Source: Clostridia bacterium
Lineage (GTDB): Bacteria > Bacillota > Clostridia > Oscillospirales > CAG-272
Reading direction: 5' to 3'
Assembly: GCA_017387685.1 (NCBI GenBank)
Contig: JAFOEU010000058.1
Location: 67,936 to 131,935, forward strand
Length of the DNA: 64,000 nt
Shown: positions 1 to 64,000 of the stretch, piece by piece
How positions within the stretch are numbered: position 1 is the first letter of the stretch
How the letters are laid out: each line of letters starts with the position of its first letter
Notes under the pieces: model-generated
Told to the model about the DNA's origin: nothing
The model's input: the letters and a program-made list of their open reading frames with translations, nothing else
The model's database searches: none
Translations under genes and position numbers: made by a program

Positions 1-563
1 AAGAGGGCGTTCTTAACGCTTCCCGTGGTGACGATGTCCATAGAGCAGGTTGAATCCATCGCTACGAGATAGCCCGTGTCAACGATCATCGACTGTCCTG
101 CCGCGAGCGTGTATTCGACCGCGTTACCGTCGATCTCGATAAAGGCAATACCTTGACCGCCGATCTTCTGCATAATGAATCCCTCGCCGCCGAAGAAGCC
201 CGCGCCGAGCTTTTTCTGGAAGTGAAGAGAGAGCTCGATGCCCTCGGTGGATGCGAGGAACGCGCGCTTCTGAACGATTATTTCACGTCCGGGCTCAATG
301 TTGCAGGCGCGGATAGAGCCGGGAAAGCTCGAGGCAAACGCGATAAGCCCCGCCGCGCGCTCGGCTGTGTAGCGGTTCATAAAGAAGGATTCGCCCGCGA
401 ACATACGCGCAAATGCCTTTCCGACCCCGCCGTTCGAGGTGGTTTCCATCTTCATATTTTCGGTCATCCAGCTCATACTGCCGCGCTCGGTTATCATCGT
501 TTCGCCCACGTCAAGCGTGCAGATCACAACGGGGAGCGAATCGCCTTGAATTTCGTATTTCAT
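1..563 (-). CDS. AIM24/TIGR00266-family protein (DUF124). The C-terminal part lies beyond the window edge.
   Basis: Reverse-strand ATG at 561-563 follows a GGAGGA RBS. It translates MKYEIQGDSLPVVICTLDVGETMITERG... and stays open to position 1. The N-terminus matches the TIGR00266 pattern as I recall it. Confidence 0.7.
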   Translation of the reverse strand, partial: MKYEIQGDSLPVVICTLDVGETMITERGSMSWMTENMKMETTSNGGVGKAFARMFAGESFFMNRYTAERAAGLIAFASSFPGSIRACNIEPGREIIVQKRAFLASTEGIELSLHFQKKLGAGFFGGEGFIMQKIGGQGIAFIEIDGNAVEYTLAAGQSMIVDTGYLVAMDSTCSMDIVTTGSVKNAL

Positions 564-575
564 TGTAGTTCCTCC

Positions 576-3554
576 TTAAAATTGAGAGTAAAATTTATCT
601 TCGATTGCCTTTGCAATTTGGAGCATATCGTCCTTTTTGACCTTAACGACCTGTCTGTCGTAGGTAACGAGACCGTTCGTTTCGTCCTCAACGTCGCTGA
701 CCTGCGTGTAGACTGTCGCGCAAAGTCCGCGGTCTATCATAGGAATGACCTCGTCAAGGTAGAGAGATTTGAGTGCCTCACCGAATTTATCTGCGTCGGT
801 AAAGAAGCGGTAGCCGTAGGTGTTGTCGAGATTGAAGGAATGCCCCTCGATCTTGCAGGAGTAGCCGCCGAATTCCGAGAGGACGAGCGGAAGCTCGGGA
901 TTGTTCTTAAGATCGAGCTTCTTGAAATAGATGTGCTCGCTTTGGATGTCGCTTTCCTTTTCGGTGAACCAACCCGAGGTCGCATCCCATATACGGGTGG
1001 GATCGAGAGCTTTGAGTCGGCGGTAATTTTCGTCGGCATCGAACTGTCCCCATCCCTCGTTGAAGATCGTGTAGTAGACAACGGAGGGATGGTTGTAGAG
1101 ATGGCGGACGGTCATTGCGCTGTCGGTTTCAAATGTGGTGCGGCGGATGTCACTCGCCTTGTGGCTGATGCCTCGTCTCAGACCCGCCGTGGGGAGTGCC
1201 GTGTCGATAAAGAAGCTGTATTTGCCGCTGTTGACCATATCTTGAAAGACGATCATACCGTATTTGTCGCAGTAATAGTAGAACAACTCGGGCTCGATCT
1301 TGATGTGCTTGCGGAGCATATTGAAGCCGAGCTCCTTCATTTTGAGGATATCGTAGCGATATCCCTCGGGAGTCGCGGGGGTGTAGATTCCGTCGCTGTA
1401 ATACCCTTGGTCGAGCAGACCGTGGAAGAAATAGGGCTTGCCGTTGAGAGTGATATAGCTCTTGCCGCCGATTTTTTCGGTGCCAACGGTGCGGAGCGCA
1501 AAGTAGGATTCGATCTTATCCTCGCCCGATTCAAGTGTAAATTCGTAGAGGTAGGGATCTTCGGGCGACCAAAGGCGCGGATCATCGACCTTTAATTCAA
1601 ATTCGTTTCCTTCAAAGCGGTATTCCTTGCCGCCGAGGGTAATTATCTTTTCGTCCGCGCCGCCCTTGATCTTGAATTTGACCGAATTGAGTGTGGGCGT
1701 CATTTTGATGCGCTTGATATGATTTTCGGGAACAGCCTCAAGCCAAACCGACTGCCATATTCCGCTGATGGGAGTGTACCACATACCGCCGCGCTTTTTC
1801 GACTGTTTACCGTATGCGAGATCGGTGTCGAGATCGTCGATAACGTCAACCTGAATGGTGTTTTCGCCGTCTGAAAGATAATCGGTAATGTCGAATTCAA
1901 CGGGAAGATATCCGCCCGCGAGAATGTCGAGATTATGCTCGCCGATCCTCAGCATAAAGATCTGATCGACCGCGCCGAAGTGGAGAATGATGCGTTTGCC
2001 GCGCATTTCCTCGGGCAGCGTGAATTTCTTGGAGTATTTATAGACCTCGCAATCCTTTTTCTCGCGCTCGATGCCCGAAAGTCTTGATTCGGGCGGAAAG
2101 GGCACCTTGATCTTGCCAAGGTCGATCTCCTCACGGCTTATAAGCTTGAGATCCCACTCGCCGCAAAGCGACATATAGGAGTCGCGCTTCATCTGCGGAC
2201 GGGGATATTCGTCTCTCCAATTGCTCGCGCGGTCTTCTTCAAAAGGAGTTCTCAGATCCTTACAAAGGCGCGGATTGTTGAAATATTTCGATGCGAGAAG
2301 AAGGACGAGCGCAAGGATTCCTATTGGGACGAGTGCGCCGAAGAAAATATTTTCGTTTGGAACGAAGGATTCGGTGCCGTCGTTATTTACGATCTTTTCC
2401 GCATTCGTGAGTATCGACTTACCGATGAAGGGACCGATGACGCCGGGCAGAAGGACTTGCGCAAAGATGCGGATGCCCTGAAGTCTGCCCGCCTTATCCT
2501 CGGGTGTGAGATCACGGATCTTCGCGCCGAAGACCGCCATTCCCGAAAGATATCCGCACATCATAAGCAGCGAGCCGATGAAGACGGGAAGCTTTGCCTT
2601 GAAGATGAAGAGCAGAACGTATCCCACTCCAAGCCATACGAGAGAGTATGCGGAGGAATATCCGAATCCCTTCTTATCGTAGACCTTGCCCCAGAATGCC
2701 GTTGCGACCGATGCGAGGATGATCGCGGGCGCCATTACGAGAACGTAATCTGCCATTCCGAGCGATACCTCGTAATATATAATAAGGTAGGGCATAAATA
2801 TCTGTATCGAGATATTGAAGATTACGAATGACGCAAGGTAGAAGTAGAACGCGGGATTAGACTTTACCGTCGAGGGCATAAAGCCGTAGAATACGTTTTT
2901 GATGTATCCGCTCTCCGAGGGCGCGGGGCATTTATCCTCGATCGTGAATATTCCGATGATACCTATCGCGATAGTTGCGATACCGATTATGGCGAAGATC
3001 ATCACCCAGCTTTCTGCGAGGTTGAGGTCAAATGCCATAAATCCGCCGAACACTGCAAGGATGGCGACGAGGGGCATCATCGAGTTGATTCCCTCGGCGG
3101 AGCCGCGGTTGGTCGAGTCGGTCGAATCGGTCAGCCACGCGTTATACGCCGCATCGTTTGCCGACGAGCCGAAGAAGGTCATAAGGCAGTCGAGGGCGAT
3201 TGTCAGCGTGATGCCTATCGCTGCTGCGCTTGATGCGGCAGGGAAGAGAGCCTCAATTACATCGAGCCTGAGCAGTGCAAAGGCAAAGATCGAAATTCCC
3301 CAAAGAATATAACCGCCGCAAATAAACACCTTTCGCTTGCCTACGCGGTCGGAAAGTGCACCGATAAAGACGGTGGTCAGCGTTGCCGCAATCGCGCTTG
3401 CCGCGACCATAGCGGAAATATCCTCAGCCGAGGCGTTGAACATTTTGTAGATAAAGACGTTGAGATACATATTCTCAACGACCCACGCGATCTGTCCCAT
3501 AAGCCCAAAAAGAACGAGCGCGAGCCAGAAGCGTCCCGAAAGCTTGGTTTTCAT
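576..3554 (-). CDS. Fusion protein: N-terminal MFS sugar transporter (about 430 aa, multi-TM) joined to a C-terminal glycoside hydrolase family 2 module
   Basis: 992-aa ORF with an AAGGAG RBS. The N-terminal half is hydrophobic-helix rich (GQIAWVVENMYLNVF...). The C-terminal half carries GH2-like signatures NHPSVVYYTIFNEGWGQ (acid/base NE) and LVLSEFGGY (nucleophile E). Confidence 0.85.
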   Translation of the reverse strand: MKTKLSGRFWLALVLFGLMGQIAWVVENMYLNVFIYKMFNASAEDISAMVAASAIAATLTTVFIGALSDRVGKRKVFICGGYILWGISIFAFALLRLDVIEALFPAASSAAAIGITLTIALDCLMTFFGSSANDAAYNAWLTDSTDSTNRGSAEGINSMMPLVAILAVFGGFMAFDLNLAESWVMIFAIIGIATIAIGIIGIFTIEDKCPAPSESGYIKNVFYGFMPSTVKSNPAFYFYLASFVIFNISIQIFMPYLIIYYEVSLGMADYVLVMAPAIILASVATAFWGKVYDKKGFGYSSAYSLVWLGVGYVLLFIFKAKLPVFIGSLLMMCGYLSGMAVFGAKIRDLTPEDKAGRLQGIRIFAQVLLPGVIGPFIGKSILTNAEKIVNNDGTESFVPNENIFFGALVPIGILALVLLLASKYFNNPRLCKDLRTPFEEDRASNWRDEYPRPQMKRDSYMSLCGEWDLKLISREEIDLGKIKVPFPPESRLSGIEREKKDCEVYKYSKKFTLPEEMRGKRIILHFGAVDQIFMLRIGEHNLDILAGGYLPVEFDITDYLSDGENTIQVDVIDDLDTDLAYGKQSKKRGGMWYTPISGIWQSVWLEAVPENHIKRIKMTPTLNSVKFKIKGGADEKIITLGGKEYRFEGNEFELKVDDPRLWSPEDPYLYEFTLESGEDKIESYFALRTVGTEKIGGKSYITLNGKPYFFHGLLDQGYYSDGIYTPATPEGYRYDILKMKELGFNMLRKHIKIEPELFYYYCDKYGMIVFQDMVNSGKYSFFIDTALPTAGLRRGISHKASDIRRTTFETDSAMTVRHLYNHPSVVYYTIFNEGWGQFDADENYRRLKALDPTRIWDATSGWFTEKESDIQSEHIYFKKLDLKNNPELPLVLSEFGGYSCKIEGHSFNLDNTYGYRFFTDADKFGEALKSLYLDEVIPMIDRGLCATVYTQVSDVEDETNGLVTYDRQVVKVKKDDMLQIAKAIEDKFYSQF

Positions 3555-3583
3555 TTGAAAAGCTCCTTATATTTATTGAAATA

Positions 3584-3612
3584 ATTTTATCATAAAGCGT
3601 GCCTTTTGTCAA
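3584..3612 (-). promoter_or_regulatory. Sigma-A-type promoter for the MFS-GH2 gene (TTGACA-17-TAAAAT)
   Basis: Reverse strand: -35 at 3607-3612 and -10 at 3584-3589, with an exact 17-nt spacer. Confidence 0.55.
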
Positions 3613-3630
3613 TGACGATGCCGAAAATCA

Positions 3631-3659
3631 TTGACAATTAATAATATTAGTGCTATAAT
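3631..3659 (+). promoter_or_regulatory. Consensus promoter (TTGACA-17-TATAAT) for the isomerase-ktrBA operon
   Basis: -35 at 3631-3636 and -10 at 3654-3659, 33 nt upstream of the start codon. Confidence 0.6.
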
Positions 3660-3691
3660 TTAATTAATAACTCTATACGGAGGATTTTATT

Positions 3692-4411
3692 ATGGATTAC
3701 GGTATTCAGCTTTACAGCATTCGCGATCTTGCAAAGTCAAATTTTGAAGAGGCAGTTGCGGCGGCAGCGCGCATCGGTTACGCATCAATAGAATTCGCGG
3801 GATTCTTCGGAAGAACAGCCGAGCAGGTCAACAAGGCTATGGACGACTCGGGCATTCGCATCTGCGGTACTCACAGCGGTTGGGGCGAGCTTGCGAACGA
3901 TTATGAAAACACTCTCCGTTTCCACAAGGAGATCGGAAACAAGCATTATACGATCCCCGGCGCGGATCTTTCCACTCCCGAAAAGCTCCGCGATTTTGTT
4001 GAATTCCTCAACTATATGACACCAAAGCTTGCGGCGGAGGGCATCGAGCTTGCATATCACAATCACTCGCGCGAGTTCATCGTCAACGATTTCGGTGTAA
4101 GAACGCATGACGTCCTTGCGGCTGAAACCAAGGTCAATTTTGAGATCGACACCTATTGGGCATTCGTCGGCGGTGAGGATCCCGTGGCGGTGCTTGAAAA
4201 ATACGCGCACAGAATGTCGCTTATCCACCTCAAGGACGGTACTCCCGAGGGACATGGCAAATCGCTCGGTCTCGGTGCCGCACCTCTCGCGGACGTTGTT
4301 GCGACCGCCAAGAAGCTCGGACTTTATATGATCGTTGAAAGCGAGGGACAGGAGCCCGACGGTCCTGCCGAGATCACTCGCTGCATCGATTGGCTCAAGA
4401 TAAACGGCTGA
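3692..4411 (+). CDS. Sugar phosphate isomerase/epimerase (xylose-isomerase-like TIM barrel)
   Basis: 239-aa ORF downstream of a consensus promoter. The pattern is typical of the AP_endonuc_2 family (GYASIEF..., YHNHSREF, IHLKD). Confidence 0.8.
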   Translation: MDYGIQLYSIRDLAKSNFEEAVAAAARIGYASIEFAGFFGRTAEQVNKAMDDSGIRICGTHSGWGELANDYENTLRFHKEIGNKHYTIPGADLSTPEKLRDFVEFLNYMTPKLAAEGIELAYHNHSREFIVNDFGVRTHDVLAAETKVNFEIDTYWAFVGGEDPVAVLEKYAHRMSLIHLKDGTPEGHGKSLGLGAAPLADVVATAKKLGLYMIVESEGQEPDGPAEITRCIDWLKING

Positions 4412-5775
4412 TGACGTCCGCAGTAAATAAAAAACGCCGCAAGCCTCTCGGCACGGCGACGGTTATGGCACTCGGATTTCTCGCTATAATCGCGCTCGGA
4501 ACTATTCTTCTGACACTTCCGATATCGAGCGCGGAGGGCAAGCTTACGTCCCCGCTGACCGCTCTTTTCACCGCTGTCAGCGCGACCTGCGTGACGGGAC
4601 TTGTCGTAGTCGAGACGGGACTTTACTGGAGTCTTTTCGGTAAGATCGTCATAATCACACTCATACAGATCGGCGGTCTCGGATTTATGACGATGGCGGT
4701 TCTGCTTTCGATCATCATTCGCCGAAGACTTTCACCGCGTGACCGTGTGCTCGTTGCCGCATCGTACGGCATTACGGATTTCGGCGGGATCAACGTGCTT
4801 GTCAAAAGAATTCTGCTCGGTACGCTCTGTATTGAGGGAGCGGGCGCGCTGTTGCTTTCGATTCGTTTTATTCCCGAATTCGGATTTTCTAAAGGACTCG
4901 GATACGGTGTGTTCCACTCGATCTCCGCATTCTGCAACGCCGGCTTCGATATACTCGGAAACGGAAATTCTATGGGCGCGTATGCGAAGGATCCGCTCGT
5001 CAGCATTACGCTGATGCTACTCGTGCTCCTCGGCGGCATCGGATTTCCCGTGTGGAACGAATTTATCGGACACAAAAAACGTCAGAAATTCAGCGCGTAC
5101 ACAAAATTCGTGCTTATTTTAAGTGCCATATACGTCGTCGGCGGAGCGCTTGTCGTTGCGCTGCTTGAATGGAACAATCCTGCCACCCTTGGCGAGATGA
5201 GCTTCGGTGCAAAGGTGCTCAATTCCTTCTTCCAATCGGTGACTTGGAGAACTGCCGGCTTTACCGCGGTAGATAACGCTGCGCTGAACGAGGAAACGAA
5301 GCTTTTCGGACTTTTCTGGATGTTCTCGGGCGGCGCGTCGGCATCTACTGCCGGCGGTGTTAAGATCGCAACCATCGGTGTAATTATGCTTGCCGCGTAT
5401 TCTGTCGCGGTCGGAAAAAGTGAGATCAACTTTATGCGCCGTCGCATTCCTTTTGATGTAATGATGCGCGCTCTTTCGCTTGTTGTTATTCAGCTTATAC
5501 TGACAGTTGCCGCGACTATTATCTGCACAGTTGCCTGCGGCGGTATGGACGTCGAGGGTATCGACATTCTTTATGAGATCGTTTCAGCGGGTGCGACCGT
5601 AGGTCTTACTGCGGGGTTGACCCCCTTGCTCCCGCCGTCCGCCCTGATCGTTATAATATTTATGATGTATTTCGGACGCGTAGGAATTCTGACCGTTACC
5701 TTCTCTTTACTCGGTAAGGCGGTTAGAGGTTCCTCGTCGATCAGCTACCCCGACGCCAATATTTTAATAGGATAG
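4411..5775 (+). CDS. ktrB: Ktr/Trk-type potassium uptake membrane subunit (TrkH/KtrB family)
   Basis: Polytopic membrane protein with repeated selectivity-filter-like segments (TGLVVVETG, CNAGFDILGN, RTAGFT, GASASTAGGVK). I prefer the ATG at 4411, which overlaps the upstream stop by 1 nt, over the TTG at 4390 in the ORF track. Confidence 0.85.
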   Translation: MTSAVNKKRRKPLGTATVMALGFLAIIALGTILLTLPISSAEGKLTSPLTALFTAVSATCVTGLVVVETGLYWSLFGKIVIITLIQIGGLGFMTMAVLLSIIIRRRLSPRDRVLVAASYGITDFGGINVLVKRILLGTLCIEGAGALLLSIRFIPEFGFSKGLGYGVFHSISAFCNAGFDILGNGNSMGAYAKDPLVSITLMLLVLLGGIGFPVWNEFIGHKKRQKFSAYTKFVLILSAIYVVGGALVVALLEWNNPATLGEMSFGAKVLNSFFQSVTWRTAGFTAVDNAALNEETKLFGLFWMFSGGASASTAGGVKIATIGVIMLAAYSVAVGKSEINFMRRRIPFDVMMRALSLVVIQLILTVAATIICTVACGGMDVEGIDILYEIVSAGATVGLTAGLTPLLPPSALIVIIFMMYFGRVGILTVTFSLLGKAVRGSSSISYPDANILIG

Positions 5776-5787
5776 GAAATTTATATA

Positions 5788-6441
5788 ATGAATAGCTTTT
5801 GTATTATAGGACTCGGTAAGTTCGGTACCTCTCTTGCAGGCGCGCTTGTGGCAAACGGCAAACAGGTTATGGTCATTGATAACGATCCCGAAAAGGTTAC
5901 CCTTATTGCCGACAGCGTAACCAACGCCGTGATCGGCGACGCGACAAATGTGAATCTGCTTAAAGCCTCGGGTGTTGCCGACTATGATTGTGCCGTTGTT
6001 TGTATGACCGAAAACATCAGCGATATCATCCTCGTCACGATCCAGCTCAAGGAGCTCGGTGTTAAGCACGTCATTTCCCGCGCGGTCAACGAGGGACACA
6101 AAAAGGTGCTCTCCCACGTTGGCTCCGATGAGATCGTTTATCCCGAGCACGATATGGGAGAGAGACTTGCTTTCAGGCTCTCTCATTCCACGATTACGGA
6201 TTTCGTGCAGTTCAAGGGCTACAAGGTCGTTGAGATCGCCGTTCCCGAATCCTGGGTTGGCAAGGACCTCATTACCCTTAATCTCCGCAAGAATTTCGGA
6301 GTTAACGTCATCGCCGTCAGATACTGCGACGGCAGACTTGACGTTTCCCCCTCGCCGACGCGCGAGTTCAATGCGGGCGAGATCGTTTCCATTGTCGGCG
6401 ACGATCGCGACATTGACAAAATGACCGAAAAGCTTAAGTGA
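5788..6441 (+). CDS. ktrA: Potassium uptake regulatory subunit KtrA (RCK: TrkA-N plus TrkA-C)
   Basis: 217 aa with a Rossmann motif IIGLGKFG and a C-terminal TrkA-C-like domain. It lies directly downstream of ktrB. Confidence 0.85.
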   Translation: MNSFCIIGLGKFGTSLAGALVANGKQVMVIDNDPEKVTLIADSVTNAVIGDATNVNLLKASGVADYDCAVVCMTENISDIILVTIQLKELGVKHVISRAVNEGHKKVLSHVGSDEIVYPEHDMGERLAFRLSHSTITDFVQFKGYKVVEIAVPESWVGKDLITLNLRKNFGVNVIAVRYCDGRLDVSPSPTREFNAGEIVSIVGDDRDIDKMTEKLK

Positions 6442-6850
6442 TAAGCTTGGTAAGCAGACTGCGTTCCCCTGCAGTCTGCTTTTTTTCGCGATCCCGGACA
6501 AATTGCCATACGTCGCGTGCCTTTCCGAGACGGCGGTAAACGGTTCTGTCATCACAATTTTCTTCATACGCCAATCTTCGAATGCGCAGGGTTATCTCGC
6601 CCGCCCGCAAACGTTTTTTTGCTGTAGCAAAATAAATTTCCTTAACAGCGCGCAGCGCAAGCGTATCTCTATCGAGCTCAAGCAGACGAAGCGTATCGAA
6701 AACCGCAAGCATATCGAGAGCGGTGCGGTCACTGCATATCCCTCTGATGCGGCATAGAACCTGCAGAGCCGAATTACAATTGCATAACGAAAGCCGCGCA
6801 TAGCATCGGAAGGCTTGCGCGGCTTTTTCTTTCATAATATCTTTTTTCAC
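6434..6850 (-). CDS. Small putative HTH regulator (sigma-70 region-4-like / ArpU-like)
   Basis: 138-aa ORF with its own consensus promoter, a palindromic operator and a GAGGT RBS. The C-terminal segment ITLRIRRLAYEENCDDRTVYRRLGKARDVW resembles a region-4-type HTH. No confident family assignment. Confidence 0.45.
   Translation of the reverse strand: MKKDIMKEKAAQAFRCYARLSLCNCNSALQVLCRIRGICSDRTALDMLAVFDTLRLLELDRDTLALRAVKEIYFATAKKRLRAGEITLRIRRLAYEENCDDRTVYRRLGKARDVWQFVRDREKKQTAGERSLLTKLIT
6452..6487 (+). terminator. Rho-independent terminator after ktrA
   Basis: AAGCAGACTGC...GCAGTCTGCTT stem followed by a T-run. It lies inside the 3' end of the convergent small-regulator ORF. Confidence 0.7.
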
Positions 6851-6863
6851 GGTTACCTCACGA

Positions 6864-6883
6864 TATAGAACGATTGTTCTATA
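6864..6883. promoter_or_regulatory. Perfect 8+8 palindrome TATAGAAC-GATT-GTTCTATA abutting the -10 box (candidate operator)
   Basis: The arms at 6864-6871 and 6876-6883 are exact reverse complements and cover the predicted transcription start. Confidence 0.5.
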
Positions 6884-6912
6884 ATTATATCATACCGCGA
6901 AGGATTTGTCAA
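6884..6912 (-). promoter_or_regulatory. Consensus promoter (TTGACA-17-TATAAT) for the small regulator gene
   Basis: Reverse strand: -35 at 6907-6912 and -10 at 6884-6889. Confidence 0.6.
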
Positions 6913-6913
6913 G

Positions 6914-8137
6914 TTATTTTTTCGGTAGCATACTGCCGTCTGCGATCGAGGCGAGGTCTCTTTCGTGGATGAAGCAGATAACGTACGCGGGATCGGTCTT
7001 CGTTATTACCTGAGTATTGAAGTCAAGCGAAGTTCTGTAGATCGCGGTTCCGAAGGTGTTTGAGAAATAATCGATCATTATAATGCGATCCCAATCACTT
7101 GAAAACTGAACTGCGATACGCGGCTGGTCGGGTAGCTCCTCCTGATACTGCATCTTTGCAAACGCCATATCATATGTGTCGTAGCGGAGGAGAACCTGAT
7201 ACTTCTGGACGAAGTCTGTAGAGAGCGATACCGTGCGGTTCTTGATTACGTTTTCAAGCGTTGCGGTGCGGGCGAGCTCCTTGCCGGTGGTGGAGTGGAG
7301 CACGAAGTCAGAGTCGGAGAGGTATATTCTTCTTATCTTTGCGTTGATTTCACGGGGGAGCATATCGAGCACGGCGAGGTAGGCGTAATATGCACCGCGG
7401 CTGTTGAGTGAGTCCTCGGTGTTGTTATAGAGCTCGCCCTCACTGCGGGCTCGCTTTAAAGCATCGGTAAGATCGAGAAAATTGGTTACTCCGCGCCGTG
7501 CGAGATACGCGCTGACCGATTTAAGCCGCGTTTCCTCGCTGATGTTGCCCATATATCCGGGCATTCTGTCGGAATAAACGGTTTGCGAGTTCGGGATGAT
7601 AGCAAAATAACACGCGATGCCGTATTTTTCATATTCCGCGGTTATATCAAGAACTGCGGTATAATATGCATTAAGCTCGTCGCTGTTGAGGTCTAGTTCA
7701 CCGAGATAATCGGCAACGTAGTTGTAATCGCTTTTTTCGTTGTAGGTGGGGAAGAGAAACTCGTCCTTGCCGAGTAGAACGCTGTCGGTAGGGAGTCGGC
7801 GGAAAAGGTAGTAGTCAACGCTTGTGATATTTTTTCTTATCTTCTCCGAGAGGTAAAAGGTGTCGGCAAAATCAGACAGGATGATGTTCGGATGATCTTG
7901 TTCGTCGTAGTAGTTATCAACAAGCTCCTCCGAGCCGAGATAGGCAGACACTCCGAAGTTGACGAGGAAGGAGAGAAGGATGCCGATAAACAGTACGATA
8001 ACGATCACGCCGAGCGCGCGTGCGCCGCGGCCAGAGGTGAAAATATATTCGATATTGCAATCTGCGCGAAGATTAAGAGATGATGTTTCGCGGTGCTCTT
8101 CTTGCTCTTCGATATTATCAAAGCGGTTGTCGTTCAT
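6914..8137 (-). CDS. DHHW / AlgX-AlgJ-like SGNH-fold protein with an N-terminal membrane anchor; usual partner of MBOAT acyltransferases
   Basis: 407 aa with one TM helix (ALGVIVIVLFIGILLSFLV). The segment YNNTEDSLNSRGAYYAY aligns with the family motif TDHHW..GAYYAY. It lies downstream of the MBOAT gene on the same strand. Confidence 0.65.
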   Translation of the reverse strand: MNDNRFDNIEEQEEHRETSSLNLRADCNIEYIFTSGRGARALGVIVIVLFIGILLSFLVNFGVSAYLGSEELVDNYYDEQDHPNIILSDFADTFYLSEKIRKNITSVDYYLFRRLPTDSVLLGKDEFLFPTYNEKSDYNYVADYLGELDLNSDELNAYYTAVLDITAEYEKYGIACYFAIIPNSQTVYSDRMPGYMGNISEETRLKSVSAYLARRGVTNFLDLTDALKRARSEGELYNNTEDSLNSRGAYYAYLAVLDMLPREINAKIRRIYLSDSDFVLHSTTGKELARTATLENVIKNRTVSLSTDFVQKYQVLLRYDTYDMAFAKMQYQEELPDQPRIAVQFSSDWDRIIMIDYFSNTFGTAIYRTSLDFNTQVITKTDPAYVICFIHERDLASIADGSMLPKK

Positions 8138-8161
8138 GGTATCCTCCTTTCAGGAAAAGTA

Positions 8162-9607
8162 TCAGAATATTATATCGCGGAAGGGTTCGGTTGCGAGAGC
8201 GGGATATTGGGGCAGATAGTAATAGATGCAGAGTATGAATACCGCAAGCAGGAGCATTGACCAAGCAAATCTCCATTTTCCGCTTTTGAGGAATGGAGAT
8301 TGGCGTCGCTTAAAGGTCATGCCGAGTATGACGGGCAATTGAACAAGAGCGATAAATGCGAGTATGATCGGTAATTCAAGGTTTATCAGCGTTTGGCTTG
8401 TAAGATAATACTGAAGCGGCTTGCCGATGGTGATGTTTCCGAAGATGACCTCAAGGCTTGAAAGATCGCGAGTCCTTATCAGCATCCAGAAAAGGGTGAT
8501 GAAAAGAAATGTGGCGATCGATCCGATGGTTTTTAAGATCTTTTTTCTTTCAAACAATTCCTTCAGATCAACAAGCTCTCCCACCACAGGAGGTATGAGC
8601 AGTATAGCAATCGCGGGGAGCACCCTGATTCCTATCTTGAACCAAAGGAGCATAAAGAGGGCGCAGATGGCAGAGATGAGCGCGTTCAACGCCTTCTTTT
8701 TGCGACGGTCTTCAATATCCTCCGGCAGCATAGCTGTGAGAGGGCGGCGGATGTAATCGCGTATCCATTCGCCGAGGCTCGCAAGGAAATTATTTGCATA
8801 CTCCATCGGAGTGTGCGCGAGGATGCAGACACCAAAATCGGGCTGAAGACTTATTCCGAGCATAGCGCAGATACCGCGCGCCATATCGGAATAGCCTGAA
8901 AATGCGAAATATACTGCGGTGAGCAACAGCACTGCAAGGATCAATCCGACACCGACGCTGATAGGCTCCTCGGTGTAATCCATCATTCTTTCTACAATCG
9001 AATCATAAGAAGCGTCAAAAAATGATGCGATCGCTACGCGCTTGATAAATCCTTGGGCAAACAGAATGATTCCCGAGGAGACACCTGCTGCCGTGAAATG
9101 CAGGCTTTCAGGCTCAATCAGTTTGCGAAAATTTTTATATTTGATCACAGGACCTGCGATCATTACGGGGAAGAATGTGATGTAGGTTAAAACCTCGATG
9201 AATCTTCGCGGCATCGGTGCATCTCCACGACGGATATCAACGATACAGGAAAGGCATGAGAGCAGATAAAAGGATGCGCCGATGGGAAGGTAGCGGCGAG
9301 CGGCAGCTTCGTCCGCCCACACACCAAGATATCGAAGTACCGCAAGGACGCCGAAAAGCACACATACGACAAATATGATAGGATAGGTCTTTTTGACGCT
9401 GAATACGGCAAATGCGGCGCAATAGGTAAATACCGCGCAAAGAAGGATGAATAGTAATGACGCGGGGCTTTCAAAGCAAGCAAGGGCGTAGAAAGCGAGG
9501 TTGAAGATAAGTATCGCACGCGGGCGCAACCTCGGAGGAGTCAGCGTGTAGACTCCGAGCATCAGGGGTAAAAAAAGCAGCAGAAAAACAGGTGACGTAA
9601 ATAACAT
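8162..9607 (-). CDS. MBOAT-family membrane-bound O-acyltransferase homologue (AlgI/DltB-like)
   Basis: Polytopic membrane ORF. The segment EYANNFLASLGEWIRDYIRRPL aligns with MBOAT EFWRRWHISLSxWLRDYxYxPL. I chose the ATG at 9607 (MLFTSPVFLL, RBS GGAGG) instead of the 9673 start in the ORF track. Confidence 0.8.
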   Translation of the reverse strand: MLFTSPVFLLLFLPLMLGVYTLTPPRLRPRAILIFNLAFYALACFESPASLLFILLCAVFTYCAAFAVFSVKKTYPIIFVVCVLFGVLAVLRYLGVWADEAAARRYLPIGASFYLLSCLSCIVDIRRGDAPMPRRFIEVLTYITFFPVMIAGPVIKYKNFRKLIEPESLHFTAAGVSSGIILFAQGFIKRVAIASFFDASYDSIVERMMDYTEEPISVGVGLILAVLLLTAVYFAFSGYSDMARGICAMLGISLQPDFGVCILAHTPMEYANNFLASLGEWIRDYIRRPLTAMLPEDIEDRRKKKALNALISAICALFMLLWFKIGIRVLPAIAILLIPPVVGELVDLKELFERKKILKTIGSIATFLFITLFWMLIRTRDLSSLEVIFGNITIGKPLQYYLTSQTLINLELPIILAFIALVQLPVILGMTFKRRQSPFLKSGKWRFAWSMLLLAVFILCIYYYLPQYPALATEPFRDIIF

Positions 9608-9766
9608 TATCACTACCTCCTTTTCTGCTTGATATAATTTATGTATTATATAATAATATAATATCACATTCATGAGGATAATTCAAGTGCCGCGGCGAAA
9701 AAAGTCGGATTCTCGAATATTGTTGATACTTTGTTAAGAATTTCATTAAATATTTTACAAATTCCA

Positions 9767-9795
9767 TTGACAAATGTTCGAAAGTAATGTATAAT
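9767..9795 (+). promoter_or_regulatory. Consensus promoter (TTGACA-17-TATAAT) for the GLUG surface protein gene
   Basis: -35 at 9767-9772 and -10 at 9790-9795. Confidence 0.6.
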
Positions 9796-9832
9796 AATTG
9801 TAACTAAATTTAATATGAAAGGAACACGCAAA

Positions 9833-11371
9833 ATGAAAAAAGCATTATCAATTCTGCTGTTCACGGCTATGATCGTCGCTCTGTTTGCTTTCCCGACGAG
9901 CGCGGCTTGGGACGGCACGGCTTCCGCTTCCCTTAAGGGCGACGGAACTCAGGATTCCCCCTACCTCGTAGAAACAGCCGAGGATCTCGCATTCCTCGCA
10001 AAGTCCGTAAACGAGGGCAACACCTACGAGGGTAAGTACATCGTTCAGACTGCCGATATCGATCTCGGCGGTAAGGAATGGACTCCCATCGGTCATCAGA
10101 AGGTCAACTCCGCTGAAACCGACGCTCCTTTCTCGGGCGTTTACAGCGGTCTCGGCCACAAGGTAACCGGTCTTTCGATCACTACTGCAATCGATAACCA
10201 CATGGGTCTCTTCGGATACGTAATGTCCGGCGAGGCAGAAGCAGGTATCGCAAACCTCACGGTTGAGGGTGCCATCACACTTTCCGGTATTACCCAAACC
10301 AACATCGGTATCGGCGGTCTCGCCGGTTCGATCGGTAAGGATACCTCCTCGTTCAAGGCGAATATCGTTGTCATCAACTGTACCTCGAACGTAACCGTAA
10401 CTCTTACCGGCACTACCGGTGAGCCCAGAGTCGGCGGTCTTGCAGGCTACGCATTCTATGCAAAGCTTGAAAATTGCGTCAGCAACAACGACGTCAAGGT
10501 TGAAACCAACAACCAGTCGAGAGCCGGCGGTCTCGTTGGTCAGACCAACCGCTCGCACTTCCTCGGATGCGTTAACAACGGTAACGTAACCGTTGATATG
10601 GGTACTGCCGCAAAGGCAGGCCGCGCTGCAGGTATCGCTTCTGTCGTAACCCGTGGCGGCGCCAAGGGCGACGAGGCAACCGCTACCTACACCGTATTCG
10701 AGAACTGCATCAACAACGGTGCTATCTCGGGCAAGAACGGCAACAATATGTGGGTTGCAGGTATCGCTGCTGACTTCTATGTAAACGCTTCCAACTGGCC
10801 CGGCAAGGATGCAAAGGTTAAGTTCATCAACTGTGTCAACAACGGCGCGATCGCTTCCGAAACCTCCAACACCGCTAACTACCCGCACGCGGGCGGTATC
10901 GCAGGCTACACTCAGAACGGATACACCGACTACGAGTTTATCGGCTGTGTAAACACCGCTGAGATCTCCAGCGTAGGCGGTAAGGAAGTTCGTGCGGGCG
11001 GTATCGTAGGATCTGTTTACGCATCCGCTGCAGAGTACAAGTTCGATAACTGCATCGCAGTCGGCGAGCTCAAGTCCTCTTGCTTCTCCCTTAAGAATAA
11101 GGCAGACGCTCTTGCAACCTCCACAGCTAACGCTGACGCCGCTACCGTAGCCGCAGCAGTTAAGGCTGTTGAGGATCAGATCAAGACCTCTGACACCACC
11201 ATTGCAGGCTTCGATGCCACCAAGGGCGCTCCCGCTCCCGAGGTAACCGAGCCCGAAACCACCGAGCCCGAAACACCTCCCACCACGGGTGACGCTTCTA
11301 TGATCTTCGCAGTAATCGCAGTTATCTCCCTCGCAGGTGTAGCTGTTATCTCGAAGAGAAGAGAAAACTGA
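9833..11371 (+). CDS. Secreted GLUG-repeat surface protein with a C-terminal PPTTG sorting-signal-like motif, TM segment and basic tail
   Basis: Signal peptide MKKALSILLFTAMIVALFAFPTSA. Repeated GGLAG/GGLVG/GGIAG/GGIVG motifs spaced by NC.N..V segments. C-terminus is TEPETTEPETPPTTGDASMIFAVIAVISLAGVAVISKRREN. The ATG at 9833 has an AAAGGA RBS. Confidence 0.8.
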   Translation: MKKALSILLFTAMIVALFAFPTSAAWDGTASASLKGDGTQDSPYLVETAEDLAFLAKSVNEGNTYEGKYIVQTADIDLGGKEWTPIGHQKVNSAETDAPFSGVYSGLGHKVTGLSITTAIDNHMGLFGYVMSGEAEAGIANLTVEGAITLSGITQTNIGIGGLAGSIGKDTSSFKANIVVINCTSNVTVTLTGTTGEPRVGGLAGYAFYAKLENCVSNNDVKVETNNQSRAGGLVGQTNRSHFLGCVNNGNVTVDMGTAAKAGRAAGIASVVTRGGAKGDEATATYTVFENCINNGAISGKNGNNMWVAGIAADFYVNASNWPGKDAKVKFINCVNNGAIASETSNTANYPHAGGIAGYTQNGYTDYEFIGCVNTAEISSVGGKEVRAGGIVGSVYASAAEYKFDNCIAVGELKSSCFSLKNKADALATSTANADAATVAAAVKAVEDQIKTSDTTIAGFDATKGAPAPEVTEPETTEPETPPTTGDASMIFAVIAVISLAGVAVISKRREN

Positions 11372-11387
11372 TACTAAAGCAATAGAA

Positions 11388-11428
11388 TAAAAACAGCCTC
11401 ACGCGGCACGCCGCGTGAGGCTGTTTTT
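11388..11428. terminator. Bidirectional terminator between the surface protein and HPr-like genes
   Basis: 14-bp stem ACAGCCTCACGCGG/CCGCGTGAGGCTGT flanked by an A-run and a T-run. Confidence 0.75.
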
Positions 11429-11436
11429 GCTTATGC

Positions 11437-11676
11437 TTACTTAACGATGTAAGCCTCGATCTCTGCGAAGAAGGGATCAGTGCTGTCGGTGTGAGCGGTG
11501 AGCTCGAGCTCTTCTCTGAGGTCGAGACAGAACATACCCATAATAGACTTGCCGTCTACGGTGTATCTGCCCGACTTGAGCTCGACGTCAAAGTCGTATT
11601 TGCCCGAGATAGCGACGAAATTGTAGAGATCAGCGATGGTTACAAGGCGGATCTTGACTACGGTAATGGATTCCAT
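11437..11676 (-). CDS. HPr-family-like small protein lacking the His15 phosphorylation site
   Basis: 79 aa. GKSIMGMFCLDL aligns with the HPr LKSIMGVMSLGV (Ser46 region). The position of HARPA is occupied by TIADL. Confidence 0.65.
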   Translation of the reverse strand: MESITVVKIRLVTIADLYNFVAISGKYDFDVELKSGRYTVDGKSIMGMFCLDLREELELTAHTDSTDPFFAEIEAYIVK

Positions 11677-11926
11677 GATTTGTACCTCCGTGGTGATTTA
11701 TTTAACACTATTATTTTACCATTAACGAGAGAAAAAGTCAATGGTACAGCAGTTAATTCGGATAAAAAATAGAACGATTTTTTGCGACATTTTAATTTAC
11801 CTTTTTGTGCATTATATTTAATATCGAAATGTATAATACAAATTCATTAGAAAACCATCGAAATAAGATTAAAATGATACAAAATATATTAGAAAATCGT
11901 GATATTAAAAAAGCGCAAATTGGGTA

Positions 11927-11955
11927 TTGCAAAATTGGGAAAAATAGTGTATAAT
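11927..11955 (+). promoter_or_regulatory. Promoter (TTGCAA-17-TATAAT) for the topoisomerase B-like gene
   Basis: -35 at 11927-11932 and -10 at 11950-11955, in a 315-bp AT-rich spacer. Confidence 0.55.
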
Positions 11956-11991
11956 ATTATATATACGATTTGATATACAAGGATAATAAAT

Positions 11992-14106
11992 ATGGCAGCA
12001 AAAAAGACAGAAACGAAAACGAAAAAAAGTGCCTCCGCCGAGCCTGAAAAAAAGGCAAAGGCAAAGGCTAAAGGCGCGGCTGCGGAAACAAAAAAGGTAC
12101 CGGTTTCCGACGATCCCGCTGCTTATAACAATGACAGTATCGTCCTCTTAAAGGGCGCGGACAGAGTAAGAAAGCGTCCGAGCGTTATCTTCGGCTCGGA
12201 CAATATTGAGGGATGCAAGCATTGCTTTTTTGAAATTCTTGCTAACGCGATCGACGAGTCGAACGCGGGTTACGGACGCGAGATCAGAGTCTATGCATAC
12301 AACGATCACTCAATGAAGGTCGAGGATTTCGGCCGAGGCGTTCCTCTGGGATACAACGAAAAAGAGGGAAGATATAACTGGGAGCTCGTCTTCTGCGAGC
12401 TTTTCGCGGGCGGTAAAATGGACAACAATACCGACGAGGCAGTCTATAAATCCTCTCTCGGAACCAACGGCCTCGGTGCTTGCGCGACGCAGTATGCCTC
12501 CTCGTTTATGACGGTCGATTCCTTTGACGGCAAGTACGTGAGCTCGATCAGATTTGAAAAGGGTGAGCCCGTGACCGAGCTTGAACGCTATGAGCTCTCG
12601 CCCGCCGACAGACGCACGGGCACGGTTATTCATTGGCGTCCTGACCTCGAGGTCTTCACCGATATCAACATTCCCACCGACTATTTTAAGGAGGTCCTCC
12701 ACCGTCAGGCGGCAATAAACTACGGCGTGAAATTCTTGCTCGAAATCGAAGGTGATGACGGCAAGGTCGAAAATTTTGAATATTTCTATTCCGCAGAGGA
12801 CGGTCTTCGCGAGTATCTTTGCGAGCTCGCGGAGAATAAATTCCTGACCGAGCCGGTCTTCTGGCAGTCGAAAACACGCGGTAAGGACCGCGGTGACAGA
12901 CAGGAATATCCGCTCGAAGCCGACTACGTTTTCTGCTTCACGCAGGCACTCGGCGTTCAGGAATACTACCACAACTCGAGCTATCTTGAGCACGGAGGCT
13001 CGCCCGACAAGGCGGTCCGCGCGGCTTTCGTCAGCGCGATCGACAAGTATCTGCGAGACTCGGGCAAGTACAGCAAAAACGAAACAAAGATAAATTATTC
13101 GGATATCGCCGACAGCCTTGTGCTCGTTATCTCGAGCCATTCGACGGTTGCTTCTTATGAAAACCAGACGAAAAAGGCAATCACCAACTCCTTTATTCAG
13201 GAGTCGATGACCGACGTGCTGAAGGAAAATCTTGCTACCTATTTTACAGAAAAGCCCGCCGAGGCAGAGAAGATCGCGGCTCAGGTTCTTATCAACAAGC
13301 GAAGCCGTGAGAGCTCACTCAAGAACCGCCTTGATATCAAAAAGAAGCTCTCCGCCGCGATGGATGTTTCCTACCGCGTTGAGAAATTCGTCGGCTGCCG
13401 CTCGAAGGATCCCTCGATCCGCGAGCTGTATATAGTTGAGGGAGACTCCGCGCTGACCTCCTGTAAGCTCGCGCGTGAGGCGGAATTTCAGGCAATCATA
13501 CCCGTCCGCGGTAAGACTCTCAACTGTATGAAGAGCGACTACAAGCAGATCTTCGCAAGCGAAATTATTGTCGACCTTCTCCGTGTTATCGGCTGCGGAG
13601 TCGAGCTTGACTCGAAGGCGAAAAAGCACAGCGATATGAGCGAGTTTGATCTCTCTGCGCTGCGTTGGTCGAAGATCATTATTTGTACCGATGCCGACGA
13701 GGACGGCTTCCAGATCAGAACTTTGCTTTTGACGATGTTCTACCGTCTGCTTCCTACCCTCATCGAGGAGGGCAAGATCTTTATTGCCGAAACGCCCCTC
13801 TATGAGATCACAACTAAGGATGATACCTTCTTCGCCTACGACGAAAAGGAAAAGACCGAGATACTCAAAAAGATCGGTGACAAAAAATACACTCTTCAGC
13901 GTTCAAAGGGACTTGGTGAAAACGAGGCTGATATGATGTCTCGCACCACTATGAAGCCCGCAACGCGCAGACTTATTGCCGTCAAGCCCGCAGACGCGGC
14001 GGCAACAGAGGAGATCTTCGACGTTCTCCTTGGCAACAACCTTGCGGGAAGAAAGACATTTATCGCGGAACACGCGGGAGAATATATGAAAGACGTTGAC
14101 GTCTGA
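11992..14106 (+). CDS. Type IIA DNA topoisomerase subunit B homologue (GyrB/ParE-like) with a Lys/Ala-rich N-terminal tail
   Basis: GHKL-like EILANAIDES and GTNGLGACATQ. TOPRIM ELYIVEGDSALTSCK and IIICTDADEDGFQIRTLLLTMFYR. C-terminal QRSKGLGEN. The first ~45 aa are K/A/E-rich. Confidence 0.85.
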   Translation: MAAKKTETKTKKSASAEPEKKAKAKAKGAAAETKKVPVSDDPAAYNNDSIVLLKGADRVRKRPSVIFGSDNIEGCKHCFFEILANAIDESNAGYGREIRVYAYNDHSMKVEDFGRGVPLGYNEKEGRYNWELVFCELFAGGKMDNNTDEAVYKSSLGTNGLGACATQYASSFMTVDSFDGKYVSSIRFEKGEPVTELERYELSPADRRTGTVIHWRPDLEVFTDINIPTDYFKEVLHRQAAINYGVKFLLEIEGDDGKVENFEYFYSAEDGLREYLCELAENKFLTEPVFWQSKTRGKDRGDRQEYPLEADYVFCFTQALGVQEYYHNSSYLEHGGSPDKAVRAAFVSAIDKYLRDSGKYSKNETKINYSDIADSLVLVISSHSTVASYENQTKKAITNSFIQESMTDVLKENLATYFTEKPAEAEKIAAQVLINKRSRESSLKNRLDIKKKLSAAMDVSYRVEKFVGCRSKDPSIRELYIVEGDSALTSCKLAREAEFQAIIPVRGKTLNCMKSDYKQIFASEIIVDLLRVIGCGVELDSKAKKHSDMSEFDLSALRWSKIIICTDADEDGFQIRTLLLTMFYRLLPTLIEEGKIFIAETPLYEITTKDDTFFAYDEKEKTEILKKIGDKKYTLQRSKGLGENEADMMSRTTMKPATRRLIAVKPADAAATEEIFDVLLGNNLAGRKTFIAEHAGEYMKDVDV

Positions 14107-14122
14107 TGAAAGGATTTTTACA

Positions 14123-15841
14123 ATGAAGAAGCTTATTTCAATTTTAGTATTCTTGCTTGCGGCAGTAATGCTTGCATCTGTTTTCACCGCTTGTAACGGT
14201 GAGGGCGAAACCACCACCGAGGCGGCAGATACCACCGAGGCGATCGAAACCGAAGCGCCCGCTCCTGCTACCATCAAGCTGACCGAAGGCAAAAAGCCAC
14301 TCTACACAATCATTCGCCCCGACGAGTCAGAGCAGGCTATTTACGATCTTGCAAGAAATATTGCGGAAGATCTTAAGAAGGCAACCGGTATGACCTTTAA
14401 TCACGGCACAGACTTTATGGGCTGGAATACCGTTCGCGATCCCGAGGCTTACGAGATACTCCTCGGTTATACAAACTACGACGAGACCGCAGAGATCATG
14501 AAGGATCTCAAATATTACGATTACGCTATCGTTATCCGCGGACACAAGATCATTATCACCGCGTATACAGATTCTACTCTCAGAAAGGCGGTCACCTACT
14601 TCCGCAACAATATGCTCCCCCTTATCGCGCAGGGTGAGGACGGTGACTATACCATCAACCTTTTCGAGGATTATATCTACCACGGAAAGTATAACGTCGA
14701 CACCGTGACTCTCGACGGCAAGGATCTTCGCGATTACGTTATAGTCTACGGCAAGGGAACTCCCTCGGGAGAAGCAGCGGCGATTAAGGTCGCCGAGGTC
14801 CTTGCAAGTGCAACGGGCATTTATCTTCCCGTCGTCAACGATAAGGAAGCCGAGACCGATTGCGAGATCCTCGTAGGCAAGACCAACCGTGCGGCAAGCG
14901 CGGGCTCCGAGACGGTGGCTAATCTTTCCTACAACGTCTCCCTCCAATCGGGCAAGCTTGTGTTTGATTGCAGAAGCCTGCAGACCGCAGAGGCGGCTGC
15001 CAGAAAGTTTTACGCTTCAAATATGTCCTCCGGCGCAAACGTCGCCCTCACCTCGGGTGCGCTTTGCTCGGGTACTCTCCTGACGGAGACCGATTTCCCG
15101 ATGACCGCGGGAAGCGATATTCGTATCGTTACCTATAATATCCTCACCGAAAAGTGGGGCGGAACCGAGACCTCTGCGAGAGCGGAAGTCTTCGGTGCAT
15201 TCCTTGACGTATATAAGCCCGACGTCGTAGGCGTTCAGGAGCTTTGTGAGCAGTGGAGAAAGTATCTGCCGAGCCACCTCGGCAACTACAAGCTGATCGG
15301 TACCGTCCGCGAGGATAAGGGCTTCAGCTATTCCGCGATCGTTTATGATGCTACTAAATACGAGGTTCTCGCGCAGGGCTGTGAGACCTATTCCTACCAC
15401 GCAAGTGCCGAGTGCCGCAATATGTCCTGGGCAGTATTTATGAATCCCAAGACGGGCGTGAAGTTTGCATTTATCTCGACTCACTGGGACTTCGGTAACG
15501 AGGATAACAAGCAGCAGATGCGTAAGGTTCAGGCTGAAGAAATGACCAAGAAGATCGAAAGCCTCAAGGCAGAATACGGTTGCCCCGTTATCATCACGGG
15601 TGACTTCAACTGCAACAACAATTCCGATTCTTATAAATACTTTATGAGCATCAACGGAATGACCAACGCGCTGACGAACTCCGAGTATTACTACAACTCC
15701 AAGGGCACGAACTCGATCGACTTCGTTATGATCACGAAGGAGGACGGCGTGTTCAAGGGCTACCGCAAGCTTCTTGATAACGGCCTCGAGACCCTTTCCG
15801 ACCACAAGGCAAACCTTGCGGATATTGATTTGATTCCTTAA
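14123..15841 (+). CDS. Lipoprotein with two N-terminal alpha/beta modules and a C-terminal endonuclease/exonuclease/phosphatase (EEP) domain
   Basis: Lipobox LASVFTAC followed by a T/E-rich linker. The C-terminal part has EEP-like features: IRIVTYNIL, DVVGVQE, IITGDFN, SDHKA. Confidence 0.8.
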   Translation: MKKLISILVFLLAAVMLASVFTACNGEGETTTEAADTTEAIETEAPAPATIKLTEGKKPLYTIIRPDESEQAIYDLARNIAEDLKKATGMTFNHGTDFMGWNTVRDPEAYEILLGYTNYDETAEIMKDLKYYDYAIVIRGHKIIITAYTDSTLRKAVTYFRNNMLPLIAQGEDGDYTINLFEDYIYHGKYNVDTVTLDGKDLRDYVIVYGKGTPSGEAAAIKVAEVLASATGIYLPVVNDKEAETDCEILVGKTNRAASAGSETVANLSYNVSLQSGKLVFDCRSLQTAEAAARKFYASNMSSGANVALTSGALCSGTLLTETDFPMTAGSDIRIVTYNILTEKWGGTETSARAEVFGAFLDVYKPDVVGVQELCEQWRKYLPSHLGNYKLIGTVREDKGFSYSAIVYDATKYEVLAQGCETYSYHASAECRNMSWAVFMNPKTGVKFAFISTHWDFGNEDNKQQMRKVQAEEMTKKIESLKAEYGCPVIITGDFNCNNNSDSYKYFMSINGMTNALTNSEYYYNSKGTNSIDFVMITKEDGVFKGYRKLLDNGLETLSDHKANLADIDLIP

Positions 15842-15856
15842 AATAAGCATAAAAAT

Positions 15857-15881
15857 AAAAACGGCACATCGTGCCGTTTTT
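15857..15881. terminator. Bidirectional terminator
   Basis: AAAAACGGCAC-ATC-GTGCCGTTTTT. Confidence 0.7.
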
Positions 15882-15885
15882 ATTT

Positions 15886-16134
15886 TTATCTATTCATCAT
15901 CGTGTCCGAGATGACCTTGAGGACTCTGTCGTAGCAGCCGCCGCAGCCGGTGGAGCAGTGGGTGGTCTTCTTGACGTCCTCGAAAACATCGAGGAGGTTT
16001 TCAACCTTGGAGTGCTTCTCAAGCGCATCGAGTATGTTGAAGTAGCTTACGTTCTTGCAGTTGCAGATCTTGAAGTCGGTTGCAGAGTTGGTGTTTACGG
16101 GCTTAAGGTCGCAGGTCTTGTTTTCGTTTGACAT
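15886..16134 (-). CDS. BFD-like (2Fe-2S)-binding domain protein
   Basis: 82 aa with cysteine pairs ICNCKNV and TGCGGC at the spacing typical of BFD-like [2Fe-2S] domains. Confidence 0.7.
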   Translation of the reverse strand: MSNENKTCDLKPVNTNSATDFKICNCKNVSYFNILDALEKHSKVENLLDVFEDVKKTTHCSTGCGGCYDRVLKVISDTMMNR

Positions 16135-16218
16135 TGGTTTTTCCTCCGTGTCTTGTTTTATTGTAATTATTATATCATATCCCGGTCAGAATTTCCGTGA
16201 TTCGGTCACATTCCGGGA

Positions 16219-17439
16219 TTATTTTTTGAGTTGCTTTTCGACGGCGGCGATTCTGTCGCCGAGGGGCGGGTGGCTGTATTCGAGGACTACGTTGATCTTT
16301 GACGGGGAGAGATGGGAGAAATTCTCACGCGCGAGCTTTTTGAGTGCGGAGATCATCGCCTCGCCGTAGCCTTCGCTTACCGCCTGACGGTCTGCGCGAT
16401 ACTCAGCCGCGCGGCTTTTTGCGTTCATAAGGAGTGACATAAAGGGCTGCACGATTCCGAGTCCCGTGCCCATAAGCAGGTAGACGAAGCCGTAGTTCAC
16501 GCCGTCGAAGCCGAAGGCTGTGTGAAGCTCGGGAGCGCTTACGGCGAGGAAAGCGACCGCGCCCATCAGCGCCATATTGATGAGGTTGAGGGCTTGCGTT
16601 TTAGGAACGTCCTTGTGGAGTCCGTGACCGAGCTCGTGTGCAAATACGGCGCAGATCTCGTCGGGAGTCATCGAATTGACGAGGTTATCGTAGAGCACGA
16701 TGGTCTTAAGCTTACCAAAGCCCGTAAAATAGGCGTTGAGCTTCGTGGTTCGTCTGGAGGCGTCCATAACCTCGATCGCCTTAACCTTGTACCCGTGCTT
16801 GGTAAGAAGGCTCATAAGGCTTTCTTTGAGCTCACCGTCCTCAAGGGAAGTAAACTTATTTCCGATGCGGCTGAGGATGGGATAGAGGAAGGAGATAACG
16901 AGCGAGAAGCAGAACATCGCGCCCGCGAAGATCGGGATCATCCATACGCCGACGAGACTGTAGAATCCGAATACGGCGTAGCAAATAATGATCGAGAGGA
17001 TAAGATTGAGAAGGAACGAGCGGATACGGTCGGCGATGAAGGTCTTCACCGTCATTTTGTTAAAGCCGTATTTCTGTTCGATTATCATATTGGTAACGTA
17101 GCTGTCAATGATCTCGAAAACTGTCGAAATGAGTGTGGCGAAAACGATCACCGAGATCAGTCCCGCGTGGTCGCCTGCGGGGAAGATCGATGCAACCGCC
17201 GAGTAGGCATCGGTTGCGAGGAGCGCAAGCATAATTATTCCGGTCACTATAGAGGAGAGAATGCTGTACCTAGAATGCTCAGCCTCGTATTTTTTCCATT
17301 TTGAGTAGGTTTCATCGTCATAAACGTCCTTTAGGTTCTCGGGCGTCGGATTGCTCGCGGAGGAGTGCTGAACGATATTCAGCACGATACCGTAAAGTCC
17401 TCCGATGAGGGTGAGTATTATAATAGCGAGCTTGATCAT
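16219..17439 (-). CDS. M48-family zinc metallopeptidase (Ste24/HtpX-like, membrane)
   Basis: Multi-TM N-terminal half, HELGH zinc motif (FAHELGHGLHKD) and C-terminal HPPLGDR. Confidence 0.85.
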   Translation of the reverse strand: MIKLAIIILTLIGGLYGIVLNIVQHSSASNPTPENLKDVYDDETYSKWKKYEAEHSRYSILSSIVTGIIMLALLATDAYSAVASIFPAGDHAGLISVIVFATLISTVFEIIDSYVTNMIIEQKYGFNKMTVKTFIADRIRSFLLNLILSIIICYAVFGFYSLVGVWMIPIFAGAMFCFSLVISFLYPILSRIGNKFTSLEDGELKESLMSLLTKHGYKVKAIEVMDASRRTTKLNAYFTGFGKLKTIVLYDNLVNSMTPDEICAVFAHELGHGLHKDVPKTQALNLINMALMGAVAFLAVSAPELHTAFGFDGVNYGFVYLLMGTGLGIVQPFMSLLMNAKSRAAEYRADRQAVSEGYGEAMISALKKLARENFSHLSPSKINVVLEYSHPPLGDRIAAVEKQLKK

Positions 17440-18794
17440 TTTCCGTTCTCCTTTTTATCCATTTCGGCAAAGAGCTTTTCGTAGGGCATAAGCATACCCT
17501 CGTTCATCTTGTTGCCCATTTTTGCAAGTATTTTTTCATTCGACAAAAGCATACCTACGAGGTACATCTTTGCAGAAGTGAAGAACTTCTTCTGCGGGAA
17601 GTCGTAAATGCCCTGCTTTTTGTAGAATTTATGGTCGGCGCGCATCATTCCGCGCATCTGATATATGAGGTCGCGGAAGATCTTCATACCGCCAACGCCC
17701 CAAAAGCTCTGCGGAACCGTGTGCTTCGTTTCAAGCGCAAAGGTGAGGGATCTCGCAAGCGCGTCGATCTGCGCATCGGTATCGTGTTCGTCGGTTGCAA
17801 CGCCGGCAAGGAAATTGCCGCCCGTATCGGCGCGCGCCTCGATAACGGTGCGAAGATTGTGCTCCTCGGAATAGTTGCCCGAAACGAGATATCCGATCGG
17901 CATTCCGACCGTCACTGTGCGGTGACCGTTGCAGAAATTGCGATCGTCGTACATCTTGAAGCGCGCGCCCATCGAGTGATCGGAGACCGAAAAAGCATAG
18001 ACGATAGCGTCCGCAGTCTGAATGTTTTCGCGAAGAAAGCTGTCGAATCCGTCCTTGTAAACGCATTTTTCGGATACCGCACAGCGGAAGCAGCCGAGAC
18101 AGCCGCCCGATAGAGGATATTCCGAGATGTTGACAATTCTTGTGTTATATGGGAAGACCGCGCGGAAACGTTCGGTCATACGCGCGAGGTTTGAATTGCC
18201 GTCGGTGTTGTCGGTGATGATGACGATATCCTTGCTGTCTTTTTTGGAGACATCTTCGGCTTTATTGGCGGGGGCGGGGGTGTAGGCGGAAAGCTTTGTT
18301 ACTTTGGTTTCAAAAATGCCTTCAGCTACCGACCATAGGAAACGCTCGAAGAACATTTCGGCTTCTTGCTGACCTTTCTCGGTGAGCAGGTCTTCCATAT
18401 CAGCAGAAAGACCGCGGATATATCGCATACCGAAGTCAAGGACGTTTTCCTCGACGTATTTGTGCGCCGTGACGTCATAGAAGTGCTTTGACGTCGTGAT
18501 TTGCGTAGCGTATTTGTCCGAAAGATCAACGCCACTCGCACGGGTCAGCTCGATAAAACGGTGGAGCTGAGAGGGCGCGAGGAAGGTGTAGACGGGGTAG
18601 GAGAAGAGAAGCGCGTCGGCGGAGACGAGAATTTCTTTCGCTTCGTCAAAATTTCTCTCAAGAGCCTTGATCTTCTGACCCGCATTCAAAACTGTAAATT
18701 CGTGTTCGGGATATTTGCGTTCGAGGTAGCGAACGGTTTGAAGAGTGATGCTGTATTGCCCTTTTGGGCTACCGTTGATTACGGCTATTCTCAT
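17436..18794 (-). CDS. Tandem flavodoxin-fold NAD(P)H-dependent oxidoreductase / iron-sulfur-flavoprotein-like protein
   Basis: 452 aa. The N-terminal MRIAVINGSPKG is typical of FMN reductases. A second flavodoxin-like half carries the Cys cluster GGCLGCFRCAVSEKC. There are 4-nt overlaps with both neighbours. Confidence 0.75.
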   Translation of the reverse strand: MRIAVINGSPKGQYSITLQTVRYLERKYPEHEFTVLNAGQKIKALERNFDEAKEILVSADALLFSYPVYTFLAPSQLHRFIELTRASGVDLSDKYATQITTSKHFYDVTAHKYVEENVLDFGMRYIRGLSADMEDLLTEKGQQEAEMFFERFLWSVAEGIFETKVTKLSAYTPAPANKAEDVSKKDSKDIVIITDNTDGNSNLARMTERFRAVFPYNTRIVNISEYPLSGGCLGCFRCAVSEKCVYKDGFDSFLRENIQTADAIVYAFSVSDHSMGARFKMYDDRNFCNGHRTVTVGMPIGYLVSGNYSEEHNLRTVIEARADTGGNFLAGVATDEHDTDAQIDALARSLTFALETKHTVPQSFWGVGGMKIFRDLIYQMRGMMRADHKFYKKQGIYDFPQKKFFTSAKMYLVGMLLSNEKILAKMGNKMNEGMLMPYEKLFAEMDKKENGK

Positions 18795-20161
18795 TTGGTG
18801 CTGTCCTTTCCGATGATGTATTTCCTATAAAAGATGATTATGAAGGGAATTGAGATGAAGAAGGTGCACATATCAGCGATCGACTGCGCCGATTGAACGC
18901 CCGTGAGGTCGATGAAGAGGGGAAGCATCCAGATGACGGGCAGGAAGAAAATTCCCTGACGGCAGGAGGCGAGGAAGGTTGCCTGAAGCTTGAAGCCGAG
19001 GCCCTGATAGAGCTGGTTGACAAAGGTGCTGAACGCCATAAAGGGGATGCACGCGCAGAGGAAATAAAGCGTTTTTGTGCCGATGACGGCGACATCTGCG
19101 TCGTCGCAGAAGAACCACATTATTTCCTCGGCAAAGAGAGCAGAGAAGCCGCCGAAGACGAGGCAGATTACCGTGCCTACCTTGATTGCGAAGGTGAAGC
19201 ATTCCCAAGTGCGCTTTTTGTTGCCCGCACCGTAGTTGTAGCCCGCGGCGGGCTGGAAGCCCTGACCGAGACCGACGATGATGTTTCTAACGAGCATATA
19301 GACTTTATTGGCAATGGTCATCGCGGCACCCGCGGCATCACCGCCGTATTCGATAGCCTGAATGTTGAGCGCGGCGGAGGCTACGCTCGCAAGTCCCTGA
19401 CGGAATATGGTCGGAATACCCGTGGTTACGATTGCTCCGTAGTCCTCAAAGTGTCGGCTGACACTCTTCATATTGATCTTTACTATCGACTTGCCGAAGA
19501 GGAAGAAGCTGAAAAGTATCGAGAAGCTGACGACCTGGCTTGCCATCGTTGCAATAGCGGCGCCGCCCGTGCCCATATCGAAACCGTTGATTAGTATCGG
19601 GTCGAGGATCATATTTAGAATACCGCCCGTGGTTATGCCAACCATTGAAAAGAGTGAGAGTCCCTCGCTTCGGAGCGTGGTATTCAGAACGAAGGTCGCA
19701 CAGTTGAGCGGCGCGGCGATGAGGATGAAGCGCGCGTAGGGAATAGCGTGCGGCATCATCGTGTCGGTGCATCCGAGGAATCGGAGTATCGGCTCGAGAA
19801 AGAGCAGACCGAGCAGCATTATAAGCGAACCTACGGTTATAGATGCGAAGAACGCGCTTGAGGCGTATTTATCTGCGGCGGCGTTATCCTTAGCGCCGAG
19901 CTTTCTGCTGATAAGGCTGCCCGCGCCGACTCCGAGACCAAAGCCGAGAGCCTGAATTACCGACATTATCGAGAATACCGCACCGACTGCGGCGGATGCG
20001 GATTTTGATATCTGCGAGACGAAATATGTATCTGCCGTGTTGTAAATAACGGTGATAAGTGAGCTGACTACCGTCGGGATCGACAGCGAAGCGATCAGCC
20101 GAGGTATCGGCGTTTCCATCATTCTTTTGTATTGAGCATCGCTCTGATTCAAAGGTATCAT
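18791..20161 (-). CDS. MATE-family efflux transporter
   Basis: 456 aa, 12-TM-like, with the N-terminal motif PIPRLIASLSIPTVVSSLITVIYNTADTYFVSQ typical of MATE/NorM. Confidence 0.9.
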   Translation of the reverse strand: MIPLNQSDAQYKRMMETPIPRLIASLSIPTVVSSLITVIYNTADTYFVSQISKSASAAVGAVFSIMSVIQALGFGLGVGAGSLISRKLGAKDNAAADKYASSAFFASITVGSLIMLLGLLFLEPILRFLGCTDTMMPHAIPYARFILIAAPLNCATFVLNTTLRSEGLSLFSMVGITTGGILNMILDPILINGFDMGTGGAAIATMASQVVSFSILFSFFLFGKSIVKINMKSVSRHFEDYGAIVTTGIPTIFRQGLASVASAALNIQAIEYGGDAAGAAMTIANKVYMLVRNIIVGLGQGFQPAAGYNYGAGNKKRTWECFTFAIKVGTVICLVFGGFSALFAEEIMWFFCDDADVAVIGTKTLYFLCACIPFMAFSTFVNQLYQGLGFKLQATFLASCRQGIFFLPVIWMLPLFIDLTGVQSAQSIADMCTFFISIPFIIIFYRKYIIGKDSTK

Positions 20162-20186
20162 CTTCTTTCGGGTAATAATTAACTAT

Positions 20187-20215
20187 ATTATATCACATAA
20201 ATAAAGGAAATTCAA
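20187..20215 (-). promoter_or_regulatory. Promoter (TTGAAT-17-TATAAT) for the MATE-flavoprotein-M48 operon
   Basis: Reverse strand: -35 at 20210-20215 and -10 at 20187-20192. Confidence 0.55.
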
Positions 20216-20220
20216 TGAAA

Positions 20221-20250
20221 AAACCAAAGAAGCCGGCGAAAACCGACTTC
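20221..20250 (-). terminator. Terminator after the flavin-reductase-like gene
   Basis: GAAGCCGG/CCGACTTC stem (7 of 8 pairs). T-rich on the reverse strand. Confidence 0.5.
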
Positions 20251-20262
20251 TTTTTTAAAAAA

Positions 20263-21189
20263 TTATTTCTTTGCTTTTTCCTTGGAGCGCTTATCGTTGA
20301 TGATCTTCATGTGCTCTGCGGTGACGAGCGTGACACCGTTTTCATTTGCCCACGCGACACATCCCTTGAGAACTGCGGGGAGGAATACGCGCGGAACGCC
20401 GAGGATGGTTTCGAGCGCATCGTCGGTGAACTTGACCTTATCGTCGATGCGGTCTGCGGCGTAGCGCACAGATTCGAGAGATGCCTTGCGTACCTGAAGA
20501 AGCTCGGCGCGCATCTTTGTTTTTCTGTGGAACCAGAAGTTCTTCGAATCGCGGTAGCCGTAATCAACGGGAAGGGCGGGGAAGTCCTTGGCGCGAACGC
20601 CGTTGATGATAGCGTCGCGGTACTTTTTCTTCATAAGTATCTTATCGACCTTGAGAATGAAGTGCGCGCCGAATTTAGACGTGATACCGTTGAAATCGTG
20701 ATAGGGAGGCTCGTAGCCTGTCAGCTCACCCGGCATATCACGGTCTGCTCCGTCAAGCTCGCGCACCCAAGTACACTCAATGACTTGAATCGCGTCGGAG
20801 AGTACCATAGGTCTCGCCTCGCCGCTCTCCTCCTCGATCATACTCTTTTCAAGCTTGAAGTTGCACTTGGGCATCTTCTCAGAGGGTTTGTCGCCGGGCC
20901 ATGATAGCTTTACTGCTTCTTTGAAGGTCGCGGGTTTATCGTCAATGAAATTGATCGCGCACTTACCCGAGCGGAGAATGTTCTGCGCGGTGTTTGAGGA
21001 ATTTCGGCAGCATAGAAGCATAGCGTAGAAATCCTTGCCTGCTACGTAGTAGGGCTGCACGAGGGAATAGGGACCGAGAGTGGTCGTACCGTCCTCACAA
21101 AGCGTACTGATGATGACGGTGGGCATCGGGAAATAGAGCGAGGTCTGATAGAAATTATCCACGATGCGAAGGTTTTCAAAACTGCTCAT
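20263..21189 (-). CDS. Flavin-reductase-like (FMN-binding split-barrel) domain protein with a C-terminal extension
   Basis: N-terminal PMPTVIISTLCEDGTTTLGPYS...NTAQNILRSGKCAINFI resembles the Flavin_Reduct domain. The C-terminal ~120 aa are unassigned. Confidence 0.6.
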   Translation of the reverse strand: MSSFENLRIVDNFYQTSLYFPMPTVIISTLCEDGTTTLGPYSLVQPYYVAGKDFYAMLLCCRNSSNTAQNILRSGKCAINFIDDKPATFKEAVKLSWPGDKPSEKMPKCNFKLEKSMIEEESGEARPMVLSDAIQVIECTWVRELDGADRDMPGELTGYEPPYHDFNGITSKFGAHFILKVDKILMKKKYRDAIINGVRAKDFPALPVDYGYRDSKNFWFHRKTKMRAELLQVRKASLESVRYAADRIDDKVKFTDDALETILGVPRVFLPAVLKGCVAWANENGVTLVTAEHMKIINDKRSKEKAKK

Positions 21190-21262
21190 AATGAATGCTC
21201 CTTTTATAATTGAATTGTCAATATTATTATACCTTTCTTTTTCCGAAAAGTCAAGTGTATAT

Positions 21263-21293
21263 CAAAAAACCATCCCCGAAATCGAGGATGGTT
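21263..21293 (-). terminator. Terminator after rnfB
   Basis: AACCATCC...GGATGGTT stem with a reverse-strand TTTTTT run. Confidence 0.65.
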
Positions 21294-21300
21294 TTGAATC

Positions 21301-22122
21301 TTATAAGAAGCACTTATCACAGACGAAGACGTCCTTGTGGATCGCTCCGACGGGGCAAGCGTCGACGCAAGCGCCGCAGCTCGTGCACTTGGAGTGATCG
21401 AGAAGGGGAAGGTTTTCGTCCATGGTGATCGCGCCGTTGGGGCAGGTACGTGCACACTTGGTGCATCCGATACAGCCGTTTGTGCACATCTTACGGGTGA
21501 TAGCGCCCTTATCGTGGTTGGAACAGCCGATCGCGATGATGGTGCCGTCCTCCTGCATCTTGATGGTGCTGTGGGGACAGGTCTTTGCGCAGAGTCCGCA
21601 ACCCGAGCAGAGGCTCGAGATAACCTTTGCTACGCCGTCGTGGATGATGATGGCGTTGTTGGGACAAACAGATGCGCAGTCGCCGAGACCGATGCAAGCG
21701 AAGGTGCAGACGTTTTCGCCTTCCCAATGCTCTGCTGCCTCACGGCAGGTGGTGAAGCCGTCGCGGAGGTGCTTTTCATCCTTCTTGGTAGCCTCGCAGG
21801 TGCCGTGGCATCCGACGTAGGCAAAGAGCTTGATGGTCTTGCCTGCCTCAACGCCGAGGACGTTTGCGATCTCCTGCGAAGTGGTATCGCCGCCGGGAAC
21901 GCAGAGGTTGGTTTCGGTGATCTTACCCTCGGAGAGGGCACGAGCGTAGCCGTCGCATCCGCTGAAGCCGCAAGCGCCGCAGTTTGCACCGGGGAGCGCG
22001 TCACGGATAGCGAGGAATTTTTCGTCCTCTTTGACTCCGAAGAGGATGTTGGAAACGGTAAGTATGATCGCGCAAACTACTGCGACCGCAAGACAGATAA
22101 GAACGGGAATAAGTATTGCCAT
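21301..22122 (-). CDS. rnfB: Rnf electron transport complex subunit B (poly-ferredoxin type)
   Basis: N-terminal TM helix and a CGACGFSGC cluster, then several CxxCxxCxxxCP motifs (CSGCGLCAKTCP, CIGCTKCARTCP, CTSCGACVDACP). The ATG at 22122 has a GGAGG RBS. Confidence 0.9.
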   Translation of the reverse strand: MAILIPVLICLAVAVVCAIILTVSNILFGVKEDEKFLAIRDALPGANCGACGFSGCDGYARALSEGKITETNLCVPGGDTTSQEIANVLGVEAGKTIKLFAYVGCHGTCEATKKDEKHLRDGFTTCREAAEHWEGENVCTFACIGLGDCASVCPNNAIIIHDGVAKVISSLCSGCGLCAKTCPHSTIKMQEDGTIIAIGCSNHDKGAITRKMCTNGCIGCTKCARTCPNGAITMDENLPLLDHSKCTSCGACVDACPVGAIHKDVFVCDKCFL

Positions 22123-22135
22123 AATTTCTGCCTCC

Positions 22136-22729
22136 TTATGCGAGAAGATTTTCAACGATTCCCGCAAAGCCGTAGAACGCCATAGCTACGATGGATGCGG
22201 CAATGAGAGTTACGGGAAGTCCGCGGAAGCACTTGGGTGCGTTCGAATCGTCGAGCTTGGAGCGAACGCCCGCGAAGAGGAGCATTGCAAGCAGGAAGCC
22301 GAGACCTACGCCGAGGGAGGAGATCATAGACTCGAGGAAGGAGTAGCCCGCGGTGATGTTGTTGATGGTAACGCCGAGAACCGCGCAGTTGGTGGTGATC
22401 AGGGGGAGATAGATACCGAGCGACGCGTGAAGCGAGGGGATGAATCTCTTTAAGATGATCTCAACGAACTGAACGAGGGTTGCGATTACGAGAATGAATA
22501 CGATGGTCTGGAAATATTCGATCTTGAGGGGAACGAGAACGAAATTGTAGATCGGCCAGGTTGCCGCGGTAGCGAAGAGCATAACGAAGATAACCGCCAT
22601 ACCCATACCGCTTGCCTGATTTACCTTCTTTGATACACCAAGGAAGGGACAGATGCCGAGGAACTGATTGAGGACGTAGTTGTTGATAAGAACGCCGCCC
22701 ATAAGAATAAGGATAAGACTCTTAAGCAT
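22136..22729 (-). CDS. rnfA: Rnf complex subunit A
   Basis: FLGICPFLGVS and LGIYLPLITTNCAVLGV signatures. Confidence 0.9.
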   Translation of the reverse strand: MLKSLILILMGGVLINNYVLNQFLGICPFLGVSKKVNQASGMGMAVIFVMLFATAATWPIYNFVLVPLKIEYFQTIVFILVIATLVQFVEIILKRFIPSLHASLGIYLPLITTNCAVLGVTINNITAGYSFLESMISSLGVGLGFLLAMLLFAGVRSKLDDSNAPKCFRGLPVTLIAASIVAMAFYGFAGIVENLLA

Positions 22730-23426
22730 TTTCTACTTCCTCCTTCTTTTCATTGTTCATACAGGACTTGCTTGTGCAAACCGATGCGGAGGGACAGCCC
22801 TCGCAGGAGAAGGACTTCTTCTTGACGCCGCCCTTCTTTTCGGTGAGCTTGTTCATAATGGCGATGAGGATACCGTAAACGAGGAAGCCACCGGGAGCCG
22901 CCGCGAGAACGGGGATCTTGAACATCTTCATAAATCCGAGCTCGAAGCCCATAAACGTACCTGCGCCGAATACCTCACGGATGAATGCCATAAGGAAGAG
23001 CGCGAGGATGAATCCGAGACCCATTCCGAGGCCGTCGAATGCGGAATCAAGGACGGTGTTCTTTCTTGCGAACATTTCGGCTCTGCCGAGAATTACGCAG
23101 TTAACGACGATGAGCGCAAGGTAAACGCCGAGCATTTCGTAGATCGAGGGGAGGAATGCCTGAAGAAGCATCTGTACCGCAGTTACGAACGCCGCGATGA
23201 TAACGATGTAGCAGGGAACGCGGACGGTATCGGGGATCACCTTACGAAGCGCCGAGATAACGACGTTCGAGCAGATGAGAACGACAGTTGCCGCGAGACC
23301 CATGGAGAGTGCGGAGGTGATGTTGCCGGTTACCGCAAGGGTAGGACAAGTACCGAGAATAAGAATGAGAACGGGGTTCTCTGCGATTATACCGCGAAGG
23401 AGAATAGATAACTTATTGTTTTTCAT
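22722..23426 (-). CDS. rnfE: Rnf complex subunit E (with a Cys-rich C-terminal tail)
   Basis: NPVLILILGTCPTLAVT and LALIVVNCVILGRAE signatures. The tail is SFSCEGCPSASVCTSKSC. Confidence 0.9.
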   Translation of the reverse strand: MKNNKLSILLRGIIAENPVLILILGTCPTLAVTGNITSALSMGLAATVVLICSNVVISALRKVIPDTVRVPCYIVIIAAFVTAVQMLLQAFLPSIYEMLGVYLALIVVNCVILGRAEMFARKNTVLDSAFDGLGMGLGFILALFLMAFIREVFGAGTFMGFELGFMKMFKIPVLAAAPGGFLVYGILIAIMNKLTEKKGGVKKKSFSCEGCPSASVCTSKSCMNNEKKEEVENA

Positions 23427-24640
23427 TACTGTACTCCTCCTTTAATGGAATTGAATGCCGCGAAAGCGTCCTCGGTGGACTGCTTCATAGCGTTTGAGGT
23501 CATAGTTGCGGTTGCGATGACTGCGGCGTCACCGGTCCAGGTCTCGGAGGTAAGTCCCTCGAAGCCTGACTTGTAGGAACCGATGTCCATACCGCCGAAT
23601 GCCGCGAAATACTCTTCGTCGAAGATATACTGCTTAGCTTCGATCTTTGCGATCGCGCCGTTTGCATCGAGGATAACGTAAACGTCCATCTGATGGAAGC
23701 CCATGCTTCTCGAGTAGAATGCATAGTAATCAGCGCCGCTTGACTTGAAGGTGGATGCGGAAACGAGAGTGCCGAAGGTGGAAACCTCGATGGATGTGAT
23801 ATCCGAAGCATCTGCGAAGTTCTTGGTGATCTTAGCGGAGAGATCGTCTGCGTAGGATTTCTGATTTGCAGCTGCGTGTGCCTTTGCTTCCTCTGCAAGT
23901 GCAGACTGTGCATCGGTCACGTTGTTGCCCTCTGCGTCATAAACAATGCATCCGCCGGTTGCGTTGACGAGGGTGAGGAAGCCGTTTTCGCCGTCGGAGG
24001 AGATGTATGCAAAGCCTGCGTCGTTTGCAGCCTTAAGGATCTTCTTGAAGCTGCCGGACGCATCGATTGCCGCGGGATTTACAAATCCGGGAGCGAACTC
24101 TGCGATCTTCGCCTCGAGTGCGATAGCGGGATCAAGCTTGCCGCCCGATGCGAGGGTGAAGCTCTGGAGCGCGTTGTTTACCGCGTCGCGGTAGCCGTTA
24201 CTGGTCATGGTTGCGCCCGCGATAAGGTTGGGAGCGAAGTCTGCGAGAGACTGACCGTTGTAGCTGTTGTCGATCAGGGGCTCCTTACCGAAGGTGTCCT
24301 GGGTTTCAAGGCACTTCGAGCCGGTGATCTTACCCTCGGCGTTTACGCCGACCATAATGACCATACCCGACTTGTAGCCGGTGGACACAACACGGAAGAC
24401 GTAGCCCTTGCCTGAGGTTTCTTTGTAAGCGTTTGTGATTGCCTCGGGAAGACCGAGGGTGGAGATATCGAGCTCTTCGAAATTGGTGCCGTCGGGCATA
24501 ACCTCGAGGAGTGCGCCGTTTGCCGCTGCGGCTCTCTGCGCCTCAATGATGGGGCCGGTTATCATATTGATTCCCGAAAGGATGAGGGCAACTGCCATAC
24601 AGATGCAGGAGAGGACGATAGTGGGTTTAACGTTATTCAT
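23426..24640 (-). CDS. rnfG: Rnf complex subunit G, unusually long, with two FMN_bind-like domains
   Basis: N-terminal anchor plus two flavinylation-type motifs, IAGATMTSNGYRDAV and IATATMTSNAMKQST. It sits between rnfD and rnfE. Confidence 0.8.
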   Translation of the reverse strand: MNNVKPTIVLSCICMAVALILSGINMITGPIIEAQRAAAANGALLEVMPDGTNFEELDISTLGLPEAITNAYKETSGKGYVFRVVSTGYKSGMVIMVGVNAEGKITGSKCLETQDTFGKEPLIDNSYNGQSLADFAPNLIAGATMTSNGYRDAVNNALQSFTLASGGKLDPAIALEAKIAEFAPGFVNPAAIDASGSFKKILKAANDAGFAYISSDGENGFLTLVNATGGCIVYDAEGNNVTDAQSALAEEAKAHAAANQKSYADDLSAKITKNFADASDITSIEVSTFGTLVSASTFKSSGADYYAFYSRSMGFHQMDVYVILDANGAIAKIEAKQYIFDEEYFAAFGGMDIGSYKSGFEGLTSETWTGDAAVIATATMTSNAMKQSTEDAFAAFNSIKGGVQ

Positions 24641-25503
24641 TACTTTGCTACCTCCTCATTCTTCTTTGCACCGATCAGGTCGATATAGGGGCAAAGAATA
24701 TTCATAAGAAGAATTGCGAAGGGAACTGCTTCTGCTGCAGTGCCGTAGAGGCTGATAAGTACGGTGATAAGCGCACAGCAAAGAGCGAAAACGATCTTGC
24801 CGTACCACTTCTTGGGAGAGGTAACGGGATCGGTTGCCATAAATACTGCACCGATAACGATGGTTCCGCCGAGGGTGAGAGCGAGCGCACCCGAAATATC
24901 AGCACCGAATGCAAGCGAGAGAAGGAACGCTCCGCCGAGATAAACGACGGGAGTCTCCCAGCTGATCACCTTGCGGATGATAAGGTAGATTCCGCCGACG
25001 AGCAGAGCGGCAACGCAAGCATCGCCGAGAGAGCCCGTGCGGTTGCAGATCAGCATATCAAGCGTCGAGGGAGCACTTTCACCTGCTATCGGGGAGATGC
25101 CGGTGAATGCGATGAGCAGCATTACCTTTGCGGCAACGGCGGGATTTACGAAGTTCTTGCCGAGTCCGCCGAATGCGCACTTGACGATAACGATCGCAAA
25201 CACACTGCCCACAAGACAATGCCAGATTGTTACGTTTGTTGAAAGGTTGAGCGCGAGCAGAAGTCCTGTGACAACTGCGGTGAGATCGCCGACGGTCTGT
25301 TCCTTTTTCGCGAGTATGTTAAAAACAAACTCGGAAACGAGAGCAGTACCTACGCAGACCGCAATGATGATCGCGGCTTTGAGTCCGAAGAGGACGATTG
25401 CCGCTACCGTTGCGGGAGCAAGGGCGATCAGAAGATCGAGCATTACGCTTTTGGTTTTACGCGGCGCAATGCAGGAAGAATTTGAAGTGTTCAAATTTTC
25501 CAT
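24640..25503 (-). CDS. rnfD: Rnf complex subunit D
   Basis: Polytopic membrane protein with FMATDPVTSP and NqrB/RnfD-like helices. It is the first gene after a consensus promoter. Confidence 0.85.
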   Translation of the reverse strand: MENLNTSNSSCIAPRKTKSVMLDLLIALAPATVAAIVLFGLKAAIIIAVCVGTALVSEFVFNILAKKEQTVGDLTAVVTGLLLALNLSTNVTIWHCLVGSVFAIVIVKCAFGGLGKNFVNPAVAAKVMLLIAFTGISPIAGESAPSTLDMLICNRTGSLGDACVAALLVGGIYLIIRKVISWETPVVYLGGAFLLSLAFGADISGALALTLGGTIVIGAVFMATDPVTSPKKWYGKIVFALCCALITVLISLYGTAAEAVPFAILLMNILCPYIDLIGAKKNEEVAK

Positions 25504-25557
25504 CTTTTTTTACTCCTTTTGTCTATGTAATAAAAGTTTTTTCAGAATGTATAATGA

Positions 25558-25590
25558 AACTGCATTATAATATAAATATTAAATGCAGTT
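25558..25590 (-). promoter_or_regulatory. 9-bp-stem hairpin in the rnfD leader
   Basis: AACTGCATT (25558-25566) pairs with AATGCAGTT (25582-25590) around a 15-nt AT-only loop. Confidence 0.35.
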
Positions 25591-25607
25591 CCGAAAAACC
25601 CCATTAT

Positions 25608-25636
25608 ATTATACCACAAAAGCACTTCTCTGTCAA
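25608..25636 (-). promoter_or_regulatory. Consensus promoter (TTGACA-17-TATAAT) directly upstream of rnfD
   Basis: Reverse strand: -35 at 25631-25636 and -10 at 25608-25613. This leaves a leader of about 100 nt. Confidence 0.6.
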
Positions 25637-25697
25637 GCCAAAAATTGCGCTGAATGAGTCTGAAATTAAATTGCCAACTGTCGGTTGCGAGATGTAA

Positions 25698-25736
25698 ATC
25701 AAAAGCTCCCAAAGCACAGTTTGCTTCGGGAGCCTT
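25698..25736 (-). terminator. Terminator after the solute-binding protein gene
   Basis: GCTCCCAAAGC/GCTTCGGGAGC stem (10 of 11 pairs) with a reverse-strand T-run. Confidence 0.6.
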
Positions 25737-25740
25737 TAAT

Positions 25741-27216
25741 TCAGTTCTTGAATGCGTCGGATTCGATAAGGGATTTGAGCTGTCTTTCAAGCACAGTCTC
25801 AAACGAGCCCGCGGTGGTCTGCCAGCCCTCGGTAGAGGTGCCTGCGAGAGCCTTTCTGATGGTGCGGTAGGTCTCGTAATCGAAGATGTGGGTAAAGGTA
25901 CGTCCAACCTCAAAGGATACGCCGTCGCGGATATGGTCGATCATTCTCTGCGAGGTGGAGTCGGTGGTGTATCTGATCTTCATTGCTACCTCGTAGAGAT
26001 TGGGAGTTACCTTGCGGTAGCTTTCGGATGCGAGAGCCTCGAGGGTGTATGCCGCAATCTCGGGAATATCGGTTGCGCGAGAGATAGCGTAGAGGGAATA
26101 CTTATAGTTGAGCGTGGTGGAGTATTTCTCCTGCGCGGTGTCGTATTTCGGAATGGGAGCAATTCCGAAGTCGATTCCGCTGCCGGGGAGGTAGTTCATA
26201 GCGTAGTCGAGGGAATAGATAATAAAGAGGGAATTGCCGTCGGTGAAGGTGCTTTCGTCCTTCTTGGAATCGTTGAGTACCGAGTCGGTATTGCAGAAAG
26301 CAGCCATCTTTTCGATGAGGGTCTGCGCCTTGTCGCCCTTCCAGCTGTCTGAGAGAGCGGCTTTATCCTCGTCATTCTTGTCTACGAAGCGGAGATCCGA
26401 GCCGTAGAAAAGTGCCTCAACGGTAATGGCATCGTGAACGAAGCCGTATGTGATACCGCCGCCGACGGATGCCTCGCCCTTGATAGCCGAGCCAAGCTCG
26501 ATGAACTTATCAACAGTCCAATCACCCGAATCAACGAGCGCGTAAGGATCTGCGAGAGCATTGTTGGTCACGATCTCTTTGTTGAAGAAGGTGCCGTACA
26601 TACGGAGCAGGTAGTTTGTCGAGATATCACCGGTTGCGAAGTAGAGCTTACCGTTGATGGTTGCCATATCGGTAAGGTCGGCACCCCACCAAGGCATATC
26701 GAGCGAGAGCTTGCCCGAATATTCCATCAAATCGAGGACGTATCCGTAGGTTGCCGCCATTGCGATGGTGGTAGAGTATGCAGAGATGATGTCATACATA
26801 CAGTCGCCCGAAAGGTCTGCGGCGATGATGTTGTTGAAGTCGGCGCGCTGACCGTAGTCACCCTTTTCACCGATCCAATTGAAGGTGATGCCGAGACGGT
26901 CCTCGACCGCGAGGTTTCTGTAATAGATGGATGCGTTTACGCTGTCGCCATCGTCCTCGGCGGTGTATTCTACGTTTTTAGCGTTGCTCCAATAAAGGAC
27001 GTCAACGGTCTCGCCACCGTAGTTGAGCTCGGGGATCTTGTCCTTGAGATAGCCGTTTTCGTCGAGAGGATTTTCGGTCTCGGGGATAGGCTCGGTCGTT
27101 GCGGCAGCCGAGGGATTGGCTGTGGTCGTGTCGCCCTTATCTCCGCTTTCAGCGCAGGCAACCGCCGCGGGGAGAAGCATAAGAAGAGCGAGTAAAAGCG
27201 AAATTAACTTTTTCAT
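25741..27216 (-). CDS. Extracellular solute-binding lipoprotein (ABC transporter family 1, sugar type); no permease genes adjacent
   Basis: Lipobox LLPAAVAC and a T-rich linker, about 490 aa, typical of Clostridial sugar-binding proteins. The ATG at 27216 lies 7 nt after GGAGG. Confidence 0.8.
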   Translation of the reverse strand: MKKLISLLLALLMLLPAAVACAESGDKGDTTTANPSAAATTEPIPETENPLDENGYLKDKIPELNYGGETVDVLYWSNAKNVEYTAEDDGDSVNASIYYRNLAVEDRLGITFNWIGEKGDYGQRADFNNIIAADLSGDCMYDIISAYSTTIAMAATYGYVLDLMEYSGKLSLDMPWWGADLTDMATINGKLYFATGDISTNYLLRMYGTFFNKEIVTNNALADPYALVDSGDWTVDKFIELGSAIKGEASVGGGITYGFVHDAITVEALFYGSDLRFVDKNDEDKAALSDSWKGDKAQTLIEKMAAFCNTDSVLNDSKKDESTFTDGNSLFIIYSLDYAMNYLPGSGIDFGIAPIPKYDTAQEKYSTTLNYKYSLYAISRATDIPEIAAYTLEALASESYRKVTPNLYEVAMKIRYTTDSTSQRMIDHIRDGVSFEVGRTFTHIFDYETYRTIRKALAGTSTEGWQTTAGSFETVLERQLKSLIESDAFKN

Positions 27217-27347
27217 AATGTTTACCTCCATAGAAGTTGATTAAATACATCATAACTATACCACATTTTTCTCTCCGCGTAAATGGTAATAATGACTGCA
27301 TTTTATACAAAAAACGCCGAAAACACGCCCAAAATGCAAATTTATAC

Positions 27348-27376
27348 TTGAAATAATGTGCATTATATTATATAAT
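27348..27376 (+). promoter_or_regulatory. Promoter (TTGAAA-17-TATAAT) for the AraC-headed operon
   Basis: -35 at 27348-27353 and -10 at 27371-27376. Confidence 0.55.
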
Positions 27377-27405
27377 TAGGTTATCAGGATTTACGGAGAA
27401 GCAAA

Positions 27406-28314
27406 ATGGCAAACGTAAAATACAGACAGCGGTTTCCGGGCGGTAAATGGAAGTCTTACGGGTCGCCGTCCGAGTTCAATAAAAATGCCGAGTTCTATAC
27501 CGACATAATTAAAAACTACGACGAGCTTCCCTCGATCGCCGTATACCATATCGGATTTTGCCGTCATAATGCCGACACAAGGTATTTTAATCACGTTACC
27601 AAAAGATACAAGCTTGTATACGTGCTTGAGGGGGACGGCTGGTTCAACGGACTGCGCGTCAGAAGCGGACAGGGATTCCTAATGTGGCAGAATCACGTCA
27701 ACAGTATGTCCGCCGATATTCGCTTGCCTTGGAAATATATATATATTTCATTTTCCGGCAGTCTTGCCGAGCAGTTTTTGCTTCGCGCGGGATTCACTCC
27801 GGAGGATACCATATTCGACATAGAGGACGTCGGGCGTGTCAGAGAGCTTTGTATGAATGCGATCTATACCCACCGCCCCGAAGAAACCGCGGATATGTAT
27901 ATGCTATCGGTCCTTTTTGAGCTCCTTTCACAAAATAAGGTGCAAAACAAGGATGTGCGCGGCAGTATTCCCCCTGCATCGGATATGAGTGCGCACGTAT
28001 ATAACGCAATAGCGTATATGAGCAAAAATTACCGCTCGTCTATCGGAGTATCCGACGTTGCCGCCGCCGCTCACGTTTCTGAAAAATATCTGCGCGAGCT
28101 TGTCAAAAAGGAAACGGGAAAATCCGTACAGCGGTATCTTACCGACCTTCGTCTGGCGGCGGCGAAAAATCTGCTCTCGAATTCAAAATACAATATCGGT
28201 GAGGTCGCGAATCTTTCGGGATTCGGCGAATACCGTAATTTTGTACGTATTTTCAAGGAAAGATACGGCATAACGCCGACCGAGTACCGTGTCGGACAAG
28301 TAAATAAGGAGTGA
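27406..28314 (+). CDS. AraC-family transcriptional regulator
   Basis: Cupin-like N-terminal half. The C-terminal double HTH reads SVQRYLTDLRLAAAKNLL...IGEVANLSGFGEYRNFVRIFKERYGITPTEYR. Confidence 0.85.
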   Translation: MANVKYRQRFPGGKWKSYGSPSEFNKNAEFYTDIIKNYDELPSIAVYHIGFCRHNADTRYFNHVTKRYKLVYVLEGDGWFNGLRVRSGQGFLMWQNHVNSMSADIRLPWKYIYISFSGSLAEQFLLRAGFTPEDTIFDIEDVGRVRELCMNAIYTHRPEETADMYMLSVLFELLSQNKVQNKDVRGSIPPASDMSAHVYNAIAYMSKNYRSSIGVSDVAAAAHVSEKYLRELVKKETGKSVQRYLTDLRLAAAKNLLSNSKYNIGEVANLSGFGEYRNFVRIFKERYGITPTEYRVGQVNKE

Positions 28315-28317
28315 AAA

Positions 28318-29025
28318 ATGAAGCTTGGAATTTTTGCAGACCCGCATTACAGCACGGTCGCAGAGATCAAATCAAGACGTCCGTCGCTTTCGGCGGGCAA
28401 AGTGAAGCGCTTGATCGAAATATTCAAAAGCGAGGAAGTCGATGCGATAATCTGCCTCGGCGATCTCATAAATTCGGAAAAGGATCCCAAAAAGGATGAG
28501 GAAAATTTAAGGCTTATTTCCGATATTCTCCGCGAATCCGGGCTTCCCGTCTATTGTGTCATGGGAAATCACGATTCGGAGGCGTTTACCCCTGCCGAAT
28601 TTTCGGAAATATCGGGCTTCAGAGCCGCGCCGTTTTCAATCGATCGGGATGATGTCCGTCTGATATTCCTCGATTGCTGTTATACTGACAACGGAAGCAC
28701 CGAGGGGGTAGGATACCGCAACGGCAACTATCATTGGAAAAATTCCTATCTCCCCTCCTCGCAGATAGAATTCCTGAGGGAAAGATCTGCGGGTGCGGAG
28801 CGTGTCATCGTTTTCACGCATCAGAATCTCGATGACCGTGACAATCCGCATTGTATAAGAAACGCCGAGAGTGTTCGCGCTGCCTTGGAGGCGTGCGGCA
28901 TCAAGACTGCGTTTTCGGGTCATTACCACAAGGGCGGAGAGTTTACGATAAACGGTGTTCGCTATATCACCTTGCCCGCTCTGTGCGAGCTTGATTCGCT
29001 TCCATATATTATTTATGAAACTTGA
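28318..29025 (+). CDS. Metallophosphoesterase (calcineurin-like)
   Basis: Motifs FADPHYS, CLGDLIN, VMGNHD and FTHQ. Confidence 0.8.
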   Translation: MKLGIFADPHYSTVAEIKSRRPSLSAGKVKRLIEIFKSEEVDAIICLGDLINSEKDPKKDEENLRLISDILRESGLPVYCVMGNHDSEAFTPAEFSEISGFRAAPFSIDRDDVRLIFLDCCYTDNGSTEGVGYRNGNYHWKNSYLPSSQIEFLRERSAGAERVIVFTHQNLDDRDNPHCIRNAESVRAALEACGIKTAFSGHYHKGGEFTINGVRYITLPALCELDSLPYIIYET

Positions 29026-29035
29026 GGTGGCTGCA

Positions 29036-30703
29036 TTGAAAAGAAAATTATTACCCCTTTTGATTTTATGCCTGATTTTGATTTTTAACTCTTGCGAGGG
29101 AGGGGAAGAGACTACTGCTCCCCCCGAAACGACCGGGGATCCCGCAATTGAAACAACGCCCGCTCTCGTTTCGGGTGACGGTGAAGCACAGTACGCGCTC
29201 ATCCTTCCCGAAAACAGCAACGGCGATATGCGTACCGCAGTAAACTCATTTGCCGATAAGCTTACCGATCTTTACGGAGCGAAGTTTGAGGTGAAGAAGA
29301 ATTCTTCTCTCGCCGAGGGAAAAAATCTCATTATGATCGGTGCGCAGGAAGATACTGAATACGCCTCATATTTTGCCGACGTCCCCTACCGCGATTATGC
29401 GGTGAAGATCACCCATGACGGTAATATCGTTATTTCGGCATGGAGTCTTGATGCGATCGGTAACTGCACCTCAAAGCTCTTTATGCGTCTGAAAAGTGCA
29501 TTTGAGTCGGGCGATACCGTTGGTTTTATTACCGATGATATTCTGATAAACGGCGCTGACACCTCGATGCTCGATGCGTCTATTCCGCAGTTTTCGCCGA
29601 GCCGTATGCCTCGTATATATCATATAGCGGGCGCACGCGGTGCATACGAGCTCAGCTTCAAGGATAGTTCGGTTTCCGATTTTGAGGCTTACACGGAGAT
29701 GCTGAAGATAAATGGCTTTGCCGAGGTTCAGCGCTTTAGCGGTAAGGATGCGTGTTTTGCAGTATTTACCAAGGAAGGCGTTGAAGTAACGGTCAACCTT
29801 TGGAATAAAACCGGTGAGCTTTTGATACTCGTTGACAAGCCCGCTACGGAAAAGCCCTTTAAGTCCGATGACGTTAATGCAACGACAGTTCCGAAGGTGA
29901 TTGAGCCGGGACTTGAATACGACGGCGCATTAAAGGGGACTTGTTACGTCATTCAGGCGTCGGACGGAAGCTTTGTCATCGTAGACAGCGGCGACAGCGA
30001 TCCGAAATTCCTCGACAGGCTTTATTCGACCTTGAAGTCGCTGATCCCCGAGGGAGAGAAGCCGCACATCCGCGCGTGGTTCATTACGCACGCTCACGGC
30101 GACCATATGAACGGTCTTGTTGATATTTCGACTTCAAAATATGCCTCATTGATCAAATGCGATGCGGTTTATTCCAATATGCCTTACGAATCCTATCAGA
30201 CAGCGTACGATAAGAGCACTTACGCAAACCGCATTTCAAAGCTCGAAAAGGCGGCAAAGACGCTCGGTTCGGCTTACGTTACCGCGAGAACGGGACAGAC
30301 TTATTATTTTGCTGATATAAAAGTCACCGTCCTCGGCTCCGTTGACGATATGCTCGTCACCGAATTCGGTGATCTTGACCAGACGAGTCTTGTCTTCCGC
30401 GCGGAGGCGGGCGGCAAGAGTATGATATTCTCGGGCGACTCGGGTCCTGCTTACATAGGTCAGTATATTAATAAAAGATATACCGCCGAGACGCTTAAAT
30501 GCGATGTGGTTCAGGCGACCTCGCACGGTCAGAACGGCGAGGCGCTTACGGAATATTACAAAATGACCGATGCGGACTATTATCTCTGGTCGGCAACAAA
30601 GGATTTTTACGGCAGACACACACCGAACAAGTATATCGAAAGCGATAAGAGTGCGAAAATAATATATTCGTACGACGGTGCGTATACCGTTGAGCTTAAA
30701 TGA
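29036..30703 (+). CDS. Lipoprotein with an N-terminal alpha/beta module and a C-terminal MBL-fold metallo-hydrolase domain
   Basis: A TTG at 29036 follows a GAGGTGG RBS and gives (M)KRKLLPLLILCLILIFNSC (lipobox). The MBL motif is ITHAHGDHMNG. Alternative in-frame starts exist at 29015 and 28955. Confidence 0.75.
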   Translation: MKRKLLPLLILCLILIFNSCEGGEETTAPPETTGDPAIETTPALVSGDGEAQYALILPENSNGDMRTAVNSFADKLTDLYGAKFEVKKNSSLAEGKNLIMIGAQEDTEYASYFADVPYRDYAVKITHDGNIVISAWSLDAIGNCTSKLFMRLKSAFESGDTVGFITDDILINGADTSMLDASIPQFSPSRMPRIYHIAGARGAYELSFKDSSVSDFEAYTEMLKINGFAEVQRFSGKDACFAVFTKEGVEVTVNLWNKTGELLILVDKPATEKPFKSDDVNATTVPKVIEPGLEYDGALKGTCYVIQASDGSFVIVDSGDSDPKFLDRLYSTLKSLIPEGEKPHIRAWFITHAHGDHMNGLVDISTSKYASLIKCDAVYSNMPYESYQTAYDKSTYANRISKLEKAAKTLGSAYVTARTGQTYYFADIKVTVLGSVDDMLVTEFGDLDQTSLVFRAEAGGKSMIFSGDSGPAYIGQYINKRYTAETLKCDVVQATSHGQNGEALTEYYKMTDADYYLWSATKDFYGRHTPNKYIESDKSAKIIYSYDGAYTVELK

Positions 30704-30713
30704 GAGGGAACAA

Positions 30714-31448
30714 ATGAAGATACTTATAATCCGCCACGCGGAACCCGATTACGAAAATAATACCATCACCGAAAAAGGCTGGCGCGAGGCGCGTATGCTT
30801 GCCGAAAGACTTGCCAAATTACCTATAAGCGACGTTTACGTTTCCCCGATGGGCAGAGCACAGCACACGGCGCAGCCCTACCTTGAATTGACGGGGAAGA
30901 GTGCGCAGACGCTCGATTGGCTTCACGAATTCCGAGGCAGAGTGTGGGATGAAGAAAAGGGGAAGAATCGTTGCGCTTGGAATATGAAGCCGCGCTTCTG
31001 GAACGATCATCCCGAAATGTTCGATAAGGACCGTTGGCTTGAAAACGAGCTTATGAGCTCGGGCAACGTTGAGGAAGTATGGCAGGAGACCATAAAGGAA
31101 TTCGATGCCATCCTCGAGGGCTACGGATATAAGAAGGATGGCTTCTTCTACCGCACCGAGCAGAGCCCCGATACCACTATCGCATTCTTCTGCCATTTCG
31201 GACTCGGAATGGCACTGATCTCGCATCTTTCGGGCGTTGCGCTCCCGATGCTCTGGCAGTCCTTCTTCATGCCCGCATCGTCCGTCACAACAATGGTCAC
31301 CGAAGAAAGAGTCAAGGGCGAGGTCTTCTTCAAATGTATGCAGCTCGGCGATACCTCCCACCTCTACGCAAACGATGAGCCCGTGTCGAAAAAGGGACTT
31401 GCGAAGGAGTTTTACGAATCAAAGGAAGACGCGGTTTTGCCGAAATAA
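30714..31448 (+). CDS. Histidine phosphatase family protein (phosphoglycerate-mutase-like)
   Basis: MKILIIRHAEPDY catalytic RH motif, with a later CHFGLG segment (family His-containing motif region). Confidence 0.85.
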   Translation: MKILIIRHAEPDYENNTITEKGWREARMLAERLAKLPISDVYVSPMGRAQHTAQPYLELTGKSAQTLDWLHEFRGRVWDEEKGKNRCAWNMKPRFWNDHPEMFDKDRWLENELMSSGNVEEVWQETIKEFDAILEGYGYKKDGFFYRTEQSPDTTIAFFCHFGLGMALISHLSGVALPMLWQSFFMPASSVTTMVTEERVKGEVFFKCMQLGDTSHLYANDEPVSKKGLAKEFYESKEDAVLPK

Positions 31449-31456
31449 AAATATAA

Positions 31457-31498
31457 GGGACAGCCTCTCAAAAAGAAGCTGTCCCGATTTTTATTTTG
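31457..31498. terminator. Bidirectional terminator between convergent operons
   Basis: GGGACAGC...GCTGTCCC stem followed by a T-rich tract. Confidence 0.6.
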
Positions 31499-31503
31499 TT
31501 TAG

Positions 31504-31884
31504 CTAATCGGCGATACGCCATTTCATTGATCTTGCGATAACGTAAGAGCTATCCTCCAACCGCTCGGAGGAGGTGTATATCTCACTCGACCAGACTATA
31601 TATCCCGGCTCTATGTTAACGCAAGCCGCATACAGATAGTCGTTTTTGCTGTTTATCTGCCACCGGAGAAGATTTTCAAATTCGATCTCAACTATGGCAT
31701 CAAAGATACTCGGCGCAAATATTTTAAGCGTCAGCTTGGTTTCGTCGGGATGAAAGTGAAGGCAGTTATCTATCCTCTTGATCCCGCTGTGCTTATATTG
31801 AACGTCAATGATACATCCGTCGTGCAGAGCCCGTGTTTCTTCAAGAAAATCATTTATATCTTTTTCCGATTTTATTTCCTTCAT
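31504..31884 (-). CDS. Hypothetical protein (126 aa), co-transcribed with rtcB
   Basis: ORF with a GAGGAT RBS 13 nt after the rtcB stop. No signal peptide or recognisable motif. AT-richer by eye than its neighbours. Confidence 0.5.
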   Translation of the reverse strand: MKEIKSEKDINDFLEETRALHDGCIIDVQYKHSGIKRIDNCLHFHPDETKLTLKIFAPSIFDAIVEIEFENLLRWQINSKNDYLYAACVNIEPGYIVWSSEIYTSSERLEDSSYVIARSMKWRIAD

Positions 31885-31897
31885 CGTTGATCCTCAT

Positions 31898-33106
31898 TTA
31901 TTCCGTTGCCTTGAAATGGTAGATCGGCTTGATGCGGCAGACGATCTCTGCTGTGGGAGTGATGTTTTCAACGATCTCGTCCATGCTCTTGTATGCCATA
32001 GGCGACTCGTCGAGGGTGTCGGGAACTACGCAGGTCGAGTAGATGCCCGACATCTGCTCCTCGTATTCCGCCATAGTCAGCCGCTCAAACGCCGCAGAGC
32101 GCGACATAAGTCTGCCCGCTCCGTGGGGCGCGGAGAAATTCCAATCCTCGTTGCCGCGACCGATGCAGATGAGCGAGCCGTCGCGCATATTGATGGGAAT
32201 GAGGAGCTTTTCGCCCTCCTTCGCCGAGACCGCGCCCTTGCGGAGGATCATTTCGTCAACGTCGACGTAGTTATGAACCGTCTCGAAGGCTTCAAGCGCG
32301 GTGAGTCCGACTCTTTCAAGCAATATCTCAGCCATTCTTTCGCGGTTGCGCTTTGCGAACTTCTGACAGATGTCAACGTCGTGGATATAATCCTCCATAA
32401 ACCGTCCGTAAAGATAGCAGAGATCGGCGGGGAGCGTGGGCTCCTTTGCCTCCCATTCCTTTGCCATAGCCTTAAGAACAGCCTGAATCTCGCTTCTGCG
32501 CCCCGCCTCCTTGTAGGTGCGGATGATCTCCTCGCGGCGGTTGAAGTATTCCTCCTTTCCGAGGTTGAGATCGACGGCGATGCCCTGATAATATTCCGCT
32601 ACTTGAGTGCCGAGATTGCGGCTGCCCGAGTGGATTACGAGGTACTTGTTGCCCTCATCGTCCGAATCAATTTCGATGAAATGATTACCGCCGCCGAGCG
32701 TGCCGAGGCTTCGCTCAAGACGCTTTGAGTCTCGGAGATATCTGTAACAGCGGAGCGCGGTGAGATCGAAACGTTCGTCGCGCCCCTCCCAGACATCTCT
32801 GCCCGAGGGGATGAAATGCGCGGCTTCGTCGAACCTTTCAAGGTCGATATCAACCTTGCCGAGCGCGACGGTGTACATTCCGCAACCGATATCAACGCCC
32901 ACCATCGCGGGAACTATCTTGTCGGTAATTGTCATTGTCGTACCGATGGTACATCCCTTGCCCGCGTGAACGTCGGGCATTATTCTTATCTTCGAGGACG
33001 AAAACGCCTCGGTATCGCAAACCGTCTTTATCTGCTCGCGCGCACCGTCCTCAAGGGTGGACGCGAAGCACTTTGCGGTGTTATAAATTCCTATAATTTC
33101 TATCAT
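31898..33106 (-). CDS. rtcB: RNA 3'-phosphate/2',3'-cyclic-phosphate ligase RtcB
   Basis: MPDVHAGKGCTIG, GGGNHFIE, HSGSRNLG and SAPHGAGR (nucleophilic His) signatures. The ATG at 33106 is preceded by AAGGAG. Confidence 0.9.
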   Translation of the reverse strand: MIEIIGIYNTAKCFASTLEDGAREQIKTVCDTEAFSSSKIRIMPDVHAGKGCTIGTTMTITDKIVPAMVGVDIGCGMYTVALGKVDIDLERFDEAAHFIPSGRDVWEGRDERFDLTALRCYRYLRDSKRLERSLGTLGGGNHFIEIDSDDEGNKYLVIHSGSRNLGTQVAEYYQGIAVDLNLGKEEYFNRREEIIRTYKEAGRRSEIQAVLKAMAKEWEAKEPTLPADLCYLYGRFMEDYIHDVDICQKFAKRNRERMAEILLERVGLTALEAFETVHNYVDVDEMILRKGAVSAKEGEKLLIPINMRDGSLICIGRGNEDWNFSAPHGAGRLMSRSAAFERLTMAEYEEQMSGIYSTCVVPDTLDESPMAYKSMDEIVENITPTAEIVCRIKPIYHFKATE

Positions 33107-33117
33107 ATTTTCTCCTT

Positions 33118-33621
33118 TCATCCCTCAAAGGGAGTCTCTAAAACGTAAGGCAGATGTGTGTCGATTTCAAGCTGAATGACGGGGGAGGGAAAATCTTCGT
33201 GAAGCAGGGCCTGGTCGGGTATCGGGAGCACCATAAAAGGAAAATCCGGATCGGGCGAGTAGCTGTGCTCCCAACAAGTTCTTTTCAGAATAACCCCGGT
33301 ATCAAGCAGAGTTTCCTCAACCATATCGGGCGATTCCACTATTCTGCCGCAGACGTGGTACCAACCGTTGTACCAGATCGTGCCCTCTTCTTCAAGCAGC
33401 CCTGTGACGTTATAGACCTCGGGGGGCTTGCGGGGATCGATGCCGAGGGAGCGTAAAAACTCCGTCACACGGTCGGATGCCTCCATAATGACTTTATCGA
33501 AATTTTGACATCCGCAGCAGCTGCACTGCTCACCTATTGACTTGATATCCGTGCGCTCATAAAACGCCCGCGTGCGCTCGACGTCGATGTCGAGCACGAA
33601 GCTTGAAAATCTGAAGATCAT
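33118..33621 (-). CDS. Hypothetical Cys-rich protein (167 aa)
   Basis: MIFRFSSFVLDIDVERTRAFY...EQCSCCGCQNF. Its start overlaps the upstream stop (ATGA). No family recognised. Confidence 0.5.
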   Translation of the reverse strand: MIFRFSSFVLDIDVERTRAFYERTDIKSIGEQCSCCGCQNFDKVIMEASDRVTEFLRSLGIDPRKPPEVYNVTGLLEEEGTIWYNGWYHVCGRIVESPDMVEETLLDTGVILKRTCWEHSYSPDPDFPFMVLPIPDQALLHEDFPSPVIQLEIDTHLPYVLETPFEG

Positions 33622-34046
33622 TTTGATTTTTCCTCCAATCGGTAGTTTGAAAGCAATTTGCGGTCGCAGTAGAAAGGACCGCACCAGGTACCTTCGTGAG
33701 TCCATATATAAGTCCACGAAAAATCCCGCGCAACGACGTAAATTTCCGTGCATTCCGTAAGATCCTCTGCGCAGATGTTTTTGCGGTCGGAAAGAGAAGG
33801 CAAATACTTGCCGAAGCGTTCAAAATATATCGCGCTTTCTTTTTCCTCGGGCGTGAGACTGTCGAAAGCCAGCGCGGCGTCGACACCCATAAGAAAACAT
33901 TCCTTGGGAAGATAACCCCACGTGAAAAGATGCCAGATATACTGTTCTGCCCTGATCATAGACTTATCACAAGGATTGTCATTTAGGGGTGCAGCAAAAT
34001 GCTTGAGCCATTGGTTTTTGAATTTTTCGTACGTCATGGTATCCAT
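33618..34046 (-). CDS. Hypothetical protein, DUF4275-like (tentative)
   Basis: IWHLFTWGYL, AALAFD and VVARDFSWTYIWTHEGTWCGPFY resemble my recollection of DUF4275. The start is set at ATG 34046 because the GTG at 34085 overlaps the predicted -10 box. Confidence 0.5.
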   Translation of the reverse strand: MDTMTYEKFKNQWLKHFAAPLNDNPCDKSMIRAEQYIWHLFTWGYLPKECFLMGVDAALAFDSLTPEEKESAIYFERFGKYLPSLSDRKNICAEDLTECTEIYVVARDFSWTYIWTHEGTWCGPFYCDRKLLSNYRLEEKSK

Positions 34047-34075
34047 TCCGTTCTTTCGTTTTATCTTACACTCAT

Positions 34076-34104
34076 ATTTTACCACTCAAAAAGACTTTTT
34101 TCAC
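34076..34104 (-). promoter_or_regulatory. Putative extended -10 promoter (GTGAAA-17-TGgTAAAAT) for the rtcB cassette
   Basis: Reverse strand: -10 at 34076-34081 preceded by TGG, and a weak -35 at 34099-34104. It lies immediately after the terminator that ends the WYL pair. Confidence 0.4.
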
Positions 34105-34144
34105 GGAAAAAAAGCTGCGAACTCGTTAAAGTTCGCAGCTTTTT
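34105..34144. terminator. Strong terminator after the WYL pair
   Basis: 11-bp stem AGCTGCGAACT/AGTTCGCAGCT (34113-34123 and 34130-34140) flanked by an A7 run and a T4 run. On the reverse strand it is followed by TTTTTTT. Confidence 0.75.
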
Positions 34145-34152
34145 AGTGATTT

Positions 34153-35058
34153 TTATCTTAAATTCAGAAGCTTTTGAGCCAAAAGCTTCTTTTTTATCAG
34201 CTCGACGAATGAGTCGGGTGCTTCGGCTTTTACTCGCGCGCCGAAGGAGAGAGTTCGGATGACGATCTCGGACTCGTCCTTGTGGTCGAATTTGACGTGA
34301 AGCAGATATTCGTTTTTGCCAACCCGCTCTGCGCGCTTTTCAAAGTGCGCAAAGTGGAGCATACACCGCTCGAGGGCGTTTCGCTCGTCTTTGATTCGGA
34401 GCGTGACGGTGTCGTATCGCTCCTCGCGGGGGATGTGCTTGAAGGTCTCGCCGCAATATTTTACCGATCTGATCTTCGAGAGATTGATCGTGTGCAGATA
34501 CTTGCATCCGTCTGTGATGAGGCGGAATTTGTCATCCTTTTCGGAGTACTCGAGCCGCAGGGGCATGACCTTAGCGTACATTTCCTTGCCGCTTCTGTTG
34601 GTGAGATTTACCTTGATCGGAGTACCTGCGCGGATAGCGGAGAGGATGATGCGAAAGCGTTCGATATATCCCTCGTCGGAGAAATCGTCGCCGTCGCAGT
34701 ATTTATCGTAGACGTAATAATCGTCGGGAGTGAAGAGAGGATCGACGTCATCGAGTCCGTTAAAGGAAACGTCAAAGAGCTTGACTCGCGGATCGAGCGA
34801 TACCGCATTAAGCCATCTTTTTTGCAGATTTGTCAGCGGAACACTCGGCTTGTGCTTCAAAACCGTGCTCATATCGGGACGGAGAAGCTGCCATTTACCG
34901 CTTTTAAGTGCGGGGAGGATGGTTGTAACGCTTTCGCCGAAGGCGTGCTCCGAGACGATCTTCTGAAGCTTGCGCTCGTCGCGCTCGCCGTCGATGATCC
35001 TTGAAATTATTTCCGCGACCGTGTTGTAGTAAGCGGAATAAAGCTCGCTGAATATCAT
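34153..35058 (-). CDS. WYL-domain protein (second of a tandem pair)
   Basis: 301 aa. The WYL-like core is TPIKVNLTNRSGKEMYAKVMPLRLEYSEKDDKFRLI, followed by a WCX-like C-terminal domain. It overlaps the upstream WYL gene by 4 nt. Confidence 0.65.
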   Translation of the reverse strand: MIFSELYSAYYNTVAEIISRIIDGERDERKLQKIVSEHAFGESVTTILPALKSGKWQLLRPDMSTVLKHKPSVPLTNLQKRWLNAVSLDPRVKLFDVSFNGLDDVDPLFTPDDYYVYDKYCDGDDFSDEGYIERFRIILSAIRAGTPIKVNLTNRSGKEMYAKVMPLRLEYSEKDDKFRLITDGCKYLHTINLSKIRSVKYCGETFKHIPREERYDTVTLRIKDERNALERCMLHFAHFEKRAERVGKNEYLLHVKFDHKDESEIVIRTLSFGARVKAEAPDSFVELIKKKLLAQKLLNLR

Positions 35059-36311
35059 TGACCGCTCACCTCGATTCCGTACATTCTGTACATTTCTTCA
35101 AGATCGCGCCTGAATTTGTTTTCGTCGGTTCGGTTTGAAAAATCCAATTGCACGATGCGGCAGATGAAGGTTCGGATCCAGGGGATTATCTCGCTCGTTT
35201 CGTAAACGTCGGCGGTGAATCGGTAGGTGGAATCGTCGATCTTTTCAACCGTGCCACCCCGCTTTTCGCGGTATAGACGCTTGATTATGTAATCCTCGTT
35301 CGGCTCGACCTTGACCGTAAAGGTCACGCGCTCGAGCGGCTCTTTGCCGCGTTTGCCTCGGTTTACCACAACGCCCCACATATTGCTCTGCTTCAGGTCG
35401 AGCATAGCGCGAAGCTCGTCAAAGCGCGGCGTGACCTCCTCAAGCTTGACGGCGGAAAGATAGTCGATCCTGAGGGAGCGGAAATTATTGAAGTCGGGCT
35501 GATACGCGATCAGATGTTGCTTGCCATTCTGCGTGCTGATGAAGATGCGCAGCGGGATTATGCGGTTTCGCCTCGGCTCGTCTGAGCGGCGGCTGTGATT
35601 CGTTACCGTGATAACTCGCTTCTGCCTCATAGCGGTAAAGAGCGCGGCAAGGACTTCGCTGTCCATCGCGCCCGTGATGTAGTGGTGCTTGAAGCCAAAG
35701 GCGTTTTTGTGCGGGCGCGTTCTGTCGAGCAGAAATGAGCCGATAACGCCGCAAGGTGCCGCCTCTGAATAGAAATCAAGAAGATCACAGTAGTCCGAAA
35801 GATCAAAGTCTTCCGCGCGGCGGTAGAGCATACGCTTGCCCGATTTTTCGGAGATTATAATGCCTTCATCGCAATATTCCTTAAGCTTCTTGCGCAGAGT
35901 CGATTCGTCGAACATCAACGGTGAGTCGAACTCGGAGAGATATTCGCGGTCGATTATTTGCATAATCTCGGGAATTGAAAGCGCGATCTCCGGGGAGTGA
36001 AGAATATCGAAGAGGATGAAATGGAGGGTAATATCGCCGTCGGTGAAGCTTTTTGATTTCCAAGCCTTATAGAAGGGATTGTGGCGTGATGATCGGCTGT
36101 CGATCGAGATGAAGATATTCTTGCCCTCGGGCGTGCGGACGAAGCTCATATGATCGCCGAGAATGCTTTCCATACGGCGGCGCTCGTCGTCATACGATCG
36201 CGCGCTTTTTTGGTTGTACCCGTCGCGGCTCTTGAAGCCGTAAACGTAAAACTCGCGCATATAAGCGCGTATTCGCTCAAAATTCTTAATGAGCTCGCTG
36301 TAGGACGACAT
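35055..36311 (-). CDS. WYL-domain transcriptional regulator (wHTH-WYL-WCX architecture, first of a tandem pair)
   Basis: 418 aa. N-terminal FYVYGFKSRDGYNQKSARSYDDERRRMESILG. wHTH-like SIPEIMQIID...LRKKLKEYCDEGIIISEKSGKRMLY. WYL-like RIIPLRIFISTQNGKQHLIAYQ. Confidence 0.7.
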   Translation of the reverse strand: MSSYSELIKNFERIRAYMREFYVYGFKSRDGYNQKSARSYDDERRRMESILGDHMSFVRTPEGKNIFISIDSRSSRHNPFYKAWKSKSFTDGDITLHFILFDILHSPEIALSIPEIMQIIDREYLSEFDSPLMFDESTLRKKLKEYCDEGIIISEKSGKRMLYRRAEDFDLSDYCDLLDFYSEAAPCGVIGSFLLDRTRPHKNAFGFKHHYITGAMDSEVLAALFTAMRQKRVITVTNHSRRSDEPRRNRIIPLRIFISTQNGKQHLIAYQPDFNNFRSLRIDYLSAVKLEEVTPRFDELRAMLDLKQSNMWGVVVNRGKRGKEPLERVTFTVKVEPNEDYIIKRLYREKRGGTVEKIDDSTYRFTADVYETSEIIPWIRTFICRIVQLDFSNRTDENKFRRDLEEMYRMYGIEVSGQ

Positions 36312-36348
36312 TGTTGCCTCCTTTCTTCCTTGATCTAGAATTTTTTAA

Positions 36349-36879
36349 TTAATCGATAAATTTAACGATCTCGTCCATATCCTTGCGCTTTTTGGTGCGG
36401 AGTTTATCGCCTTCCTTCGGATAGCCGATAGTGATGACGAGGCGGACGGGTGCATCGAGCGAGCAGATCTTGCGGATCTCCGCGTCGTCGAGCCAACCGA
36501 GAATGCAGCTTCCGAGCCCCTGCGCGGCTGCTTCCGCAGTGATGTAGGCGGAGAGGATGCCGATGTCGATCGAGCGGTAGTTGTTGCCCTTGACCTTTGC
36601 GCCGAGTGCGGCGGATGCGACGTAGGGCTTCTCGGAAATTACGATCAGCACGGGAGCATCGGTTGCAAATTTGTTCATACCCATACCCTGAACGGCTTTT
36701 GCGACCGCTTTAGCCGACTCGCCGCGGCAGACCGTCATAAGATACGGCTGACCGTTGCAAGCGGATGGGGAGAGACGTGCGGATTCAAGTATTGCTTGAA
36801 GTTTTTCCTCTTCAACCGCCCTCGCCGCATCATAACTGCGGCAGGATTGGCGGGTGTTTGCTATTTCTGTGAAGTTCAT
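36349..36879 (-). CDS. Nitroreductase family protein
   Basis: RQSCRSY, PSACNGQP and a typical length of about 175 aa. Confidence 0.85.
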   Translation of the reverse strand: MNFTEIANTRQSCRSYDAARAVEEEKLQAILESARLSPSACNGQPYLMTVCRGESAKAVAKAVQGMGMNKFATDAPVLIVISEKPYVASAALGAKVKGNNYRSIDIGILSAYITAEAAAQGLGSCILGWLDDAEIRKICSLDAPVRLVITIGYPKEGDKLRTKKRKDMDEIVKFID

Positions 36880-36890
36880 AGTTTTCTCCT

Positions 36891-37370
36891 TTATACCGTC
36901 AGATCAACCAGTTCAAATTTCAGTGCTTTACGAAGTTCGTCAAGCGTGATCTCGACCTGATATCCTATCTTTCCCGCGCTGAAAAGGATGGTTTCAAAAT
37001 TCGCGGCAGTTGCGTCCGTGAAGGTGGGAAACTGCTTTTTCATACCGATCGGCGAGCATCCGCCGTGGATGTAGCCCGTCAGGGGGAGCAGTTCCTTTTG
37101 CTTTATCATCACGATATTTTTCTCGCCCGCGGCGCGAGCGGCTTTTTTGAGATCAAGCTCACGCTCTACGGGGATCATGAAAACATAGTAATTCTTCGAT
37201 GCGCCGACCGTCACGAGAGTTTTGAAAACGTGATTAGGGTCCTGATTCAATACCGTCGCGATCTCGATGCCGCTGATCGCATCGGTGTCAACGTAAAGAT
37301 GCTTTTCGTACTTGACCTTTTTCGAGTCAAGCAGACGCATCACGTTTGTTTTTTCGTCTGTTTTTTTCAT
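36891..37370 (-). CDS. ybaK: Cys-tRNA(Pro)/Cys-tRNA(Cys) deacylase YbaK
   Basis: TNVMRLLD, VFKTLV, GYIHGGCSPIG. Confidence 0.85.
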   Translation of the reverse strand: MKKTDEKTNVMRLLDSKKVKYEKHLYVDTDAISGIEIATVLNQDPNHVFKTLVTVGASKNYYVFMIPVERELDLKKAARAAGEKNIVMIKQKELLPLTGYIHGGCSPIGMKKQFPTFTDATAANFETILFSAGKIGYQVEITLDELRKALKFELVDLTV

Positions 37371-37654
37371 TTCAGATCAAATTCACCGAGCTTTGACTCT
37401 GCGATATAATCATTTCTGAATGCGCGGAGCTTTGCCATGTGGGGCTGACCGATGTGCACCTGCTGGTGCTCCTTCGACTCCCACGCCTCAATGAGCAAAA
37501 GTTCATTGGGATTCTTATCCGAATAATAGTAATCGTAGCGGATGCAGCCGTCCTCTGCAAGCACAGCCGCGAGTACGCCCTCGGATTTCATTCTCTCGAC
37601 AAACGCCTCGCGCTTGCCCTCGTGGCAGATGAAACTAACGTAAATAGTGTACAT
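37367..37654 (-). CDS. Antibiotic-biosynthesis-monooxygenase (ABM) family small protein
   Basis: 95 aa with a ferredoxin-like ABM pattern (C.RYD...LLIEAWESKEHQQVH). Confidence 0.75.
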   Translation of the reverse strand: MYTIYVSFICHEGKREAFVERMKSEGVLAAVLAEDGCIRYDYYYSDKNPNELLLIEAWESKEHQQVHIGQPHMAKLRAFRNDYIAESKLGEFDLK

Positions 37655-37667
37655 TTTTAAATCCTCC

Positions 37668-38120
37668 TTAAAGTTCGGCTAAAATGTCAGCCGCGTTTGT
37701 ATCGGGTTTTACTTTCGGCATGATCTTTTCGATATTGCCTTTTTCGTCAATGATAAAGGTGGTGCGTACAACGCCCATTGAAACCTTTCCGCACATCTTT
37801 TTCTCCTGCCATACGCCGTAAGCCTCGATGGCTACGCGGTCGGGGTCGGAGAGCAAGATGAAGGGAAGATCGTATTTTTCGGCAAACTTAACGTGCGATG
37901 CCACGCTGTCCTTGCTGATGCCGATGACTTCGACGCCCTTTGCCTCGAATTGCTTGTATGCTCCCGCAAAGGCACAAGCCTGACGGGTGCATCCGGGGGT
38001 GTTGTCCTTGGGGTAGAAATAGAGAACTACCTTTTTGCCGAGGAGCGACGAGAGTGTAAAGTCATTTCCGTTTTTGTCCTTGAGAGTAAAGTCGGGGGCT
38101 TTCATTCCGATTTCAAGCAT
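37668..38120 (-). CDS. bcp: Thioredoxin-dependent thiol peroxidase (Bcp/peroxiredoxin Q)
   Basis: GMKAPDFTL and YFYPKDNTPGCT. The start is taken at ATG 38120 (MLEIG). Confidence 0.9.
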   Translation of the reverse strand: MLEIGMKAPDFTLKDKNGNDFTLSSLLGKKVVLYFYPKDNTPGCTRQACAFAGAYKQFEAKGVEVIGISKDSVASHVKFAEKYDLPFILLSDPDRVAIEAYGVWQEKKMCGKVSMGVVRTTFIIDEKGNIEKIMPKVKPDTNAADILAEL

Positions 38121-38134
38121 TATTTTGTCTCCTT

Positions 38135-39022
38135 TCAGAATTCGAACGGTTCGCGTTCGTATATTTTTTCTTTTTGAGTGTTTATAAGCATTCTGCCCTT
38201 GTAAAATCCAACGCATTCGACCTCTTGGTCGGCAAACGGTGCGGTTGAAAGATCCTCGCAGAGCGCGTATTTTTTCTCTTTGAGGTCAATGACGTTGAGC
38301 GCGTCGGGGGTGTCCTCTCTGCCAAAGCCGAAGGAGTAGTAGAGCTTATCCTCATATATCGTTCCGCCCTGAGTCGCGAAAGCATTGAAGGGCAGGGTGA
38401 ACTGATCGATAATATCGTCGGCGGTGAAGGTAACGTCACCCTCGTCGGGGGTGGGCAGACGGAATTTTGTAACGATATATTCGTTGTCGGGGCGGTACAT
38501 CTCACGCTTGGTGCGATAGCGCGCCGAGTGGAGATAGAAGAAGCCGTTCTTGACGTCAACGAGTGACGCGGGCCATCCCCAACCGGGCACTTCAAATTTC
38601 GTGCCGTCCTTTTCGGTCGGCTTGTAGTATATGCGCTGTATGGTTTCCGCCGAATAGACACCGCCTTTGAGTCTTATCTGCTCAACGGCACAGTAGGCGA
38701 TCCAACCCTTTTCATCCGCGTCGCCGCTGTTGCCGGCTGTGACGTACATCAGAGGGAAATCCTCGCCCGGCACAGTCGCGCCGAACATAGCGTCGTTTGC
38801 GTGGTTATCGTATCTCTTGTCTTCCTTATTTCTGCAATAAGAGCCGAGCTTGAAAACGCCTACGGGCTTCGGGTTGCGGTTGACGAGATCGTACGCGCCG
38901 CAAACTCCGCTGTGGTAGAGGACGAACGCGGTGTCGCCGTGTATCGCCATTCCCTGAACCGAGCGGCGTTTGCCAAACATCGCTTCGGTGGGATTTTCAA
39001 ATTCCATATAAAGCTTATACAT
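38135..39022 (-). CDS. Hypothetical protein, probably a beta-propeller-like fold
   Basis: About 295 aa with recurring [VT]QG...D..[FY] strands (VQGMAIHGDTAFV, TQGGTIYEDKLYY). The start MYKLYMEF overlaps the upstream GNAT gene by 8 nt. Confidence 0.5.
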   Translation of the reverse strand: MYKLYMEFENPTEAMFGKRRSVQGMAIHGDTAFVLYHSGVCGAYDLVNRNPKPVGVFKLGSYCRNKEDKRYDNHANDAMFGATVPGEDFPLMYVTAGNSGDADEKGWIAYCAVEQIRLKGGVYSAETIQRIYYKPTEKDGTKFEVPGWGWPASLVDVKNGFFYLHSARYRTKREMYRPDNEYIVTKFRLPTPDEGDVTFTADDIIDQFTLPFNAFATQGGTIYEDKLYYSFGFGREDTPDALNVIDLKEKKYALCEDLSTAPFADQEVECVGFYKGRMLINTQKEKIYEREPFEF

Positions 39023-39509
39023 CTTCCTCGCTCCTCTTGACAAGCTCGTCGATCTTATCGGAAGTCAGGCGGTAGATCGTCCATTCGTCCATCGGGACAG
39101 CTCCCTTGGAAAGATAGAAATCAATGCTCGGCTGATTCCAATCAAGACAAGTCCATTCCACTCTGCCGCAGCCGCGCTCCTTGGCGATTCGCGTGACCTC
39201 CGTCAGTAGCGCCTTTCCGTATCCCTTTCCGCGGTATTCGGGCCAGACGAAAAGGTCTTCAAGATGGATGCCCGCGCGTCCGACGAAGGTGGAGTAATTA
39301 TGGAAGAAGAGCGCGAATCCGACCTCTTTTTCGTCTTCAAGTGCGAAGATGACCTCCGCGTGTCCCTTGCCGAAGACGACTTCCTTTATCATTTCCTCGG
39401 TGTTGATGACCTCGTCGAGCATATTTTCGTATTCCGCGATGCCGCGGATGAATTTGAGGATCAGCGCGGCGTCGGCTTCGGTTGCATATCTGAATTTTAC
39501 CTTATTCAT
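39015..39509 (-). CDS. GNAT-family N-acetyltransferase (diamine/spermidine acetyltransferase-like)
   Basis: The acetyl-CoA motif is EYRGKGYGKALL. Overall SSAT-like pattern. Confidence 0.85.
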   Translation of the reverse strand: MNKVKFRYATEADAALILKFIRGIAEYENMLDEVINTEEMIKEVVFGKGHAEVIFALEDEKEVGFALFFHNYSTFVGRAGIHLEDLFVWPEYRGKGYGKALLTEVTRIAKERGCGRVEWTCLDWNQPSIDFYLSKGAVPMDEWTIYRLTSDKIDELVKRSEEDV

Positions 39510-39542
39510 TATATTTTCTCCGATTAAGTATTAATTTAATTT

Positions 39543-39571
39543 ATTATAGCATATTTTTGCCGATAATTCAA
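39543..39571 (-). promoter_or_regulatory. Promoter (TTGAAT-17-TATAAT) for the GNAT...bcp...WYL operon
   Basis: Reverse strand: -35 at 39566-39571 and -10 at 39543-39548. Confidence 0.55.
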
Positions 39572-39593
39572 CCGCTTTTTCGATGCGGCTTAC

Positions 39594-39622
39594 TTGAAAA
39601 GCGAAGATTTTTATGGTATAAT
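39594..39622 (+). promoter_or_regulatory. Promoter (TTGAAA-17-TATAAT) for the lipoprotein gene at 39650
   Basis: -35 at 39594-39599 and -10 at 39617-39622. Confidence 0.6.
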
Positions 39623-39649
39623 GAATTATCACGAAAATCGGAGGACAAT

Positions 39650-40939
39650 ATGAAAAAAATCAGCTTATTAATTTTGTTTATAGCATTGGCGGTACTGCTT
39701 CCCGCTTGTGAAAAAGCTCCCGAAGGGGAGGTGACGGAAACCGAAGCTGTGGAGATCACGGAGGCAAAAAAGGAAATGATTACAGTTGTTTCGGGCGGTA
39801 AAACCGAATTTGAGATCATCCGCTCCGAGGAAAACGACGGAGCACGCGGACGTCTTTTTGCGGCGTTTGAGGCGGAGTTCAATAAGCGCTTCGGATGCAA
39901 GATCGAGAGTACCTTTGACATTATGGCTGTGCTCAAGCTTCCCGCGCCCGACGCCAAGGAGCTGATCCTCGGCGACACAAACAGAGCGGAATCGGCAACT
40001 CTTAAAGCCAAGCTCGACGAGGCGGGCGGCAACCGTTTCGGTATCGCGGTCATAGGCAACAAGATCGCAATAAACGGAACGAGCTGGTATCAGTGCTATC
40101 TTGCGCTCGATTATTTTTTTGAGAATTTTACAAGCGGCTCGACACTTGCCATCGAGGCGGGCTTTGAATATATCTCCGAGCCCTCGGAGGATGATGCTTT
40201 TGCTATCGCCGAGCTCATTTCGGATGGCAGTGGAGTCGCGTTTGCGGCAACCGAAAAGGTTTTGAAGTTCAAAACCGTAAACGGTGCGGGAACGGTTCAG
40301 GGCGGATGCACGGACGGCAAATACGCCTACGTCGGTATGATGGGCAAGAGTGATGGCGTCGAATTCGGCGTTGTTTCGAAATACGATATTACCACGGGTG
40401 AGATCGTGGGATCCTCGGAGCGTCTGCCCACCTTCCATACCAACGATCTGACCTACGATGCGAAAAATAACAGGATCGTCATAGCAACGCTCGATGCGGG
40501 TTGGACACGCCTTTCCTTCGTTGATGCCGAAACGCTTGAATACAAGGGCGATCTTATCACTCCCATCGGCATACGCGGACTTGAATATTTACCCGATAGT
40601 AACACCTACGTTGCCGCCGGATTCAATATCGAGATAATGATCCTCGACGAGAATTTCAATAAGCTCTCCTCGCATATCTGCGCGGATCAGACGCTTATGA
40701 CTCAGGGACTTTATTCGGACGGCGAGTACGTTTACGATCCGAGATATCTTGAAGGCGAAGCGGTTCACCTTATGGTGGTCGAGGATATGGAGGGCAATCT
40801 CGTATCAAGTGCCAACCTCTACGGACTCTCGGGAGCAGAGCCCGAGCATATGTATAAGATCGACGGCACTATGTATATCGGATGCAATTTTTCGGGTTGG
40901 CTTTATAAGGTTGAGATAATTCCGCAGAATTGGTGGTAA
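39650..40939 (+). CDS. Lipoprotein with an N-terminal alpha/beta module and a C-terminal propeller-like domain
   Basis: The ATG at 39650 follows GGAGGA. Lipobox LLPAC and a T/E linker. The C-terminal half has VQGGCTDGKYAYV and TQGLYSDGEYVY repeats. Confidence 0.65.
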   Translation: MKKISLLILFIALAVLLPACEKAPEGEVTETEAVEITEAKKEMITVVSGGKTEFEIIRSEENDGARGRLFAAFEAEFNKRFGCKIESTFDIMAVLKLPAPDAKELILGDTNRAESATLKAKLDEAGGNRFGIAVIGNKIAINGTSWYQCYLALDYFFENFTSGSTLAIEAGFEYISEPSEDDAFAIAELISDGSGVAFAATEKVLKFKTVNGAGTVQGGCTDGKYAYVGMMGKSDGVEFGVVSKYDITTGEIVGSSERLPTFHTNDLTYDAKNNRIVIATLDAGWTRLSFVDAETLEYKGDLITPIGIRGLEYLPDSNTYVAAGFNIEIMILDENFNKLSSHICADQTLMTQGLYSDGEYVYDPRYLEGEAVHLMVVEDMEGNLVSSANLYGLSGAEPEHMYKIDGTMYIGCNFSGWLYKVEIIPQNWW

Positions 40940-40966
40940 ATCTCAAAACAAAATTGAAATTTCATA

Positions 40967-40995
40967 TTGAAATTTTGCATTTTATACTGTATAAT
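40967..40995 (+). promoter_or_regulatory. Promoter (TTGAAA-17-TATAAT) for the FucO-like dehydrogenase gene
   Basis: -35 at 40967-40972 and -10 at 40990-40995. Confidence 0.55.
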
Positions 40996-41046
40996 TAATT
41001 TATAGGCTTTGCCTACACAAAGAATAAAATTACGGAGGTCATTCAA

Positions 41047-42189
41047 ATGGCAAATCGTTTCGTATCCAACGCAATATCATATCACGGCAAGGGCGCGATC
41101 CTTGAGATCCCCGCGCTCGTTGCCGCAAAGGGCTTTACCAAGGCTTTCATCGCAACCGACCCCGATCTTATCAAGTTCGGCGTAACCAAGAAGGTAACCG
41201 ATATTCTCGATAAGGAAGGAATGGCTTACGAGATCTATTCCGATATCAAGCCCAATCCCACCATCGAAAACGTAAAGAACGGCGTTGAGGCTTATAAGGC
41301 TTCGGGTGCAGACTATATGATCGCCATCGGCGGCGGTTCTTCTATGGACACCGCAAAGGCTATCGGTATCATCATCAACAACCCCGAGTTCGCGGACGTT
41401 CGCTCCCTCGAGGGCGTTGCTCCCACCAAGAACCGCACGGTCTACACCATCGCAGTTCCCACCACCGCAGGTACAGCGGCAGAGGCAACCATCAACTACG
41501 TTATCACCGACGTTGAGCGCAAGCGTAAGTTCGTTTGCGTTGACGTAAACGATATTCCCGATATCGCTGTCGTTGACCCCGATATGATGTCCACTATGCC
41601 CAAGGGTCTCACCGCTTCGACCGGCATGGATGCTCTCACCCACGCGATCGAGGGCTACACCACCCGCGCTGCTTGGGATCTTCCCGACTGCCTCAACCTC
41701 GAGGCTATCCGCCTTATCGCAAAGAGCCTTCGCGGCGCGGTCAACAACGAGCCCGAGGGACGTGAAGGAATGGCTCTCGGTCAGTTTGTAACCGGTATGG
41801 CGTTCTCGAACGTAGGTCTCGGAATCGCTCACTCTATCGCGCACACCCTCGGCGCGGTTTACGACACTCCCCACGGCGTTGCTTGCGCTATGATGCTCCC
41901 CATCGTTATGGAGTATAACGCAGATCAGACCGGCGAAAAGCTCAAGGCAGTAGCAGAAGCTATGGGCGTTGATACCACCGGTATGACTCAGGATGAGTAC
42001 CGCAAGGCGGCTGTTGACGCGGTACGTCAGCTCTCCATCGACGTCGGAATCCCCACCAAGCTCGAAGCCCTCAAGGAAGAGGACCTCGACTTCCTCGCAG
42101 AGTCCGCATATGCAGACGCTTGCGCTCCCGGCAACCCCAAGGCTGCTTCGGTTGAGGATATGAAGGCGCTTATCAGAAAGCTTATGTAA
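41047..42189 (+). CDS. Iron-containing alcohol dehydrogenase, lactaldehyde reductase (FucO)-like
   Basis: MANRFVSNAISYHGKGA...KPNPT..NV and GGGSSMDTAKA, with His-rich metal sites (HAIEGY, HSIAHTLG). Confidence 0.9.
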   Translation: MANRFVSNAISYHGKGAILEIPALVAAKGFTKAFIATDPDLIKFGVTKKVTDILDKEGMAYEIYSDIKPNPTIENVKNGVEAYKASGADYMIAIGGGSSMDTAKAIGIIINNPEFADVRSLEGVAPTKNRTVYTIAVPTTAGTAAEATINYVITDVERKRKFVCVDVNDIPDIAVVDPDMMSTMPKGLTASTGMDALTHAIEGYTTRAAWDLPDCLNLEAIRLIAKSLRGAVNNEPEGREGMALGQFVTGMAFSNVGLGIAHSIAHTLGAVYDTPHGVACAMMLPIVMEYNADQTGEKLKAVAEAMGVDTTGMTQDEYRKAAVDAVRQLSIDVGIPTKLEALKEEDLDFLAESAYADACAPGNPKAASVEDMKALIRKLM

Positions 42190-42257
42190 AAACGTTTGCG
42201 AAGCAAACTCATAACGGCGAGCGTAAGCGAGCCTCATAACTCTAAGTTCTAAACTTC

Positions 42258-42289
42258 AATACGGGCAGAGATTTTTCTCTGCCCGTATT
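42258..42289 (+). terminator. Hairpin after the FucO-like gene (weak U-tract)
   Basis: 13-bp stem AATACGGGCAGAG/CTCTGCCCGTATT. No long T-run follows. Confidence 0.4.
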
Positions 42290-42362
42290 GCTCTATGACA
42301 CATTTGCAAAATTTAAGTGAAAGTGGCATTAAAGGAATTTAATATTATTTTATTAAAATGTA

Positions 42363-42391
42363 TTGCAATTTGCTATACAATGTGATATAAT
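42363..42391 (+). promoter_or_regulatory. Promoter (TTGCAA-17-TATAAT) for the toxin-antitoxin pair
   Basis: -35 at 42363-42368 and -10 at 42386-42391. Confidence 0.55.
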
Positions 42392-42414
42392 ATAGTAGAA
42401 AGGTGGTGCATACT

Positions 42415-42717
42415 ATGGCAACTAAAACCGCAAACGTATCTGTACGCGTTCAGCCTGAGATCAAAGCGCAGGCTGAGGAAATACTTGCACAGCTTGGCAT
42501 TCCCGTGTCGGTACTGATAGATTCGCTTTACAGACAAATAATTATGACTAACAGAATCCCGTATTCTTTCAGCCTTCCCACGATACAAACCCGAGATACA
42601 ATGACCGAAGAGCAATTCAATGCAATGATGGCAAAGGGGCTTGATGAAGCAAAATCAGGTCGAGGCGTTAGTGTTGACGATGCTTTTGAAAAGATAAATC
42701 AAAGTATTGGCAAATGA
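42415..42717 (+). CDS. Type II antitoxin, RelB/DinJ family
   Basis: The N-terminal ribbon-helix-helix NVSVRVQPEIKAQAEEILAQLGIPVSVLIDSLYRQI is typical of DinJ/RelB. It overlaps the toxin gene by 4 nt. Confidence 0.8.
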   Translation: MATKTANVSVRVQPEIKAQAEEILAQLGIPVSVLIDSLYRQIIMTNRIPYSFSLPTIQTRDTMTEEQFNAMMAKGLDEAKSGRGVSVDDAFEKINQSIGK

Positions 42718-43043
42718 CTTATCAAGTTAATTTGACCGACAGTGCTTTTGTTCAGCTTAAAGAGGCTATAATATATATATCCAATGTCCTTTTTGAGCCG
42801 GAAGCCGCAAATCAATGGTCTGATAGAATTAAAAAATCTATTTCTTCCCTTAACAATATGCCTCGCAGATTTCCTTTGGTTGATGAAGAGCCGTGGCGTA
42901 CGGAAGGAATACACAAAATGACTGTTGACAATTTCATCGTTTACTATTGGGTTAACGATGATACTGAGACGGTATGGATTACTGCTGTTGTTTACGGCAG
43001 AAGAGATCAGCTTGCCGCGCTTCGCGATATGCCAAAAGAATAA
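42714..43043 (+). CDS. Type II toxin, RelE/ParE family
   Basis: 109 aa. The IVYYWVNDDTETVWITAVVYGRRD C-terminal pattern is typical of ParE/RelE toxins. Confidence 0.8.
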   Translation: MTYQVNLTDSAFVQLKEAIIYISNVLFEPEAANQWSDRIKKSISSLNNMPRRFPLVDEEPWRTEGIHKMTVDNFIVYYWVNDDTETVWITAVVYGRRDQLAALRDMPKE

Positions 43044-43047
43044 CGAT

Positions 43048-43083
43048 AAAGCACCACGGATTTTTGTCCGTGGTGCTTTTTGT
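43048..43083. terminator. Bidirectional terminator between the ParE toxin gene and the isomerase gene
   Basis: AAAGCACCACGGA/TCCGTGGTGCTTT stem followed by a T-run. Confidence 0.75.
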
Positions 43084-43922
43084 TATATAAGCTTTTTAAT
43101 TCTATCCGCTGCATCTGTAAAAGCGGTTTTTGCATCGGGGTATTTATAAGGATTTTCAAAAGCTCTGCCAACAAGGGCGTTGAGACCCGAGAAGAGCTCG
43201 AGGTGGGGTTCGAGCGACACGAAAAAGTCGCAGTCGGCGTATTCTTTATGCTCCGCGAGTATCTCTGCGATCTTTGCCTCACCGCAGCCGGGAGGGACGA
43301 TCGCGCCCGCCGCGAGGGCGTCCTTGATGTGGAAATATGCGATTCGATCCTTGAGAAGACGGTATGCCTCGGGGTAGGGATCGACTCCTTCAAGAACGAA
43401 GTTGCCCATATCGTAAACGCAGGAGAGGGTGGGAAAGGCGTCGAGCAATTCGCGGCAACGCTCGGGAATGTCGCCGTAGATCTTTGCTTCATTCTCGTGG
43501 CAGAGGATGACGCCGTATTCGCGCGCGGCATCGAGAAGTCTGCCGAGGGCGGAGAAGACCTCGGTCTTCATATCGACGATATTTTTGCCGTCGGGCGCGT
43601 AGAAGCTAAACATTCTCACGTATTTCGCGCCGAGGATGTTCGCATATTCATACACGCGCTTGGCGGTTTCAATGTGACCGTCAAGGTCGCCGTCGAGCTT
43701 GATCTTGCCGAGGGGTGAGCCTATTGCGGAGACCTTGATTCCGTATTTGTCGAGCAGCTCCTTGGCTTCAAGAATTTCCTCTTTGGTCAAAACCGAAATG
43801 TTTTTCTTGTTGACGTGGCGGATCTCAATATGAGATATTCCGAGCTTATTCAGCCCTTGAAGCTGTTCCTCAAAGCTGTCGGAATATTCGTCGGCGAATG
43901 CAGAAAGGATTATCTTTGCCAT
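43083..43922 (-). CDS. Sugar phosphate isomerase/epimerase (xylose-isomerase-like TIM barrel)
   Basis: 279 aa with CHENE, FHIKD and SLEPH motifs. The start is ATG 43922 (MAKIILSAF). Confidence 0.8.
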   Translation of the reverse strand: MAKIILSAFADEYSDSFEEQLQGLNKLGISHIEIRHVNKKNISVLTKEEILEAKELLDKYGIKVSAIGSPLGKIKLDGDLDGHIETAKRVYEYANILGAKYVRMFSFYAPDGKNIVDMKTEVFSALGRLLDAAREYGVILCHENEAKIYGDIPERCRELLDAFPTLSCVYDMGNFVLEGVDPYPEAYRLLKDRIAYFHIKDALAAGAIVPPGCGEAKIAEILAEHKEYADCDFFVSLEPHLELFSGLNALVGRAFENPYKYPDAKTAFTDAADRIKKLI

Positions 43923-43924
43923 AA

Positions 43925-44794
43925 TCACACCTTGATCTCGGGGAGCTCTTCGGCACATCCGCTTTCAAGCGAGCGCATAATGGCATTCATAATGAAGACG
44001 GGCGAGATGAATTCCTCGTGAGTGCAGGTCTGATCCGCACCGCCCAGGATCTCCGTGAATTCCTTGAACTCGCGGTAATACCAATCCGAGGTGGTGGGGA
44101 TCTCAAAGGATTTCGATGCCTTTTCAGCCATTCTTGCGGCATAGTAAACGTAAGTGCCGTCACAGAAAAGTCCGACGCAATCGTAATTATCGTAGTGGAA
44201 AAGCACGTTGATCGTCTTGCCGTTCTGCTTTGCCTCGACGGATTTCGGGAATCTGCCGAAGATCTCGCAGACCATTTCTACAAGGTGCTGGGCGTAGAAA
44301 TAGAATCCGCCGTAAGCGTTCTCAGCCTGATAGGGAGCGCGGATGAATCCGCCGAGAGTCTTGCCGCCGACCTCTGCAAGAGCGTCCGCCTTCAGCTCTG
44401 AGACGTAAACGTCCTGCTTAAGCGACGAACCGCCCGAAATTCTCGTTCCGCGTGCTTTGAGTGCCTGCATAAATTCGACAGCCTCCTCCTCGCTGACCGT
44501 GATCGGTTTGTCGATGAACATCGGGATGCCGCTCTCTATGTAGGGCTTTGCGAATTTATAATGATCGCCGCCGTGGCGCGCGGTGATGATAAGACCGTCG
44601 ATCTTGCCTACCGCGCTGTCGTAATTTTCAAGAACGGGAACGCCGAAGTTGTCGCGAAGCTTTTCAGCCGCCGCGGTATCGACGCTGTAAACGCCGATGC
44701 ACTCGATGTCCGCGAATTCTTCCTTTTCCTTAATGAACTTCAAAAACGCATTAGCGTGCGAGTTTTCGCATCCGAGAATAGCAATCTTTTTCAT
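43925..44794 (-). CDS. Gfo/Idh/MocA-family oxidoreductase
   Basis: N-terminal Rossmann segment KIAILGCENSHA, FIDKP motif. Confidence 0.8.
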   Translation of the reverse strand: MKKIAILGCENSHANAFLKFIKEKEEFADIECIGVYSVDTAAAEKLRDNFGVPVLENYDSAVGKIDGLIITARHGGDHYKFAKPYIESGIPMFIDKPITVSEEEAVEFMQALKARGTRISGGSSLKQDVYVSELKADALAEVGGKTLGGFIRAPYQAENAYGGFYFYAQHLVEMVCEIFGRFPKSVEAKQNGKTINVLFHYDNYDCVGLFCDGTYVYYAARMAEKASKSFEIPTTSDWYYREFKEFTEILGGADQTCTHEEFISPVFIMNAIMRSLESGCAEELPEIKV

Positions 44795-44806
44795 TTTCGT
44801 GTCTCC

Positions 44807-45877
44807 TTAAAACTTCAAGGGAAGCGGATTCTGCGCGTGTACCGTTTCGATAACTCCGATTACAGCCGCCGCCATTTCGGGGGTGACGGTCATAGGTCTG
44901 CCCTCGGTGATCTTGTAGTAGAGCTGTTCGTAAAGCGAAGCGGTGCCGACGTCGAATGCGGTGCCGTTGAATTTGCCCTCTTCCTCGTGCTTGACGAGCT
45001 TTTCGGAGCAGTAGACGGGATCACCCGCATCGTTCTTGATGAATGTCTCGGATACCTCCTTTTCGGGGTTCTCGCCGTCAACTATGTAGGTCATATTGTA
45101 AGCCGCGGGGGTGCACTTGAAGCAGCCGCGTGTGCCGAGGATCTTGACGTTGTAGTTCGAGAAAGCGTCAATAGAGGTGACCTCGATATCCACAACGGGC
45201 TTGTTGGGAGTATCGATGATGATCTTTGCAAAGTCATCCGAGTCGCCGAAGGTCAGCGCACAGCCGAGCTTCGAGTAAACCACGCGTGCATTTTCGTCGA
45301 AATCAAGGAATCCGAGTGCAAGTCCGATGGGGTGAGGACCGGTGTTGTAAACACCGCCCGCGCACTTCTTCTGCAGAGTCTGCCAGTCCCAACGGCGGGC
45401 GAAATTATTGTAGCGGATGCTGATCTGCTTGATCTCGCCGAGCTTACCCGACTTCGCAAGCTCGTATGCAAAGGGATAGAAGGGAGCGAGGAAGGTCTGC
45501 TGGAATACAGCAAGTGTTACGCCCTTATCCTTTGCGATCTTGATAAGCTCGTCGCATTCGTAACGAGTGCGGCCGAAGGGCTTTTCAACGAGCACGTTGA
45601 AGCCGTGAAGGAGAAGATCCTTGGTGATCGGATAGTGCATCTCCGAATAGGTGGAGTTTACAACGAGGTCGATATCGTCAAGCTTGAAAAGCTCGGTGTA
45701 ATCGGCGAAGGTCTTGCATCCGGGGTAGATCTCCTCGGCAACACCTCTGCGGAACTCGTCCGCGTCGACAACGTATTTTACGTCGTAATAGAGATTGTCC
45801 TTGCTGCGGTAATATTTTCCGTGGATGTTTTTACCGCTTCTGCCTTGACCGATGATGGCGAGATTGAGTTTTTTCAT
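44807..45877 (-). CDS. Gfo/Idh/MocA-family oxidoreductase
   Basis: LNLAIIGQGRSG, VLVEKP, length 356 aa. Confidence 0.85.
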   Translation of the reverse strand: MKKLNLAIIGQGRSGKNIHGKYYRSKDNLYYDVKYVVDADEFRRGVAEEIYPGCKTFADYTELFKLDDIDLVVNSTYSEMHYPITKDLLLHGFNVLVEKPFGRTRYECDELIKIAKDKGVTLAVFQQTFLAPFYPFAYELAKSGKLGEIKQISIRYNNFARRWDWQTLQKKCAGGVYNTGPHPIGLALGFLDFDENARVVYSKLGCALTFGDSDDFAKIIIDTPNKPVVDIEVTSIDAFSNYNVKILGTRGCFKCTPAAYNMTYIVDGENPEKEVSETFIKNDAGDPVYCSEKLVKHEEEGKFNGTAFDVGTASLYEQLYYKITEGRPMTVTPEMAAAVIGVIETVHAQNPLPLKF

Positions 45878-45894
45878 TGTTTTGATCTCCTAAT

Positions 45895-46674
45895 TTATAA
45901 TTTCAGGCTTTTATTGAATTCGTTAACGAAATCTATATCTCTTGCGGTGAGCTCGACCCAAGCGGGCGAGAAGCCGCATTTGATCGCGTTGCGCGCGGAT
46001 TTGAGATTGCACCACGCGGTGCAGTAGAAGGGAACTTTATCGAGCTTCAAAATCTCGATAGCAAGGCGGCTCGTCAGCGCCGAGGCGATTCCCTGTCTGC
46101 GGTATTCGGGAAGAACGTCAATGCCGATCTGATACATATCCTCGCAGTCAGCCGAGCATCCCGCAAGACCGACGAGCCGTCCGTTATCGTAAGCACCGAC
46201 ACCCAGAACATCAAGCTCGCGGCGCTTTTCGCAAAGGGCGTTGCCCCATTCGGGAAGATAGAGGTCAGCAAAATCCTCTTGATGAAGGGTTCGCATCTCG
46301 TAAGGGCAGGGAAGCTCGCGGAGCTTGTCAACGTCGGGAAGGTAGTAGACCGCCGTGAAGCAGACCTTGAGGTGATAGGGGAGAAGCATTTCGTCGAGCA
46401 CGTGTACGTTCGGCGTTTCAAATGAGTGCGCGACGACGTATTTGCTTAAATATTCACGCACCGCCTCGCGAGTCCGATCGCTTGTCTGCGCCACGACGTT
46501 GTTGCCGTAGCTGACGAGGTCGCATTCAAAAGGAAGGGGGAGATATTTCCTTGCCTTCGGATGCTTCACCGAGGAGGTCAGCACGTGGTCCTCTTTGAGA
46601 AAATCTTCGGGTGAGCAATTGCAGTCGTATGCCGACTGCTGCAGAGCAATCTGCATTATTTTTTCATTTGTCAT
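45895..46674 (-). CDS. GNAT-family N-acetyltransferase
   Basis: The acetyl-CoA motif is EYRRQGIASALT. The start is set at ATG 46674, because the longer ORF-track version would overlap trkH. Confidence 0.75.
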   Translation of the reverse strand: MTNEKIMQIALQQSAYDCNCSPEDFLKEDHVLTSSVKHPKARKYLPLPFECDLVSYGNNVVAQTSDRTREAVREYLSKYVVAHSFETPNVHVLDEMLLPYHLKVCFTAVYYLPDVDKLRELPCPYEMRTLHQEDFADLYLPEWGNALCEKRRELDVLGVGAYDNGRLVGLAGCSADCEDMYQIGIDVLPEYRRQGIASALTSRLAIEILKLDKVPFYCTAWCNLKSARNAIKCGFSPAWVELTARDIDFVNEFNKSLKL

Positions 46675-46675
46675 A

Positions 46676-48127
46676 TCAGTTGCCTTTCGATCTCTTCCAG
46701 ATGAGAGGATTGAGTCCGAGCAGAAGAGGGAATACCTCAAGTCTGCCGAGGAGCATTGCGAATGAGAGAATAATCTTTGAAAATCCCGAATAATCCGCAA
46801 AGCTTGACGCGGGACCGACAGCACCGAATCCCGGTCCGATATTGTTGAAGCAGGCAACCGAGGCGGTAAAGTTGGTCTCAAAATCGAAGGGCTCGAATGA
46901 GAGAAGCACGAATACCGCGATTATGCAGAGCGTATAGACGGCAAAGTATGAGGTTACGCCGTTCAGCGTTTCATCGTCGAGCTTCTTGCCCTCCGACATA
47001 ACCGCCTTTACAGAACGGGGATGGAGAAGTCGCTTGAGCTCCTTTTTGATGGATTTGAAAAGGATAACGACTCTTGCCGCCTTAAGACCACCGCCCGTCG
47101 AGCCCGCACAGCCTCCGATGAACATCAATATAAGCAAAAGTGCCTTGGAAAGTCCCGGCCAGAGGTTGAAATCGGCTGTTGCATATCCTGTGGTTGAAAC
47201 GATGGTACAAACCTGAAAAGCGGAAAGGCGTATCGCTTCCTCAAAGGTTTCGTACATCGGGAGAATGTCAACGGTTATCGCGCCGATGCAGAAAAGCACG
47301 AGGGCGCAGAAGAACCAAAGCTCGTCGCTCTTGAACACCGCGCGGAATTTTCTGATCAGCATAAGGTAATAAAGGTTGAAATTGATTGCAAAGAGGAACA
47401 TAAACGCGGTTATGACCCATTGCAGATATGGCGAATATGATGCTATACTGTCCGCCTTGATGCCAAAGCCGCCCGTGCCTGCAGTACCGAAGGCGTGAAC
47501 GATGCTGTCGAATATCGGCATTCCCCCTGCTATGAGCAGAACGGTGAGGATAGCGGTCATACCGAAATAGATCCAATAAAGTATCTTTGCCGTGTCGCGC
47601 GAGCGGGGAACGAGCTTGCCGACTGTCGGACCGGGCATTTCGGCTTTGAGGATATTGAGCGATCTGTCCGCAATGTTAGGCACGACCGCCGTTACGAGTA
47701 CTAAAACTCCCATACCGCCGATCCAATGTGTAAAGCTGCGCCAAAAGAGCATACATTTGTCGAGCGATTCAACGTCGGTCAGTATCGATGCGCCCGTCGT
47801 GGTGAATCCGCTGACGGTCTCAAAGAACGCATCGATATACGAGGGGATCGCGCCGCCGAGGACAAAGGGAAGCGCGCCGACGGCGGACATAAGAAGCCAC
47901 GCGTAGGCAACTATCGCGAAGCCCTCCTTAGCGTATATAAGTCGGCTTTGAGGCTTGAAGAAAAGAATGAAGAACATTCCGACGGCAAGCGAGAGCGCGG
48001 CTGTGATAAGGAAGGAAAAACCGCTTTTTTCGAGGTATATCAAGGCGACGAGTGCGGGAAGAAGCAGCAAGGCAGCCTCAACCAAAGCAATATTGCCGAC
48101 GGTGTAAAAGACCATTTTACGATTCAT
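46676..48127 (-). CDS. trkH: TrkH-family potassium uptake membrane protein
   Basis: 483 aa, polytopic, with filter-like segments VSGFTTTGA, GTAGTGGFG, STTGYA and GGCAGSTGGGLK. Confidence 0.9.
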   Translation of the reverse strand: MNRKMVFYTVGNIALVEAALLLLPALVALIYLEKSGFSFLITAALSLAVGMFFILFFKPQSRLIYAKEGFAIVAYAWLLMSAVGALPFVLGGAIPSYIDAFFETVSGFTTTGASILTDVESLDKCMLFWRSFTHWIGGMGVLVLVTAVVPNIADRSLNILKAEMPGPTVGKLVPRSRDTAKILYWIYFGMTAILTVLLIAGGMPIFDSIVHAFGTAGTGGFGIKADSIASYSPYLQWVITAFMFLFAINFNLYYLMLIRKFRAVFKSDELWFFCALVLFCIGAITVDILPMYETFEEAIRLSAFQVCTIVSTTGYATADFNLWPGLSKALLLILMFIGGCAGSTGGGLKAARVVILFKSIKKELKRLLHPRSVKAVMSEGKKLDDETLNGVTSYFAVYTLCIIAVFVLLSFEPFDFETNFTASVACFNNIGPGFGAVGPASSFADYSGFSKIILSFAMLLGRLEVFPLLLGLNPLIWKRSKGN

Positions 48128-48140
48128 CGTGTGCCTCCGC

Positions 48141-49499
48141 TTATTCGATTATATCCGATAGGTCGTAAAGTCGGTGGTTTGCCGCGATGACTATGACCTT
48201 GTCGCCCGGAAGAATGACGTCATCACCGTTCGGAACTATCGGGCGGCGGTTGCGGAGAATGCCGGCGATAAGGATATTTTGCTTGAACTTTATTTCCTTA
48301 AGCGCTTTACCCGCGTGGCTGAAATCGGCACTAACGTTGAATTCAAGTGCCTCGGCTTTACCGTCCATAATTTTATAAAGTTTTTCAACGTTGCTTCCTA
48401 CCGTGTTCTGAAGCGCACGGGCGTAACGTACGACCTCGTCGGCAACCGTATGGATGGGCGAGATGATCGTGTCGATTCCGAGCTTACCTGCAATGGGGTG
48501 GAACTCGGGTCTGTTGACCTTTGCAATGACCTTTCCTACCTTTTGTGAAGATGCAAAGTAGGAAATAAGGATGTTGTTTTCGTCGTATCCGGTGAGCGCA
48601 ACGAAGGCATCCTTTTGCTGTATGCCCTCCTCAATCAGCATATCCTGATCCGCGCCGTCACCGCATATAACGGTCGCCCCGGGGATAGCCTCGGCAAACT
48701 CCGCGCATCGCTCGGGCTTCTTGTCGATTACGGTGACGTTATGCCCGGAGGCAAGAAGCGACTGAGTGAGATAATATGCTATGCGGCTTGCGCCGAGGAG
48801 CATTACGTCCTTTGCTTTTCTCGTGATAAGACCAAAGCTTCTGAGAAGCTTGCCGATCTCGTTAGGTGCGGCGGTCAGCGCGATCCGGTCACCGCCTCGA
48901 AGCTCGAAGCGACCGTCGGGGATAATGACCTCATTATCGCGTAATACCGAGCATATAAGAAACTTTCCGGTGCTGTGGCGACTCAGGTCGATCATATTTT
49001 TGCCTATTAGTGGGGAATCGTCGTCGAGTATCATTTCAACTATCTGAAATCTTCTTGAAGCGAAGGTTTCAATATTGACCGCCGAGGGGAATTTAAGAAT
49101 ATTGGCGATCGTGTGCGCGACGGATGCCTCGGGATTGAGAGCAGCGGAAAGCTGAAGCTGTGTTACCATAAACCCAAGACTCTTGTCGTTGTATTCGGGA
49201 TCGCGTATACGGGCTACAGTATATTTTGCTCCGAGGGTTTTTGAAATGTAGCATGAGAGCATATTGAGCTCATCCGATCCCGTTGTGGCGATAACTATGT
49301 CCGCTCGCGCCGCACCTGCCTCGGATAGCACCTCACAGTCGGTGCCGATACCGCAAAGACCGATAACGTCATAAGCGTTTGTTACCTCCTCAATGACATC
49401 GGGGGATTTATCGATTACGGCAACGTCGTGACCTTCCGAAACGAGCTTTTCAGCAAGGCTTTTTCCTATTTTACCGCATCCTACGATAATGATTTTCAT
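48141..49499 (-). CDS. trkA: Trk system NAD-binding subunit TrkA (double RCK)
   Basis: 452 aa with two Rossmann starts (MKIIIVGCGKIG and VMLLGASRIA), each followed by a TrkA-C-like domain. Confidence 0.9.
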   Translation of the reverse strand: MKIIIVGCGKIGKSLAEKLVSEGHDVAVIDKSPDVIEEVTNAYDVIGLCGIGTDCEVLSEAGAARADIVIATTGSDELNMLSCYISKTLGAKYTVARIRDPEYNDKSLGFMVTQLQLSAALNPEASVAHTIANILKFPSAVNIETFASRRFQIVEMILDDDSPLIGKNMIDLSRHSTGKFLICSVLRDNEVIIPDGRFELRGGDRIALTAAPNEIGKLLRSFGLITRKAKDVMLLGASRIAYYLTQSLLASGHNVTVIDKKPERCAEFAEAIPGATVICGDGADQDMLIEEGIQQKDAFVALTGYDENNILISYFASSQKVGKVIAKVNRPEFHPIAGKLGIDTIISPIHTVADEVVRYARALQNTVGSNVEKLYKIMDGKAEALEFNVSADFSHAGKALKEIKFKQNILIAGILRNRRPIVPNGDDVILPGDKVIVIAANHRLYDLSDIIE

Positions 49500-49509
49500 T
49501 GTTTACTCC

Positions 49510-51540
49510 TTAATTTTGAGAGGGAATGTAATTCTGATATATCCAATTAAGTCTGCCGAGGGGCGCAACGTCACCGTAGGTGTAGAAGTCCTCCATTGTC
49601 GAATATTTAATATTCTTATCGGCATCTGCCCACTTGAATTCGAGGTAAATTTCATTGTAATTATCAATTCCGAGCATAGAGAGGGGAACCGATATCATCA
49701 TTTCTGCGCCCTCGACACGGTAAAAAGTCTTGCCGACCTCGGAGGTCGCGAGAACACCGCCGTTTGAATTGCAGGAGGCAACCGTCGTCTTGTCCGCACT
49801 TTCAGGTGTAGCATTGATGAGAAAATCGTAGCCGTACCAGCCGTCTTTGGCATCGTTGTTGACGTTTACGAACAACTGCATCCACGAATTATCCGTGTTG
49901 AATTCCGAGATATCCTCGGCGCATCTGACGTAGAAATAAAGATTTTCCGTGTCATTCGTCACCTTGGCTTCAACTATATCGTTGTTGCCTGTGCGATCCT
50001 GAAGAACCTTGCCACCGAAGGATTTTGAAGATCTGTCCTTGGTGTCACCCTTGGGATCGGTGTAGGAAACGATGACCTTATTCCATTGATCGAATGATGC
50101 GGCGAGGTCGATCTTGTTTCGCGCATCCTGAATGATGACGGGCGCGGAGCCCTTGAGCGCTTGGATATTTGAGATCAATTGCATATAGTAGTTATCAAAA
50201 TATCCGCCGCGCATCATTTCGGCATCGCGGGAGAATTCCATCGAAGCGGTGTCAACAAAGTGAACGAAGCTCGCGTCGCCGCGGTGCTGCTGACCGTTTT
50301 GCCTTTGCGCTACCCACTCGTTCCAACCGGTCACGAGAACGTAGGGCACTCCCGATTCGATCGCTCTGTCCCATTGAGCCTGAAAGTTGAGACCGAGATT
50401 GGTGATAAGGTTATCCGCATCAAATGCCGCGCGGTAGGCTTCCATAGAGGCGTTATCGTCCTTTGCACCGTTGAAGCTTCTGCCTCGGTTATAGGCATAG
50501 CCGTAGAGAGAAGAATCCGAGAAGGTGACCGACTTATTGTGCTGTGCTATCGAAACGCTTATCGCGCTCGGATTGCCGTTTTTGTCGCTGAATATTCTCT
50601 GCGGCCATTCAAAATCCATCCAGGGCCAACCGTTTTTCTTGTAGTCCTCGTTAGGCCACTGAGCCGCCTTGACGGTGAAGAATCCGTTTATATTTCCTTC
50701 CTCAACACCGACGATGCAGGGCTTGCCGTCAACGTAAAACCACGTGTCGGGGTAGAGCTCTTTTGAATATATCTCATCGTAAAGCTGCTTCATAACTGCT
50801 TTCGAATTCGAATTGGTGTAGAAGACCACCTGCGGAGCGTCGTAGCCCTGCTCATTCAGCTCGTGGCAGGTCTTCATGACCTTGAGTGCGTTGTCCTTAT
50901 AAATGTATCCGTTTGTAATGTCGAAGTAGAGAAAGTCGACGTTTGCGTTTGAAAGAAGCTCCATATGCTTGCGGATGACCCAGCTGTCGCTTGCGTAGTA
51001 GTATCCGTAAAGAGGCTCGGCAAACCAATGCATCGTGCCGATATTGCCGTAGATGTTTTTGCCCGTGGCGGGATCCTTTGCGTTTGCGTCCTTGGCAAGC
51101 TCGCCGTAGGTGTTCTTGATCTTTTCGAGATCGTAAATACCGTCGTCGCCGTGCTCACCCTGCCAGAGGAAGTAGAAGATGCCGACGTATTTCTCGCCGT
51201 TTGAACCGTAGATTCCCGTGGTCAGAGAGGTGGGAAGGGATCGTCCAACGTCATCGGTTGCGGCAAAACCGCCCGAGAGGTAGTTCGCATTATTGGGAAC
51301 GGTGTGAGAGACCTTTTCGCCGTTCAGAGTGTAGGAGATCACGACGGTCTTGCCGTCGGCGCTCTCATCAAATCTTAACGTGCCTTCGTAGTTATCATCG
51401 GGATTGACGTACATTGTTTCCACTCCTTCGGTCAGGGTAGTTTCGGGTGATTCGGCTTCATCATTGCAAGCACCGGCTATAGGCAGAGAGCAGAGAAGCA
51501 GAAGAACGATTGCCCGTTTGGCAAATTTACTTATATTCAT
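49510..51540 (-). CDS. Lipoprotein, putative glycoside hydrolase (TIM-barrel, GH99/GH71-like pattern) with a C-terminal beta-sandwich domain
   Basis: Lipobox LPIAGAC. The segment EPLYGYYYASDSWVIRKHMELLSNANVDFLYFDITNG resembles the start of GH99-type barrels. The family assignment is uncertain. Confidence 0.6.
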   Translation of the reverse strand: MNISKFAKRAIVLLLLCSLPIAGACNDEAESPETTLTEGVETMYVNPDDNYEGTLRFDESADGKTVVISYTLNGEKVSHTVPNNANYLSGGFAATDDVGRSLPTSLTTGIYGSNGEKYVGIFYFLWQGEHGDDGIYDLEKIKNTYGELAKDANAKDPATGKNIYGNIGTMHWFAEPLYGYYYASDSWVIRKHMELLSNANVDFLYFDITNGYIYKDNALKVMKTCHELNEQGYDAPQVVFYTNSNSKAVMKQLYDEIYSKELYPDTWFYVDGKPCIVGVEEGNINGFFTVKAAQWPNEDYKKNGWPWMDFEWPQRIFSDKNGNPSAISVSIAQHNKSVTFSDSSLYGYAYNRGRSFNGAKDDNASMEAYRAAFDADNLITNLGLNFQAQWDRAIESGVPYVLVTGWNEWVAQRQNGQQHRGDASFVHFVDTASMEFSRDAEMMRGGYFDNYYMQLISNIQALKGSAPVIIQDARNKIDLAASFDQWNKVIVSYTDPKGDTKDRSSKSFGGKVLQDRTGNNDIVEAKVTNDTENLYFYVRCAEDISEFNTDNSWMQLFVNVNNDAKDGWYGYDFLINATPESADKTTVASCNSNGGVLATSEVGKTFYRVEGAEMMISVPLSMLGIDNYNEIYLEFKWADADKNIKYSTMEDFYTYGDVAPLGRLNWIYQNYIPSQN

Positions 51541-51580
51541 CGGAATTCCTTCGTGTTAATCATTTATCAATATTTATTTA

Positions 51581-51609
51581 ATTATAGCACTTTTATTATT
51601 AATTTGCAA
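51581..51609 (-). promoter_or_regulatory. Promoter (TTGCAA-17-TATAAT) for the long lipoprotein-trkAH-...-isomerase operon
   Basis: Reverse strand: -35 at 51604-51609 and -10 at 51581-51586. Confidence 0.55.
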
Positions 51610-51630
51610 TAGTATAGTGATTCTTTTCGG

Positions 51631-51659
51631 TTGACTTGTGCGATTTTTTGTGATATAAT
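51631..51659 (+). promoter_or_regulatory. Promoter (TTGACT-17-TATAAT) for the endonuclease I gene
   Basis: -35 at 51631-51636 and -10 at 51654-51659. Confidence 0.55.
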
Positions 51660-51688
51660 TAGTCGAAATCGATATAGGAAGCGTGAAA

Positions 51689-52819
51689 ATGAAGAATTAT
51701 ATTTACCGATTTGCCGCGATGCTTGCGGCGATACTGTTGCTTGCTTCGCTCGTACCGACGGCGGGAGCGTATTCTGATACGAAAAATACGGGCACACGAG
51801 GAGAGCTCTGCGCGACGCTTGACGGAACGGGTGCTGCCAATTACTATGTCTCGGGCTACGGATATGATGAACTTTCCCTGCTCGGTGCGGACGAGCTTTT
51901 TGCACAGCTCCGCAAGCTTATGACGGAAACGCATACCTACAAATCGACCTATGCCGATTCAAAAAATTACGCTGACAAGACCGACTGCGAGCAAGGCGGG
52001 GATGGAATCACTCTGCTTTACACCTCGGTTTCGGTGAAGTTCTCGGATTTTATCGGCTCGGGCAGCATCGGATGGAACCGCGAGCACGTCTGGCCGAAGA
52101 GCCTTGGCGGATTTGACAATTCGGGCGCGGGTGCAGACCTGCATCACATTCGTCCCGATGACGTGACCACCAACGCCAAGCGCGGCAATCTCAAGTACGG
52201 AAATGCGAAAAACGGCAGCGAGGTTAAGGGTTCGACGCTCGTTTCGGGTGCGCTCGGCGGTCACAGCGCGGGAGGTTACTTTGAGCCCCTCGACGAGGTC
52301 AAGGGCGACGTCGCGCGTATATGCCTCTACGTCTGGGCAAGATACAGCGGTGAATATTCGAAATGCTCATCGATCACGGGCGTTTTCGAGAGCGTTGACA
52401 TTCTGCTCGAGTGGTGCGAGAACGATCCCGTTGACACTTGGGAAATGGGACGGAACGAGGTCATCGCGAAGATACAGGGCAACAGAAACGTGTTTATCGA
52501 CTACCCCGAATACGCGTGGCTCGTTTTCGGGCGCGAGGTGCCGCAAAATATGACCACTCCCTCGGGAATGGCTATGCTTAAGGAAGAAACAACACTTGAA
52601 GAAACGATACTTGAAGAAACAACGGCGGAGATCACCGCTTCGGTAACCGAAGCCGAGACGACCGCAGAGGTCATAACGGAAACCGCCGCGGAAGCAACGA
52701 CACAAGCGGCGATCACCGTCACCGAGCCCACCGACGAGCAGGGCTGCGGAGGATATTCGGTGTACGCGATATTCGCGCTGATCCCGATCTGCTTTGCGGT
52801 TTTTAAGAAAAAGAAATAA
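51689..52819 (+). CDS. Endonuclease I family extracellular nuclease with a T/E-rich linker and a C-terminal TM anchor
   Basis: Signal peptide, then NREHVWPKSLGG and DLHHIRPDDVTTNAKRGN (Endonuclease_1 signatures). The C-terminus is GCGGYSVYAIFALIPICFAVFKKKK. Confidence 0.8.
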   Translation: MKNYIYRFAAMLAAILLLASLVPTAGAYSDTKNTGTRGELCATLDGTGAANYYVSGYGYDELSLLGADELFAQLRKLMTETHTYKSTYADSKNYADKTDCEQGGDGITLLYTSVSVKFSDFIGSGSIGWNREHVWPKSLGGFDNSGAGADLHHIRPDDVTTNAKRGNLKYGNAKNGSEVKGSTLVSGALGGHSAGGYFEPLDEVKGDVARICLYVWARYSGEYSKCSSITGVFESVDILLEWCENDPVDTWEMGRNEVIAKIQGNRNVFIDYPEYAWLVFGREVPQNMTTPSGMAMLKEETTLEETILEETTAEITASVTEAETTAEVITETAAEATTQAAITVTEPTDEQGCGGYSVYAIFALIPICFAVFKKKK

Positions 52820-52825
52820 ATGAAG

Positions 52826-52855
52826 AGTGCCGCTTGGAATTATCCAAACGGCACT
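52826..52855. terminator. Hairpin between the convergent endonuclease I and hydrolase genes
   Basis: AGTGCCGCTTGGA...TCCAAACGGCACT with one bulge. Confidence 0.5.
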
Positions 52856-52861
52856 TATCTT

Positions 52862-53728
52862 TTATACAAATCTTTCAAACCACATAAGCAGTTCTTTTTT
52901 AGTCGTGTCGACGACCTTGTGCGCTACTCCGTCGAGGACGTGAAGCTCGGCAAAGCATCCCGCGCGGCGGATCGAATCGTAATACTCGCGCGTGAGAACG
53001 GGATCTACCGTCTTGTCGTCCGCGCCCTGCCAGATCTTGATGGGGCAAGGCGGGAAAACGGCGCGCTTGCCCTCGGCGTTCACGATGGAGCGCGTACGGT
53101 AGGGCTCAAATCCCGTTGTGTTGCTTTCGGAAAATTCCTCGGTCGGGAAGCGGTAGTATTCGGTTATGACCTTGCGGTAACGGTAGCCGTCCTCAAATTT
53201 TCTGTCCCACGGATTTCGGCAGACGTAATCACCCAGCTCCACGGCGTGAAAGCTGAGGCATGGATTTACAACTCCGAGCGCGATCACGAGGGAGGGGAAG
53301 GTGCTCGCAAAATTGATCGACGTCGCGCCGCCCATAGAATGACCGACGACAAGCACTCTTTCGGTGAGGTTGTAATGCTTGATCGCGTATAGGTACGCCT
53401 TATAAAGCGCGAAAATATGCTCGGGACAAGCCATAGTCAGCCCGTGAGCCGCGCTGCCGCTGATGTCGAGTGCGGCGTATCCCGCGCGGATGCATTCTGC
53501 GGCATATCCGAGACCGCCGAGCTTACCCGCCTCCTCGCTTACGGTATGTCCTGCGCCGTGACAGGAGAGAATGAGCTGAGTCGGCTCGCCGTCGGGCGAA
53601 TAGGAATCGGGAAGGCAGAGAACAGCCTCGCATTCCGACCATTCCTCGCGGTCGAGCACCTCGTTCGCCGTTGAAGAGGATACCTCGCGGAAATTGTTGA
53701 ATTTTACCTTAAAAAATATCTTTTCCAT
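52862..53728 (-). CDS. Alpha/beta hydrolase
   Basis: Nucleophile elbow GHSMGG. The start is at MEKIFFKV (53728). Confidence 0.75.
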   Translation of the reverse strand: MEKIFFKVKFNNFREVSSSTANEVLDREEWSECEAVLCLPDSYSPDGEPTQLILSCHGAGHTVSEEAGKLGGLGYAAECIRAGYAALDISGSAAHGLTMACPEHIFALYKAYLYAIKHYNLTERVLVVGHSMGGATSINFASTFPSLVIALGVVNPCLSFHAVELGDYVCRNPWDRKFEDGYRYRKVITEYYRFPTEEFSESNTTGFEPYRTRSIVNAEGKRAVFPPCPIKIWQGADDKTVDPVLTREYYDSIRRAGCFAELHVLDGVAHKVVDTTKKELLMWFERFV

Positions 53729-53732
53729 AGTC

Positions 53733-54698
53733 TTACCTTTCGATGAAATCAAATATTGTGTTCCAAAGCACCGCATCTTGCTCGGTGATCTTTTCCCAAT
53801 CCCACGAGGTGCGGAACGCTTCGATGGCTTCGGGAGTTTCAAAAGCCTTTTTCTTTATTCCCTCTGTCATAGCCGCACTCATTTTAGAAAGCTCTGCAAC
53901 GGCTTCTGCGGTGTAATTCGGATTGTGAAGCTTGCCGTGAACGAGGAAAAACTCGATATTTGCGCCCTCGGGCGGATTCTTTTTGAGCGTGTCAAAGTGG
54001 TAAGCGGTCTTTACTGTCGGATCGTTGTCGGACGCGACGTAAAGGATGCGGCTCGGCGAGTTTTTCAGACTTCTGCGAGCGTCGATGAGGGAGTACATCG
54101 GATTCGCTTCGGATTCAAGACGGAGGATCGACGGACGGTAGAATTTAAGTATCCCCGAGAAAAACTGCTCGATCATCCGCTCGACTCCGATGAATCCCGA
54201 AAGCGAGATGCAGGATTCGATCTCGGGGTGAAGTGCGGAGATATTCAGTGCCGCAAAGCCGCCCCAGCTGTGACCGATGACGGTGAACTTCGCATCGCCG
54301 TAATCCTTCGCGGAACGAAGCGCGTTTACGGCGTAATCGAGGTCGCAGAGCGACTGCGCGAAGCCGCCGATATCCTCGCCCTCGGATTCAAGACAGCCCG
54401 TGTGATCGTAAGTAAAGACCATATATCCGCGGCGCGCGATGAGCTCGATCTCCTTGAGATAAGCCACGTGACCGCTGCCCATTCCGTGATCAAATATGAT
54501 AAGTCGGTCTTTTCTTGCGGAGGGATAATAGTAGTAATATCCCTGCAACTTTTGTCCGTTGTTGCCCTCAAAAACGAACGGTGTGCGCTGGAGTCCTTCA
54601 AAGTCGGAGACGGAAAAATAATGAAGCAGGGGATTGCCATCCTGACGGGTCTTGATGTTGTTTTTATAGGCGTTTATTATTGTTTTCTCAAAAATCAT
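53733..54698 (-). CDS. Alpha/beta hydrolase
   Basis: Nucleophile elbow GHSWGG. The ATG at 54698 is preceded by GGAG. Confidence 0.75.
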   Translation of the reverse strand: MIFEKTIINAYKNNIKTRQDGNPLLHYFSVSDFEGLQRTPFVFEGNNGQKLQGYYYYYPSARKDRLIIFDHGMGSGHVAYLKEIELIARRGYMVFTYDHTGCLESEGEDIGGFAQSLCDLDYAVNALRSAKDYGDAKFTVIGHSWGGFAALNISALHPEIESCISLSGFIGVERMIEQFFSGILKFYRPSILRLESEANPMYSLIDARRSLKNSPSRILYVASDNDPTVKTAYHFDTLKKNPPEGANIEFFLVHGKLHNPNYTAEAVAELSKMSAAMTEGIKKKAFETPEAIEAFRTSWDWEKITEQDAVLWNTIFDFIER

Positions 54699-54702
54699 AA
54701 TT

Positions 54703-55452
54703 TTACTCCAATTCAATACCGACGGGACAATGATCGCTGCCCATTACCGAGGTGAGGATAAAGCTGTCCTTAACGCGGTCAAACAGGCGGTTAGATACAA
54801 CAAAGTAGTCAATGCGCCAACCGACGTTCTTTGCGCGGGCGGAGAACATATAGCTCCACCAAGAGTACTCAACCTTATCGGGATAGAGTGCGCGGAAGGT
54901 GTCGGTGAATCCGCTTTCAAGAAGCTCGGTGAATTTGCCGCGCTCTTCGTCGGAAAATCCCGCGCTCTGACGGTTGGATTTTGGATTTTTAAGGTCGATC
55001 TCATTATGCGCGACGTTAAGATCACCGCAATAAATGACCGGCTTCTTTTCGTCGAGCGATTTGATATAACCTCGCAGAGCATCCTCCCAAGCCATTCTGT
55101 AATCAAGGCGCGCAAGCTCACGCTGTGCGTTCGGAGTATAGACACATAGAAGATAAAAATCCTCGTATTCGAGGGTGATCGCACGCCCCTCGGTATCGTG
55201 CTCGGGAATGCCGATGCCGTAGGCAACCGAAATAGGCTCGTGCTTTGTGAAGATCGCAGTTCCCGAATAACCTTTCTTTTCGGCACTGTACCAATATTGA
55301 TAGTATCCTTCGGGTTCAAATGCGGCTTGTCCCGGCTGCATCTTTGTTTCCTGAATGCAGACGAAATCGGCGTCCTGCTCGGCAAAAAACTCGCCGAAGC
55401 CCTTATCAAGACACGCGCGGAAGCCGTTTACGTTCCAAGATATGAATTTCAT
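54703..55452 (-). CDS. xth: Exodeoxyribonuclease III
   Basis: MKFISWNVNG, CIQETK, GDLNVAH, SDHCPV. Confidence 0.9.
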   Translation of the reverse strand: MKFISWNVNGFRACLDKGFGEFFAEQDADFVCIQETKMQPGQAAFEPEGYYQYWYSAEKKGYSGTAIFTKHEPISVAYGIGIPEHDTEGRAITLEYEDFYLLCVYTPNAQRELARLDYRMAWEDALRGYIKSLDEKKPVIYCGDLNVAHNEIDLKNPKSNRQSAGFSDEERGKFTELLESGFTDTFRALYPDKVEYSWWSYMFSARAKNVGWRIDYFVVSNRLFDRVKDSFILTSVMGSDHCPVGIELE

Positions 55453-55931
55453 TTTATTACCTCAAAATATTCGCAGAGTGCGGTGTATTCGCGGAGATAG
55501 GAGCCCCTTGTTTCCTCGCGCTTGAATTCATCGTGACGCGACCAAAGATCGCGGATGAAATCAAGGTCTACCCATTCGGGAACGAGGCCGCGATCGGCTT
55601 CTTCCGTTGTCAGGTGAATTTCCGCCTCTCCGACGGCTTCGCAAATGAAATAGTGCGTTATATATTTCCAGTCCTCATAATACTCGTTGACCGTGACGAT
55701 CGGCTTTTGAACCTTGACGATAACGCCCGTTTCCTCGCAAACCTCACGGATACAGCACGCCTCAAGCGTTTCATCCTTTTCAATTCCGCCGCCGGGAGAG
55801 AAGAACTGCCGGTCAACGAGCTCGTGGCAAATCAGTATTTTGCCGTCTTTGACAATGAATCCGCGACACGCAGTGCGAGTCTTATTGACTTCGGGTAATT
55901 GGTTACTCCCGAATATATCAACTGTTTTCAT
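55449..55931 (-). CDS. NUDIX hydrolase
   Basis: The Nudix box is GGGIEKDETLEACCIREVCEETG. Confidence 0.85.
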   Translation of the reverse strand: MKTVDIFGSNQLPEVNKTRTACRGFIVKDGKILICHELVDRQFFSPGGGIEKDETLEACCIREVCEETGVIVKVQKPIVTVNEYYEDWKYITHYFICEAVGEAEIHLTTEEADRGLVPEWVDLDFIRDLWSRHDEFKREETRGSYLREYTALCEYFEVIK

Positions 55932-56257
55932 TATTGTTGCGGAACAACGGCAAAAAATACGAGATCCTTTTTGCCCTTATTGATAAAGCAATGCTCGTGA
56001 CCCTTGGGGCAGTAGTGACACTGACCTGCTTCGACGGTTTCTTCTTTTCCGTCAAGCACTGCGGTTCCGACGCCGTCGAGAACGTAAATGACCTCGCAGG
56101 AATCCTCGTGGCAATGCATTCCTATCGAGGAGCCGGGCTCGAGGGTGATTCTCATAATCTTATTTTTTTCGTCAACGAACATCTGCGCGGCAGTAACACC
56201 GTCGCCGCCCTTAAAGTTAGGCATAAGAGTTGCCTTGATATTTGAAAAATTGATCAT
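55931..56257 (-). CDS. Cupin domain protein
   Basis: 108 aa with the His-containing cupin motifs GMHCHEDSCEVIYVLDG and GHEHCFIN. Confidence 0.75.
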   Translation of the reverse strand: MINFSNIKATLMPNFKGGDGVTAAQMFVDEKNKIMRITLEPGSSIGMHCHEDSCEVIYVLDGVGTAVLDGKEETVEAGQCHYCPKGHEHCFINKGKKDLVFFAVVPQQ

Positions 56258-56285
56258 TATTTTTTGCCTCCAAAATTAATTTGTA

Positions 56286-56314
56286 CTTGACAAATCTTCA
56301 ATATAATGATATTA
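56286..56314 (+). promoter_or_regulatory. Promoter (TTGACA-17-TATTAT) for the AKR-malQ-GH38 operon
   Basis: -35 at 56286-56291 and -10 at 56309-56314. It overlaps the divergent promoter. Confidence 0.45.
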
Positions 56315-56338
56315 TATACTTAATATCGCCAAAAGTCA
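56310..56338 (-). promoter_or_regulatory. Promoter (TTGACT-17-TATAAT) for the cupin-NUDIX-xth-hydrolase operon
   Basis: Reverse strand: -35 at 56333-56338 and -10 at 56310-56315. Confidence 0.55.
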
Positions 56339-56370
56339 AGACTTTTCGGTCACACACAAGGAGATAAATT

Positions 56371-57501
56371 ATGATCTATAAGGAATTTAAAGGCAAAAAG
56401 CTTTCCGCGCTCGGTATGGGATGTATGAGATTCCCCACCTACGGCGAGGATAAGACCATCGACGAGGCAAAGACCGCCGAGATGTTCGACTATGCAATTA
56501 AGAACGGCATAAATTATTTTGACACTGCTTGGGGCTACCACGACGGCAAGAGCGAGCCGATGGTCGGCAAGCTCCTTGAGAAATATCCCCGCGAGAGCTT
56601 CTATCTCGCATCCAAATTCCCCGGCTACGCGCAGGCAAACTGGGGCAAGCACGAGGAGATATTTGCAAAGCAGCTCGAGCGTTGCCGCGTTGACTACTTT
56701 GATTTCTACCTTATCCACAACGTAACCGAGTCGAATATCGACGCATATCTGAATGACGATTTCGGCGACGTTATGTATTTTGTCAAGATGCGCGAGGAGG
56801 GCAAGATCAAGCACCTCGGCTTCTCGACTCACGGTACTCTTGAAACGATGCGCCGATTCCTCGATAAGTACGGTAAGTATATGGAATTCTGCCAGCTTCA
56901 GATCAACTGGCTCGATTACAGCTTCCAAAACGCGAAGGCGAAGATCGAGATGATGAAGGAATACGGAAATATTCCCGTTTGGGTAATGGAGCCCGTCCGC
57001 GGCGGTAAGCTCGCGACCCTTGAGGAGGCTTACGCAAAACAGCTTCAGGCTCACAGAGAGGACGAGAGCATTCCTGCCTGGGCGTTCAGATTTATTCAGA
57101 GCTTGCCCGAGGTCTGCGTAACCCTTTCGGGTATGTCCGACTTTGAGCAGGTCAAGGCGAATATCAATACTTTCTCAGAGGAGAAGCCTTTGAACAAGGA
57201 CGAGTGGGATACCCTTATGTCTATTGCCGACAGCATGGTCGGAAAGAAGACACTTTTCTGCACGGGCTGCAGCTATTGCACCACCCATTGCGCTATGGGA
57301 CTCGATATTCCGCGCATCATCGAGCTTTACAACGAGCATATCTTCTCGGACGGCGGCTTCATCGCTCCTATGGCACTCTCCACCTTCCCCGAGGATAAGC
57401 TCCCCTCCGCTTGCATCGGTTGCACCGCCTGCGAGGAGGTTTGTCCGCAGAATATCAAGATCTCCGAGATGATGTCCGACTTTGCGGCAAAGCTTAAGTA
57501 A
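56371..57501 (+). CDS. Aldo/keto reductase with a C-terminal 4Fe-4S binding region
   Basis: AKR N-terminus (LSALGMGCMRFP, INYFDTAWGYH) and a C-terminal CTGCSYCTTHC...CIGCTACEEVCPQ. Confidence 0.85.
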   Translation: MIYKEFKGKKLSALGMGCMRFPTYGEDKTIDEAKTAEMFDYAIKNGINYFDTAWGYHDGKSEPMVGKLLEKYPRESFYLASKFPGYAQANWGKHEEIFAKQLERCRVDYFDFYLIHNVTESNIDAYLNDDFGDVMYFVKMREEGKIKHLGFSTHGTLETMRRFLDKYGKYMEFCQLQINWLDYSFQNAKAKIEMMKEYGNIPVWVMEPVRGGKLATLEEAYAKQLQAHREDESIPAWAFRFIQSLPEVCVTLSGMSDFEQVKANINTFSEEKPLNKDEWDTLMSIADSMVGKKTLFCTGCSYCTTHCAMGLDIPRIIELYNEHIFSDGGFIAPMALSTFPEDKLPSACIGCTACEEVCPQNIKISEMMSDFAAKLK

Positions 57502-57502
57502 T

Positions 57503-58939
57503 ATGAAACGATCAAGTGGAGTGCTTATGCACGTTTCCTCCCTTTGGGGAGAATATTCCGAGGGCAGCTTCGGCTGTGCGGCGCGCGAGTGGATCGATCT
57601 GCTTGCCGATTGCGGCTTTACCTATTGGCAGACTCTGCCGTTTTGCCTGCCCGACGAGGCAAATTCGCCCTATAAATCATACAGCGCATTCAGCGGAAAT
57701 CCCTTCTTCATTGATCTTCCGCTTCTTTGCGACGTCGGACTTATCACCCGCGCCGAGCTTGACGAGGCACGGCAGAAAACACCTTTTTATTGCGAATTTG
57801 ACAGACTGAACGAGGAGCGAATGACGCTTCTTTCAAAGGCTTCGAAGCGTATGACGAATTACGCGCCCGTTGAGGATTTTATGAAATCGCATCCCGGTGT
57901 CGAGCGATTCTGCCGATTTATGGCTCTCAAAAAGGCAAACGGCGGCAAGGAGTGGACCGAGTGGACGGTCGATATCCCCGATGAAGACGAGCTTCGCACT
58001 TGGTATTTCTCGCAGTTCGTATTTTTCACCCAATGGGCGGAGATAAAGGCTTACGCGAACAAAAAGGGAATAAAGATCATCGGTGATATCCCGATCTACG
58101 TTGCCCACGACAGCGCGGACGTATGGGGCTCACCCGAGCAGTTCCTGCTCGAAGAAGACGGCTCGCCATCCGCGGTTGCGGGAGTTCCGCCCGATTATTT
58201 CGCCAAGGACGGTCAGCTCTGGGGCAATCCTCTTTACGATTGGGACTATATGAAAAAGGACGGATATTCGTGGTGGAAGAGCAGAATGGAATTTATGCTC
58301 GAGATCTTCGACGGCGTCCGCATCGACCATTTCCGCGGCTTTGAAGCCTTTTACAGCATCCCCGCGGGAGAGAAGACCGCGAAGAACGGCAAATGGGTGA
58401 AAGGTCCCGGCATCGAGCTCATTAACGCCATCAAGCCTCTTTGCGAGGGAAGAATGATAATTGCCGAAGATCTCGGAGATATTACTCCCGAGGTCGAAAG
58501 GCTCGTCGCAGACAGCGGCTTCCCCGGAATGAGGGTGCTTCAATTCGGATTCCTTTCCGAAGACGATTGCCCTCACACGCCTCACAACTATCCCGCAAAC
58601 TGCGTTGCTTACACAGGAACTCACGATAACAACACACTTCTTGGCTTCGTTTGGGAGCTTGACGGAGGATCTCGCCGCCGAGTCTTTGACTATTGCGGCT
58701 ATAGAGGCGACGATCTTGACGAAAGCTATGATTATCTCCTGCGCACAATGTTTTCAAGCCACGCGGATACGCTTATTATACCCGTTCAGGATATGCTCCT
58801 TTACGGCTCGGATACCCGAATCAACAAGCCCGGCATCGCAGAGGGCAACTGGTCGTACCGCGTGACGAAAGAGCAATTTTGGCGCATTGACCGCGAAAAA
58901 TTCAAATACCTCAATCGCCTTTACGGCAGAAGGAAATAA
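57503..58939 (+). CDS. malQ: 4-alpha-glucanotransferase (GH77)
   Basis: SGVLMHVSSLWG, IIGDIPIYV, RIDHFRGF, AYTGTHDN. Confidence 0.9.
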   Translation: MKRSSGVLMHVSSLWGEYSEGSFGCAAREWIDLLADCGFTYWQTLPFCLPDEANSPYKSYSAFSGNPFFIDLPLLCDVGLITRAELDEARQKTPFYCEFDRLNEERMTLLSKASKRMTNYAPVEDFMKSHPGVERFCRFMALKKANGGKEWTEWTVDIPDEDELRTWYFSQFVFFTQWAEIKAYANKKGIKIIGDIPIYVAHDSADVWGSPEQFLLEEDGSPSAVAGVPPDYFAKDGQLWGNPLYDWDYMKKDGYSWWKSRMEFMLEIFDGVRIDHFRGFEAFYSIPAGEKTAKNGKWVKGPGIELINAIKPLCEGRMIIAEDLGDITPEVERLVADSGFPGMRVLQFGFLSEDDCPHTPHNYPANCVAYTGTHDNNTLLGFVWELDGGSRRRVFDYCGYRGDDLDESYDYLLRTMFSSHADTLIIPVQDMLLYGSDTRINKPGIAEGNWSYRVTKEQFWRIDREKFKYLNRLYGRRK

Positions 58940-58941
58940 TT

Positions 58942-61900
58942 ATGGATTATAAGCTTCAAAAGATCAGAAGATATTTCGATATCGTCAAGAATTGCAGATG
59001 GACAAATTCCGAAAAGGCAGAGAATATTCTTTTCTGCAACTGTGACTACAAAAAAGACAATACTCCGCCCGCTATCTCTTCGCTCTCTCCGTTTGAAAAC
59101 GGCGACGATTGGGGCACGGGATATGACAGCCACGCGTGGTTCCACCTTACCGTCAACTCTACGGATAAAAACAGATATATTTTCGTTGAAACCAATAAAT
59201 CGGGATGGGATGCATCGAATCCGCAGTTCATCGTTTATGTAAACGGCGAGATGCGTCAGGGTGTCGACGTAAACCACCGCGAGGTGCTCCTCGGAGATTG
59301 CGGCGATGCGGAGATATGGCTCTACGCATATACGGGCCCGAGAATCGAAAAAGCACGTCTTTTCGTTACCTTGCGCACGCTCGATACCGACGTCGACGGA
59401 CTTTATTACGATATGTTCTATCCGCTTTATATGCTTGATTATCTATATCCCGACAGTGCGGAATACGGTCATATTGAGAATTTCCTTTACAAAGCCGTTT
59501 CAGTGCTCGAACTTTATGATATCGGATCCGAGGAGTTCCTTGAATCTGTTCGCAAGGCGAGAGAGTATCTTAAGACCGAGCTTTACGACGGCTATTGCCG
59601 CGAACAGACCGCAAAATCCATCTGCATCGGTCACACACATATCGACTGCGCTTGGAAGTGGACTCTGAAGCAGACTCGCGAGAAGGTTCAGCGCTCGTTT
59701 GCAACCGTGCTCGAGCTTATGAAGCGTTACCCCGAATATAAATTTATGTCCTCGCAGGCACTTCTTTACAAGAAGCTCAAGGAGGAAGCTCCCGAGGTCT
59801 ATGCCGAGGTTGCGAAGAAAATTGCCGAGGGAAGATGGGAGTGCGAAGGCGCGATGTGGGTCGAAGCCGACTGCAACCTTTCCTCCGGCGAAAGCCTTGT
59901 ACGTCAGGTAATGTACGGCAAGCGTTATTTTATGGACGAATTCGGCGTTGAGAACCGCGTTCTCTGGCTCCCCGACGTTTTCGGCTACTCTGCCGCACTC
60001 CCGCAGATACTTAAAAAGAGCGGGGTCGATTGGTTCGTTACCTCAAAGATCAGCTGGAACGATAAAAATAAAATGCCCTATGATACCTTTGCTTGGAAGG
60101 GAATCGACGGCACCTCGATCAATAGCTATTTCCTTACTGCGACGGATACCCAGAACACGAAGAACCCCGAACAGCTCAGAAGGCACGAGTACCATACCAC
60201 AACGTACAACGCCAACACCTACCCGAAGCAGATCGCCGGCACTTACGAGCGCTATCAGCAGAAAAACCTGAGCGACGAGGCGCTTGTTACGTTCGGCTAC
60301 GGTGACGGCGGTGGAGGACCTACCTCCGAATTTATCGAGCTCCTTCGCAGAAGTGAAAAAGGAATTCCCGGTTCGCCTCAGACCAAGATCGAATTCGCGG
60401 GCGACTTCCTTCGCCGACTTGAAAAGAAGATCGAGGACAATCCCGAACTGCCTACATGGCAGGGTGAGCTCTATCTTGAATTCCACCGCGGTACTTACAC
60501 CACGATGGCGGATAACAAGAAGGGCAACCGCAAGGCGGAATTTCTTTATGAGAACGCCGAGCTTCTCGGCGTGACCGCAAAGACGCTCTTCGGCGACGCT
60601 TTCCCTGCGGAAAAGCTCCACAAGGGATGGGAAATGATCCTCACCAATCAGTTCCACGATATCATCCCCGGCTCGTCGATCAAGGAGGTCTACGATCAGA
60701 GCAAGATCGATTACGGCGTCATCCACGGCATAGGAAACGAGATCGTCGACGGAATCCGCGGAAAGATCGCCGCTTCGATCGATAAAAAGCACGGATACGT
60801 TATCTTCAATCCCAACGCATTCGAGGGCGAAGGATTCGTAAAGATAGACGGCAAGACCGCTTACGTCAAGGGAATTGCACAAAAGGGTTATTCCGTGACA
60901 AATGATTTTGTAACCGATAACCGCGTTGCAATAGACGGTAATAAGGTCGAGACCGACCGCCTGACCGTTACCTTCGACGATGCTTGGCAGATCGTTTCCA
61001 TCTACGATAAGCAGGCACAGCGAGAGCTCGTCAAGGCTGGCGAGGTCGCAAACGAGCTTCGCATCCACGCTGACTATCCGCCCTATTACGACGCTTGGGA
61101 GTGGAGTCAGTATTCGACAACCGAATACAGAACTGTCACCGACGTTTACGCCGTTGAAGTAGTAGACGGCGGCGCAAGACGCGGCATTAAGATCACCCGT
61201 AAGTTCGGCTCATCTACCATTGAGCAGACCGTATGGTTCAATGATCACTCTGCACAGATCGATTTCGAAACTCACGTTGACTGGCACGAAAGCCACAAGA
61301 TGCTCAAGGCGGTGTTCCCCGTTGACATTCTTGCGGATAAGGCGACTTACGATATTCAGTTCGGCAGCATCGAGCGTCCTACACATAAGAATACAAGTTG
61401 GGACGAGGCAAAGTTTGAGGTCTGCGCACATAAGTACGCCGATCTTTCGGACGGCGGCTACGGCGTTGCTCTTATGAACGATTGCAAGTATGGCTACGAT
61501 ATCCACGATGGCGTGATGCAGCTTTCCTTGCTCCGTTCTCCTACCGACCCCAACCCCGTGGCTGACGTCGGAGAGCACAGCTTCACCTATTCGCTCTATC
61601 CTCACGAGGGCACGCTTGTGCAAAGCGATACCGTACGCCGTGCATACATGCTCAACGTACCGATGACGGCACTTCCCGCAAGCGGTAATGCGGATATCAT
61701 CCCGACCGAGTTTTCTGCAATTGCGCTCGGCTGCGATCACGCGGCGTGCGAGACCGTCAAGGAAGCCGAGGACGGAGAGGGCACCGTTATTCGTATCTAC
61801 GAATATAAGAACATCCGCGGTAAGCTCGAAATCTCCGCTGCTATTCCGTTCAAGAAAGCGTACCTCTGCGATCTTCTCGAAAGAGAAATTTGCGAGCTCC

Positions 61901-61968
61901 CCACAGAGAACGGCAAGATCATTTGCGGTATCAAGGGATTTGAGATAATTACGCTGAAGTTGAAGTGA
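58942..61968 (+). CDS. Alpha-mannosidase (GH38)
   Basis: 1008 aa with GHTHIDCAWKWT, WLPDVFGYS and QFHDIIPGSSI signatures. Confidence 0.9.
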   Translation: MDYKLQKIRRYFDIVKNCRWTNSEKAENILFCNCDYKKDNTPPAISSLSPFENGDDWGTGYDSHAWFHLTVNSTDKNRYIFVETNKSGWDASNPQFIVYVNGEMRQGVDVNHREVLLGDCGDAEIWLYAYTGPRIEKARLFVTLRTLDTDVDGLYYDMFYPLYMLDYLYPDSAEYGHIENFLYKAVSVLELYDIGSEEFLESVRKAREYLKTELYDGYCREQTAKSICIGHTHIDCAWKWTLKQTREKVQRSFATVLELMKRYPEYKFMSSQALLYKKLKEEAPEVYAEVAKKIAEGRWECEGAMWVEADCNLSSGESLVRQVMYGKRYFMDEFGVENRVLWLPDVFGYSAALPQILKKSGVDWFVTSKISWNDKNKMPYDTFAWKGIDGTSINSYFLTATDTQNTKNPEQLRRHEYHTTTYNANTYPKQIAGTYERYQQKNLSDEALVTFGYGDGGGGPTSEFIELLRRSEKGIPGSPQTKIEFAGDFLRRLEKKIEDNPELPTWQGELYLEFHRGTYTTMADNKKGNRKAEFLYENAELLGVTAKTLFGDAFPAEKLHKGWEMILTNQFHDIIPGSSIKEVYDQSKIDYGVIHGIGNEIVDGIRGKIAASIDKKHGYVIFNPNAFEGEGFVKIDGKTAYVKGIAQKGYSVTNDFVTDNRVAIDGNKVETDRLTVTFDDAWQIVSIYDKQAQRELVKAGEVANELRIHADYPPYYDAWEWSQYSTTEYRTVTDVYAVEVVDGGARRGIKITRKFGSSTIEQTVWFNDHSAQIDFETHVDWHESHKMLKAVFPVDILADKATYDIQFGSIERPTHKNTSWDEAKFEVCAHKYADLSDGGYGVALMNDCKYGYDIHDGVMQLSLLRSPTDPNPVADVGEHSFTYSLYPHEGTLVQSDTVRRAYMLNVPMTALPASGNADIIPTEFSAIALGCDHAACETVKEAEDGEGTVIRIYEYKNIRGKLEISAAIPFKKAYLCDLLEREICELPTENGKIICGIKGFEIITLKLK

Positions 61969-61993
61969 TTTTTCGGATATTCCGATTAAAGGC

Positions 61994-62026
61994 GGAGCCG
62001 GCTCCTTTGAAGCCGGCTCCTTTTTT
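61994..62026. terminator. Terminator between the GH38 and DUF11 genes
   Basis: GGAGCCGGC...GCCGGCTCC stem followed by TTTTTT. Confidence 0.7.
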
Positions 62027-62038
62027 ACATTTTTTATT

Positions 62039-62890
62039 TTAGATCGTTCCGGTTACGCGGATAACGGAGCTTCCGGGGATCACGGATACGATACCGGTGG
62101 TAGGATCGGTAACGTAGGTTGCCGCGGGAAGTGTTATTGCGCCGGGCAGGGAAGCAAATATACCTGTTGCTTCGTCGTAGGTGTAATTCACACCCTCGGA
62201 CCATACGGCACCGTTATAGGTTACGGTGATGTTTTCGAGGATGGGGTCGAAAATATCACTGACAACGAGGTCGGAGGTTACGGGGGCGTTGCCGCGGTTT
62301 TCAATGAGAAGGGTGTAGGTCACAGTGCCGTTCTCGGCTACGGTTTCGGGCGAGAGCGACTTGAGGATCGAGAGCAGAGGCGCGTTTGCGACACTGATCG
62401 TTTCCTCCGCGGTGATATCGCCGAGTGCGGAGTTGCCGGAAACGGTTACCGTATTGGTGATCGCAGATCCCGCTGTGAGGGGGGCGTACTCGTTGGGAAC
62501 TGCGTTATAGATGATAACGGCGTCGCCGCCCGCGGGAATCGAGATGCCCGAGAAGCTGAGGGGCGATGCGGTTATGATCGGGGGAGTGGGCTGAAGAACT
62601 CCGCCCACGTAGTAGAGGAGCGAGCCGAGGACGTAGTCGAGAGGAGTGACGGAAAGCTTATCGCTGATCGCGAACTCGCCGAGATCGTCGGTCAGGGTGA
62701 GCCCCGTGAGATTCGTTGCGCCCGAATTGACGAGAGCAACGGCATAGGTGATAACGTCACCGAGTGCGTAGTTTTCGTTTGATGCTGTCTTGGTTGCAGT
62801 AAGAGTCTGCAGTATTTCGCCGCTTACGGTGTTCGAGGATATCGAATTTGTTCCGTAGGTCAGCGTTGCGCGGTTGAAAAATGTTGCCAT
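62039..62890 (-). CDS. DUF11 (conserved repeat domain) protein, two repeats, no signal peptide
   Basis: MATFFNRATLTY start. It has two units of the type K....v..GdvitY.v.l.N.G.a..t...ltD.l. Confidence 0.6.
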   Translation of the reverse strand: MATFFNRATLTYGTNSISSNTVSGEILQTLTATKTASNENYALGDVITYAVALVNSGATNLTGLTLTDDLGEFAISDKLSVTPLDYVLGSLLYYVGGVLQPTPPIITASPLSFSGISIPAGGDAVIIYNAVPNEYAPLTAGSAITNTVTVSGNSALGDITAEETISVANAPLLSILKSLSPETVAENGTVTYTLLIENRGNAPVTSDLVVSDIFDPILENITVTYNGAVWSEGVNYTYDEATGIFASLPGAITLPAATYVTDPTTGIVSVIPGSSVIRVTGTI

Positions 62891-63012
62891 GGTTTTATTC
62901 CTTTCTCAAATTTAGACTTTGGATGTCCTTGCCATCCTCTAACATTATATGACGCTTTTCGCCAAAACGCGACAAAAGTTAAAAATATTGCTTCATTAAT
63001 TACTTATAGGTA

Positions 63013-63041
63013 TTGATTTTTGCAAAAAAAGCGAGTATAAT
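63013..63041 (+). promoter_or_regulatory. Promoter (TTGATT-17-TATAAT) for nagB
   Basis: -35 at 63013-63018 and -10 at 63036-63041. Confidence 0.55.
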
Positions 63042-63076
63042 ATATACTGTATAAAATTTGAAACGAGGTACACAAA

Positions 63077-63799
63077 ATGAAAATCATTGTTTGCAAAGAT
63101 TACGCTGAAATGTCCCGCCGTGCGGCTGACGTTTTCGTTGACTACATCAAGGAAAATCCCACCGGCATTCTCGGACTTGCAACCGGCTCTTCCCCCGAGG
63201 GCATCTATGAGTGCCTGATCGCGGATAACAAGGCAGGCAAGATCGACTTCTCCGGCATCAAGACCTACAACCTTGACGAGTACTATCCCCTTGAGCCCAC
63301 CCACGAGCAGAGCTACCGCTACTTTATGAACGATAAGCTCTTCGATCACATTAACATCGACAAGGCGAATACATACGTTCCCGACGGTAAGTGTGCTGAT
63401 CCCGATGCATTCTGCAAGGCTTACGACGAGCAGATCGCGGCAGCAGGCGGCGTAGGAATCCAGCTCCTCGGTGTTGGACGTAACGGTCATATCGGCTTCA
63501 ACGAGCCCGGCGACGAGCTTATCGGCGCAACTCACCTTACCTCTCTCTGCGAGAGCACCATCGACGCAAACTCCCGCTTCTTTGAGAGCCGCGATGACGT
63601 TCCGCGTCACGCTATCACTATGGGTATGGACGGCATTCTTTCCGCAGAGTGCATCGTTCTCGTTGCATCGGGCAAGGAAAAGCACGAGGCAATTGCGGCA
63701 CTTCTCAGCGGCAAGTACTCTACAAATATTCCCGTAACCCTCCTCCGTTCGCACAAGAACGTTTACATCTTCTGTGACGAGGCTGCTTACAACGGCTGA
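63077..63799 (+). CDS. nagB: Glucosamine-6-phosphate deaminase
   Basis: LGLATGSSP, YNLDEY and GVGRNGHIGFNEP signatures. Confidence 0.9.
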   Translation: MKIIVCKDYAEMSRRAADVFVDYIKENPTGILGLATGSSPEGIYECLIADNKAGKIDFSGIKTYNLDEYYPLEPTHEQSYRYFMNDKLFDHINIDKANTYVPDGKCADPDAFCKAYDEQIAAAGGVGIQLLGVGRNGHIGFNEPGDELIGATHLTSLCESTIDANSRFFESRDDVPRHAITMGMDGILSAECIVLVASGKEKHEAIAALLSGKYSTNIPVTLLRSHKNVYIFCDEAAYNG

Positions 63800-63803
63800 T
63801 AAA

Positions 63804-64000
63804 ATGAGCGAATTTTTCGACAAAGTTAAGCGCGAGGCGGAGACCGTTCTCACCGAGCTGCTCACCGAGGCTAAATTGAAGAAGGGCGATATCCTAGTCA
63901 TCGGATGCTCGACCTCCGAGGTTGCGGGCGGCAGAATAGGTAAGGATTCCTCCGCAGAAGCGGCTGAGGCTATCTTCGCGGCGGTCAAGCCTATTCTTGA
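63804..64000 (+). CDS. TIGR01440/UPF0340-family protein (N-terminal fragment, runs off the window)
   Basis: MSEFFDKVKREAETVLTELLTEAKLKKGDILVIGCSTSEVAGGRIG matches the GCSTSEV signature as I recall it. Confidence 0.6.
   Translation, partial: MSEFFDKVKREAETVLTELLTEAKLKKGDILVIGCSTSEVAGGRIGKDSSAEAAEAIFAAVKPIL

Follow-up and report, generated by a model that had tools for sequence, protein, structure and literature searches.

Two adjacent genes encoding WYL-domain proteins, WYL1 and WYL2, lie directly upstream of an rtcB cassette in the 64-kb stretch of Clostridia DNA analyzed in the current study (the window). Their products probably act together as a PafBC-like transcription factor of two subunits that senses nucleic acids and is dedicated to an RtcB-centred module for RNA repair. 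The features established directly were the domain identities, the pairing of the two genes together with natural fusions, the conserved linkage, an invariant element and the geometry of the promoter. The regulator pair, the element and RNA-repair genes recurred in hundreds of gut Clostridia species, which is far beyond chance and suggests that a control circuit for RNA repair is real and widespread in these organisms. The window appears to hold a stripped-down variant of it.

All six ORFs of the locus are on the minus strand. WYL1 (35055..36311; 418 aa) comprises an N-terminal region (residues 1-104), a wHTH (~105-165), a WYL domain (219-289) and a WCX domain (~327-410), and overlaps by 4 nt with WYL2 (34153..35058; 301 aa), in which an N-terminal region is followed by a divergent WYL-like beta-barrel (~148-201) and a WCX domain (~215-297). 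The WYL operon ends at a hairpin with a T-run (34109..34144; 15 pairs), which serves as a terminator and shields the promoter that follows. The cassette encodes a DUF4275 protein (33618..34037; 139 aa; Pfam PF14101, E 4.8e-19), a Cys-rich protein with a CxCxxC...H(xC) motif directly upstream of rtcB (33118..33621; 167 aa), the 3'-phosphate/5'-OH RNA ligase RtcB in its short bacterial form (31898..33106; 402 aa) and a final protein without family match (31504..31884; 126 aa), and it closes with an intrinsic terminator with a 13-bp stem (31457..31485). An earlier reading, made from the letters without database searches (the sequence-only reading), had noted the six ORFs and the overlap of the two WYL genes, and had proposed a hairpin terminator followed by an extended -10 promoter; all were confirmed, the promoter as GTGAAA-17 nt-TG-n-TAAAAT at 34104-34076.

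Profile searches and fold comparison alike identify both upstream proteins as WYL-WCX proteins, as that reading had suggested. In Pfam, WYL1 had a WYL match (E 2.2e-8) and a weak WCX match (E 0.04); members of its family matched WYL in 20/20, WCX in 16/20 and a PaaX-like wHTH in 12/20 cases. WYL2 itself had no Pfam match, its WYL domain being too divergent, but it matched the PADLOC WYL profile (E 6e-7), and 20 of its 23 homologues carried a Pfam WCX match (best E 5e-8). A Pfam search with all six proteins, which the earlier reading had proposed, gave matches for WYL1, the DUF4275 protein and RtcB and none for WYL2 and the 167-aa and 126-aa proteins.

In the AF2 model of WYL1 the wHTH, WYL and WCX domains reached a pLDDT of ~70-89, and residues 1-95 were of low confidence. 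The wHTH was well predicted, with PaaX/LmrR-type matches. The best Foldseek matches were DriD, PafBC, BrxR and CapW for WYL1 (E 4e-9 to 1e-6) and PafBC (9fnd_Y/X), DriD and BrxR for WYL2 (E 2e-7 to 1e-5); the best 30 PDB matches of the WYL2 model were all WYL transcription factors (PafBC, DriD, BrxR, CapW; E ~1e-7). For both proteins, the best 25-30 fold matches were all DNA-binding WYL transcription factors, and the RNA-binding Cas13d-type WYL protein 6oaw was also among the matches (E ~2e-4). Since overall model confidence was low (pLDDT 56 and 65), as were the TM-scores (0.2-0.4), similarity is established at the domain level only. No HTH was detectable in the conserved N-terminal region of WYL2.

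WYL2 directly followed WYL1 in all 77 species-level genome loci with room for it, and the junction offset was 0-20 nt in 80/82 loci. Natural WYL1-linker-WYL2 fusion proteins made up about 9 of the best 150 family clusters, and WYL2 aligned end to end with the C-terminal halves of such fusions (E 1e-93 and 2e-54). These comparisons support the view that WYL1 and WYL2 behave as a PafBC-like pair. The likeness to the PafB/PafC tandem noted in the sequence-only reading therefore holds for the constant adjacency, coupling and fusions, but the phrase "two PafBC-like regulators" is inexact, WYL2 being without a detectable HTH.

In a neighbourhood conservation analysis, also proposed earlier, 45/53 species-level loci had RtcB downstream of the WYL pair and in the same orientation. 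The remaining 8 had an SPFH gene, a vWA-type gene or, in one case (L070), only an AAA ATPase together with an uncharacterized protein of 573 aa. The linkage persisted in no fewer than 45 species-level genomes although every flanking gene differed. A metagenome search seeded by the element alone found WYL2 immediately upstream in 79 of 93 loci; in 40/44, one or more of RtcB, SPFH and vWA lay downstream. The other 14 of the 93 had no adjacent WYL pair, and about 6 of these were clear repair modules behind housekeeping genes; there, either the factor must act in trans or another protein reads the element.

The RtcB of the window (Pfam RtcB, E 1.4e-58) aligned with P. horikoshii RtcB at D/H of DVHAGKG, D..C of GVDIGCG, NH of GGGNHF, H of IHSGSR and H of SAPHGAGR, and its catalytic residues are intact, in line with the earlier reading. 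Against the NCBIfam models for E. coli-type RtcB and for PrfH-type RtcB it scored under the cut-off in each case. In 45 species, the RtcB encoded behind the WYL pair shared 71-95% identity with it. A DUF4275 gene occupied its cassette position in 4/80 related loci by tblastn (L006, L007, L061, L073), and the 126-aa gene, whose product matched nothing in Pfam, NCBIfam, PADLOC or PHROGs, was present among related loci only in the closest relative, L006; both genes are lineage-specific additions. The 167-aa protein belongs to a family of ~106 proteins with invariant C33, C35, C38 and H89, and is probably Zn-binding. Its gene was upstream of RtcB in L006, L069 and L073, and homologues elsewhere stand alone.

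Pfam annotation within +/-10 kb contained no RtcA, archease, RtcR or TROVE, and SPFH, DUF2828 and RlaP homologues, as well as tRNA and Rfam matches, were absent from the 64-kb window. The earlier statement that the cassette has no known Rtc partners is thus correct for the window but not for the family. In relatives, the same promoter is followed by tRNA-like RNAs, then SPFH/Band-7 or DUF2828-DUF7788 (vWA-type) genes, then RtcB and sometimes RlaP. SPFH/Band-7, DUF2828-DUF7788, tRNA-like RNAs and RlaP have already been catalogued as RtcB partners. Judged by this comparison, the window locus appears to be a derived, reduced module of a family that usually has a scaffold and a tRNA-like RNA; the SPFH/vWA-type scaffold gene and tRNA-like leader RNA seem to have been swapped for the DUF4275 and Zn-motif proteins, and the 126-aa gene added after rtcB. 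A retron reverse transcriptase gene was seen just after rtcB in three loci, and LexA-like S24 genes near two.

The element, TTCGCAGCTTTTTTTCCGTG (34102..34121, minus strand), was matched exactly right after WYL2 in 70/70 loci having sequence there, although identity fell to 66% for WYL1 and ~51% for WYL2. The window contained one copy (0 expected by chance), and there was none upstream of WYL1. The element is non-palindromic and covers about -52 to -33 of a sigma-A-type cassette promoter (34076..34104, minus strand; -35-like GTGAAA, 17-nt spacer, extended -10 TGgTAAAAT), overlapping the -35 box and the DNA before it. Its distance to the extended -10 box was constant (20 nt) across loci, and the TGGTAAAAT box was conserved at constant spacing. 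In L022 and L068, element and promoter were duplicated together where an extra gene was inserted. The right arm of the hairpin is part of the element; in some relatives, however, the left arm was absent and another terminator preceded the element, indicating that the hairpin by itself does not account for the invariance. We regard the 20-nt element as a candidate site for binding by the WYL1/WYL2 pair. Conserved linkage, together with an invariant promoter-proximal element between the two units, strongly supports a functional tie between the WYL pair and the rtcB cassette, as first proposed from the letters.

In the mechanism that we infer, the WYL pair would be expressed from its own, non-conserved promoter, its transcript ending at the hairpin, and the WYL1/WYL2 complex would bind the element upstream of the extended -10 promoter. 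As a confidently predicted wHTH was found only in WYL1, WYL2 may be an HTH-less partner acting via its WCX domain and possibly via RNA polymerase contacts; in the heterodimeric WYL activator PafBC, DNA is read by the PafB HTH alone (PMC11804915). A damage signal at the WYL domains, most likely broken RNA (tRNA halves or 2',3'-cyclic-phosphate ends) or alternatively ssDNA, would switch the promoter on, and RtcB would then reseal the cleaved RNAs.

The sign of control may be the reverse, with the pair a repressor that sits on the element over the -35/UP region and leaves on ligand binding, and we take this as a serious possibility. The extended -10 is near consensus and the -35 box matches at 4/6 positions, so that an activator may not be needed; given this promoter, in which TGGTAAAAT, the 17-nt spacer and GTGAAA look sufficient for sigma-A unaided, a repressor model is as viable as an activator model. 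In all loci compared a terminator immediately preceded and insulated the module, as would suit a need for tight silencing, and CapW and BrxR, both among the fold matches, are repressors. However, a non-palindromic element that overlaps the -35 box from its upstream side is in a classic activator position, and activators are also found in the precedent for a heterodimer, PafBC, and in the best fold matches, DriD and PafBC.

The signal could also be ssDNA or DNA damage, as for PafBC, DriD and CapW, with induced RNA repair forming one arm of a response to DNA damage or phage infection. WYL transcription factors with solved ligand complexes all bind ssDNA (PMC11804915; PDB titles), including those among the fold matches (DriD 8tp8/7tzv, CapW 9c5g, PafBC); the retron genes hint at a defence context, and the nearby LexA-like genes point the same way. 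We nevertheless consider this signal rather unlikely. The regulated genes are all RNA-related (RtcB, RlaP, tRNA-like RNAs), the WYL domain has an Sm fold with an RNA-binding example in 6oaw, and RtcR, the one characterized regulator of an rtcB operon, controls rtcBA by sensing a ligand and responds to damaged tRNA, including tRNA fragments (PMC7790460). According to two Aravind-laboratory papers (PMC9503650, PMC7824862), which cite Burroughs & Aravind 2016, cyclic-phosphate RNA is sensed by transcription factors of the WYL and CARF types, which regulate pathways of RNA repair; the former paper predicts this RNA as a WYL ligand. WYL factors had already been put forward computationally as RNA-repair regulators; the suggestion that the combination was undescribed holds for the window but not conceptually.

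It is very unlikely that the WYL proteins instead bind RNA as accessory components of the repair machinery, in the manner of the Cas13d accessory protein WYL1, with the 20-mer read by another factor or serving merely as terminator, UP element and -35 box. The Sm-like fold and the 6oaw match would suit such a role, as would the element loci lacking adjacent WYL genes and the unusual conservation of WYL1 (66-72% identity across families), which is enzyme-partner-like rather than regulator-like. Against it stand the well-predicted wHTH, the DNA-binding factors that fill the best fold matches, and the position of the WYL genes as a separate terminator-insulated unit immediately upstream of the element, the usual regulator-target layout. 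Incidental synteny without a functional link, favoured only by the separating terminator, deserves almost no credence given linkage that outlasts all flanking genes and is recovered by a search with the 20-mer only.

CapW, BrxR and DriD, which regulate CBASS, BREX and the damage response of Caulobacter, respectively, are homodimeric wHTH-WYL-WCX proteins. WYL1 shares their domain order, their genes are likewise immediately upstream of the controlled module, and they are top fold matches, but they are homodimers on palindromic sites, whereas here two different subunits would face a non-palindromic element. The mycobacterial/actinobacterial PafBC resembles the present pair in several ways: its two WYL-WCX genes are paralogous and adjacent, some lineages have single-chain fusions (as in Arthrobacter, PDB 6sj9; the RNA polymerase complex is 9fnd), it is the best structural match to WYL2, and it has an asymmetric non-palindromic promoter element and a presumably constitutive factor level with control by ligand. 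It differs in that no sequence-level relationship was found (0 PDB sequence matches), PafC has an HTH contacting sigma region 4, WYL1 carries an additional conserved N-terminal region of ~100 aa, and the PafBC element is at -26 rather than beside a recognizable -35/extended -10. Moreover, the present system belongs to Bacillota, with an RNA-repair rather than a DNA-repair regulon and no Pup-proteasome context.

RtcR-RtcBA of E. coli and Salmonella offers the same logic of damage-induced repair, with a ligand-sensing regulator beside rtcB and controlling it, and RtcB as the effector. RtcR, however, is a CARF-AAA+ sigma-54 enhancer-binding protein acting on a sigma-54-dependent promoter, and RtcA belongs to that operon but is absent from the present locus. 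Other RtcB systems, reported by Burroughs and Aravind in 2016, feature SPFH/Band-7 or Ro/TROVE-like scaffolds, tRNA-like/Y RNAs and RlaP; Salmonella rsr-yrlBA-rtcBA and the P. aeruginosa rtc locus, with its embedded SPFH gene and RlaP, are examples. Unlike these, the window has the DUF4275, Zn-motif and 126-aa proteins in place of scaffold gene, RNA and RlaP, and a WYL pair in place of RtcR. Its relatives show exactly their syntax downstream of the WYL pair, with RtcB proteins closely similar to that of the window.

All six genes of the locus and their signals lie on the minus strand. The WYL1 gene (35055-36311, -; 418 aa) is followed by the WYL2 gene (34153-35058, -; 301 aa), whose ATG overlaps the WYL1 stop by 4 nt, and a hairpin with a T-run (34109-34144, -) is located directly after WYL2. 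The cassette promoter (34104-34076, -) consists of a -35-like GTGAAA, a 17-nt spacer and the extended -10 TGgTAAAAT. The cassette genes are tightly packed and encode a DUF4275 protein (33618-34037, -; Pfam E 4.8e-19), a Cys-rich 167-aa protein (33118-33621, -), RtcB (31898-33106, -; Pfam RtcB E 1.4e-58) and a 126-aa protein (31504-31884, -), and a terminator with a 13-bp stem (31485-31457, -) forms the end of the cassette. The six ORFs, the overlap, the hairpin and an extended -10 promoter right after it had all been named in the sequence-only reading, and all were recovered.

The region directly before WYL1 (36349-37654, -) encodes a nitroreductase, a YbaK/tRNA_edit-domain protein and an ABM monooxygenase. 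Only 37 nt separate the nitroreductase stop from the WYL1 start. As these neighbours are conserved in the closest relatives alone, WYL1 may share a transcript with them in the window. A RelB/ParE-type toxin-antitoxin pair (42415-43043, +), detected by Pfam on an identical contig and confirmed as ORFs, is found about 6 kb from the WYL genes.

Both upstream proteins had been proposed to be WYL-type, each with a WCX-like C-terminal domain and the first with a winged helix-turn-helix (wHTH), and these assignments held. Pfam profiles matched WYL, DUF4275 and RtcB among the six proteins, while PHROGs and NCBIfam gave no match for the WYL proteins or the three small cassette proteins. WYL1 matched PF13280 (WYL) at E 2.2e-8, above the cut-off, and WCX at E 0.04; among 20 homologues WYL was matched in all 20, WCX in 16 and a PaaX-like winged HTH in 12. 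The overall pLDDT of its AF2 model was low (56), with confident parts in the wHTH (residues ~105-165, pLDDT 70-86), the WYL barrel (218-295) and WCX (327-410). Each of the best 32 matches of this model in the PDB had a WYL domain, and almost all were transcription factors; they included DriD, PafBC, BrxR and CapW (E 4e-9 to 4e-4) as well as 6oaw, a Cas13d-type WYL accessory protein; wHTH proteins of the LmrR/PadR type ranked next. On profile and model evidence, WYL1 is a WYL protein with a predicted wHTH and WCX.

For WYL2, Pfam gave neither a WYL match nor any other of its own, while the PADLOC WYL profile was matched at E 6e-7 and WCX (PF25583) was matched by 20 of 23 homologues (best E 5e-8). 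The AF2 model (pLDDT 65) was confident from residue 125 on and, like that of WYL1, included a confident alpha/beta C-terminal domain. Its fold matches were WYL transcription factors only, with PafBC chains Y and X first, followed by DriD, BrxR and CapW (E 2e-7 to 1e-5). On profile and fold evidence, WYL2 is a WYL protein in which the WYL domain is divergent but present. The N-terminal 120 residues are conserved and were modelled at low confidence, and no HTH was detected by Pfam across 23 family members.

The two genes are very closely associated. A WYL1 alignment retrieved 80 loci from species-level genomes (one genome per species), and WYL2 directly followed WYL1 in all 77 that had room for it. 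Counting the contigs of the window itself, both alignment ends could be located in 82 locus sequences, and in 80 of these the junction offset was 0-20 nt. Among 1.84 billion cluster representatives, searched exhaustively, there were 383 WYL1-family clusters at E<=1e-30, nearly all of ~400-420 aa and aligned end to end. Nine of the best 150 of these 383 clusters were long proteins of 685-855 aa (P0370, P0382, P0392, P0401, P0415, P0428, P0429, P0462 and P0491), several of which share less than 50% identity; in the six whose sequences were inspected, WYL1, a linker and WYL2 form a single chain. The full-length WYL2 of the window aligned to residues 383-685 of P0370 (48% identity, E 1e-93) and to residues 457-790 of P0392 (34% identity, E 2e-54). 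The invariable adjacency, the 4-nt overlap in the window and the natural fusions are strong indirect evidence, taken from sequence, that WYL1 and WYL2 act as a complex or heterodimer.

The resemblance to the PafB/PafC pair, also proposed earlier, was borne out for adjacency and fusion, but not for orthology to PafBC. Alignment of the two families by hhalign placed their WYL-WCX regions in register (E 0.05, probability 1%); since these alignments were too shallow, structure was used for the comparison. The profiles of both families found no WYL protein and no PafBC among PDB sequences at E<=1, and fold-level identity to PafBC was 11-17%. With profile and PDB sequence searches this weak or empty, the likeness to PafBC is one of fold and architecture, not of orthology.

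Matches to the Rfam Gut-1 RNA adjoin the WYL genes on the opposite strand in two loci (L053:541-615, -, 64.5 bits; L061:1534-1617, -, 50.6 bits), in the second of which the match sits within an unusually long WYL1-WYL2 gap.

Co-occurrence of the WYL pair with rtcB was clear in related genomes. RtcB was encoded downstream on the same strand in 45 of the 53 loci recovered from WYL1 that had enough sequence, with 71-95% identity to the window RtcB, and the other 8 still carried module genes of the relatives (SPFH, the DUF2828+DUF7788 protein, referred to here as vWA-type, or an AAA ATPase). Upstream of WYL1 the sequence is not conserved, and the genes that flank the unit vary among loci; as those on both sides differ, the conserved block is WYL1-WYL2-module and no larger syntenic region. 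Within the species-level genome collection, a WYL1 relative is encoded by at least 517 candidate stretches, most of them from gut Clostridia. The taxa given in the record titles are Oscillospiraceae, Acutalibacteraceae, Ruminococcus, Christensenellaceae and unclassified Clostridia from animal and human guts.

In three loci (L024:19540-20571, L060:5470-6525 and L074; neighbour-gene cluster c13), a retron-type reverse transcriptase, similar to PADLOC RT_Ec107 (E 3e-128), is encoded a few genes downstream of rtcB, which hints at defence-island-like surroundings in some genomes. It was the sole PADLOC match among the neighbour genes, with none for SPFH, the vWA-type protein, RlaP or clusters c4 and c27.

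When the DNA after WYL2 was aligned, the 20-nt string TTCGCAGCTTTTTTTCCGTG was the same in every locus. It was found in 70 exact copies in 68 distinct loci, all on the operon strand and directly after WYL2, while across the same loci identity falls to 66% for WYL1 and to ~51% for WYL2. The window holds a single occurrence (34102-34121), with 0 matches expected there by chance even if up to 3 mismatches are allowed. The element is asymmetric (non-palindromic) and includes TTCGCAGC, a T7 run and CCGTG, and always exactly 20 nt of variable sequence separate it from TGGTAAAAT or a close variant. It is thus positioned at about -52 to -33 of the extended -10 promoter, with CCGTG-A overlapping the -35 position, and is a candidate operator of the WYL pair, as judged from conservation and position. 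The first 8-9 nt of the element also form the right arm of the terminator that had been described earlier with an 11-bp stem. The hairpin was rejected as the cause of the invariance, since in L009, L016, L022, L030, L034, L055, L069 and L073 the left arm is missing and a different terminator precedes the unchanged 20-mer.

In three loci the element and the whole promoter are duplicated around an inserted gene for an AAA ATPase of ~390 aa (L022:11669-11688 and 12922-12941; L068:12181-12200 and 13439-13458; two copies in L165), so that every cargo gene is served by a separate copy of the regulated promoter. When metagenome contigs were searched with only the 20-mer, 120 loci were obtained. Of the 93 loci with 1 kb or more of sequence before the element, 79 had the end of WYL2 directly upstream; among the 44 with at least 3.5 kb downstream, RtcB followed in 31, and at least one of RtcB, SPFH and the vWA-type protein in 40. 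Some exceptions look like chance or unrelated matches (L111, L116, L123), some have a mobile element inserted after the promoter (e.g. L126), and about six (L179, L200, L194, L098, L183, L154) are genuine repair modules behind housekeeping genes without an adjacent WYL pair. These last show that the element belongs to the promoter of the module and that, if the WYL pair reads it, action in trans is possible. An origin of the element from phage was rejected, as the 20-mer occurred in only 1 of 2.9 million viral contigs, and so was autoregulation through the same element, as no copy lies upstream of WYL1 and that region is not conserved.

In L126 a mobile-element-like block (3523-6082), which includes a 425-aa ORF that by eye is integrase-like, directly follows the invariant promoter where the repair genes would otherwise be; integration may be targeted to the tRNA-like leader. 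In L169 (894-3574) the element and promoter have no RtcB downstream and no WYL genes in the 0.9 kb of upstream sequence. The genes behind this promoter encode a protein with weak similarity to SUKH-1/SMI1_KNR4 (E 4e-4), an unknown protein of 207 aa and one of 355 aa that resembles the 167-aa protein of the window at its N-terminus.

The RtcB of the window had been described as apparently intact, and its sequence agrees with this: aligned to Pyrococcus horikoshii RtcB, it has the matching motifs for binding metal and GMP, and the catalytic Cys/His/Asp/Asn residues are present. Its score against the NCBIfam equivalog model was 152.8 bits (cut-off 407), and it fell below the cut-offs of both the E. 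coli-type and the PrfH-linked models, indicating a separate clade.

In most relatives a non-coding leader of 0.45-1.8 kb lies between the promoter and rtcB, followed by one of two genes, which encode an SPFH/Band-7 protein (~367 aa; 26 copies in genome loci) or the vWA-type protein (~488 aa, with a DxSxS motif; 23 copies), for which no match was found in the PDB by sequence. A gene for the nucleotidyltransferase RlaP follows rtcB in 7 genome loci and several metagenome loci. The leaders contain tRNA-like sequences (ARAGORN calls with odd anticodons; 20-33 bits against Rfam tRNA). That of the SPFH class is a conserved structured RNA of ~450 nt between the invariant promoter and the SPFH gene (L013:10811-11030 and equivalents in ~17 SPFH-type loci, alignment A5; absent from the window). 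A canonical tRNA T-arm (GCGGGUUCGAAUCCCGC) is combined in it with hairpin insertions that vary, seven of its pairs show compensatory changes, and it reaches only 20 bits against Rfam tRNA. This RNA probably corresponds to the 'tRNA-like molecule' linked to SPFH-RtcB systems. In vWA-type loci, one to three tRNA-like genes precede the DUF2828-DUF7788 gene (L011:12607-12978, L022:13250-13414, L034:13254-13852 and others). They carry the anticodons Ile-AAU, Arg-UCG, Ser-CGA, Phe-AAA and Tyr-AUA, reach 30-33 bits, which equals or barely exceeds the Rfam threshold for tRNA, and resemble the tRNA-like modules of Y RNAs beside Ro-type proteins.

The proposal that the cassette lacks the known Rtc partners was correct for the window but not for its family. 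No Pfam family for the RtcA cyclase or the CARF/sigma-54 RtcR was detected within +/-10 kb, and the entire window contained no homologue of SPFH, the vWA-type scaffold or RlaP and no tRNA or Rfam match; the relatives do carry SPFH or the vWA-type protein, tRNA-like RNA and RlaP. In the window the leader from promoter to DUF4275 is only ~38 nt, and the gene for the 167-aa protein and then rtcB follow. This form, common to L006, is a recent replacement, because L007 and L008, which are closely related (84-86% identity in WYL1) and share its flanking genes, have retained the leader and SPFH.

The family of the 167-aa protein comprises ~106 clusters with invariant C33, C35, C38 and H89 (CxCxxC...H), and in two unrelated loci, L069 and L073, its gene likewise directly precedes rtcB. 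The protein may serve RtcB as an alternative adaptor, or it may be no more than cargo. A role as a dedicated RtcB cofactor was rejected and kept as a lead only, since three homologues (40-63% identity) stand alone in unrelated contexts. Repeated weak, non-significant matches (E 0.04-1.6) to the zinc-binding segment of tRNA-guanine transglycosylase offer a lead towards an RNA-related Zn protein.

The layout consists of a regulator unit, terminator insulation, a candidate operator at a fixed distance and a cargo module. In the proposed mechanism, a constitutively expressed, PafBC-like WYL1:WYL2 complex would recognise the asymmetric element through the wHTH of WYL1, a nucleic-acid ligand at the WYL domains would switch the adjacent promoter, and RtcB would then repair cleaved RNA; binding of the element by the pair, the ligand and the sign of control are the parts that we infer. 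An activator would fit the location of the element at -52 to -33, its asymmetry and the precedent of PafBC and DriD. A repressor would fit as well, given the good extended -10 promoter and the precedent of CapW and BrxR. For the ligand, damaged RNA is attractive by analogy with RtcR and was predicted in print (PMC9503650), although every solved ligand complex of a WYL transcription factor contains ssDNA.

We also consider, as a tentative and rather doubtful extension of the proposed mechanism, that the pair is a second, non-actinobacterial family of heterodimeric WYL transcription factors and the first whose natural ligand is damaged RNA (tRNA halves; 2',3'-cyclic phosphate or 5'-OH ends), switching on RtcB repair through the invariant asymmetric 20-nt operator. 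The promoter would be a plug-in site for lineage-swapped cargo, i.e. SPFH, the vWA-type protein, tRNA-like RNAs, the AAA ATPase or, in the window, DUF4275 and the Zn-motif protein. If so, the swapped cargoes may function as adaptors or, like immunity proteins, counter RNase toxins.

RtcB repair operons are widespread and, to our knowledge, RtcR is the only regulator type of such operons that has been studied. The locus family offers a second paired, sometimes fused, WYL factor and a natural setting in which to ask whether RNA damage, in place of ssDNA, can be the signal for WYL domains. As the candidate operator is precisely defined and the same across species, EMSA, footprinting and in vitro transcription should be straightforward. 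New RtcB cofactors, or functions against ribotoxins in the gut microbiome, may also come to light among the different cargoes that share this one invariant promoter.

No paper experimentally connecting WYL regulators with RtcB was found in the literature searched. Iyer, Burroughs & Aravind (2022; PMC9503650) stated that cyclic-phosphate RNAs may signal to CARF- and WYL-domain transcription factors and that some of these factors regulate RNA-repair pathways, citing Burroughs & Aravind (2016) for the WYL transcription factors. With the idea of WYL-regulated RNA repair in print, the components were already known and their association had probably been noted before. The earlier claim of an undescribed combination is not supported at the level of the concept; what appears to be new or unexploited is the obligate two-subunit, sometimes fused regulator outside Actinobacteria, the invariant 20-nt promoter element with its fixed geometry, and the cargo-swapping, of which the window is an example.

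According to Schilling et al. (2025, PMC11804915), no heterodimeric WYL proteins other than PafBC and its orthologues have yet been reported. PafBC also has two WYL subunits and shows the same split-or-fused pattern as WYL1 and WYL2, the Arthrobacter protein being fused (PDB 6sj9). The promoters differ: those of PafBC are controlled by sigma adaptation, with a -26 motif and no -35 box, whereas the window promoter has GTGAAA at 17 nt from an extended -10 and, throughout the family, a conserved element at -52 to -33.

With the Rtc system (RtcR-RtcA-RtcB) the window shares the RtcB ligase, while RtcA and RtcR were not found within +/-10 kb. The RtcB partners reportedly described by Burroughs and Aravind in 2016 are SPFH/Band-7 proteins with a tRNA-like RNA, Ro/TROVE-like scaffolds with Y RNAs, and RlaP. 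The naming of RlaP was confirmed by a later paper (PMC12776372), and an SPFH gene is embedded in the rtc locus of Pseudomonas aeruginosa (PMC13086221). Compared with such systems of RtcB, scaffold and non-coding RNA, the window has no scaffold gene, tRNA-like or Y RNA, or RlaP, whereas its relatives encode SPFH or the vWA-type protein together with tRNA-like RNA and RlaP.
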